A stretch of 49,680 bases of DNA, counting the filler, from Catajapyx aquilonaris (lineage: Eukaryota): assembly GCA_000934665.2 (NCBI GenBank). It is 2 parts of 2 records of this genome, joined end to end, with 100 filler letters (N's around TTAATTAATTAA, not from the genome) between each part and the next. Parts side by side here need not be neighbours in the genome. Positions count along the whole stretch, not along the records: positions 24,898 to 49,680 come from JYFJ02005458.1; 1 more part is not named here. One strand, 5' to 3'. Each line of letters opens with the position of its first letter. The stretch's first letter is position 1. The notes beneath the pieces were generated by a model. The model had not been told where the DNA came from and did not search any database. It saw only the letters and a program-made list of their open reading frames with translations. Of this stretch, positions 1 through 49,680 are shown one piece after another. The position numbers were made by a program, and so were the translations under genes.

Positions 1-871
1 TACTAGGTTTAAATTAGACCAACGTTGCATGTCAGAATGACCATGTCAGTGCCAAGCATGAATAAAGACGCTCTAGGCGTAGGCAATAAATGTACCATGC
101 TGTTTATGCGCAGTTTACAACAGTCTGCTTTGTACTGCTGAAATGACAAGATGAGGGTGGAAGTGCAGGAAGAGACACCACTCATTGTTTACCCCGGCAA
201 CTGATTTAAGCACACATCAACAATCACTATACCTTACCATGCACCTCATCGTTTGTTGCATTGCATCACTTCATAATGGATGCTGGGGTAAACAATGCAG
301 CAAAGCGCCTCTTCTTCCTGCCTCTTTTATATATCATCTTCAACTGGGGACTTGGGCAATGAAAACTTATTGCTCATGCGTTTTTGCTGTAATGACGTCG
401 ATCACTGCGACAATGCATGATGCCGCCTTTCAATCAGCTTGTGGGGTTCATAATGTGACCTTGCGGCCATCAGGGAAACAACGTGGGTGACTTGTACATC
501 TGATTTATTTCGTAACGCTTAAAGAGAACTTACAGAAAGGTTAGGATCAAAAAGCTGGGAGTAGAGGTAATGGGGTGGAACCCCCACGTGTCTGGCAGGA
601 CACGCAGGAAAGGACCTCAAGGGAAAGGAGGGGCAGGCTTATATTCTGCCAACACCCCGTGGGTCGATGGGAGTGACGTCAGGCTGATGCAACATATGAA
701 CATCATGTCAGATGAGCACTGCAAGGTTCACTGTCCCTGATCCGGAACTGTCACACACCCCACCGCTGAGACTGCGGCACAGGGTCCACTTGTCTTCGGA
801 AAGTTCCACCAGCCGTCTACATACACCAACAACAACACAGAGTACAAGTCAAAAAAAAAAATCAGGGCGGC

Positions 872-1570
872 TTACTCCTCCGAGGAGGAGGGGTCGAGTT
901 CCACGACCCCCTCCATCCTCTTTGCCGGGGCAGGACGCCTAGATGCAGATGCCGAGGAAGGGCCAGCGCTGGCTGCATCGGAGGATCCAGTACTGCGGGT
1001 CCCGGAAATGCCCCTGAACACACGCAGCCGAGCTGCGAATGACTTGCGGGAGCGAGTCCGGGTGTCCTCCCAGGGGTTAGTTCCAGTCAAAATGCGCCGG
1101 CCGTAGTCAACATCACACTCCCAGCGTGTCAGAAAATCTGCTGCGAGGGAGATGGGGAGGATGGCATCTGGCACAATCTCCGCGTCCTTGAGGATAGTCA
1201 GCCCCCCTATTTCCAGTGGGAGAGAGATGCGGCCCAGGGGCTTCACCTCTTGACCATCGGTGAGCCGGACGGAGCCGGTACACGAACCACGAACAGGAGG
1301 CCGAAGGTCCCTAGGGAGGGTCTCCAGGAATCCGGCCGCTATCGTGGATTTGGCAGACACACAGTCCAGGAGTGCCAAGACCCGTTGTCCAAAGACACTG
1401 ATCGCTACAGTGGTGGCTGCTACCACATTGGAGGTAGGGTTTGCCTGGGCCATCTCATCAGAAGTACAGGAACGCAGGTGTCCAAACTGGCACATCGGAG
1501 GTTCTAGTGTGTCTGATGAGATCTTGCTGCGATGCCCAGCATTTGTACTGCCTTCCCCCCTTTTTCTCAC
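872..1570 (-). mobile_element. Degenerate LTR-retrotransposon (Ty3/Gypsy-like) gag zinc-knuckle remnant and aspartic protease
   Basis: ORF reads CQFGHLRSC (knuckle relic), LALLDCVSAKSTI (degenerate LLD[ST]GA), VRLTDGQEVKPLGRISLPLEIGG and ISLAADFL..WECDVDY (ILGxDFL motif). The catalytic DSG/DTG is changed to DCV. Confidence 0.75.
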
Positions 1571-2589
1571 TTTTTTTTTTCTTCAGCCCCACTTGTCTAA
1601 CGCCAAACACAATCCCCCAGCGCTTCCGGGTGAAGTGCACCCGGGAACATCTAACCGACCAAGACTCATTTGGATCCATCTTAGTCGGATAAATGGAAAG
1701 TGACCCAGCCCCAACCCCTTCCCACATAATACACCATGCACTGGGAGGCATAGGGGTTGGCTGGCTGGAATCAACGGGGTTTTCGGGAATCACCATACTT
1801 CCGTGCAAGGACAAGCCAGCACACGGGGACACAATTTCACATGGCTCAGATTCACATTAAGGTGGCGTTTTTTATGGGTGGCCCCCTGGATGTCGACACA
1901 TTTACACAAAACACATAACCCCAATCCTGCACTCCTGTCACTCCGACCTTCACCCACTGGCCTTCACGAAACGAGATAACACTCGCGTAAGGTGAGGAAC
2001 GCCATTTGATGCAACCGGCACACACACACGATATTTCAACGGGTCTTGTATGCACAATAAAAGAGTCGTCCGTATGATGTAGGTCACGTTCATTCATTGG
2101 GTGTGGTCACATGTAGATCACGCCGGTTGTGGATTCACACGTAGCAGGACGTCCGCAGCCGTACGTACGAAGGGTGATATTATGAAACTATGGATATTCC
2201 TGAATGTCACTGTTAAAAAAAAAAAAAGTCGCAGCAACTGGCGACAGGAACTGGCGACCTTTGGTAATACATAGGATTGAATGAGAGTGACGACTCGCAA
2301 CTGCAGTCGCCTGTTGGTGAACCGACGCGCCGTACCCTCATCATTCCCCTCCAGCCAATTTCAACGGATGACTCGTCCATGAAGACAACATTGCTCTAGT
2401 CCTCCGCTGTCCAGTTCCTGTAGCTCTCTGTTTAATGAAGGGAAATAATGCGATATTATCGCGTAATGTGGCAACCATACTCATGTGTGTTTATACAGCA
2501 GTGGGATGGGATGGGCAAATATACCCATAGTATGACTATATCGACAATGTATTATTTCTTAATGTTATAATTGCCCAAATAGTAACATA

Positions 2590-2680
2590 CCACTAAATGC
2601 CAGTCTATCACGGCGATTCGCCACTGTCAGCAATGGCTTTTGGGCGGCTGTTCTACACCGCAGTCGAGCCTCTATCTGCA
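2590..2680 (-). mobile_element. Tc1-like transposase HTH-linker fragment
   Basis: LRCRTAAQKPLLTVANRRDRLAF matches the Tc1 pattern LxxRxxxKKPLLTxxxxxxRLxFA. Boundaries approximate. Confidence 0.6.
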
Positions 2681-5600
2681 ACAAAATGACAGAATGACAC
2701 TTAATTTTTACCATAGCCAAAATATTGATGATCTCAATATCATAATCCAATGGTATGCTTTGAAAATCCTTTGTATGGCCAGCATCTACATAATTTCGAA
2801 TCTGCGGAGCCATTGGCCTCGGAACTCTGTATCCGCCCGCCATAGGCTGGATCCGCAACTTTGCGTAGGTTAGGTATGGTGATTCTGCTGGGAATGCATG
2901 TGAATCGAGGCGTGCAGTGTTTTTTCATGGGTGTGGTTCCAAATGTCGGGCTGTCTTGTGATGGTGGCCAGTGCAAGAAGAGGGATGTTTATATGAACAT
3001 GTAGGTATACGGTTTCATTATGCAGGGAGTCTATAGATTTACAGGTTTTTGCCCTTCACCCATTTTTTTCAGCTATAGACTATACAACCTACTACAGTAC
3101 TATATGTGGGACCATTCATGTCTACATGAATGGGTCGAAGTGGCTAAAAACACTCTGATTTACATGGTTAAAACTTTACACGTAAGCAAGTGTCATAGGG
3201 GACTATTTCCACTCGCGCACTTAGGATGCGCAGTCTCACCCGATTATGCCTTTAGAAGTGTCAGTTAAAACATTGACTTACAAACACGTGGTATGTAGGT
3301 TCAGAACCATTATTAATAATATCACAGCCGGCAGTTTATGGATCTTCAGCATGGACTGTGTTACTTCGGCATGCTCGTATCCCACCGGGCATCCGGTGCC
3401 ACTTTATGTAACCCTGTGACTTGAGGTGGGAATACACAACTATAGGAGATAAGAGTGAGCAGTCTCCAATGCCCTGAGACAAGTACACAGATTATATACC
3501 CCACTCCGTTCGCTGGAAATGAAGATCAACATGTAAATTGGTTTCACGGTTGAAATTTATTTAGCATGATTCAACCTCAGGCAGGTAGCAACTCCAGTCA
3601 ACACATCAGGGTCTACTATAGTTCCCAGCTCTGTTGGACACATTGTCCACTGGAATTATTCCCAGATCTCACGTTTGCAGCGGTGCGGTGCGTGTAGTTT
3701 GACGTTTTTGGGAAACCATCCACAACAGCTGTGAAAGGTGTTCTGGGGATTGGATAATATTTTCCATGGCTGTCTAGGAGCTTTGAGTTTTGTCTGACTG
3801 TGAGTTAGATGATATAGAATTCTCTCTCCGTTGATTGTCTTTTCCCGTTACCAACGTTGTCAGCAGAATGTCAGAAAAGTTAACCTTTAATGAGGGGAAG
3901 GCCACGGAACAACCTGGTTTTTAAGCTCCACAGAGTCAATACGGGTATCGACAGTGAATTACAACATATGAGGTACTCGCTACCTCCACCAGTTTTCATA
4001 ATAATTGTTGCTCGTCGCCAAATATTCCTTGGATGGTTAAGCGGGTCACATTCTCCGTGCTGGGCGTAACTGGTGTAACACGTTGTTGGCGTCTGTGACA
4101 TGATTATCTACGAATTAATTGGGCCAATTCATTTTCTTGCCTTGTGTTTCTTGTGACTTTGTGGCGTTTATGCTGCCATGTCAACAACCGCGTCATGCCT
4201 CCGGATGACCACCCAGAAACCGGCCGTTCGGCGAGCCTCCAGGATGTGCCTTTGAGCGTAGCTGCAACAATAAGAAGATCGTAAGTTGTTACGCCCCAGC
4301 GTGAGCACGGCATTGAGGACCATCTGATGAGCTTGACGCCTTGGTTGAGCGCCGTGCCGTGAGGTGACTGTGTTCCATTTCACTCACTGGGAGATTACAA
4401 GTACTGCATATGCATATGGAACCTACTGGTAAGAGCTACAATAAGTTAACTTCTCTTCTTCTGCTGTACACTCGTCCAGACCTTCATCAGGTAAAAGTTG
4501 AACACTTCCTCTCCTTCCCGATGAGATGCATTTGTAGCGTTCTTTTCCTCAAAATCTTCATTCTGCAATGCTGCGTCAGAACTGAAGGAATATTTTTAAA
4601 TCTGACACATTTCAAAGGTTTGAGGCCATGGTTTTTTCGAGTAGCTGATATCCATATAAATAGCCATTTGTCAATCCCAACGATCACTTATTGTTTTGGA
4701 GTGGGGTGATGTCTGCCATGTTTGATTGGTCTCCTCCACTTACGTCCCTTATGCGCTTATGGAGACTGGCAGTTCTCTTCTGCCACGATTGGAGGCGCTG
4801 GCCACTCTGCGCAACTCTAGCTGTGCCTCTCGTTGAGGCGCCATCCCTCTCCCTTCCATTCCTCCAGGAGTTCGGCTGCAGGGAAGACGTGTCCGGCCCC
4901 GTGTCCGCCTAGGGGCCGCCCCCAGTGTCCCAGTACCACCAGGGGAAGCGAGATGCTGACATACATAATCACAAGGTAACTTCCAGTCTGGGTTTTAAGG
5001 CATTTCATGTACAGCAGTGATCCATTGCTGCACAGGGTTGATGTTCCTCGTTCATAATTGCAATTGTGTATGCCTCTATAAGCATTCTCAACTTATTCTG
5101 GCAGATGCACTGTCATAAGTTGAAAGGTGCGGATTTTTTCAGAACGAATTCCGGCATTGTGTGTTCATCCAATTGATCCTTTTTTCTTTCACACATCGAA
5201 TTTTCTGTTTATAATGATGGATTCCAGGGGTGATGCAGACATGATGTGTGTGTCGTCCAGCAGGTTCACCCCCAACTTGTTCAAATCAATGTAGTCAGCC
5301 GCTGTGTAAAGTCGTTGGTTGGTCTTTAGACAACACACTACAGCCCCAAATTCTGCATCATTCAGCAGAAACCTATCGCCAGACACTACAAAACGCAGTG
5401 TTATTGTATGATACCAAAAGATTGTCAACCTATGGCCGATATGTAACATGTCGTCATAGGTTGTAGACTTGTAGGTTGTCCTGGGGTTGATCGCAGGTTG
5501 ATCATCTTGTTTGGCACATGCATATAGTGTCAAAACGGGGCAGGCCTATAATTGATTGAAATGGCGTGAATTGCCGTGTCCATGTCTTCGTGCCGATTTA

Positions 5601-6217
5601 TGAAGGATTCAAAATACACAAACTCTTGGTGAAATGAAGGCTTGCCCAAATTTTGAGATAGGTCATTTAACACAGGTCTGCAAAATTTCGCTGATGAAAA
5701 AGATTTTAATTGTGAATAGTCATTTGTTGGCACCTATGAACATAGTCTTGATGCCAGTAAAGGTTGTAGTTCCAGCTCATTGACTAGTCCTGTGCAGTAA
5801 GATTCTGAGGATAATTGCAATTATTTATTTATTTATTTCGTACCCCGTACCAGAGCATGGCCCTATGCATAATTATTGCAATATGGTATCAGACGTGTCT
5901 CTTGTAACATATTTGTTCTACAGGAGATGTTACAAAGAGATTTGGATTTAGCTTCCGCACTTTCTTCCGACAAGCTGGACTATTCCCGACCTTACTATTA
6001 TAATTTATGATGCGACCTCAAAAAAATCTAGTTCATATGTAGGGTTAGCTTGCGTCTCCCTTTATCATTGATGCCCCCTCACAGGGAAATGTCGTGATGG
6101 TGATGATGTGTCCTCAACGAGCACTGGAGCTTATTTTTCCTTGCTAATGTCAGCAGCATACCCTCATGATGATCTGTTGCAAGATTCAGCCACCACCTAA
6201 TTCTGTAGGTGGATACT

Positions 6218-6436
6218 TTATAATTGATAACAGGGAGGTTGGCCCAGCAATGCCTCTCAACCTCCAAGTATAGGGAGGGAAGGAAGTGGCTGTGGCCTAT
6301 TATACGGAAGCGACCCCAGAATTATCCTAGAAAGACCGTGGAAAACCACGGTCAAGGTTGCCGGCCCCGGGATTCGAACCCAGGACCTCCCGATTAGCAG
6401 TTGGACGTCTTATCCACTACGCCAACCTGCTTCGGT
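6218..6436 (-). mobile_element. tRNA-derived SINE with 14-bp target-site duplication
   Basis: Minus strand has A box TGGCGTAGTGG and B box GGTTCGAATCC. The direct repeat TGTAGGTGGATACT lies at 6204-6217 and 6437-6450. Confidence 0.9.
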
Positions 6437-7582
6437 TGTAGGTGGATACTGTATGTGTACCAATTAGGGGCCAAATGATGTCATGTGTAGGCCGAGTTGT
6501 GGTGGTTAAGGGGAGAAGTGAGATCTATTCGTTTTGGTTGGTCTTTTCACACCTGCGCAGGTCATACGAAAAACTCCGATCATGACAAAATGCACCAACT
6601 GTCATGGCCCTTCGGCATCACACTGCACTTGGGACCTTTATCATAATATCTATAGGTCAATTTAGCAAAATTAATAATTAAAATTGTTTTATTATTTTAC
6701 ATAGAAGGAGAGTCATTTGAGCGAGCCATAAACTTTAAGCATAAATAATGACACTGCTAATGGACCATTCTGTGGTCACAAGTGACATTTTTACATGTTT
6801 TTTTTTTTTTCAGAGGTATTGAAACTGAAAATTTTGACAGACTTAATATTTGGTTTTACGCATTACACTTCTTGCGTTCATAATGCAGGGTGTTTTTTCG
6901 GGCACATGTAGCAATTAACAGTGGCAATTTAATTTGTAACTATCGTGTATGTACCAATTTGTGTTTGTGCATGTTGAAAGTAACTTTGCGCCGTATAATT
7001 TATTGGATAAAAATTAGGTAGCTTAGTGCAAAGGAAAAAAAGCTGACAGAGAAAGGCAAGAAGGTTGATCACCATGTCTGATGCAAAATGCTTTAATTGA
7101 ATGTGACTCATTTATGTTCATTATTTTCCAGACAAAACATGGATGAACCCCAACTACCACCTTGCAACAGTTCAACAAGCTGTGCCTTCGCAAACGTGTG
7201 GGCCGCAGTGAGGGTGTCGCTGGTGGGTGAGGCGACTTCAGTGGAACTACTGTCCTTGTTGTGTGGAACTGTGGCCATTTACCTGTGGCGTGAAACTACA
7301 GCTCAGATTGGGGTGAAATGGTGAACAGCATCATCACTTGGCTGATACACAGGTATGGTGTAACCCAGTGTGTCAATGTTTCTTCCAGGTGAAAGTGTCT
7401 GTAATTACTGTAGAAACCTCATTATCATATATTAAGATAACATGGGTTGTAGACATATGAACCCAAGATTCACAATGCAGTAAATTTGTATAAAATTCAC
7501 AACAGGAATCTGAATGACAATTTTGTAGTGCGGAAAGGTTGGCCTTACCCACTATATCCTTACAGGGGGATCCAAAATACTT

Positions 7583-8074
7583 GCTGTTGCGATGGACAGG
7601 GTAAAAGCAAGCATCGGCAGATACATTGAGCCTTCCGGCCTTTTATAGGATATGTTGGTTGCTTCTTGCGGCTTATGCGCAGGTGTGGCAGCCATTGGAC
7701 GAGCTCGAGTGGTGAGCTGAGCGTGCCCCCCCATGTTCCACCAGGAAAAGTCATGCCAGTCTGAGAGTGTTGGTCGCATGAACTAAGGCAGATGTTTGCA
7801 ACCAGTGGTTGACATATGACATTTGTCACTGGCTAGTGGAGTGGATGGTCCGGAGATGTCATGTCTGAGCAAATGGTGCTGCGCTTTGATGGGGGGGCAC
7901 GCTCGGCTCACCAGTTGGTCTCGTCCGACGGTTGCCGCGCCTGCGCACAAGTTGCAAGAAGGCGCCTACACATCCTACTAAGTAGAGGAAGGATCAACTT
8001 ACATGTCCATGTTTGTCTTAACACTGTCCATCGCATGGCATCGAAACTAGCATCTCAAAACTTATTTTCTGACT
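7583..8074. mobile_element. Diverged MITE/foldback element (family A)
   Basis: 7659-7733 is a diverged reverse complement of 7891-7967, and the arms extend outward. The same family occurs at 25665-26668. Confidence 0.75.
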
Positions 8075-10169
8075 AGCCCTTGTGTATATTGCACCGTCTT
8101 GATTGAAATTTTACAACAAGGAGTAAATACAGTACAATGGATACAATGGATTGGGGTTTCGGATTTTAAAGTGTGCTACTTGCTGGGCATCATAGGTGCT
8201 GGAAAGAGCCTGTCCTCATGAAATGTCCGCATATAAATCAATAGGTTCCAACAGTTGCGCTCGGTGAGACTTAACAAGAGACCTACCCGCATGGAGCAAT
8301 GGCATTCCATCGCAAGCATTTATCTCGTCCCGGCCCACAAGTCCACATGAGCTTAGACCTTAATAGTAATGCTGCATACTGCTTTTTGACAAGAACTGTT
8401 GAGCAATCCTCCATTTCAATAATGTTGTGATCAGTGATCATGCACTTGGAAATACACTAAAACTGGTATAAGTCGAATATCCATGGGACCGGGGGAAAAA
8501 CTTCTTGTTATTGAAGATTGGAGTTAGAGAAGTTTGGCTTTTTTTAAGCACTTTACAGAGTGTTTCAGAGTCACGGGTCAAGTGCGCTCGCGGGGGTGAG
8601 GAAAATTTTTGGATCGCACTATATAGCTAAGGCACAATTGCAGAAAATGAACTGTACTGAGATGGACAAAGAGTTTGGCTGATAACCTGTGTACTTGTCT
8701 GAGGTTGCAGGCCCATGTTATTTTAAGCCAGTACGCTGAAATTTTTTACATTGCTAAATGAAGGGATCAAGGGGTACAAGAGGAAATGAAGTCAACAAAT
8801 TTTGTGCCCATTTCATGCCCAGTCCTACGTTTTTTCTACTTTATTGTATGGACAAGCAATATAATATTGCACATAGACTTCTGCTGTTTCAACCAGACAT
8901 TAACAGCTCCCATGTTGAGGGAAAGTGCCACTTGCATTGTGATTATAATATTTTGTAAAAAGTGTGTATTGGCTAATTGCATGACACCGAATCTTAATGT
9001 TGTCCTTTTTGTCTTTGACACTATTGACAGGTTGTGCAGATATGAGCTGCCAAAGCCCCAGTTGGTGCTACGAGTATGACAGCAACTGATACCTGGATTT
9101 GGCTGGACGCACTTGAAGCTTATTGCCCAAATGTCACAAAACTGGATGCTTCAGGATGGTTCTACAAGTGACATTTGTATGTGGAGACTTCAAGTGGCAA
9201 CAGTCTCCATCCTTTGGCCAAGCTGCCTTCTAGAGTTTCACCTGAATGCACCTACCCATTGGTGCAGCCAGCCTGCCATGTTCCAGTGCCATTCTCTTCT
9301 ACAAGCATTTTTCTGTGCCAAAGTGCTGCCCACATTCAGCAACTTCAATCACCAATCATGCACCAAGTTATGAGCAATTCCCGTACTGGTGTGTTAGGCT
9401 AAGTGCTTGCTAAGTGCACCTGACAACGAAGAAGACAGATCCTGGGACCTGGTAACATTTCATAGAACCAATGGATTTGGGCTTCTAGCTTTGCAAAGGG
9501 TCCAGACATCCGAGGACTGAGTGGGAGGACTTGGAGGATCAACATGGATACGGAGGCCTCTGGGACAATATGGGTGGGATGGGCTTCAATCTCCTAACCA
9601 TCAAGAGATCCCTTGCGGGGTGCTGGTGGGGACGACGTGAAGGTGGCAGTTGGGAAGAAGACCCAGGGGCCTCATCCACGCCTTCTACTCGTTCAGGACT
9701 AGATGCGACAGACGGAGTTAGACCATCACCAGAAAATTTGCATCTACGTCACCTGCCCCGCATCATCTTAATGGACCATCCACCAGTCATCAAAGAGTCA
9801 TTCCATGTCAAATCATCCCACTGATTCTGCCTTGACCCCTGTCCTTTTCATGAAACTTGGTGTACCAAGTGTCCTTACCTAGTTATAAATGAAAACCACC
9901 AAGTTTTTTTATTATTTATTTTTATTTATTTTTTTGCTTGTAATTCAAAAGTACGAAATATTCGCATTTTTATGCAAAATTTCCGCATCTTGAGGTAGTT
10001 AAGGACTACTTGCTCAGGAACTAGATGAGCTTGAACCTGTGCAATGTCTCATTTTAAAAAAGTCTGTTGATACTTTTTTTCCCCGTATGTTGGGTATGGT
10101 GGCTGTGAACTCAAGGCCGTTGTTTTTTTGTTGATTCCATGAACATTTTAGTGACATCTGCAACCTTCT

Positions 10170-10330
10170 TTTCACCTTCTGGTACAGTGAAACCCAACCA
10201 GTTGGCTCATAGGGGTTCACTATGCAAAGTATATCAGTAGAAGGTATTCTGAGCACATCAGGTGGCCCCTCCAAACACCTCGCCCTTGCCCATGCAAAGA
10301 TGCGATGATCTGCAACAAAACGTGTCTGAC
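10170..10330 (-). mobile_element. Probable DNA-transposase-like C-terminal remnant
   Basis: IIASLHGQG / PPDVLRIPSTDILCIVNPYEPTG resembles the FLHPxGP...PD...IL..V.P..TGRxY tail of a widespread invertebrate transposase-like family. Frameshifted; superfamily not determined. Confidence 0.35.
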
Positions 10331-12049
10331 CTTTAGCCTGATCATAAAAATCCAGACTTTCTCCAGTCCTCTCCCTCCCCGCTCCGGGGAGAGTCGAGGA
10401 ACAAAAGGCAAAAACTGCGCATTTCCTACGCAAACTCCAATCAAAATGCGTTCCCACTGTCACGTGATCCTGACGTGTCAAGACAAATAGCCAACCTGCT
10501 AAACTGTTTCTTTCTCCCAACAGAAATATACACAACCTCACCATCATGCTAATGTGTGCAGTTTCTGCTATTGCCAGAAGTACTGTATACGCAGTATTAC
10601 AACCTAGCTCATCATTGTTGTAAAACCACACGATCACCGTGTGCTCATCACCGTGGGAGATCCTCCCATGGCACAGCTCATTCTACTCGTTCAAGCAGTT
10701 TCTGTTCCAACAAGAATAGCCGTTCAAACAACATGGAAGTACTCCCATGCAATTGCACTTGTTCCATCCTAGCTTCAGCCAGAACTGAAGCACCCCTCCC
10801 TCTCTCCCTAACGAGACTACAACCACCACCGAAAACGACACCATTTCCAGCAGTCTTCGCAACCCTCACGGCGGCTGCAGAATTTATCCCTAGTGTTTCC
10901 AGCACACAGTCGTTAGCATTAGTCATTCCAGATATCGTTATGAGGGGTCCTATTGACTACCATGTGCTGCGCTCTATTTTCCCATGCAGGCCATCTGCAG
11001 CCATGTGTATGAGTGGCCTGGATTCAAATATTCCGAAGTAATCTCATTTGTTGGAACAAGATGCTAATTGACTATGGCAAGGAGAGCCGGTGAATAGCAG
11101 ACGTAGTTTTGTCCGGAACAATATGTCCATTATTGGCCATTTAGCCACTTAATTCAAATAGTAAATAGTAAATAGTTCAATTGCTCAATAGTAGATTCTT
11201 GGAAACATGGAGTTTGTTTCTCTGAGATACATTAATATAACTAAGAGGGTCATTGGTTCTTGTTAGTTGAACTGCCCTTTCTTCAGTGAAAGTGTTTTTA
11301 GCCAGCAGTGCAGCAACCTAAATAACTTATGGTACCCACCTGATTTTTTTCCCCTGTCTGATATTATCAATTCGTATTGCTATGGTATAGTTGCATGGAT
11401 CACAGGACTAAAGAAAACAATTGTAATTGGAGATTGCATTTATTGAAGTCCATATTTTTCCTGGATTGAAGATTATGAATATGTAGGGGTCACAAAATGT
11501 TTTGAAATAAGACACTACATATCATAGATTAACATATGGGCCATTTTTATTAACCCCTCAGTTTGAGAGAAATGTGTGCAAACTGTTGCAAGGGCTACTT
11601 ATAAATGCTGAGACTTGTAATGGTAGGGAAACGTGTTTAATTTGAGTACAATATTGTAATGGTTGGCATGCTATGGTCGAGGTCAATTACAATAACCAGG
11701 TATTATGCCCTGTTGTCTGTTTTATGATTGTGTGTCCAAACCCTCAGTTTGGGCAAGTAACATTGGTTTTATCTTCCGTATAGCTGAGAACCTCCTGGCG
11801 TCGCGTCGCTCCTTCGAATTTTGTTCATCAGGGACTCGTCTGCATCCTCGGCTGACGTGAGGAGGACAAGTGTACCTAGATTTCTCAAACATGCCACAGG
11901 TCATTAGCGCGTGTCCTGGGTCACTACATCGGAAAATCTCGGCGGCAACTCTCCCATGGAAAGGTCTCATTGAAACAAGTTGATCTCTTTCTCCCCGATG
12001 TTGTCTGCTTCCCAAAGTCGCGTGATTGCAGGATTGGTGGTAAAAGTTT

Positions 12050-12460
12050 GCATAAGCTCCACATGAAAGCCACCCCTCTCACAATAGACGAGGATGAGAA
12101 CCTGAGTAATTAGTGTCCAACCTTTGTCTCAATCCCTCTAACCCTCCACGTTGGAAGTAGTGACCAGGTAGTGACAGTACTCCCTCATTTGGACACCACA
12201 AGTTCCTTTGGGGGACTTATGAACTTCTGACTTGTACAACCGTGCTATTTACAGTAGTATCTTGCGATCGCCAATATTATAAGGGTATGGGACAAGCGAA
12301 GAGAAATACCTGTCTTTCATCACGAGAAGCTCCAAATAACGCAAAAGAAGGAAACTTATAAACTAAACGTTGTACGCAAGTCGTAGCAATGTGAACAAAC
12401 TTTGACTTTATCCAGTGGATCCAGTGTACGTCAAGAAGCTACTTGCCATGGGTCCCTGTT
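12050..12460 (+). mobile_element. Possible Gypsy integrase C-terminal remnant
   Basis: YNRAIYSSILRSPIL*GYG resembles AYNxAxHSSxxxSPxxxxYG, and LYPVDPVYVKK resembles xxPGDxVYV. Several stops and frameshifts. Confidence 0.35.
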
Positions 12461-12915
12461 CCTCTCCATGCTCCCTCACAATTTCATCCAGCCGCATCTG
12501 AAAAACATGTACTCACATTAGTTTCCTCTTGTCTGTTTTCCGGGATTGACCGTCTTCGTTTCTCCTCAAGACGAGCACTCCTCCGAAGCTTCCCCGTCTC
12601 CACAACCATCTTCTGCCGCTTCAGAAGATGCGGGGGCATGCCGATGCGGGAGGATGAATGCAGATTGAGAATATATTATAACTTACGGAATGTTCAACCG
12701 CCTCTTTTCTCTTCCCTGTTCTTTTCTTTTGTAGAAGAGCACCTACTTGGTTCTATCCAAGGGCAGAAAGGCCTGAATAGTGCTCTATTGTTTCTGCATG
12801 ATTTAATATTACTGTCCTTAATTAAGAGGGCAATAATCCCAGGATTCATGTGCTCATAGTCTCCTAGTGCAAGTGTGGTCATTTGAAAATCATGACTGCA
12901 TTGGCAGAGTGGACA

Positions 12916-13602
12916 GTAGATGTCTCAAGCAACCGGTACGTCGACTTTGTACGAGGACAGTTACCTTGGCCGTGTAAGGATGACCATACGGGAGCAGAGA
13001 ATGATGAGCGGACAGCAGAAGGGAGACCAGAGAAGATAGACCGTTAGCAGAGAGATGAAGAAGTGGTTCGAGAAAAGAAAAAAAAAAGCTGTTCACCCGT
13101 GTAGGGTCAACACTTTTTTTTCGAAGAAGGAAGTAATTGTAATGCACATATTCATGTTGATAATGTAAAAGTCTTGCGTCATTGTTGATGTATTGATTAT
13201 TCTAGGTGTTTATGGTAACGTGGTGTAACCAGGGGTCTTTCGTTGTTTGTTTAACTTTCCTTAGTTATCGTTGCTCAGACCCCTGTGTTGCCCCACGTTA
13301 CTGTAAACACCTAGAATAATCAATACATCAACAATGACGCAAGACTTTTACATTATCAACATGAATATGTGCATTGCAATTACTTCCTTCTTCTAAAAAA
13401 AAGTGTTGACCCTACACGGGTGAACAGCTTCTTTTTTCTTTTCTCGAACCTCTTCTTCTTCATCTCTCTGCTAACGGTCTATCTTCTCTGGTCTCCCTTC
13501 TGCTGTCCGCTCACCATTCTCTGCTCCCGTATGGTCATCCTTACACGGCCAAGGTAACTGTCCTCGTACAAAGTCGACGTACCGGTTGCTTGAGACATCT
13601 AC
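12916..13602. repeat. Long inverted repeat (foldback), ~320-bp arms and ~38-bp loop
   Basis: 12916-13238 is the near-exact reverse complement of 13277-13602, with a few substitutions and small indels. Confidence 0.97.
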
Positions 13603-13973
13603 AGGCTCGATGTTGTGAGGTGTAGGCTTGTAGCACTCAATTTGTGCTACCTGGCTGTCGTATCCAAGGTCACCATAGAACTTCTGTTTCTGGGCTCCTG
13701 TCATTGGCGGTGGTGTCCATGGTTCGTAGTAGGATGAATCCATAATCACATTATCATCTGGCCCAGACATCATTCCCTTCACCTTACTTACGTATACTCA
13801 GGCGGCGCGGCCTGCTGGCCCAAGTATGACGCTTGTAAGTATTATTTTCGGAGGTTATATGGGATTGCCTAAGCGGAATAAATAGTTGGATTGGATGACC
13901 CAGGCGGCGCGAGCCTGCTGGCCCAGGTATCCTTTCCTCCTGCCGGGAGTATACTTGGGTGGCGCCTACCCAA

Positions 13974-14160
13974 CTATGACTCCTGGTATGCCTTGGCATC
14001 GCCAATAATCCGAAACTTAATTTTCAAAACTTTTTGATCTTCAGACCAACCTGAGACGGTGGCTGCTTCATCCAAGTTAGTCAGAAAGTGATTCACTGAC
14101 TCCGACTGTAAGCCTTGGAAGGTGGGAACCAATTGTATGAACGACAAATCAGGTCGGTTA
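13974..14160 (-). mobile_element. Retrotransposon gag (capsid-like) fragment
   Basis: LVPTFQGLQSESVNHFLTNLDEAATVSGWSEDQKVLKIKFRIIGDAK fits the Gypsy-type gag pattern PxFxG...FL..xE.AA...W...K.....L.G.A. Confidence 0.75.
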
Positions 14161-14749
14161 GACTCATGAACAGCCGGTCGGTTCGGTGTCAATCTGGGTG
14201 GAGAAGAAACAGACGCAGACGTCATCTGGGATCTGCGTCGTAGTGACTCAAGCTCCTTTTCTTGGGACATTATAACTACATCTTGGTTAGGTGGAATGGC
14301 GGACACACTAACCCTTGGTCTACCTACAGTTCCGTCTGTTGCTTGCAATGGGTGATTGCGCAACTGCAGGGTACGAATTTTTATGTCCTTAGCTGGAAGT
14401 GTGTAATAATGTAAGATGAGTGTTTATAATATATTTTAAAGGGCGTTAATGTCAGCAAACGGATATCTGTCACAGAAAATCTATGGACTCAAACCGGCGC
14501 AGCGTCTGAAATTTTGATAGTTAGAATAGTTTGACACTTTTTAAACACAATCCTCGAACTTATTACGAGGAGGGAAAAAACGCATTTAGATTTATACACA
14601 TCTTTCCAGGCAATCAGGCATTATTAAGAGCAATTGCCCATTCCCTTGCATATGCAGGCAATGGAAGGATTATATAATTATATTTTTTGCATCATCCTCT
14701 GTTCCGGCCCGCATATGGTTGGAATTACATATCCTATCTCTCGTATGTG

Positions 14750-14940
14750 TGGCTTCGTCTGTGTGGCTTCGTCTGTGTACAGGACCTGGTCCGGAAAGTC
14801 AGGGTGCTGTGTGGAGTACCACTTGCAGAATTTCACGCGGGCCAGATTGTCTGCTGGCCTCAGACGTTGCACCTTTTGCCGCCTGTAGGGATAAAGCTGC
14901 TTTTCGTGTAACACCTTCCTAACAGTGGCAGTGAACATTA
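14750..14940 (-). mobile_element. Tc1/mariner (IS630-like) transposase fragment
   Basis: TVRKVLHEKQLYPYRRQKVQRLRPADNLARVKFCKW...FPDQVLYTDEAT contains the first catalytic Asp motif (xTDEA). The rest is deleted. Confidence 0.85.
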
Positions 14941-16109
14941 GCTGCGACCCGCCGCGCCGTATACTTGTGATGGTACCCTTGGGACTCGAGCCAGAATTGT
15001 CCTCCTCAAAGTCGGCAGTGCGGACATAATTTCCACCGACTCCTCTCCTGCCAATTTCCGTAACAATTAATTCCGTTAATTTAGATCTTTAGAAGTGAGC
15101 GCTCCCAGAGCTTGAAAATGGCTGATAAAGTTATGTTTGACAACAAACACTGAATCAATAACATGGGTAGACATGTACGACTTTCATGATGACTTGGTGA
15201 TCACTCTTGCAGAAATAATCAAACAAGGCTCTTCCTCCCATAATATTAATAATTTAGCTTTTCTGAGAATCACAGCAACATATGCAGACATTCGCAAAGA
15301 GCCATTCAGCAGTAGAGACTTGAACCCTGATGTTCTCAAAGCGATTTTGGAAGTAATGGAATCGCTTCTCAACAACAACAAAGAAAGTGATGTCTTTGAA
15401 GACAGTATGAAACTCTTGTGCGCTCTAGGACGCGAAGGATTAAAAATAATCGAGGTCGAAGACAAGCTTCTCATTCTGGACAGAGCAGGAAGTTTTCAGC
15501 ATTTGCTAAAAATCACTTCGCATGAAATACTTATGAAAAAAATAAAGAGACTTTCCAGCACGGGATGCCATGAAGGACCTTAGTGCTGCGTTTGAGCGAC
15601 TTTATTTGCTATCACCCAACCTGGGAAGATATCATTCCTAACGAATTGCAAGCATTGCAAGCACGACTCAGAACCCCTGCATGTCCACGATAGGGTCGGG
15701 TTTGTCTTCCACTAATGTGCACTATTCCCACCGCGATCACATTTTGCGTTATTACCTTGTACACTAAAATGACAAAGGAATGAACACTTAAGTCTTGGTC
15801 TGAGCCTCTCTTGCTTGTGGTCTGTGAAGAAGAAAAGGGTGTGGTACGTGGTTAAACAGGTGTGTGCCTTATTGAGAAGGAATATGTCGCCATGCGGCAT
15901 TAAAATTATTTGTGTCTGTTACCTGCAGGATTGGGGCCAAATATGCTTTCCAATGGATGTGATGTTTGCTCACTTCACGAGGTCCGGTTACGAGGTCTCT
16001 GATCATATTTTCCTTCTTCGGGTTGTTGGCGGATTTAATTTACGCAGTGTAGTGCAACAAGATCCGGCGATACAAGGACGTGAAAATATCAATTTGGTAT
16101 CAATTATGT

Positions 16110-16255
16110 CTCATTATGGAGGGCCATGTGCACCCTTTAATAGGCTGTCCTTCCTCCTAAATATCTTCCCACATTGAGCATGAGAATGGTGTACTTTTAT
16201 GGTGGACTGTGCGCTTGTGGTGGTGCAAATCCCTTGTACGTGCCACATACAGGAA
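16110..16255 (-). pseudogene. Frameshifted C2H2 zinc-finger remnant
   Basis: RDLHHHKRTVHHKSTPFSC / QCGKIFRRKDSLL..HMALH read across frameshifts. Confidence 0.5.
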
Positions 16256-16260
16256 GATTC

Positions 16261-16430
16261 TGTTAAGGGTTTCGTTCAAATTTCACACGAATCAAGCGGC
16301 GAATTAATAAACGACACAGCCGGTGAGGTCACGTTCAAAGCGGCCCGTTTGTTATTGCATCATGTTGCAGAATGACCTTCGTAGCAGTTAACTCGCGGGA
16401 TTGGTGGCTGATAATTACCGCACGTTTTGA
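16261..16430. repeat. Dispersed repeat, possibly LTR-like (copy 1)
   Basis: Starts with TG and shares TTTCGTTCAA...CACACGAATCAAGCGGCGAATTAATAAACGACACAG...GTTCAAAGCGGCCCGTTTG with 24282-24465. 3' end not defined. Confidence 0.7.
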
Positions 16431-16599
16431 GTCACTTTATTGAGTATATGAATCTCGGCACCAATATTGGGAGGGAGCCCCATATCAGTAAAATAAATAA
16501 ATCTGGCACAATTTCCTAGTACATTGGGTTATGCTTAGCGCTCCAAAACCAAGATTGCTTTTCGTCTGTTTACATGATCGACATCCAGGGTGCTGAGGT

Positions 16600-17010
16600 A
16601 TCATATGGATTCCTTACATTTCTACGTATTTCTCACACTGTAATTTTTATATTCGTTGTGACTATTAGACCTTTAGGCTATCTGATCATGCAAATTGTGA
16701 GAAGGTGTCTTTTTGGGCAGTGGGCTTTCTCAAGTGTGATTTCCAGCAAGATGGAGTTCCCTGACAGTAGCCAGGAACTTTTCTGTCCAAGACACTTACG
16801 AAAAATGCAATGTGTAAAGCCCTTATTGAAGAAGCAATTAATTCAAATAACTAACGAATTATCCATTCCCCTCATCCCAAGTGACAGGAAGGTGAGGTGC
16901 AGATTAGGTGAATGTCTGCGCTGGATGGTTTCCAAGAAAATGGCCCGGTCGTGCTTTGTATTAAAAGGGGCCGCAGGATCTTCGAGAAAAATTGACTGCC
17001 AGAGCTGGTG
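16600..17010 (-). mobile_element. Degenerate non-LTR (LINE) reverse transcriptase fragment
   Basis: RAIFLETIQRRHSPNLHLTFLSLGMRGMDNSLVI*INCFFN...GQKSSWLLSG aligns by eye to AIFLDxxKAFDxVxHxxLxxKL..G....LxxWIxxFL...GxxSS...SG. Confidence 0.45.
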
Positions 17011-18199
17011 TCGGTCTTCGTCATTATGATTATGATGTCATGAGAAACGCATTTCAATAAGAGAGGTATTGTGTTTTTGGATCAGCGATCATATAATCGT
17101 AATTTAATACCATAGTTAACCATTCATATGCTAAAAATGGACTCTCATTGCATAATGGAATGACACATTATTATTTTCCAGGATTACATTTACTGTATGT
17201 GCCTGTAACATTTAGACTGAGGTCGATGCAGTAGCTGCTTTCGCTGATTTAATTGTCATGCTCGTTTTATATCTGGTGTTTATGTGGCGTACTGTTTCAT
17301 TGGCTTGGGATGGTGCATTATACTGTTAGTGTTGCATTGTATAGGATATTCCTTGACCTCATGCCTCACACGGTGGTCGCCATATCCCTGCCGATGGTCT
17401 CTTTATCATGTTCAGGCATACGCTTTCTTTATGAATCATATACGGTACATATTATTCCGCGATTTGAAGTACCTTTCCGGTTTTTTCAGTGGAAGTATTT
17501 CCCTTTAACATGAAAATTCCAGTTAAATGAACCTCTTTTCCACCTCGACATCTGCGGTTCCTTCTCTGTGTGATGCCTGGCTGGCCACAGAACTGGAACC
17601 TCCAGTGTCGCATTTCTGCACCTGCCCCTCATTGTAGGCTGTTGATAGTTGAGGGAAGGGGTGGTGATTGCATACCAATGCCACTTGAGGCGAAGATGAT
17701 TTCCCGCGGCGCCAATCCACTTCCGTTGGCAACAAAGATTTCCAAGAACATCCTCCCTGTGTGGCAGCCGTTCTTTGATACGTTGAAATCGGAGTATTTT
17801 TCCTGCAAATATGCCCCTAATAATAAATGGCGTTTTTAAATGCCTTCCCTCTTCATTCACAAGCCGTTCTACTTAGCGTAAGCGAGTTTTCAGTTAAGAC
17901 TAATATTATTGTTTAGGTATGGTTGCTTGGACCTGTGGTAGTTTAGTCAGATAGGACTATTTCGCTGATTCCTGGAATAAAACTGAAGATGCAGCCAATT
18001 GGTTTGCCAGTAAACAAACATACTCTGCAAAACTTCAAAAAAAAAATCAGTACACAATAACCAGCACACAATAAAAGACAGTGGTTTGTGGTATAAAAAT
18101 TTAGTTTATTTAGCTTTATTTCAATTGCCCGACTCAAATTTTAATCGTGGTGTTGCACAACTGTCCCAGCATTCGCCAATTCAGTACTACAATACAGAT

Positions 18200-19660
18200 T
18201 ATGACTATCTGGTAATGTCAGGTTGTTGCCTACAGTAAGAACCCATGGGTAACGATCTGAAATGAGCAGGTGGTTCTAACAATATTATGTACTGAACCGA
18301 TCACGGGAATCCGCGCAAAACCGTGGCCAGGATAGCTGGCATTATGAGTGATGCCGGGGCCTAGTATTGCCAAAAGAAGCTTAAGCAATAAGTATATTTG
18401 CTGATCAAGTGGTGATCTTCTGCGCCATCTCCGCCGTCGTCCTGGTCTTCGCCGTCCTCCTCCATCTGCTGGGGCTCCTGGGTTGGGTCCTCTGCTTGAT
18501 GTCTGGAAATGGTTGGCAAAACATTCAGACATGTTTATATTTTTCTGAAGAATGGTTATAACTACATCGCACTTTCCTTCGTAATTATATTCGTCGTTTT
18601 CTGTAGTTATGAAGAATTTTGGATTCGAACTATAATTAGCTGAAAAATAAATTCAATTGTTTGAACGTCATGGTATAGAAAATGTATTAGACAATATCCC
18701 TTACGAAGGTCAGGGTCACATCCTCCTGAAGATCCAGGGACCCAGAAACTCTCAAAATAACATAGCTTATGCCAACCAGATCATTCTTCGTCCGATAAAT
18801 TGCATAAGTGACACGCCGACACTTCACAAAAATGAATGATGAAATCACTCCAGATTATCCCAAATTCACCATCGTCCTTTTTTGTTGCCTTTCTTTCTGT
18901 TTTGGGAAGGTATTTCCATTCTTCAGATCTGTTGTACAATGTAAAATAGTGTAAAGAATTGTGTCAAATGCCCAACCTAAAAAAAATGGATTTTTTGGTC
19001 GGCTAGGTGGGTCAAATGTAGAGGTTTTAGAGATTTGTTGATACAGCACATACGTAGCGCCTGCCCGCTCGGAGTTCCCCCAAGGATTTCTTAGCCTCTA
19101 TAACGGTACTTCTCTCCCGATAGCCTGGGGTGCCTTAACTTGATTCTATTTATATCTATCACGCTGGATGCATGATTTCCACAAAGTCCCATATGCTCTC
19201 TGTCGTCTTTCTGTAATATAGACACGTGACTTACATATTCTGTAAGCTTTAACATCTAAAAAAATACGACAATTGAATAATATTAGTCATATGTCGAATG
19301 AGCATTCCACAAATGAACCTCTGTGGTACATCATTAGAAGCCTACCGAAAGGATTGGAATGTGCATCGGCAAGATCCACCTTTTCTGTGATTCCTCCTGT
19401 AAAGGTTTGGAATTCTTCGTTGTTGTATCCTCCGTCCATTGCTTCATGGCATCCGTGAAGCCTGGTAAAATAACATTTTGTAGGTTTCTGCTTGCAAGTC
19501 ATTCGGATATCTCAATTATTATGTTGTGTATTATACTTAGCATATGGTTTCTCCAACAAGGGACTCCAGAAGGCGTTGTTATTCTGGGACCTCAGGTACA
19601 CCAGCTCATTATTCTTGTTTGTCATCAACCGACCATACCTAACGTCCATTTTGCCAAAAT
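18200..19660 (-). pseudogene. Calpain pseudogene (unprocessed, 5'-truncated): CysPc domain II and C2-like domain III exons
   Basis: Exon 19660-19537: FWQNGR*V..VDD/NNELVYLRSQNNNAFWSPLLEKPYAK. From 19461: LHGCHEAMDGG...FTGGITEKVDL...MYHRGSFVECS. About 19210-19055: GLCGNHASSV.../RLRNPWGNSE (catalytic His and Asn motifs). About 18925-18700: SEEW..DDGEF..WSDF..HF...WVPGSSGGC. From ~18640: NPKFFI...KCDVVITILQK. GT-AG introns are retained; several in-frame stops and frameshifts. Confidence 0.88.
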
Positions 19661-19929
19661 CTGTAACATTATGATTGATTATATTAGTAACGTTACATTC
19701 CGGACGTGCTACTCATCGGGGGGTGTCACAATTGTATATGTGTGCAGCAATTTTGTAGTAATATTTCTGGTGACAAGGTCTAAGAGGGGGGGGGGGGGCG
19801 ACTGTACATGAATTGTATGCAAGTGTCTACTGGTGGGAGGGTGGGAATGAAATTAGTGAAAACAAGTGTCTACGGTAATATATTATGGACGGCCGCTTAC
19901 GTGTTACGGTGTTCATGAAGGTCATAAGC

Positions 19930-20260
19930 ATAAACTACCTCTTCGACCTCTTTTCATCCGTAAGGCATTGGCAGTTTCAACATCATTATACGAGAGAATT
20001 TTGATAAAGTTATGCTTATGAGCATGTGTAAATGGATGATCTTTTTCCATCAGTGAAGTCTCTCATGATTCCTTCCTGACTCTCTGGTGGAATTCTGAAA
20101 TACTCCAGAGTTACCTTGTTTTGCGTCAGATTCTGCAACAGTGCAACAAGCCTAATTACATATGCTTTTTTTACCATTTTCAGAGAGTCGTACTTCTGTC
20201 GGAGGTACATAAATGGCCATTTTGGCATGCAGTTTTTTTTCTTATCAGTGTCCACGTCAG
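19930..20260 (-). mobile_element. CACTA/EnSpm (CMC)-like transposase remnant
   Basis: EGIMRDFTDG / KDHPF...FIKILSYNDVETANALRMKRG matches the DxxDG...HPxF...IxLYxDDxExxNPLG pattern of animal CMC-type transposases. Frameshifted. Confidence 0.55.
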
Positions 20261-20329
20261 TAATACTTATATTAGACCCCTGTGACAGGCAAATGTAGCA
20301 ACACTTTCTACAACTCTATCAACAAGGCA

Positions 20330-20570
20330 CTTGGAGGCTAGAAATTGACAAGTCCTTGCCCATAACCGTGCCCCTGCCAGGAGGAGTCTTTTAGGACCCA
20401 GCAGCCCCATGGTGCTGGAGAGGCACATCTCCCTCGAGAGAGTCAGCACGACCCCAAACCTGGCCAGCCTGGTATGCTGCTCGCAACATATGTTGATACA
20501 AAGCAGCTGATGTGAGAGGGATTAGATGCAGTAGCTTGTTGGCCGAGGCAAACATGTACTTCCGAGATAG
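20330..20570 (-). mobile_element. Remnant of an invertebrate transposon-associated ORF family (IPPT..AL.QH..RA.YQAG..W...SP..WGW)
   Basis: LHLIPLTSAALYQHMLRAAYQAGQVW followed after a frameshift by SPAPWGCW. Family recognised from memory only. Confidence 0.5.
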
Positions 20571-21181
20571 ATTATAGATTATTATCCACAGATGATTGTT
20601 CCACGGCCAATGTCCTACTCCCTGGTTGGTTGCTACATTAGTCAACAGGTCAGTTATAGGACCGTATGTTGACGTAACATGGTTCATTGATTCATTGATT
20701 CATTTTGTGAGTTTTGATTCATGCCTCAGTGAAATTTCTAGAAATCTTTTTTGATAGATCTATTTCCACTTCCGGGGGTGTGGTCCATTCCATTACTGGC
20801 ACCAATGCATCACACCTTCTGGAATGAGGCTCACCTTCTGGTATGGGGGACAGTATTCCAGGAAAAGCCTCTGCCAATTCGCTGTGTAGTTTTCTCCAGT
20901 TCGAATTGGTTATTTGTGTAGGAGACAACGGAAGGTAGTATCGTGAATGCGACCCATCATCTGTGATGGTAGGAACGTCTTCTATGCTCACTATGTCGTC
21001 AGTTGTACCCGTCCTTAGTCTTCGTGGTTTGGTGAAGTCGAAGAACCTGGAATCTCTTCTATAACCACGGCAGTGGTTGAGGTGGTGGGCTTGATAATGG
21101 GCTCAGCAGTGGTGGTGGAGCGTAGGGCCGGTACTGGTTGATGCCACCCCATTGGTCCGTTCTTCTTTTCCCCCTTCCCCA

Positions 21182-23518
21182 TCTTAATACATATTTCTCG
21201 ACGTATGTCTGTCTCTTTGTCTGTCTTTTATTCGCTATGCAAATCCGTGCGGAGGCTTCGACATACTCCCCAGGGGTGTCACTAGGGGTAGTTTTTTACC
21301 GGGAAGGTTCTTAGCGCATTGGAATTTACCTCCGAGGTCATCCTTGGCCACAGGAGGCGAAAAAGAACTTCAGATGTTGGCCCCCTGTGTTCTAACAATG
21401 CTGTTCAGTTGCCCTGGAAACCATGTCCTTCCCTCCTCCCTCCCTCCCTCTCTCCCTCCTCCCCTTCCCTCCCCCTCTTCCCTCCCCCCCACCTGCCACC
21501 ACCTCCCCCAGCCCCTCACTGTCATTACATTTCTACGAGGTGGCTGTACTTTGGTCAGTGTTTTTGCACTCACATTGGTTGCATACTTTATTGTTCCAAT
21601 TTAGAATTTATTACACACTGTTGCCTTGGTTATTACGAGACTACTGGTGTGATTGGGCGATGATCACGTTTTGTTCATAATATTCAAAGAGTTCCATATC
21701 TTGCTATCCTGATGGTATCTCATTCCATGTGTATCCTATAGACACGGTGGCACGACGGTCCAGCTACGGGGCAGGCCCAGGGTTCGAGCTAGTGGTATAC
21801 AAATGCGCTGTGTGTAAGAGAATAGCGGTTTTGGGCTGTTTGTTCAGGCAGCCTGTCGGAATTTTCTTGGCGTACTTTTTCTGCCATACCTTTTCCTCTA
21901 CGTACTGTGTCATGTGCTTTTTGTCTTCATTCTTCTGTTCCGAACTGCCTTACGTTCTCTGTCATGTAGTTTTCAATCGTTTTGCTTCTATTTGTTTTTT
22001 CCCCCTTTGTAAAATTTGGACCTCCACATCCTCAATGTATATTCAAAAGTCGCTATGGGATGTGGTTTAACGTGTTTAAGGCGTGGTATAAAGGTATAAG
22101 GTGTGGTATAAGGTGTGGTATAATGTGTATAATGGTATTACGTGTATAAGGTGTGGCATAATGTGGTCTACGTAGGTATGTGTCATGCAGGATGCAGTTT
22201 TCAATCTTTTATGCATTTGTTTGTTTTTTCACTTTCTAACGTTTGGACCTCCACATTCTCAACACCACACCGACTTTAAGATGGGCCTAAAAACATAGTA
22301 GCATTGGCAGAAGCACATTGGATACACACAGAGTTCGGCTAAGGGTGAGGGACCAAGAGACTGAGGAAGAACACCAAGCATGTCTCCACTCTATGAGAAA
22401 CAGCGGCCATCAGTCGGAGATTAGCTCCATTTCCATCAACCCACCTCCTACATGCCGCTTTCCACTACTCAGCAGACATTGACAATAATTCTTCTGTCGG
22501 TGTTGTTGCAATTGGATCTATGTCAGATGTATGCCAACACTGTCAGGCAAAGAAGTGGAAGGGTGAAACAAAAACGATCTGTTGCTCCATTGGAAAGGTT
22601 AGCCTTCCTCTACTGGCTGAGACCCCACAGCTACTTAAAATGCTCCTCTTACAGGCACATCACCTGATTCAAAACATTTCCTGAAGACCATCAGAAATTA
22701 CAATTTGGCCTTCCAGATGACATGTTTTGGGGCCAACGTTGTTAGAGAAGGGAACTTCATGCCTACATTCAAAGTGCAAGGGCAAATTTACCATCGCATG
22801 GGATCACTCCTTCCTTCAGAAAATGAGAGTCCGCGGTTTCTGCAGCTTTACTTCGTGGGGAACATGCAACAGCAGGCGGAACACCGTTGCACCTACTTAA
22901 ACAACACACGCCTCCACATCACACTGCAACTTCAGGAGATGATCCATTCCACTCATGTCAAGGAGCTTCAAACTTGCACTTGAGAGTCCTCCTCCTCCGG
23001 AATTTGACTTGGTTATTCATGCAGACAAGCGACCACAAGGCGAGCATCGTGGTCGATTCAATCAAACTTCTTGCAATGGGACTGCTGTGATCATGAGTGG
23101 TCAGGAGCATGGTAAGAGGGATATTGTGTTGAAGCTTCGAGACAACACGCTTCATCTATGCAATTATGAACGTAATTGGCCATACCAAATATTGCATGTG
23201 CATATAATCCTAAAAAACACACAATGGATGTCAGATTGTAAGCTCTGCCATGCTGGAGCTTCTACATTCTACATTAACTGCACAACCTTCAATTTTTCAT
23301 GACATACTTTTGCTGGATTTTGGAGGTGTATTGTGTATTTTCTTACAATCCGACATCCGCAGTGTGTTGTTTGGACTTCATGCACATGCAATATGCTCCA
23401 TGTCACTGGTATGCCAACATTGTATAGCCATAATTATTACAAAGGTTACTACCAAATCAATGAGTCACTCCTATGGAAAAGTATTTCATAACCCGAGCAA
23501 CGCCGGGTATCCTGCTAG
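21182..23518 (+). mobile_element. Internally deleted Helitron with intact termini
   Basis: 5' A|TC at 21181/21182 followed by GTCT-type repeats. 3' hairpin CCCGAGCAACGCCGGG then CTAG|T ending at 23518. An internal RepHel N-terminal fragment (~22500-23155) reads SKHFLKTIRNYNLAFQMTCFGA...NFMPTFKVQGQIYHRMGSLLP...FLQLYF, then LVIHADKRPQGEHRGRFN...RDIVL. Confidence 0.92.
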
Positions 23519-24281
23519 TTATGAATATGAGAGAGAAAATTTTCAGTGGGTTGCACTGGTAACTGAAATTAACAAGCCTGATTCTGCTGGGGTGTTCCTG
23601 ACGCAACGTATGTTAATGCCCATGCTGCTTCATGTTGCAGATAAGGTCTGCAAAAATCACAAATTGAAAACTTGGACAAGAATACACATTATACATACAA
23701 GTCACTTTTCAGGAACTCAACGAATCGAGCTAAAGGGCCCGCTGCAATTATGATGCTCGCTGTCCGGTGGAGTGTTCGCCTTCCTCTTCTTCCCAGACTC
23801 GGCCTCTGCATGGGCTCCCGGCCAGAACTCCCCGAGCTTCCTCTGCCCCGGGGCGGCCCCTCCTCTCCTACTGAGCCCCCCACCGGCTCCCTGGCGTCCC
23901 ACAGTTCCGATGGCGTCTGGGAGGGAAAGAGCTCATTATGCAGGCTAATTATGAGTAATACGAGGGCAAAAGTATTTCTTTTCTTCGAGGAGAGCACCAT
24001 CATTTTGCCTACTCTTTATGATTGTGTTCCACCCTTCATTTTAGGTAGTATTGTAGTTGGTTTCTTCAACATGTGTAGTTACATGTGGTCGTGCACTGCT
24101 TGGCTTGAGCGACAACTTTTCTTGCTGGAGGATGAAAGGCGCACTGTGGTATCGGCAGCCAGGCCCAGCCCGGTGGGAGTCACTGTTTGCATTACATTAG
24201 AGTACTACACTGAATTACACTATTATGCAAATGAAAGGCTTATCAGCTGCATGTGACATTTTATGGGCTTACAGGAAGACA

Positions 24282-24465
24282 CTGTAATGGTTTCGTTCAA
24301 CTTCCACACGAATCAAGCGGCGAATTAATAAACGACACAGCTCGTGACGCCACGTTCAAAGCGGCCCGTTTGGTATTGCATCGTGTGACGCAATCATCTT
24401 TATAGCAGTTACTCGCCGGAATGGACATCAGCTGCCAATATTAGCTGGCTGGTGATTACCGCACC
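24282..24465. repeat. Dispersed repeat, possibly LTR-like (copy 2)
   Basis: Homologous to 16261-16430 in the same orientation. Confidence 0.7.
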
Positions 24466-24797
24466 TCCTGATAAGAACTTTTCAGTGAATGAATGTCGCC
24501 ACTGATTGGCAGTGAAACTGGTGAATACTTCACGTCCAAAAATTAGTCAAAGGATCTCTTCCACCTTCGCGCTCATCCTGACACCCACACAACTTGTGAT
24601 GCACCTATGATCACTTGGTTTTGCCAAGTACACGCCAAGGATACTTGGCAAAACCAATCGATCAGACGATATGATCGATGCTATTGATATCTCCATGAGC
24701 AGGGTGAGCTTTGATTGAAAATGGCTGATGATATTATTCCGCCTTTTTCAAATCCATTTCAGATGCATGGTATGTCATTACCGTGTGATTTGCAGTG

Positions 24798-24897
24798 NNN
24801 NNNNNNNNNNNNNNNNNNNNNNNNNNNNNNNNNNNNNNNNNTTAATTAATTAANNNNNNNNNNNNNNNNNNNNNNNNNNNNNNNNNNNNNNNNNNNN
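24798..24897. other. Assembly gap / artificial linker
   Basis: 44 N + TTAATTAATTAA (stops in all six frames) + 44 N, exactly 100 bp. Confidence 0.97.
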
Positions 24898-24989
24898 CCT
24901 GGGGCATATGTGGAGGCCTCCGTATGGATCTGTTTAGGTCACAAAAGAAAGACAGACAGACAGATATAGGTCTTGAAATATGTATTAGA
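24898..24989 (-). mobile_element. Helitron 5' end, same family as 21182-23518, cut by the gap
   Basis: The reverse complement A|TCTAATACATATTTCAAGACCTATATCTGTCTGTCTGTC...GGAGGCCTCCACATATGCCCCAGG matches 21182-21274. Confidence 0.85.
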
Positions 24990-25460
24990 TTAATATGTAC
25001 TTATGAAACGTGCACCACTCAACACTTTACTCATTCAAAAAATCTCAGTGGAAATAAACCATGTCAATAAGTGCAAAAGATACCCTATTATTGTAAGATT
25101 AACTGGAAAATGAATCAAGGCAACAAGGAACTGACAACAGGTACTGAATGCAACTTCAGAGGTGCTAATGACTTTTGCACATGAAGGGGAGGGCTTCTCA
25201 GACCTCCTCATGTATATAAAAGACACTCCCATTAAACCAACGAATGATCTGACATCACGTTCAGCCCTCCTCTACCTGGCTCTTCTCTCCTATAATGTCC
25301 CCAAATCGATCTGCAAGCCTACTACTGCGCGTGCTCAGAAAACATGGCTGGTGTAGCATCAGATTGTTCTTTGGTTTAAAGGACTATAGCCTACAGTAAT
25401 ATTATATTGAAAGTGTTAGTACCTAACATTGCAACATACAAAAATGACATATGCTTATAC

Positions 25461-27473
25461 CTTAAGCAATGGCCTGGAGAGATTCATCTGCTGAAATGAA
25501 GTACTCCCTTCAAGTTGAGTTTCTGTGTCAAAGAAATCTGAAGATTCTTCAACACGCTGCCGTTTTCTCTCTTTACGTGACTTCTCTCGCTCATTCTCTC
25601 GTATACCATCTGAAATTATAGATTTATTATTGGCCAAGTGCTGTCAATTATGTATTATGAGGATCAGTTACAAAATAAGTTTTATGATGCTACAGTTTCG
25701 ATGGCATGCAAGAGGCATGGTAAAGATGCGCATGAGCAGGTACGTCGAACCTTATAGTTCTTTAGAGGATGGGTAAGTGCCATCTTGCAGCTTATGTGCA
25801 GGCGTGGTAGCTGTCACACTTAACTGAGTGGTGAGCAGAGCATGTCCGTACACAATCCACCAGGAGCGGTCATGGTAGAGACATGTTGATTACATGGAAT
25901 AAGGCAGAAGCTAGGACAATTTAGGACACAGTCATTAAGTGCCGTGGCCCGGTCATCTGGGTCCCTGGTTGTCCTTCACACTCGTGAGCTCATTGCGGAA
26001 TTGCTGGCACCATGTCACTGCACCATTTGCTCGGACATGACATCTGGACCATACACTTCCACTAGTCGGTGGCACGGTGGTGCAGTGGTTAGCACCACAG
26101 TCTCCCACCTCAAGGTCCCGAGTTTGATCCCCAGGTTGGGAAGAGGATACTTATGTGGATAGAGTTTCGATGGGTTCTCTCCATGGTTGCATGGGTTTTC
26201 TCAGGTTTCTCCCGTTTCCTCCCACTATCAAAATCCATTACAGGAAAGGCAATGATTAAAGTTGGTAATAGTGTAGAAAAGATGATCCCCTAAAAGGCCC
26301 ACGGATGCATATCACGGGACATCCCTTTATTTATTTTTACACTTCCACTAGTTGGCAATCAATGTTGTATGTCGAATGTCGACCATTTGCACCAAACAAC
26401 TTCCCTCACAACTGCCTTAGTTCCTGTGACCAACGCGTATCTGTCTGCCATGACTTCTAGCAGAATGTGGATGGCATGCTCTGCTCACCACTCACTTGTC
26501 AGTTGTCAGTCTCATCCGACGGCTGCCACACCTGCACATAAGTTGCCAGATGATCCCTACCTGTCCTCTACAGTACCAAAAGGATCGACGTACCTGATCA
26601 TGCAAGCCTTTACCCTGTCTGTTGCATGGCGTCAAAACTGTACCATCATGAAACATATTTTCCGACTGACTCTTGTATTTACCTACCTCTTTTAAGTTCA
26701 TCATCTGAGAGCTGAACAGAACTGTCATCCTTGGTCATTTCCTTATCACTCTCCTCTTCACTTTCCTCTTCGCTACCCCTCTCAGCACTCAAAATTTGCC
26801 GACTCTTACGTATCTTCTCATCAACACTTGGCCTTGGCTTCCGCTTGATAAATTTGAACACATCACTCCAAGAGTCATGGTTGTACTCCTTTACGCTGTC
26901 TGCAAACTTGAATTCAGGCTCAAAATCCATTTTATGACGTGCCACTGACTTCTTCCTTGTTGGCTGAAACTGCATTTATTCGGATTAGGACTACTATTAA
27001 CATGATTACACACTGAGTTATTAATGATGAGGAACCAAACGCAAGTAATTTGTTAACTGTGAGCCGTAAGCCTGACCAGGCCTGACAAGAGTACCCAAAA
27101 CTGAACTATTTTGGCTACCAAGAAATGGTCTTGCATCTGCCGTAGGCAGAGTGACATGAAAGTAAAGCAATGGCTGGATCTGTACATTGCTATTTGTTAC
27201 AATGAGGCAATGTAACTTCTTATTCAAAGCCGCCCATTATCTCCAACACCAGACACATGCCTTAAAACCTACTTTGCTGATTTGTTCAGATAATTTGAAC
27301 TGACAAAAGTTAGTTCAGCTTGTTTCTTATCTTAATTTTTCTTAAGTTTTGTTGTTCCACTGGATTGCCCTTACTTCCTCCTCGCTTTCGGACGATTCCG
27401 AGAGGTTGGGGACAGCATCGTCGTCCTCCTCGATCGTGGACACCAGGTCACACGTGCTCTTTCTCGACGCCAT
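25461..27473 (-). CDS. DDX27: DEAD-box RNA helicase DDX27/Drs1/Rs1, first three coding exons; the rest lies beyond the gap
   Basis: Exon 27473-27375: MASRKSTCDLVSTIEEDDD. Exon 26969 (or 26963)-26687: DFEPEFKF..EYNHDSWSD..IKRK..VDEKIRK. Exon 25609-25461 ends FQQMNLSRPLLK, the start of the Q motif. GT-AG sites and phases are consistent. Confidence 0.88.
25665..26668. mobile_element. MITE family A with CAGT...ACTG ends, filling DDX27 intron 2
   Basis: 25665-25850 is a diverged reverse complement of ~26470-26668 and is homologous to 7583-8074. Confidence 0.78.
26067..26337 (+). mobile_element. tRNA-derived SINE with V-domain-like body and 15-bp TSD
   Basis: A box TGGTGCAGTGG and B-like box AGTTTGATCCC. 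Body GAGTTT..GTTCTCTCCATGGTTGCATGGGTTTTCTCAGGTTTCTCCCGTTTCCTCCCAC and a TTTA tail. TSD TACACTTCCACTAGT at 26052-26066 and 26338-26352. Confidence 0.88.
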
Positions 27474-28669
27474 TGCTGCTTGGCATGCAGCATGAGTGAC
27501 GTCACGCCCTCATGGGAAATCAGTGGTGCCAACTGCGTCAGGAGTGCCAACACGTGCAAGTAGAAGGAGGCGGGAAGCTTATGATTGCTGCACACCTTTT
27601 CGGAAAACAGTATCATGTGCTCTTCCAATACTACATGGAGCACCTAGTAATTGCTGATGTAAATATTTAAAAAACCGATCATCCTCAAGAAACTGAAACA
27701 GTCACCCGCAGTCACCAAGAATCAATACTGTTAGTTCTGCTCGGAGGCCATAAGGGCGTAAGTCTACATCCCATTTTTAAGTGACCTGCATGTAAGATGT
27801 AAGTTACACAAAACATGCCACATAAGATATGAATAAGTTTCATCTTATCCTCTCCCTGCTATACAGGAACTACTCCTTCCTTCCTCCACTTATTCTTGTT
27901 CCTCAACCCACATCCCATCTATGAATGGAATTCTAGGAATGAGGGCAGTGACTGTTGCTAAAAGTAACAAGCTTGACTCTCAGGAAAAGTGGCCTAAAAG
28001 GAGTATATTTGCATTGACATTAGTTTCCATCGGTCATTAATTGGGAGATGTACTGACGAATCCCATATGAAAATCTCTTAACACTGACAGCTCAGCTCTG
28101 GCCTCCAACATGGGAGAGACATAAAATACAGCTGTACTGGAGGGTCAAAAATGCTCACTACACAGTTACATGGGCATAAGCATGATTTTAGCTCATTTCC
28201 CGCTATGGCCACATTGAGCACACTCTCATTGCTGCCATGTCTTGATCGTGTCTGGCTCTGGTTTGACCAATTTCCCTTAGTTCTAACTCTCCACCTCCCT
28301 CCATGAACTTATCATCCACATTATTTCATATCTACTAAATATCCAGTCTCCAAAAATGAAACAATACAAATATCACATAAAATGTTTATATTTTGACAAA
28401 TGTTTACAATGTAAAATTCACCATGTAAAAAAGCCAAAATATGCAAATGTGTCGTTAGTAGCCTGTAGCATTACACAAAATTCAGGTGCTAAAAATATGC
28501 AATTTGTACTATATACACAACATATTTAAATGTGTTCAAACATTCTATTTTGCACAGAAAACTGCAGTTTACATATGGCCAATATGTATATTTGGAGTGA
28601 TTTAGTTGCACATGAAATACTCTGTTTGGCAAAGTGACATAATGTGACATGCAGTAGCAGCCTGCCGAG

Positions 28670-29786
28670 CTAACAGCACCAACTCGCAGCTGCACTTTCA
28701 CCATGGGGTAGAGCGCTCCCTGTCAACTTCCTTTTCTCACCAGAGTTTCTGATAGGCATTGCATTTGGTGAACCTGTGTCATAAACTCGGATGCCACCAA
28801 TCTGGTTGTTCTCATACATCCTGGCCAATGTCTGGGCTGCATGAAAGAACACCTCATCCACTCCTGTAATGAAATGATAATTGGATTAAAGAAATCTGAA
28901 AACAATGGCAAATTAGGTATGACCCATTCCAAAATGACTTGAGCTCTTAACAGTTCCAAACTTCATCTCCTCTAATATTATGTTCCCAAACTGACAAGCA
29001 AGAGGAGTCAGAAACACGATACACGCACTCTTCTCAGTGACACGAAAACATCATCTATTAGCACAATATAATTTAAAATTTCAAACCTTCTCCTGTCATG
29101 GCTGAAGTCTCAAAATACATTGCACCAATCATGGATGCATACTCCAGAGCTTGGTCTTGTGACACAACCCTCTTTGCTCTCAGGTCACACTTGTTGCCAA
29201 TCAAAATGAGAACGATGGGCTCCTCCACATTCCGCCTCAGTTCTAAAATGTGAAACTTCAATGTGGTAAACAGAACATGATTTGGCATCATGTCAAACTG
29301 ACCTTTAACCCAGGATTTTGCAGAAGCAAATGAGTGTTCTTGTGTAATGTCATACACAACTAGAGCTGCATTGGCATTTCGGTAGTACATAGGAGCCATT
29401 GACTGAAACCTCTCCTGTCCAGCAGTGTCCCACACCTGCATCTTTACCCTGGTAGTCTCCAGGTTCACCTTGAAGGTAAAGAATGATGCTCCGATGGTGG
29501 GGTTGATGTTAGGGCTGAATGACTTCTCCACATATTGGACCACTATGCTTGTCTTTCCCACTCCTTCAAGTACAAATACAATATCAGAATACGTCATCAA
29601 TCTTGCAGCAACAATGCACAATGACGCAATAACAAAACAATGCAAACATATCAAGACAGCCAGTATATAGCAGCAACATAACCATGTGACTCATGAAACT
29701 GCAAAATTCAGCTATTTGCATTTTCAACACACTGAAAAGATACCTTGGCATCCTAAGATGACAAGCTTGACTTCAAGTGTCCTCAT
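28670..29786 (-). CDS. RabX1: Rab GTPase of the Rab5/22/31 group, RabX1-like, 217 aa, 4 coding exons
   Basis: Exons 29786-29744, 29563-29303, 29242-29087 and 28863-28670 total 654 nt. Motifs: GCQGVGKT, PTIGASFF, WDTAGQERF, APMYYRNANAA, ELRRNVEEP, GNKCD, ETSA, and a C-terminal WCC prenylation signal. A likely non-coding first exon has a GTGAGT donor near 30100. Confidence 0.9.
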
Positions 29787-30939
29787 CCTTTGTGGCTGGT
29801 GTGTCACACGTCCCAGCCACCAGTATATGTCATCCCATGTGTTGCACTGCCTTCACGTGCCAGCTGTTTCCTACCAAGGATGCGGATGTGGAGGGCAGTC
29901 AGTCCCCCCTGTTCCTCCACCCTTATCTAGTCTTATTCTACGGTATAATTAGATATAACCCTCGTAGGAGTGAAGGGGATTCAGGGTAAAGGAGCGAGGG
30001 TGCGGCCCCCCATCCCACCCTTTGTCCGTCTGTCCTCCCACCCAGAGATCAAAGGTTATTTGATATCTCTGTCACACTAAATTTCACACTGCCACTCACC
30101 CGCTAAGCCAATGTAATTGCGCCACTAATTCCCAGGCAATGAGTACAGCGCGGGATAATTGTGCGTATCCAGTTAAAGTTAAAGGCACAGGCGCGACAGG
30201 TTGTTGGTTCTCTTGCAAATGTTGAAGCTTGAAGGCGCGCCGTAGCCTTCAACTGTCCTCACGCGACTCGACGTTGCCAAATTTTGTATTTGCATATTTG
30301 TCACATGAAAAAAGTGTGCAAATTAGTTTCCAAAATTGGGAGTATCATGATTATTTTTTAACGTAATATATGTACACAATAAAATTGCCACAAACACCTA
30401 CTTACGGTGATATGAGATCTTCACAATAGGAAAGTTGACAACGTTCAATATGGCGCCACCCCTGCATTTTATACTGGTTATAGTGCGTATGTCTTACCAG
30501 CCATTATCCACTACCAGGTCGCTGTTGACCACTGTTGACTCTTCACATAGTGAAAAACATCGTCAGTTTTTCCAGTGAATTTGGAACCATAAAACATCAT
30601 TGTCCTCTATCAATTTGGTGAAAAGCTGCAGGTCTGTTTGTATGGGAACTTTCAGACTTTCAAGTTCAGTACTTGAAAACATGCCAAGTGTGAGGTGGAA
30701 CTGTGCCAAGGGAAGAATCTGGAAACTGAATTGTAAATAACATTTGCACAGTAAGACAATTTGTATCTCATTAGGCTCACACCAGCGGATTTATTAAAAG
30801 TGTAACAATTCAATAAATTAAAGCCTATATTGCGCAAAATACACCATTTTTTCCCAAATATTAAAAATTATAACCCTTGTACATAAAACTGCACATTAAA
30901 TCAAAATTCCAACTTAAATTGCTAGTCATCCAATAACGA

Positions 30940-33900
30940 TCATGAATATCCCATGCTCCTTTGAATGAGATCAGCAGCATTTCTGATGGCCTGGGCACAT
31001 GACTGGGTGTTGATGTGCCTCATGCAAGTAAGTCGGACAAGTCCACACTGATACCCTGAAGCCAACCACAAGTGGCTACCCAGGTTAGGATTCCATCCTA
31101 CACAATTTACTGATGTCATTGGGTACATGTCTACAGGCAGCATTGCCATCTGTTCGGTGCCGTGGCCTCGCTTAGTTGCCAAGTCCTGCCTCAAACGTGG
31201 CATGTTGTGCTGTGTTCAAAGAAGAAATTCAGTGATGCTATTTAATATCACCATGAAAAGGACCTAAAAGGAACATAACAGGCCCAAACTGACTGCAGGA
31301 TTCTAGAACAAACTCACAGGGATCAGCAATAAATTACATCATTCTGATAGTAAGCTTTCTTGACTGCCACCATGCCACATAGGTTCATCCTAACCCACCG
31401 TCTTGTGTTACTCTTACTCCTTACCTAACCCCAAACATAAGCCAATTTTTAGAGGATCCTCTTCTATTACCTAACTTTATTAATTGCCCGTGATTAAGTA
31501 ATTTTGATGGTAGGAAACAAGAAAACCCCATGACAACCCATGCGAGCTAAAAAAAAATCTATCAAAACTCCCTCCACATGAGAAAATTCTCCACCCAAGC
31601 CAAGTATCGAACTTGGGATCTCATAGCAGAAGGCTGTAGCACTAACCATTACACTTCATGCTGCCAATACAATGTAAGGCAATAAGATATGGTGATGAGG
31701 AATGTAGTGCTTGTCTCAGAAACTATCATAAGCAACTCATGCCAACTCCACTTCATCACAAGGATCTTATTGCCCAAAATTATGTTTGGGTTTGGGTATG
31801 AAGTGGGATAAAGATATAGCCTACTGGTGGCTCAGGACTGCCACAAGAAGTTGGTCCAGGTATAGATGTGTGATGTACACAACTGTGGATGAGCTTCGTA
31901 TGATAGTAACTTTAGGTTCAGTTGCATAATCAACAGTAAATTCATAATGAATGATTGATCAATGTTATCACTTGTTATTGGTTGACTCTGAGCAAGAAAT
32001 GGTAACATATTTATTACTGTCCCAATATTCCCTATATCAGTCTGGTGTGCTCTGAATAATATTGTGTATGACACAGCCCTCCCTTCAGGTATTTACTCAC
32101 AAGTGGATAATCCTGGATACTCAGTCCGTAAGTCCTTGCCATCTCATCATAAGTGCGAGGATAAGAATGATATTTCTCCTCAGCCTTATGGGCTTCTTTC
32201 TTCTTCACTGCTCGAGGTCCATGTCGCACAATTGGCTGTGGCAGCTCATCACTATTGCTCAGACTCTCCAGTTCTGCACAACAGACCATCTGAAATTTGA
32301 AATAGTAATGTTTATTGTATGCATCTTCAAGCCGTTATTTTTCAAATATGCAGCATTACCATCTTCCTCTTCCCAAGAGTCTTTGCAGTATCAACAGAAC
32401 TCAGCAACTGGCTTGCTATGGATAACATAACTTCTCCACTGGCAGTTGAATGAACCATTGAGTTCAGCCATTCAGAATACCCAAAACCCTGCCAAAACAA
32501 AATGATTCAACATATTGCCCTGCATGAACCCCTTCACTACCAGCTAGGCCGAAAACGCGTATATTTTAGCTTACACTTAGTCTGAAGATCAGGACAAGAT
32601 ATTTTACAAATCATAACTCAGGGGCGGATAGTTATGCTCTTAAAAAGGTCGAAATATGCATGCAAATATTCCCCAGAAAATAGCGAAATATTCTCTCAAA
32701 TATTCTCTAAAACCTGCATTTAATTCGCGATTTATTCTTGCGTTACCTGGAAAAATAAATACATGCAAATTATGTGCCATGGACTTGAGACTTTATCTCA
32801 CACAAGAGGTTTATTTCTTACACAACTTCATCATTTCATCAATAATTGTCTTCAGTTTCACTATTGAAGTGACAATGAGAGACAATACTTTTTTCCAAAT
32901 TGGATGCAGTTAATCGGTGCTTTGTCTCACTCAGGGTGCCCTTGAGTATTGAAAATGACCGATCCACATCACATGTCGTTATTGGTGCGTTTCAAAATGG
33001 TAAGCTATTGTCCCAAGGTTTGCAACGTAATAAATAAAATACAAAAAAATGTGGATAACAAGATTAACGAAGTAAAAAGCGTGAAATATTCCACATATGT
33101 CACTAAAGCCAAAATATGTCGTAAAGCTCGAAATATTATTTAATATGCAAAATAAGACCCACTTTTTTGGACTCCTGATGTCATGATTCCAATTTTCGTA
33201 CAAATCATGCCCTCGTGCATACAGAGGAAAAAACTATGTAAAAACATAACTATCCGCCCCCTAATCATAACAGCTATAATAACCCATTCATGTAAAACAC
33301 TATTAATGTGTTGCTAACAGTTTTACTCCTCTAGAAGTCCCTAAAATAATTTCCGAAAAGACAGACCTAAAAACTCCAAATTAGAGTACTGCCGGTCAAC
33401 AGTTAGGCTGACTTAATTATGAAATACGCTAGAATATACAGAACAATAACCTTGAGAACCGTGCCAGACAAATTTGCTCAAATCGTCGTACTTCTCGAGA
33501 ATTAAATTTAATACTTATTAGCAGCTTTTGGACACTTCGGAAAACTCCCAAATTAATTTACTTCTCGCGAAGTGTCAGAAAGTCACAAATAAGTATTAAT
33601 TTATTTCTCGCAAAGTACAACGATTTCAGCAAATTCGTTGGCACGGTTCTCAAGGTAGTTGTTCCGTATATTTTAGAGTATTTCATAATTAAATCAGCCT
33701 AACATTTGGCCGGCAGTACTCTAATTTTGAGTTTTTAAGGCGGTCTTTTTGGAAATTAATTTAGGGACTTCTAGAGGAGTAAAATTGTTCGCAACATATT
33801 AATAGTGTTTTTACATTAATGGGTAATTATTTGTAAAATATCTTGCTTTTATCTTCAGAGTAGGCGTAAGCTAAAATATAGGCGTTTTTGGCCTAGCTAG

Positions 33901-36900
33901 TAGCGAAGGAGTAAAAGGTACACAATCATAGAATTGAATCCTTCAATTACTCACCCACACCACTGAATTTTGGGGAAAGATTGTAGCCAACTTGCTCCCA
34001 AAGTTACATATTGGTGTCATGACAGTGTTACTGTGTCCCAAACTGTAAAAATTGTGGAAAAACTTGCGTTAACCAGAATAACTGCTTTAACATACAATAA
34101 GATATTCACCCAAACGTGTCATCATAGGTGGTGAGTGCAGTGACCCAGTGCATTGGCCAGTGACCATTAGTTACATTGCCACGCTTGTTGGAGAATAGGG
34201 GCTGGGAGGTGTCCTCCAGATCCCAACATTTCACTTGACGGTCCATAGAACCAGTCATCAAGTAACGGCCTTCCAGGTGGGGCCAAAGAGTTAGGGCTAG
34301 AAGAATCAGTAATCATATCAAACCCATATATACAGTATTTCATGCTACAGAATATCCCATCATAATCAATGCATCATGCTCAGCAGCAGGAGTATATTAC
34401 TAGCCTTTTGAATCTACTATGAATTAATATTACAGATAGTTATTGTACCAGTATCATATTTTGTTATTCTGAAAGTAGGTATCAGCAGAGTAGCTGAGAC
34501 AAAAACAAGGAGCAAACATGGACACTACCAGCAGGAAACACAGGCATGACCCAGCCCAATAAATATTCTGCAGGCAATAAATTCAGACAAACTGCCAAGA
34601 AATAATGTGGAAAGCAGAATTTTTTTTCCAGTATTTTGTGACATCTTGCAGCATTAAATTATTATTTCGCTCTAACAAAAACCTTTAACAACAGTAAACA
34701 TAAAGTTGCACCTACCTGTGATTAAGCCATAGTGTGCTCGGAAGCATAAAAATGGGTGATAGATAGTGGTGCTACCATCCTGCATTTTAAGGAGAGGAGA
34801 TTCTGTAGCCAGGTCCCATACAGCTATGACACCATTTGAAAATCCACCAGCTATCAGCCTGCAATGCATTGTATTAAATTATTACGTACTTTGATGTGTC
34901 AATTTTTACTTTCTTCATGCTCGGTTCAAGCATTATACAATCTCCAAAGGTAAAGGTTAAATTTCTGAATTCTCATAGTCTTGCAAGCTGGGAAGATTGC
35001 CCAGATAAATCATGTGAAATTTCCCTTCCACATACAGAGATAATAAGTAAATGAGACCCACCCATGTCCTTTCCCCTTGAACCATGAGATACGGCTGCAC
35101 TGGTAGTTGTCCATGAGGCTGGTTCCACATTCTCCTATTGCTTCCAACACAATGTCTGGCCTTTTTTTAAAAATTGGCCAGCTTCCATCAGAAAGCTCTG
35201 GGAGTGAATGAGGTTGGCATATGCTGTATATGCGCACCTTCCCATCCCCACAAGCTGCGGCAAGAAGCCCCAGTCGCAGAAGGGCCTCGACTGGCTTCTT
35301 TGTGGAGTCAAAGTCATAGCAGCCAGATGGACACCATTCCAAACACCACACTGGCCCACCTTCCATTATGATGCCTAGCACAAGTTTTGGAATATCTGAA
35401 GGACTGAAAAAAAATCAGTTTAATTCACACTGATGATTGATGCAATGCATAGCATCAATAAAATTCACAATGTAACAAAAACATAATCTCTACGTAAAGA
35501 ATACTTCTTCATTTTACACATACGAGGTATTATAATGTAGGAAAGCCAACACAAGTCAAGCAAGGATCTACCAAGTTTATCTTCTTCCTACCAGCTGTTA
35601 TCATGTTAGCATTTGAGTCACACAAAAGTAAGCTAATATTCCTATTATTTTTGTTAAAATTTGAACTTACCTGGGGGTAGTTAGCTTTCCAACATCCCAA
35701 ATCTGAATAAGTGTGTTCTCACTATATCTCTCACATACATTGTAGGCAGTATCCACGCTTCGTGGGCAACTGAGAGCCAGGAACTGCCTCTGATTTGGGT
35801 CAGCTAGTAGAGGAAGAGGGCACCAGGCCATGCTCCACACCGGGCCTCCACAGAAGAAAGTGGGCACGTTCCCCAACAGCCTGCCTTCAAACAAAGCTAA
35901 ACTAATCCACTCTTTGCTTTGAGATGATTCGAACATTTCCTGAACCCGGAACTGAACTGAAGAACACACTAGTGGCACCTCTGCTACAACTTGTTCTTGT
36001 TTCACCCAGGTCCAGTTAGCAGACAATGATGTGAGGTGAGAGAAAAGATGCTTTGAAAAATTCTTGACTTGGCTGTAAAGGACCATAATGATTAGCTCAT
36101 CCCTTCAAGGTTCTAATAACTAATGCATTAAGAATTACACTGTAATAAACGTTGAACTTACAATTGGCTAGTCCAGTATGCAGCAGATGTGAAGGCCTGC
36201 AATGGCGATCCACCATATAGGAAACGCTCTGACTGCAGGAATGGAAATCGGACAGTACCAACTGCAAAATAATTTTATCGTAACAATGGAAAGAATTATG
36301 TACGTTCTACTACACAACTTCAAATGTCCCAGACACTGGAAACAAAAAATTTTACTAGCGGGATCTAGCTTACTGCCTTTCCGGTTAGAAGGGGCCTTGC
36401 TTTCCCTCAACCTCTTTGAGGTTGAATTATCAGACTGTATGTCCTCCTCAGTTTCTTCTGCATATCCGTCACTTTCACTATCACTACCATCCATTACATT
36501 CTGGTGTGCCTTTGTGATGTGCTGCATCATATCGTCTTCTTCCTTGGATATGTATGGGCATACTTTGCATCGGAAGTGGTCCTAAGTGAGATGCCCAATG
36601 TTACAAGTGATCCAAGATTCCTTTCGCAATATTTTTAAAATCCATATCCTCCAAGAACATATTTAACAAGAGTACTGCACAGTTCCTTTTCCACCTTTAC
36701 ACCAATACAAAGTTGGTGGCAATGTGTATAACTCAACGAAGGACAAGAAGCACCGAACTCGGTACAACAAAAACTGAAGGGTGTTGTTTGTGGGCAATTC
36801 CACGAAAAAGCGGACATGGGGTGCGGTTCTTATATCTTGACGCAGTTGGAATCTGAGTGACTAAAACCGAAGCATGTGGACCATGGTTTCCTTAGCCATG

Positions 36901-39900
36901 TTAGTTTGTGACAGTATCATTCCCAACAACCCAGTATTATTCCCAAAGTCTAAGCGTGCTCTCTGTGATATCCGCTCGGCTAATGCGCATTGCCAGCTAG
37001 TTATTCGCTGTACCGGATATGTGAAAGGAAGAGAGACAGACGTCTTCATATAATTCAAGGGCACAAAATGCAACATCTATCTGTGCAATCACTTTGCTGT
37101 ATGCATGAATGTGTGACCTTCCACAGCCACACCAAAAGGTATCCACTTGACGTGGTTGTACGTAACGAAATAATCTGACTAATGTGTTGTATGCATGTGC
37201 TGTTTAAAATGTGGTCTTCAAATGCTGGGTCCTTCGTTAGATTAGACTGTTCCAGCCGTATGCAAAATATCAGTGTCGTCAGACGTTTCGATCTGGGTGA
37301 AAACAGCGTTACGTACCATCCAAACTGAGCGCAAGCACCCGACAACGAGCAGCTCAGATTACGCTCGCCAATGCAAAAAGCAGTGTATGCTTCTTGTGCC
37401 GGGACACCTCTGGATCACAGGTCATGTTTGACAAAAAAACGCGTATACGCAAGTTTATACCCTTCTTTCGCCAACTTGCAAGCGTCTTTTGTCCGTGAAC
37501 TTACAGAAATGTGCGCGAAAACATCTAAGGAGAGGCAGGCTGACTTTCGCCGCAGACGGAAGGAGGCTGTATATGTTGTTCCCTTTTTGCAACTGTTCAA
37601 AATTGTCATATAAGTAGCCTACTAAGTTTCATTTATGTGAACAAAATTTAATAAGCGTATGACGCAAAATGGAACGTTACATTGTTGTGGCCTTTACTTT
37701 CATCCTGAAAACTTACCTAGTTCCTATTTCAGTGCAGCGGAGCCATAATAAGATTATGAATTCACAGACATTCCAATCTCCAAAAAATTATGCTACTCCC
37801 AGTAACGGGTCGTTATATACCACGTGACCGTTTTGGGGGGAGGGGGTGGTCTGCTGATATACCACGGTTGGTCACAGGGGGGAGTCGGCGAAAATTCACG
37901 TGGTATCTCGGAACACAGTGAATTGGCACATATGGGACCTTTTGCAGATGCACATGGGTTCAAAATAACCTAAAATTCGAAATCAGCGACTCCGAAAACA
38001 TGGGGAGACAGGTTTTTTACGTGCTTAAACAGTTTAGTTGAGGAGCTATCAATTTCGATCGCGGTTTTTCTGATAACATTGACATGTAAAAAAAAAACAC
38101 GTGAAATGGGGGGAGGGGGGTTCCAATGGATACCACGGTCAGTCACTGGGGGGGAGGGGGGGGTCAAAAAGTGGCCAAAAATCGGTCACGTGGTATTTGG
38201 ACGACCCCTAAATCGCTGTAGGTTGTACGTAACGGTGGCGGGTGGTACGTAACGGGTGGATATCTCAAATATTTTCACGTTCAAAATGAGAATTCTCCCA
38301 ATCTAATGGCATGATGAGGTTCCTCGCATCCTACTGCCCCACATGCACTTGAGCTTCGAAACCTGTGCTGTCAGATTTCGCAGAGTTTCCCCCTAGTTGC
38401 ATATACCCCAGAAACTGGTGTCCAATGACGGATGGTACGTAACGAGATTTCAGACACTCGCACACGCGTGGATGGCCATCGAATGAAATTTCCATGATGT
38501 CCCTCACCTTCACATTTCTGCGCTGCATCTGATTTTCATAACAGTTAATCTATTACGGCAAGTACCTAGCCGCGGTGGACTCCTAAACATCTCAACACAG
38601 CTTCCGATTGTCTGTACGTAACGCGTGGAATTGCCCTTGTTATTAATTATTTAGTGCCAAAAACTAATCAGCAATTCCTAACATGAGAAAACATGCAATT
38701 TTTTTTTGTATCAAGAATCAATATTAAGTATCAAGAGGGTGCTCCTGACCCAAAAACACTTCCTAGCCAGAGTAGCCTATTAATTATAACTCCCAGCATT
38801 TTTATACATGGTATCCACTCCTTCAGACAGCCATCTTGTTGCATCAGATTCTGGGACAATTTCAGCATTTTGACGACAATTCAGTTCATAACTTATCTGT
38901 GTAATTTTTCAGAAAACTTTCTAATGCTTACAGCTCGAGTACAATCAAGTGTATCAGACACTTACTTTCTGTATTTTCTTCTCGCACTGGAGATAGTGAC
39001 TCTTCATGGCATCAACACTGCTGCTTTTGTAGGTACAATTTGGGTATCTACAGGTTGCTTGGCCACCATTTCTGATTTCCTTCTTCCAGCTTCCAATGAG
39101 GGCATTGTTAGCACTCCCTGATTTTGATGGCTTCAGAAACAGTGATGCCTGAAATTATAGAGTGCACATTGTGTTAAAACAATTACCTGCATATTGTGCA
39201 CTAACATCAGCTGCACAATGAGAGATTTAAAACATTCCATAAAAAAGCTTGTTATGTTATTCAAAATTTAAACAATTTCAATCTGTCATTACCACATCTT
39301 TTTTGATGACTAAGTCAAACTCGCTGTCTTCCTTGTCCACCTCTTCCTTAACACCACTGGCACCAACCTCGTTAGCCACCTCCTGTATCTTCGACCTTGC
39401 TCTAAAATAACACATTGAATTAAGTTATAAAAAGTCAATATTAGCTTCGCAGCAGTCTGCTTACTTTGTAGCTGCAGCTCTACATCCTCGCCCAAGTGAC
39501 TCAATTAAAGGTTCATCTTCTTGCCAAGAGTCATCCAATGCAACTTGCCTGAGTGACCTGCAAGCAGAGCTTTGATGCTGGGCAAAATATGTCTTCGAAA
39601 TCCATCTGCCACATTGATCGCATTGCTCCTTCCTTTCCTGAAATGAAGCTAAGTTGGAATTATGTCTATTAAAAGAGCATAAATGTTCCATCTCACCTCA
39701 AGTGACTTTCCACACAATTTAATGTGGTACTGCCATCCAAGGTAACTGATGAATTTCTTATTGCATAATTCACAAATGACAAAGCGGACAGCAGCTAAGG
39801 AGGCTAACATCAGCTTTCTGTGTTCGCTCTCTGGCACCTGTAAGAAGCAAAAGCAGTATTTCTTATTCCAACTTACAGCACATAAGGTAACAGGAAATGG

Positions 39901-42900
39901 AAAAACAACTGACCAAAAATTTTATCTTTAGCTGTCAAATATGTTTCTCTAAATATTGCCTTCTATATTCAGGGAATGCTCTTCCTAATTTTTTGATATC
40001 CAATAATAAGTTAAATTCTATTTAAATTATCTTGATTAATGATAAGTCCAGCATTGCATAAAAACACGAGTTTTGTAAATTTACACAAACATATTCATTA
40101 TGTCAAATATTATAAGTTATTTTATCTTCACAGTCATTAAAATGAAAATACCTCTGGGTCACCTTCCATGTTTGCTATGTTGTTGTGATGGCGCATGTTG
40201 TGCATAATAAAAGCTGATTTCACCATTTTCTCCTTGCATTTGGCACAGGTGACATCTGGTCCTTTTTCTCTTGGTTCTCCTCCATCTGGTCTTTTCTCTG
40301 TTGGCTCACCTCCATCTGGTCTTTTCTTTCTTGGCTCACCTCCATCCTTCAGTCCTTCTTCAGTACACTTAAGTATTTTTCTAGGGCGGCCTCTACCCCT
40401 CTTAACTGGCAGGGTTTCAATATCAGGAGGGGGAGTGACCACTGAGACTCTCTCAGGTTCTGGGACAGGTTCTGGGACAGGTTCGTTTGGTGCAACATCT
40501 CCCTCCATTACAAAGTCAGATGAGTATCTAGTTGTTCCTCTAGTACGGTTCCTTCTTTGTGGGTACCTTCTGCTATCATTTTGCTGCATTTCAACTTTTA
40601 CTTCTGTGGGCTTCGCTGAGAGTTCAGGTTGCTTTGGCTTTCTTCCTCGCTTTTTAGGTTGCTTTCCAGTTGGCATATCTGATTCATTAAGAGGTTCTGA
40701 TCTGCTCAGCAATACCGCAGAATTAACCATTAGTTCAGAGCATTCTGCTGGTGGTCCCCTTTGTTCAACTGGTTGGCTTTCTTGAAATCCTACTGGAATC
40801 TCTGGTACATGCCACGACTGTATATGACCTGCTGTCGCATCTGCATCTCTTTCATGTCCTACTGGTTCTGCAACCACCATTAAATTCATTTATCCTCCTG
40901 CACCTCTAAGATTGGGAGGGAACAGAGAAAACAAACACAACTAAATAACCTCACCTGTTCTACCAATATCTATTGGACTCTCCACTGCAGTAACTTCAAT
41001 TTCTACGCTTATGTCAGCTTCATTAATTTGGTCCCCTCCATGCTGATTACTCTGGCTAGGTCTCCCTCTCTTGGAAGGTCCCTCATTCTGTGTATCTTTT
41101 CTTCGCTTAACAGGTCCTCCATCTTTCCTTGGCCTCCCAACCGTCTGAACTATGGGTATCATAGTTTCTTCTGCTTGTTCATATTCATACACTTCTTGGG
41201 AAGCTGACTGCAAAACAAATCATCACATTTCATCACAACATGAGTCTACAACTTTTACGAACTGTCTTCACCAGCTGCACTTCTCCAACTTGCTTTTCCT
41301 AGCACATGACTCCTCTATGACTTTCCCTTGACTCATTAGGAAGTTTTAAGTCACTTTTAAGTTACATAAGAAGTAATACCTACTTCAGCTTCTTGTAATG
41401 TCAACACATTGGGAGTAACAAATTAGTTAAAAAACACCTAATGTAACTTGGGTTTCATCCACTAGGACTAGGTGCATCCCAAATTTAACACATCCCACAC
41501 TATTGTAATAATTTTCACTGTCATAAAATACAAGGTTGTTCTTAACAATTCAAAACAATGCAATTAATAATACAACAGGTTTCATAGTTTAATTAAAATC
41601 AATGAAAATGTATCTATCCTCCTGGAGCCGAATGCCCTTGATGTGGCAACCTCTTCAGTCTCTCCAGGAACCACTTTTTGGTGGTGCGGCACACCCACTC
41701 CCGGACAACTGCTCACAGTCAACAATGTCCTCGAAGTGGCGTCGGCAAGCTTTTTTGATGGATCCAGCTTTGGGTGCTTCCACACCCGCCGTACTCCCCT
41801 GATATGGCCCCTAGTAACTTTCATATGCGGTGTTTGGATCCATGAAGAAATCCCTTGGCCGCCGCCGCCATTTTGAGGACATTGTTGACTGTAAGCAGTT
41901 GTCCAGGAGTGGGTGCGCTCCACCACCAACACGTGGTTCCTGGAGGCCTGGAAATGCTGCCGCACCCGTGCCACCAGTGCAGTCGGTTCCAGGAGGATTC
42001 CATCGATAATGTGTACAGTGTACCTATCTGCTGACCTGCATGGGCCCTGTATTTGTGGCAAAAAATAATAATTGTAAATAATTTTGGTACGGCCCTTGTA
42101 CAATAATAATACCTAACCTCGTCCAGAAGACAACCCAGTGTGAAGTAAAGAATGAACAGGCATGTAAAGAGTGGCTCATTGCATTCATGTAAGTTCTGGA
42201 CACGAATATCAACTTCAGACAGCAACAGTTTTGTTTCTCTGGTGTACCTAAAAATCTATTCCATTTCTGTGTTAAATAGTTTCCATTATATCCAACAAAA
42301 ATGCAGTGAAAGTCATACAAGTACGAGTAGTTGGGGCAGCATAATTTTTCCACAGCACATAAGTTTCTCCTCCCATGAGCATACATATTTCTGTACTTTA
42401 AACCTGGGACTCCACTGAATCAACTTTGTTTGCAACTTTTCTGTTGTAATTCGTGAAAATATGTTACCTACCAATGCCTCTAATGTACTGGTTCTGTCCG
42501 ACTGAACAGCCTGAATTATTTTCTCTCTCTTCTCTTTCCATTCTCTACAGCTCTCTGCCTTTGATTCTGTGCTATGGGAAATCTCCACATGACGCTTCAG
42601 ATTCTCTGATGTGCTGAGCATGCCATTGCAATGGTTACAAAAGAATCCCACATTTGAGTCCTGAGCTCCAGTGCACATCTTATGATGTGCAGTCATGTCT
42701 TCCAAGCTCAAACCAATGTAATTGCAAGTTATGTTGGTGCATCTAATGAAGCCTCTCTCACTCAGTGACAGATTCCAGTTGTACAGGACTAATGGATGGA
42801 CGTCACATGATGCACTGCTTTCCGCTGAAGTACTTTTCAACTCCTGTCTTGTTCTTCCTGATGTTTCTTTATGAAGTGCTGATGCTAAATAAACAAAGTT

Positions 42901-43557
42901 GATTTAGTGAAAGAAAGTGATGTCAGTCTGAACTTGAAATTAATTATGTTCTGTAAATACTCATGGTACATTCTTGTTATTATTATTATAGACCTTTGGA
43001 AACCATTGTACGGTATCTCTAAAAAAGACTGAGATGATTGTGCACCTGTAGTAGTGATGATGCAATGACCTGCTCACAAGAGTAAGTTGCCCACCCAAGG
43101 TGGCCATTCAGAATGTAATTAAAGTGATAGACACACACACACAATCTTCACGACATTGTCCCATAAAGGGTGGCCAGCAATGGCCGGGTGATGTAGACCA
43201 ATACAATGTATCCTCTGGTATAAAAATTAAATGAATATTAACCATACCTGGAAAATCCTGATTGACTGTAGAGATAGTGGATGGTACACTTGGTGCCAGC
43301 TTGATTGGCAGCATAATTCTCTTCCCATCCTTGATATTTACGAGGCATAATTTTTCTAACTGAGCTGGAGTTAGCACAATCAACTTCATATTCTTGTTAC
43401 CATCTGTAAAATGCCAAGTTAGGAATCATTTGAATATTACTCCAGTGGACTGCCTACCTGTAGGCCTGCTGGAGCTGGTTGAGGGTGTACTGTCATCCAG
43501 ATTACATTCAGGTACCCTTTCCTTCTGTGCCTCCGAAGCACATTCGCTGCCTTCCAT
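30940..43557 (-). CDS. GTF3C2: ZNF512-like zinc-finger/AT-hook region joined to a GTF3C2 (TFIIIC110) WD40 domain; ~1439 aa, 19 coding exons
   Basis: Exons: 43557-43458, 43403-43248, 42884-42472, 41207-40955, 40867-40152, 39837-39697, 39637-39465, 39401-39293, 39148-38966, 36581-36356, 36261-36162, 36072-35671, 35403-35062, 34858-34716, 34296-34110, 34042-33955, 32488-32360, 32289-32101, 31209-30940. Total 4320 nt, all GT-AG and phase-compatible. The C-terminal half has FFCGGPVWSMAWCP, GPVWCLEWCPSGC, RLGLLAAACGDG, MTGSMDRQVKCWDL and VGWNPNLGSHLWLASGYQCGLVR. The 42472 donor and 40867 acceptor are less certain. Confidence 0.85.
31440..31665 (-). mobile_element. Diverged copy of the V-like tRNA SINE
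   Basis: The reverse complement GTGTAATGGTTAGTGCTACAG...AGTTCGATACT...GAGTTTTGAT...GCATGGGTTGTCATGGGGTTTTCTTGTTTCCTACCATCAAAA parallels 26067-26337. Confidence 0.65.
32529..33910. mobile_element. Palindromic foldback MITE in an intron, interrupted by a second element
   Basis: 32530-32610 plus 33272-33540 form the reverse complement of ~33565-33910. The ends CCCCTTCACTAC / GTAGCGAAGGAG are loosely piggyBac-like. Confidence 0.85.
32618..33262. mobile_element. Nested TIR element with 9-bp TSD
   Basis: TIRs GGGGCGGATAGTTATG / CATAACTATCCGCCCC. AATCATAAC is duplicated at 32609-32617 and 33263-33271. Confidence 0.8.
36792..38636. mobile_element. Non-autonomous DNA transposon with 13-bp TIRs and 4-bp TSD (Sola2-like)
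   Basis: GGGCAATTCCACG at 36792-36804 and CGTGGAATTGCCC at 38624-38636, with TTGT on both flanks. The internal motif GTACGTAACG recurs. Superfamily inferred from the GRG terminus and 4-bp TSD. Confidence 0.8.
37806..38208. mobile_element. PIF/Harbinger-like MITE nested in the Sola-like element
   Basis: TIRs GGGTCGTTATATACCACGTGACCG / CGGTCACGTGGTATTTGGACGACCCC, flanked by TAA at 37803-37805 and 38209-38211. Confidence 0.8.
40254..40347 (-). repeat. Coding 30-bp tandem repeat, 3 copies (DGGEPxxKxP)
   Basis: KDGGEPRKKRPDGGEPTEKRPDGGEPREKGPD in exon 40867-40152. Confidence 0.9.
41530..42101. mobile_element. Mariner-derived foldback remnant
   Basis: Plus strand encodes LPHPPYSPDMAPSNF (mariner YSPDLAP motif) near 41777-41820. 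41640-41770 is a diverged reverse complement of 41835-41970. Ends are TACAAGG and CCTTGTA. Confidence 0.8.
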
Positions 43558-43679
43558 CCTTGTCGCCAGCAACTTAAAACTGCGGGCATATAAATTTCCA
43601 TGAGCTGCAGAAATGCAGCCACCATACTAGAAAAACAATTAACTGCCCATTTGCAGTAGTTTTGGGCAGAAAATAAACG

Positions 43680-43755
43680 TAACTCATGGCTGGATTTGAA
43701 CCAATGACCTCCCGTTTTCCATTCCATGACCCTAACCACTGAGCCAAGCAAGTCG
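43680..43755 (-). repeat. tRNA-like fragment (SINE head) with A and B boxes
   Basis: A box TGGCTCAGTGG (43746-43736) and B box GGTTCAAATCC (43702-43692). No convincing acceptor stem. Confidence 0.65.
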
Positions 43756-43859
43756 CAAGGAAACTTGCCTCTCAGAAGCCATAATCATGCTTACCTATTA
43801 TCTTGCAGTACAAATCATAGGTGGAGCAAAATGGCTGGTATCCTTGCCCGTGCTTACCG

Positions 43860-44390
43860 CACCGAACAAGCCCTCAGAATCGACTCTGGAAGCCACACAC
43901 CCCTCAGACGCCGGGAAAGGGAAAGAAATTAATATTTCCTTCCCCTACGCAATTCCTACATAACGGTTTACATGTTCCACACAGTGTCAATACGCATCCT
44001 CCGATTGATCACACCACTTCAATCCCGTGATTTTATTGGCTAAGCTTGACTGACTGGAACGTGTAAATCGGAGCCACGCTGTAGCAGTGTCGTCCTGCCA
44101 TCTATCCGCAAAGGGATGTACCATTTTCAGTACGGTATTTACACTGCTCTGCAAACCAAGTCTAACACTGTGCTAATTGGTGTACATACACGGATGGTAC
44201 TTTATCTAACCAATAGAGTATGAGTGATACTCGTCACGTATTGCCGGGTAAGCACGAGCAGATGACAGGCCTGGAGATCAGTGCAGCCAACGTAGATAAT
44301 AATTCTTCCACGGAATGATCAGGGCTGCCAAACGTACCTCCGGAAGAGCCGCAGGGGAACAGGATCGGCCACGGCCAGCCAGCAGGAAAG
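43860..44390. promoter_or_regulatory. Putative bidirectional promoter region (GTF3C2-like gene / Dlic)
   Basis: Head-to-head genes with start codons ~830 bp apart. A minus-strand GTAAGC donor near 43857 suggests a non-coding first exon. Confidence 0.55.
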
Positions 44391-46225
44391 ATGGCGCCGG
44401 TTCGGGAGGAGATGGACCGATCGACGGACGGAACGGAGACGATGACCGCCTCCTCGTCGGAGCCGGAGGGAAAAGCGGACAACCTTTGGGTTACTATCCT
44501 GAGCGAAGTACAGGCCCGGAGTAACACCAAACTGCCCTCATGCAAGCAGGTGCTGGTGCTTGGAGACAGGGAGGTTGGGAAGACCACTGTGGTGGCCAAG
44601 TTGCAGGGAGTGGAGGACCCCAAGAAAGGATCGGAACTGGAGTATGCCTACATTGATGTCAGGGACGAGTACAGGGATGACCACACCAGGCTTGGGGTCT
44701 GGGTCCTTGACGGTGACCCCACCCACGCGCATCTGCTCCGCTTTGTGCTATCAGAGGAGACCTTCCCGCACACATTTGTGGTGCTCACAGTCTCCATGGC
44801 ATCACCCTGGGGGGTCATGGAGCAATTGCACAAATGGGCATCCATATTACAGGTACAGGTGCTTGGCAGGGTGGGGCCAGATGGTGGGCGGATGGAATTG
44901 GACCGCCCACAAATCTGTTGGTGTGAATTTCACTTGCAATGCATCAAAAATTGCACTTTACATTATTCGTGTTCAGTTAATCTATTCAGTACACTGCACA
45001 AGCATTAGCTCAATATGTATAGTGTGGCAATAGCCAACATTGGGAAAGCCTGATATTTCCTTTTGCAATCTGTAAGGTGTTTGGAAGTCTGGAATTGAGA
45101 TAGTTTCTAATGCCTTTATTTGCTCAACAGAGTGTATTTTAATGCCACGTTATGGCGCACTTCTAATAATTGCTATTCTCGCAGGACCGGGTGGACAAGC
45201 TGAGCCTGTCTGCCGATGCTGTTCGTGAATTCAGAGACAAGGTGGCCAAGAGGTGGCGTGAATATATAGTCCCAGGTGATGAGCTGGAGGTGGCAGCAGC
45301 AGTCGGCTCCAAACGTAACTCAGTGGCTGAAGATGAGGACCCAACGCCCCCGAGTGACCTACTCTTAACTCGCAACCTGGGGCTGGACATTGCAGTAGTG
45401 GTAACCAAGACAGACTACATGTCCACATTGGAGAAAGAGCATGATTACAGGGAGGAGCACTTTGATTACATGCAGCAGTGGCTCCGCAAGTTCTGCTTGC
45501 AATATGGCGCAGCCCTCTTCTACACATCAGTCAAAGAGGACAAAAACTGTGATCTGCTCTACAAGTACCTGGTTCACCGGATATATGGGTTTCCCTTCCG
45601 GACACCAGCACTCGTTGTAGAAAAAGACGCAGTGTTCGTGCCTGCTGGGTGGGACAATGAGAAGAAGATTGCCATACTGTACGAGAGCATGCAGGGAGTG
45701 GGCCCAGATGACTACTACCCAGAGGTCATTGCAAGGCCTGTGACGGCCCGAAAGAATCCAGGTACGAAGGAAGTCGAGGTGCAGTGTGAAGGCGAGCAAG
45801 CTTTTTTGGCTCGGCAGCAGCAGCTTCTCCAACAGGGGTTGCCTGCACCTGGTTCAAGACCTGAAGCTGGTCGTGGTTCCCCTGCTGGTGTCCAAAAGAC
45901 GGCTGAGAGAAGGTCAGGTGGTGCAGTAGGTCCTGGATCAGGAGCAGCCCAGGGGCCCATGGCTCCTGCTAAGAAGGCAGACCCAACGAAGCCTGGTGCA
46001 GCAGGAACGTCTGAAGGAGTTCTGGCCAACTTCTTCAACTCACTGCTGAGCAAGAAGACCGGAGGGGCACAGGGTGCAGGGGGTGCAGCGTCAGGTCCTG
46101 GGGCATCCAAAATGGTGGAGAAAGCAGCTGTTCGTTCGGATGCTGCAGCAGAGCTGGACAGGTTGACCAGAGGGAAGCCAGTTGGGAACAGTGAAGCAGA
46201 CTCAAATAATGCTTCTGAGTGCTAA
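44391..46225 (+). CDS. Dlic: Cytoplasmic dynein 1 light intermediate chain, 500 aa, 2 coding exons
   Basis: Exons 44391-44852 and 45185-46225. Motifs: NLWVTILSEV, LGDREVGKTT (P-loop), KKGSELEYAY, VWVLDGD, VVVTKTD, FCLQYGAALFYTSVKEDKNCDLLYKYLVHRIY, PAGWDNEKKI, and the adaptor-binding helix EGVLANFFNSLLSKKTG. Confidence 0.96.
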
Positions 46226-49200
46226 TGATGGGGAGTGAAAGCAAATTATAGGAATTATTGAAAGGACGCTTTTTTTCACACACTATGCTTAGGTCGTGTC
46301 AAATGTCTGGTGTTACACAGTTGATTTTTTAGCTGAAGGATTGGTGTAACAGTAACATTACTCTATTATCGGAGTTCAGGTAATAACAATTATAACAGAG
46401 AACTACTAGCAACAAATATGAGGATCAATTGGGGCAAATGTTCCTCAAGTCGCAGCTGCTTCACATGAAATTTGGGTGTAGCATAAGGGTGCAATGTGAA
46501 CTATTGTAAATACCAGTATACATAATTTTCTTGCATACAGCCTGGCCTTAGTGCCTTTTTCCATAGACTGTTTTGAATTGTACATTGAAATAGAATGTAG
46601 AGACAAAATTTTAATCCTCACAAGGCTCAGAATTACCTAGTTCTCCACTGGGGAGGTTTTATGGACTACATATGGTCACTTTTATTGTTATACCAATCCT
46701 GAATTATTTCACTTTCATCGTGGTATTAAATGCCACTGCTGAGAGAAACTAAAAAGTGTTTTTAAAAGATGTACATAATTAACAATATGTTATAAGCTAT
46801 GGCAGGCCCAAGCTCGAGTGGATCCGTCTACAACCAGGGGCAATCAAATAGCATTTATGTGATTATTAAATATCTAATGTAGGCAAAGCCACAATTATTT
46901 ATTATTCATTCTTGCCACATAAGTGTCTGGCAAATAATAAATTGCTGGCCAAGGTTACAAGGTTTTTTGATGGCATTTTTTGCTGGACTCTTGCCTACTC
47001 GGTGAGTCATGCACTGCTCCCAACATGTAGGTATGACTCACTGCTGCCAAACGGAAGTGAATTGCCAGGTGGTGTCCCTGATATGCTTATAGATCCATAA
47101 TTGTGATGCTTTGAGCATGGTCAGAAAATATATACTGTATATTGTGTTTCACTCTAAACTACCAACACTGACTGGGGTATTTGACACGACCCATGCGCAA
47201 CCAAAAAATGCTAATGTATTGGGTGAGACATCCACTTTTGCCCATTTCATGTGCAATATGCTGTGCATAGTGGATGCCTTGTGGGCAATGTGATAACGCA
47301 GGAACACTGCTGACCTCGCCTTTTAAATGGCTGCTTGAATTGAAATTTTTATCACAATATAATTGGCCGCACCAACTAAGCTGAAAAGTGATCCTTTTCT
47401 CAAAGGAGAGTTGTTGCATGCTGGACTAATATTAGTCACTTTGACCTTTTGGATTAACAAAAATCCAAGTTGTGTATTCTGTGACCTTTGTACATATTTG
47501 TGTGGCTTCCTGTTCCTGTGTAGTTTTCTTGGAAATTGTCACCAACTGTGATTGGTGCCAGTGTGAGGATGACATTATTGGGCGAACTATTGTCACTTTT
47601 GAATAGCTAAAATAAGGCAGCATATTTCACACTGAGAACGCAGGGCAGTTGAATAAAGACAAATGGTGCTTGTTGTAATTGCAATCCCGTACCACTTTCT
47701 CATCAGGTGTGGGAGTTGAAATACCATGTGTTTCAGAATATAGCTCACATCTCAACAGATTATTGCAGACATTAATTGCTATTTTCTCCGTAACCTCACC
47801 TGCAAGTGTAGCAGTGAGTTCAGTACATGTGCTGTTAAATGGAATACTGTAGGTAAACTATATGGCAAATGTGGGCTGAGGTGACTGAAGAATGAGATAA
47901 TCATATGTAGGATGTGAGCTAAATTATGCAATGCGCGATATATGCCCGCAGAATACCCTTTCCTTGGTTGACAGGCCTTGTTTTATATGTATTATGAAAA
48001 ACACCAAATGACAGTCATAAAGTATTTGAAGCTGACTAATAATGTTTTACTACCCTAGCAAAATATCATACACTGTACTCCTGATTTATCCGGGTGATGA
48101 TTATCCATGCATCGCCAAAACAAAGGAAAATAAATAACAGTCCAAAAAATGTCAATATGGGTTGCAAACAAAGAAATAGAACATACATTTTCCAGAAGAC
48201 AAACTAAAAATATGTGGTAAGTTTCATTATTTTGATTATACCTTAAAGTGGCTAACAGTATGTAAGTACTGTAGATCATTTAAAACCTCTGAACAACTCA
48301 CTTCTATGGATCTAGAATCATTTTCAGATTATTTGTGTTTTCTGATTAGCTGGATAAAATCGGGAGTACAGTATATTAATAGTGTCAGCATTTATGAACA
48401 CTGCTCTAAATATCTTAATTCTTATGGCGCAACTAGTCTAATTCATATGTATGTAGAAATGGTTGGAACCACAGTTGGAATATTACAAGGAGAGGTGAAG
48501 ATGGCTGGAAAAGAATGCTAGAAAGATTTTCATACCACAGACAATATGCCTTGACAGGATCAATCTCATCTTGCATTTCAAAAACCTATATCTCCCAACT
48601 CAATGTATGATTGTAGTAACAAGACTCTTAGTGTGGCATGGCAACTACTGTTCATGCATGTAATGTAGTCAATGTCATTTCAATATTCTCTTGGACATTC
48701 ACATTTGCCCTAGTGTAAATAGTTGAACACCCTGTATGAGAAATTGTGCATGGCCAGCAGCCATCACCCATTAAACATCATTTTTGGGAATTTGGGAATC
48801 AATAGTACACTGGACAAATATTTAAATGAATTACATTTCAACTCAGCCCTATGCCTGAAATAATGTGATGGCACTGCACTAAGAGTTCAGAAAATCAATT
48901 TCTATGTGGATTCGCTCTCTATGTACTATTGACCGCAAAAGTAATGTCGCGACTGTTTATGTGCTTTTGTGTTTATGTGTTGGTAATCCTGGGCGCTGCC
49001 ACCGGACATGTTTATTTGGCGATGTTCCGGAATCCACAACACTCTGCTCACCGGTCACGGCCGCGGTCCCTTGGCCGCACAGTCCCGCAAGTGGCCGCAC
49101 GGTCTGGGTCGCTGTTTGAGAGCGCCGCTACTTATTCGTGGAACTTATTTCTACGAGTATAGTTTGGGTAATTCCATGTGAGATCATACAACTATGTTCA

Positions 49201-49680
49201 CCCGACATTTTTTTTTTAGAAAATCAAAATTTGGCACTTAGGATCGTATTTTGTCAAGGTCACAGGAACATATTTTTCAAACCAGATAACCGCTATAGGT
49301 CGCGAGAAATGAGCGAGGTAAAAAATGGGAACTTTTCCATTCTGATGTTTACAATAACCCGATAATAATAATTTCTCTAATAATTAGTATGCGTCCTACA
49401 TACATGCAAAAAATGGGGCTTAATATTCTACAAGGTAACGCCGAACTCGCAGATAACCTCCAACAAATTCTACGATTAAAATTACGTGTCATTTTGGCAG
49501 GTCATATCCCCGCTTCAGTGGTGCAAGTTTCATATTTGCCCTCGTATTAGGGTCCGAGATGTAAAAAAAAATACAGTATAAATAAGGTGGCCGGGTGCGC
49601 CTGGGTCATTCTATGACAAGGCGTCCAAGTTGGTGGCTCGGCCATCTCAGAATGTATTGTTGTAACCCCTATATATTATA

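Follow-up and report, generated by a model that had tools for sequence, protein, structure and literature searches.

Beyond its role in tRNA gene transcription, TFIIIC marks chromatin boundaries and polymerase-free sites. Its subunit GTF3C2 (TFIIIC110, tau91 in yeast) is characterized by a WD40 propeller, which pairs with TFIIIC90 and holds WH4 of TFIIIC220. With human TFIIIC110 (chain C of PDB 8cli/8clj/8cll) and its yeast counterpart tau91 (Tfc6), the protein analyzed below would share a pre-propeller segment, a WD40 propeller and a C-terminal closing strand. Excerpts of PMC11811891, which are also the source for the roles of TFIIIC110, describe both the human and the yeast protein without fingers. 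ZNF512 and ZNF512B are conserved among vertebrates according to an excerpt of PMC11602157, in which ZNF512B is given four C2HC+C2H2 pairs, the first separated from the second by a large disordered region. Recent findings (excerpt of PMC13537249) are that the vertebrate proteins bind satellite repeats and recruit SUV39H; in the excerpts from both papers, satellite or repeat binding and the recruitment of SUV39H or NuRD are attributed to vertebrate proteins only. A published passage places human ZNF512 and GTF3C2 within a 417-kb interval, in agreement with the location at 2p23 that a sequence-only reading of the DNA analyzed here had given for both.

The stretch analyzed (the window; 49,680 nucleotides, filler included) is from Catajapyx aquilonaris. 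Its locus on the minus strand is probably a single TFIIIC110 gene with a ZNF512B-type DNA-tethering module, the fusion being the older state and the vertebrate genes its separated descendants. Residues ~825-1439 would represent the WD40 propeller together with the pre-propeller segment. Residues 1-780 would form a complete ZNF512B-type module: a C2HC+C2H2 pair, a spacer with three to four putative AT-hooks and an orphan C2H2 finger, after which come two more pairs with a conserved GRxxRAA..IQE linker between them. Judged by homology, fingers and AT-hooks would allow TFIIIC, through its tauB module, to make additional DNA contacts that are independent of the B-box. Such contacts would tether TFIIIC to AT-rich or repeated DNA, a job that the free-standing ZNF512/ZNF512B would do in vertebrates. 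A literature search returned no paper noting a ZNF512-TFIIIC110 link, and the link appears to be new. The occurrence of the fusion across arthropods and in a tunicate provides a history for both families and a testable link. It raises the questions of whether invertebrate TFIIIC binds repeats via fingers and whether vertebrate ZNF512 proteins still meet TFIIIC.

Gene model and RNA coverage

A scripted exon-by-exon rebuild gave a single open frame of 4320 nt (minus strand, 43557-30940; Table 1). All 18 introns are GT..AG with consistent phases, and the sole stop codon is the terminal one. Chance does not account for a frame this long over 19 exons with canonical splice sites at all 18 introns. 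Exon 8 was picked among candidates by the best acceptor and donor, and is required for frame restoration. The peptide strings quoted in the sequence-only reading were all found in minus-strand frames, where it had placed them.

One public run (X1) holds the locus, and its contigs were used for the junctions. At least 10 of the 18 junctions are present in X1 contigs, including the proposed 38966/36581. The link between the two halves consists of the exon 10/11 and 11/12 junctions (36356/36261 and 36162/36072). Both had been proposed and have canonical splice sites, but among the matches listed no X1 contig covers them; in this species, we infer both. The proposal of a single gene is supported by the open frame and by one-piece collinear alignments to fused proteins from 10 other arthropod clusters and a tunicate (see below). 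One contig of X1 runs from 42549 directly to 36033; the join is out of frame and has GT..AG on the plus strand.

The locus might give two products, if a start within intron 9 or intron 10 yielded a finger-less, vertebrate-like TFIIIC110 beside the full-length protein. Contig depth in X1, which cannot rank the parts, is higher for the propeller half (7.1-10.9) than for the finger half (3.6-4.3), and the Cimex finger protein has four annotated isoforms. Against this, the X1 matches listed show neither a start site nor a first exon or junction of a finger-less form, and neither exon 11 nor exon 12 has an in-frame ATG close to its start. We consider a second product unlikely; it would be compatible with the fused gene proposed here. 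A second, finger-less copy of GTF3C2 may also exist elsewhere in the genome.

Table 1. Features of the locus in window coordinates ("no RNA": no X1 junction among the matches listed).
Feature	Position	Strand	Details
Complete CDS	30940..43557	-	19 exons, 1439 codons plus stop; scripted rebuild
Exon 1	43458..43557	-	ATG at 43557; donor gtaggc; junction 1/2: no RNA
Exon 2	43248..43403	-	acceptor ttttacag, donor gtatgg; no RNA
Exon 3	42472..42884	-	finger pair A; junction 3/4 in X1
Finger 1, C2HC	42741-42673	-	residues 134-156, exon 3
Finger 2, C2H2	42639-42574	-	residues 168-189, exon 3
Exon 4	40955..41207	-	two putative AT-hook cores; junctions 3/4, 4/5 in X1
Putative AT-hook GRPRK	41150-41118	-	exon 4, pattern
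Putative AT-hook RGRPS	41078-41046	-	exon 4, pattern
Exon 5	40152..40867	-	disordered, Glu/Pro/Arg-rich; finger 3 at end; X1 contig over 40150-40669
Putative AT-hook KKRGRKPK	40658-40626	-	exon 5, pattern
Putative AT-hook RGRGRPRK	40403-40371	-	exon 5, pattern
Finger 3, orphan C2H2	40247-40185	-	exon 5
Exon 6	39697..39837	-	finger 4; junction 6/7 in X1
Finger 4, C2HC	39774-39712	-	exon 6
Exon 7	39465..39637	-	finger 5 and start of linker motif GRGCRAAATK..IQEV
Finger 5, CxxC..H..C	39622-39560	-	exon 7
Exon 8	39293..39401	-	linker exon; junctions 7/8, 8/9: no RNA
Exon 9	38966..39148	-	WKKEIRNGG and finger 6; junction 9/10 in X1
Finger 6, C2HC	39052-38984	-	exon 9
Exon 10	36356..36581	-	finger 7, then acidic tail and basic tail; final ZNF512-like exon; donor 36356 without RNA cover
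Finger 7, C2H2	36569-36504	-	exon 10
Exon 11	36162..36261	-	first GTF3C2-type exon; pre-propeller motif AAYWTSQ-F; without RNA cover
Exon 12	35671..36072	-	pre-propeller segment and first blade (FFCGGPVWSMAWCP); X1 contig over 35671-36033
Exon 13	35062..35403	-	propeller; junction 13/14 in X1
Exons 14-19	34858-34716, 34296-34110, 34042-33955, 32488-32360, 32289-32101, 31209-30940	-	remaining propeller and C-terminal closing strand; all five internal junctions in X1

The propeller half and fused orthologs

Human TFIIIC110 (8cli_C) is the top PDB match for exons 12 (E 1e-5) and 13 (E 1.2e-14), and the only one for exon 19, the last (8cli_C 828-883, E 1.6e-4). Exon 11 alone has no PDB match; it aligns with the pre-propeller segment of GTF3C2 from ant, shrimp, beetle, tunicate and milkfish. 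Exon 13 has 53% identity with Timema GTF3C2, and residues 929-1418 of the model align with milkfish GTF3C2 990-1475. WD40 Pfam matches on single exons are all sub-threshold. Compared to human TFIIIC110, the protein has ~780 additional N-terminal residues. The human protein aligns only from residue ~190 (milkfish) or 352 (the ant ortholog aligns with human residues 352-693, E 3.5e-44), and shows no counterpart of the seven fingers.

The guess that this architecture already exists in invertebrate annotations proved correct: annotations of insects and crustaceans, of a tick and of a tunicate contain the fusion. Annotated fused orthologs are from Bemisia tabaci ("General transcription factor 3C polypeptide 2"; P0062, P0011), Timema (P0001, P0010), Penaeus japonicus (P0054), Cardiocondyla (P0002), Notodromas (P0027), a Dermacentor cluster (P0087) and Clavelina ("GTF3C2-like"; P0099). 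Residues ~500 to ~1410, comprising fingers and propeller, align in one piece with 10 arthropod clusters (Carabus, Penaeus, Cardiocondyla, Bemisia, Macrosteles, Nilaparvata, Apolygus, a Dermacentor-like tick and two more), and residues 730-1426 align with the protein from the tunicate Clavelina. The orthologs compared are mostly predicted gene models. Ten tick open frames (2542-2572 aa) are located on Logan contigs of 8.0-8.7 kb and two shrimp open frames (2962 aa) on contigs of 12-13 kb; these sizes fit spliced mRNA, and the RNA origin of the contigs was judged from size only. The fused orthologs (24-38% identity) have the same order of parts as the protein encoded here: N-terminal pair(s), spacer, finger block and propeller. 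Clavelina keeps a single pair. By its sequence, the gene described here is an ordinary ortholog. Most of its relatives have 2000-3400 aa, with a huge spacer, compared to the compact 1439 aa found here, which is a handy size for cloning and ChIP.

A protein from the milkfish Chanos chanos (XP_030628070.1, P0078, 1519 aa), named "general transcription factor 3C polypeptide 2", has a ZNF512 part followed by the whole of GTF3C2 (PF21276, 92.5 bits; 2ctd, E 3.5e-34; 8cli_C, E 8.6e-188). It resembles two nearly complete proteins set end to end, ZNF512 being short of only its last ~20 residues, and may be an annotation merge of adjoining genes. In this fish, ZNF512 and GTF3C2 would be located side by side.

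The fused layout is most likely the older one because it is general in arthropods and present in a tunicate. This suggests a single ancestral gene for the vertebrate ZNF512 and GTF3C2 families. The sequence-only reading had taken the fusion as an ancestral state that split in vertebrates. The spread over arthropods and a tunicate favors this, but ZNF512 and GTF3C2 have a motif in common, an indication that a duplication followed by reciprocal loss, and not a simple split, may have separated them. A tentative scenario, which we regard as possible though somewhat short of probable, is that ZNF512/ZNF512B, which in vertebrates seed pericentric heterochromatin at satellite repeats, are the detached DNA-binding half of TFIIIC110: one bilaterian gene would have been duplicated in tandem in the vertebrate stem, followed by reciprocal losses. 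One copy would have lost the propeller and become ZNF512, and later ZNF512B. The other would have lost the fingers and become GTF3C2, keeping the GRxRRRAAxVA..L linker motif and AT-hooks. If so, invertebrate TFIIIC carries a repeat-reading module and may target heterochromatin, and tRNA genes, SINEs and extra-TFIIIC sites may be places where vertebrate ZNF512 proteins still act together with TFIIIC.

Conversely, separate ZNF512-like and GTF3C2 genes may be ancestral, with one or more fusions among arthropods and tunicates, so that the vertebrates retain the original state. The finger-less yeast and human TFIIIC110 (see above) fit this order of events, as do the finger-only models from Saccoglossus (P0028, 698 aa), Cimex, Anabrus and Schistocerca; the animals sampled are all bilaterian. 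However, fused genes are found not only in chelicerates, crustaceans and hexapods but also in a tunicate, so that both sides of the bilaterian tree are represented. Saccoglossus P0028 ends within its last finger and therefore looks like a cut-off model. As vertebrate GTF3C2 retains the linker motif of the finger block, loss of the fingers is the easier explanation, and a derived fusion appears quite improbable.

It is very unlikely that the locus consists of two adjoining genes on the same strand, a ZNF512-like gene (exons 1-10) and a GTF3C2 starting downstream, with the frame across 36356/36261 being an accident or a rare read-through. Among the matches listed, X1 does not cover 36034-36492 and the link junctions are unseen; the two halves differ in contig depth, which cannot rank them. 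Upon retention of intron 10, ~60 further codons are open before a stop at 36168, which would result in a finger-only protein. Yet exons 11 and 12 have no plausible in-frame start before residue ~905, and the splice sites are canonical with matching phases. The same join is found within one open frame in the 10 arthropod clusters (mRNA-sized contigs included) and the tunicate, and the segment around it is collinear across species.

The finger half and its likeness to ZNF512/ZNF512B

By pattern search, the protein has seven fingers (four CxxC...H...C, three C2H2). Residues 1-780 comprise a C2HC+C2H2 pair, a disordered spacer (190-512, ~320 residues) and five further fingers; the pairs are at residues 134-189, 568-619 and 720-774, and the orphan C2H2 finger is at 515-535. 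AT-hook-like motifs were also assigned by pattern (three GRP cores and one RGRK); Pfam AT_hook scores 14.8 bits on exon 4 (cut-off 17.4) and has no match on exon 5. As in vertebrate ZNF512/ZNF512B, C2HC+C2H2 pairs have a Trp-containing lead-in, the first pair is isolated by a long disordered region, and the order of fingers and linkers agrees across 260 profile columns. Unlike in these proteins, which stop after the last pair and lack a propeller, finger 3 is missing its C2HC partner, finger 5 is Cys-ended and the spacer has putative AT-hooks.

The similarity to ZNF512 that the sequence-only reading had noticed is supported by profile comparison, collinearity and matches to solved structures. 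A profile of the finger block from 11 arthropod proteins was compared to a vertebrate ZNF512/512B profile by hhalign (260 of 280 columns, E 5.7e-23, P 99.5%, score 157.6); the controls scored 14.1 (reversed) and 26.7-59.2 (12 generic zinc-finger proteins). The ZNF512 profile also matches the protein encoded here on its own (residues 512-775, score 102.5). Scores are lower for ant (71.7), ostracod (64.3) and Clavelina (55.7), as against 62.2 for the best generic control, the aligned length being the main difference.

The five-finger block and its linkers are collinear with fish and mammalian ZNF512/512B, and five ZNF512 proteins from pufferfish (Takifugu, Tetraodon) are collinear with residues 513-779. 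The motif GRGCRAAATK..IQEV (from exon 7) aligns with GRVRRRSAQVAVFHLQEIA of ZNF512B. For exon 3, a word-indexed search gave no match; an exhaustive search found fish ZNF512B (E 3e-12 and 2e-10) and Takifugu ZNF512 (2e-4). Among solved structures, 2ctd_A (ZNF512, E 0.0022) and 2gqj_A (KIAA1196, E 0.0031) are two of the top four matches and span the whole pair. The predicted fold of exon 3 (AF2) has a pLDDT of at least 90 over the fingers, and its first Foldseek match is 2ctd, all Foldseek E-values being above 0.001.

Pfam represents the ZNF512/ZNF512B finger family by PF21276 (ZNF512_C2HC) and PF21367. Exon pieces stay below the cut-off (27 bits) of ZNF512_C2HC, with 20.5 bits for exon 9 (E 3.7e-4) and 15.0 bits for exon 3, although each of these two pieces matches 34 to 35 of the 38 positions in the profile. 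The proteins from Timema, ant, Carabus and Clavelina have no PF21276 match at E<0.01. Cimex P0008 (32.0 bits), which lacks a propeller alignment and is not established as a GTF3C2 ortholog, and Saccoglossus P0028 (30.7 bits) are above the cut-off. The sub-threshold Pfam matches, the Foldseek values and the matching of exon 3 by multi-finger proteins (e.g., P0006, E 2e-26, 22 matched stretches) would fit ordinary C2H2/C2HC fingers with a generic likeness to ZNF512, but shared descent is almost certainly the better explanation, given the profile score far above all controls, the two proteins that pass the Pfam cut-off, and collinearity over five fingers and two linkers that includes the non-finger motifs GRxRRxAA..I.E and LVxD..Y.KP...WKxE.

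Gene model and RNA coverage

A gene model was rebuilt on the minus strand, by hand and by script. It runs from an ATG at 43557 to a stop codon at 30942-30940, all of its introns are GT..AG, and its exon phases are consistent. The 4320 nt are translated into 1439 residues without an internal stop. None of the 88 N in the whole window falls inside the translated model, so that it contains no X. The phase-consistent frame of 19 exons described in the sequence-only reading was thereby recovered (1439 codons), and every peptide quoted there is present in minus-strand frames. Without a further exon between exons 7 and 9 the frame is broken. Of the candidates, 39401-39293 (minus strand) was picked because its acceptor is rich in pyrimidines and its donor reads gtaatg.

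A search for runs containing the locus returned none that is recorded as RNA and one (X1) for which the kind is unrecorded. X1 contains 0.28 of the sampled words. Its contigs, compared with window positions 30500-44300, leave out introns that read CT..AC on the plus strand and thus come from spliced RNA of this gene. The longest pieces differ from the window by 0-1 letters, the exceptions being an intronic piece (10 letters) and one that extends from exon 3 into intron 2 (3 letters). Among the joints listed, 10 of the 18 model junctions are found in X1 contigs (3/4, 4/5, 6/7, 9/10, and 13/14 through 18/19). This is a lower bound (at least 10), with two further joints beyond those listed. Junction 9/10 (38966/36581), already proposed in the sequence-only reading, is among those found.

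The finger half is encoded by exons 1-10 and the propeller half by exons 11-19. The junctions linking them, 10/11 (36356/36261) and 11/12 (36162/36072), fall in the region 36034-36492, where X1 has no cover (depth 0.03 in the bin 36032-36492). This is a gap and is neutral for and against one gene.

One X1 contig (575 nt, depth 7.1) connects 36033-36037 in exon 12 with 42547-42551 in exon 3, skipping 6515 nt. The joint, 42549/36033, lies inside exon 3 on one side and 39 nt into exon 12 on the other. It was not accepted as a coding isoform, because it breaks the frame and is GT..AG on the plus strand only, which is not the strand of the gene. It may reflect an antisense transcript that is spliced, or a copying artefact (template switch).

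Introns 3 and 9 contain repeated DNA. On both strands of intron 3 there are mirrored open frames, and one joint there links opposite strands (41648/42023). Intron 9 attracts many X1 contigs, with a depth of up to 68.7 and odd joints (37802/38209, 37882/38186, 38278/38420). These repeats are probably copies of transposable elements that are expressed elsewhere in the genome.

Identity of the two halves

The C-terminal half is assigned by homology to TFIIIC110. In a PDB search, the human GTF3C2 chain (8cli_C) was matched by exon 12 (E 1e-5), by exon 13 (E 1.2e-14) and by the last exon (residues 828-883, E 1.6e-4), for which it is the sole solved relative. Exon 11 alone had no match in PDB. A word-indexed protein search with exon 13 returned five proteins from 791 candidates: the Timema poppense "General transcription factor 3C polypeptide 2" (53% identity), one ant protein, one beetle protein, one unnamed protein and a tunicate "C2H2-type domain-containing protein".

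For the N-terminal half, fingers and AT-hook cores were mapped by pattern (see table), and the similarity to ZNF512 extends beyond single fingers. With the spliced window protein, BLAST found five pufferfish ZNF512 proteins (Takifugu, Tetraodon) that align collinearly with residues 513-779. In a multiple alignment, the order of the fingers is identical in fish ZNF512/512B, Saccoglossus and nine arthropod proteins, including that of the window, and all of these have the non-finger motifs GRxRRxAA..I.E and LVxD..Y.KP...WKxE in common.

A profile of this block from 11 arthropod proteins (window included) was compared with one from 10 vertebrate ZNF512/512B proteins. Across 260 of 280 columns they match with P 99.5%, E 5.7e-23 and a score of 157.6. 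As a control, the vertebrate profile in reverse scored 14.1, and 12 generic zinc-finger proteins, drawn from the same match list, scored 26.7-59.2 against the arthropod profile. The resemblance of the fingers to ZNF512, proposed in the sequence-only reading, is supported by these scores. Against individual proteins, the vertebrate profile scored 102.5 with window protein residues 512-775 (256 columns), 120.3 with tick, 113.6 with shrimp, 71.7 with ant, 64.3 with ostracod and 55.7 with Clavelina. Since six generic controls scored 24.8-62.2, the last three are distinguished by aligned length, not by score.

Both long C2HC fingers (in exons 9 and 3) match 34 to 35 of the 38 positions of Pfam ZNF512_C2HC, with scores (20.5 and 15.0 bits) under the cut-off of 27. 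A word-indexed homologue search ("longer") with exon 3 had no match among 211 candidates; an exhaustive search of 1.84 billion representatives gave 52 matches at E<=1e-3. When 27 of these were scanned with Pfam, ZNF512_C2HC was passed by five (two fish ZNF512B, Takifugu ZNF512, Cimex and Saccoglossus), and C-terminal WD40-type matches were found in five. In a PDB search with exon 3, human ZNF512 (2ctd, E 0.0022) and KIAA1196 (2gqj, E 0.0031) rank second and fourth of 25 matches, and they alone align across the lead-in plus both fingers. KIAA1196 (ZNF512B) also proved to be a close ZNF512 relative. An AlphaFold model of exon 3 has a mean pLDDT of 71.6 (at least 90 across the two fingers). Its top PDB match in Foldseek is again 2ctd (E 7.5e-3, probability 0.93), and none of the 286 rows reaches E 0.001. 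Exon 5 matched neither GTF3C2 nor an AT-hook in PDB, where only chance-level rows were returned.

According to PMC11602157, ZNF512B has a first pair of fingers, a long disordered region and then the remaining pairs. The window protein has the same overall layout, and we assign its N-terminal half as a ZNF512B-type module on these sequence grounds.

Coordinates of features in the window protein (residues) and in the window (nucleotides)
Feature	Location	Strand	Basis
Pair A	C2HC residues 134-156, C2H2 residues 168-189		pattern
Spacer rich in Glu, Pro, Arg	residues 190-512		pattern
GRP cores in spacer	residues 243-253, 267-277, 463-473		pattern
RGRK in spacer	residues 378-388		pattern
Orphan C2H2 finger	residues 515-535		pattern
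Pair B, C2HC-type fingers	residues 568-588, 599-619		pattern
Linker GRGCRAAATKARSKIQEV	residues 642-659		pattern
Pair C	C2HC residues 720-742, C2H2 residues 753-774		pattern
Repeated DNA, intron 3	41571-42112
Repeated DNA, intron 9	36830-38420
Dynein light intermediate chain gene, first coding exon	44319-45008	plus	Pfam DLIC, E 3.2e-58
Ras-family small GTPase, open frame	29073-29690	minus	Pfam Ras, E 9.7e-47
Long open frame	872-1582	minus
Long open frame	13974-14423	minus
Long open frame	22397-23300	plus

The fusion in other animals and its relation to the vertebrate genes

From about residue 500 to about 1410, the window protein aligns in one piece with proteins of ten arthropod clusters (Carabus, Penaeus, Cardiocondyla, Bemisia, Macrosteles, Nilaparvata, Apolygus, one containing Dermacentor silvarum, and two unnamed). 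In the Bemisia cluster, one member is named GTF3C2. The proteins of Timema and of the ostracod Notodromas align in pieces, and a Clavelina "GTF3C2-like" protein aligns with residues 730-1426. At their far N-terminal end, several fused relatives have pair-A-like fingers and then a spacer of about 2000 residues; the window protein therefore follows a common plan in compact form. The best support for assigning exons 10, 11 and 12 to one gene is that the pre-propeller segment of ant, shrimp, beetle, tunicate and milkfish proteins aligns with exon 11 and the first part of exon 12.

In tick, ten open frames of 2542-2572 aa were found on contigs 8.0-8.7 kb long; in shrimp, two of 2962 aa were found on contigs of 12-13 kb. 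Because these contigs are barely longer than their frames, they fit spliced mRNAs, and we infer that they come from RNA. A search of the protein Atlas returned just two arthropod GTF3C2 clusters, along with unrelated ZNF106 clusters.

A Saccoglossus kowalevskii protein (LOC102804013, 698 aa) passes Pfam ZNF512_C2HC and stops in the middle of the last C2H2 finger. The annotated model is probably truncated, with GTF3C2 exons perhaps lying beyond it.

When longer proteins were searched with Takifugu ZNF512, 11 of 3233 candidates matched. One of them is a milkfish protein (Chanos chanos XP_030628070.1, 1519 aa) annotated as "general transcription factor 3C polypeptide 2". Its residues 1-523 correspond to ZNF512 without about the last 20 residues (PF21276, 92.5 bits; 2ctd, E 3.5e-34), and its residues 767-1499 to GTF3C2 (8cli_C residues 190-909, E 8.6e-188). 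The record may be a genuine transcript or the product of merging two neighbouring genes; either case implies that ZNF512 and GTF3C2 adjoin on one strand in milkfish. In human, both lie in a single 417-kb interval with ten genes between them, according to PMC2570409, which agrees with the common location at 2p23 given in the sequence-only reading. The window shows no synteny with the genes around human 2p23; the neighbours here are the dynein light intermediate chain and Ras-family GTPase genes.

The milkfish protein has two copies of the linker motif SGRxxRxxAxVAxxxLxxxA: one in the ZNF512 part (residues 371-397), the other (772-797) where the conserved GTF3C2 part begins. The second copy aligns with about residues 190-215 of human GTF3C2 (8cli_C), where the motif is present too. 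In the window protein there is a single copy (window 39493-39377), between fingers 5 and 6. The motif match between ZNF512 and GTF3C2 is weak (30 columns, hhalign E 1e-3, P 21%). This is a hint that GTF3C2 of vertebrates may be a fused gene without its former fingers, in which case the gene was duplicated and the copies lost opposite halves, as against a clean split. A plain split of the gene in vertebrates was ranked lower, and this weak motif match is all that separates the two.

The fused gene itself is an ordinary orthologue of publicly annotated proteins. As the sequence-only reading had suspected, the architecture sits unremarked in invertebrate annotations, under the names "GTF3C2", "C2H2-type domain-containing" and "uncharacterized". 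That the N-terminal half is a full ZNF512B-type module appears to have gone unnoticed before, and the proposal of a single ancestral gene for ZNF512/512B and GTF3C2 likewise appears new. A literature search covering few subscription journals found no paper tying ZNF512 to TFIIIC110 by descent or binding. Judged by title, papers on ZNF512 with GTF3C2 were association or expression lists, and those on TFIIIC with ZNF512 or ZNF512B with GTF3C1 were unrelated; TFIIIC110 with zinc finger or AT-hook gave nothing relevant.

Possible function and genomic neighbourhood

The window protein unites the TFIIIC110 propeller with seven fingers and three or four putative AT-hooks. By analogy with the human structure, the propeller would sit in tauB beside the B box. 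The N-terminal module would bind DNA independently, with AT-rich or repeated sequence as the probable target, as suggested by vertebrate ZNF512 proteins (PMC13537249) and the general behaviour of AT-hooks. It would thereby tether or redirect TFIIIC, and may recruit chromatin modifiers too.

The three long open frames listed in the table look like remains of mobile elements; at E<=0.001, no Pfam family was found in the pieces 872-1582, 13974-14423 and 22639-22983. The Ras-family GTPase frame lies about 1.2 kb downstream of the TFIIIC110 stop codon, on the same strand. The dynein light intermediate chain gene and the TFIIIC110 gene are arranged head to head, with the first coding exon of the former about 760 bases from the ATG of the latter. 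This arrangement, together with a G+C of 0.52 at 44001-46000 (above the surroundings), suggests a two-way promoter common to both genes.
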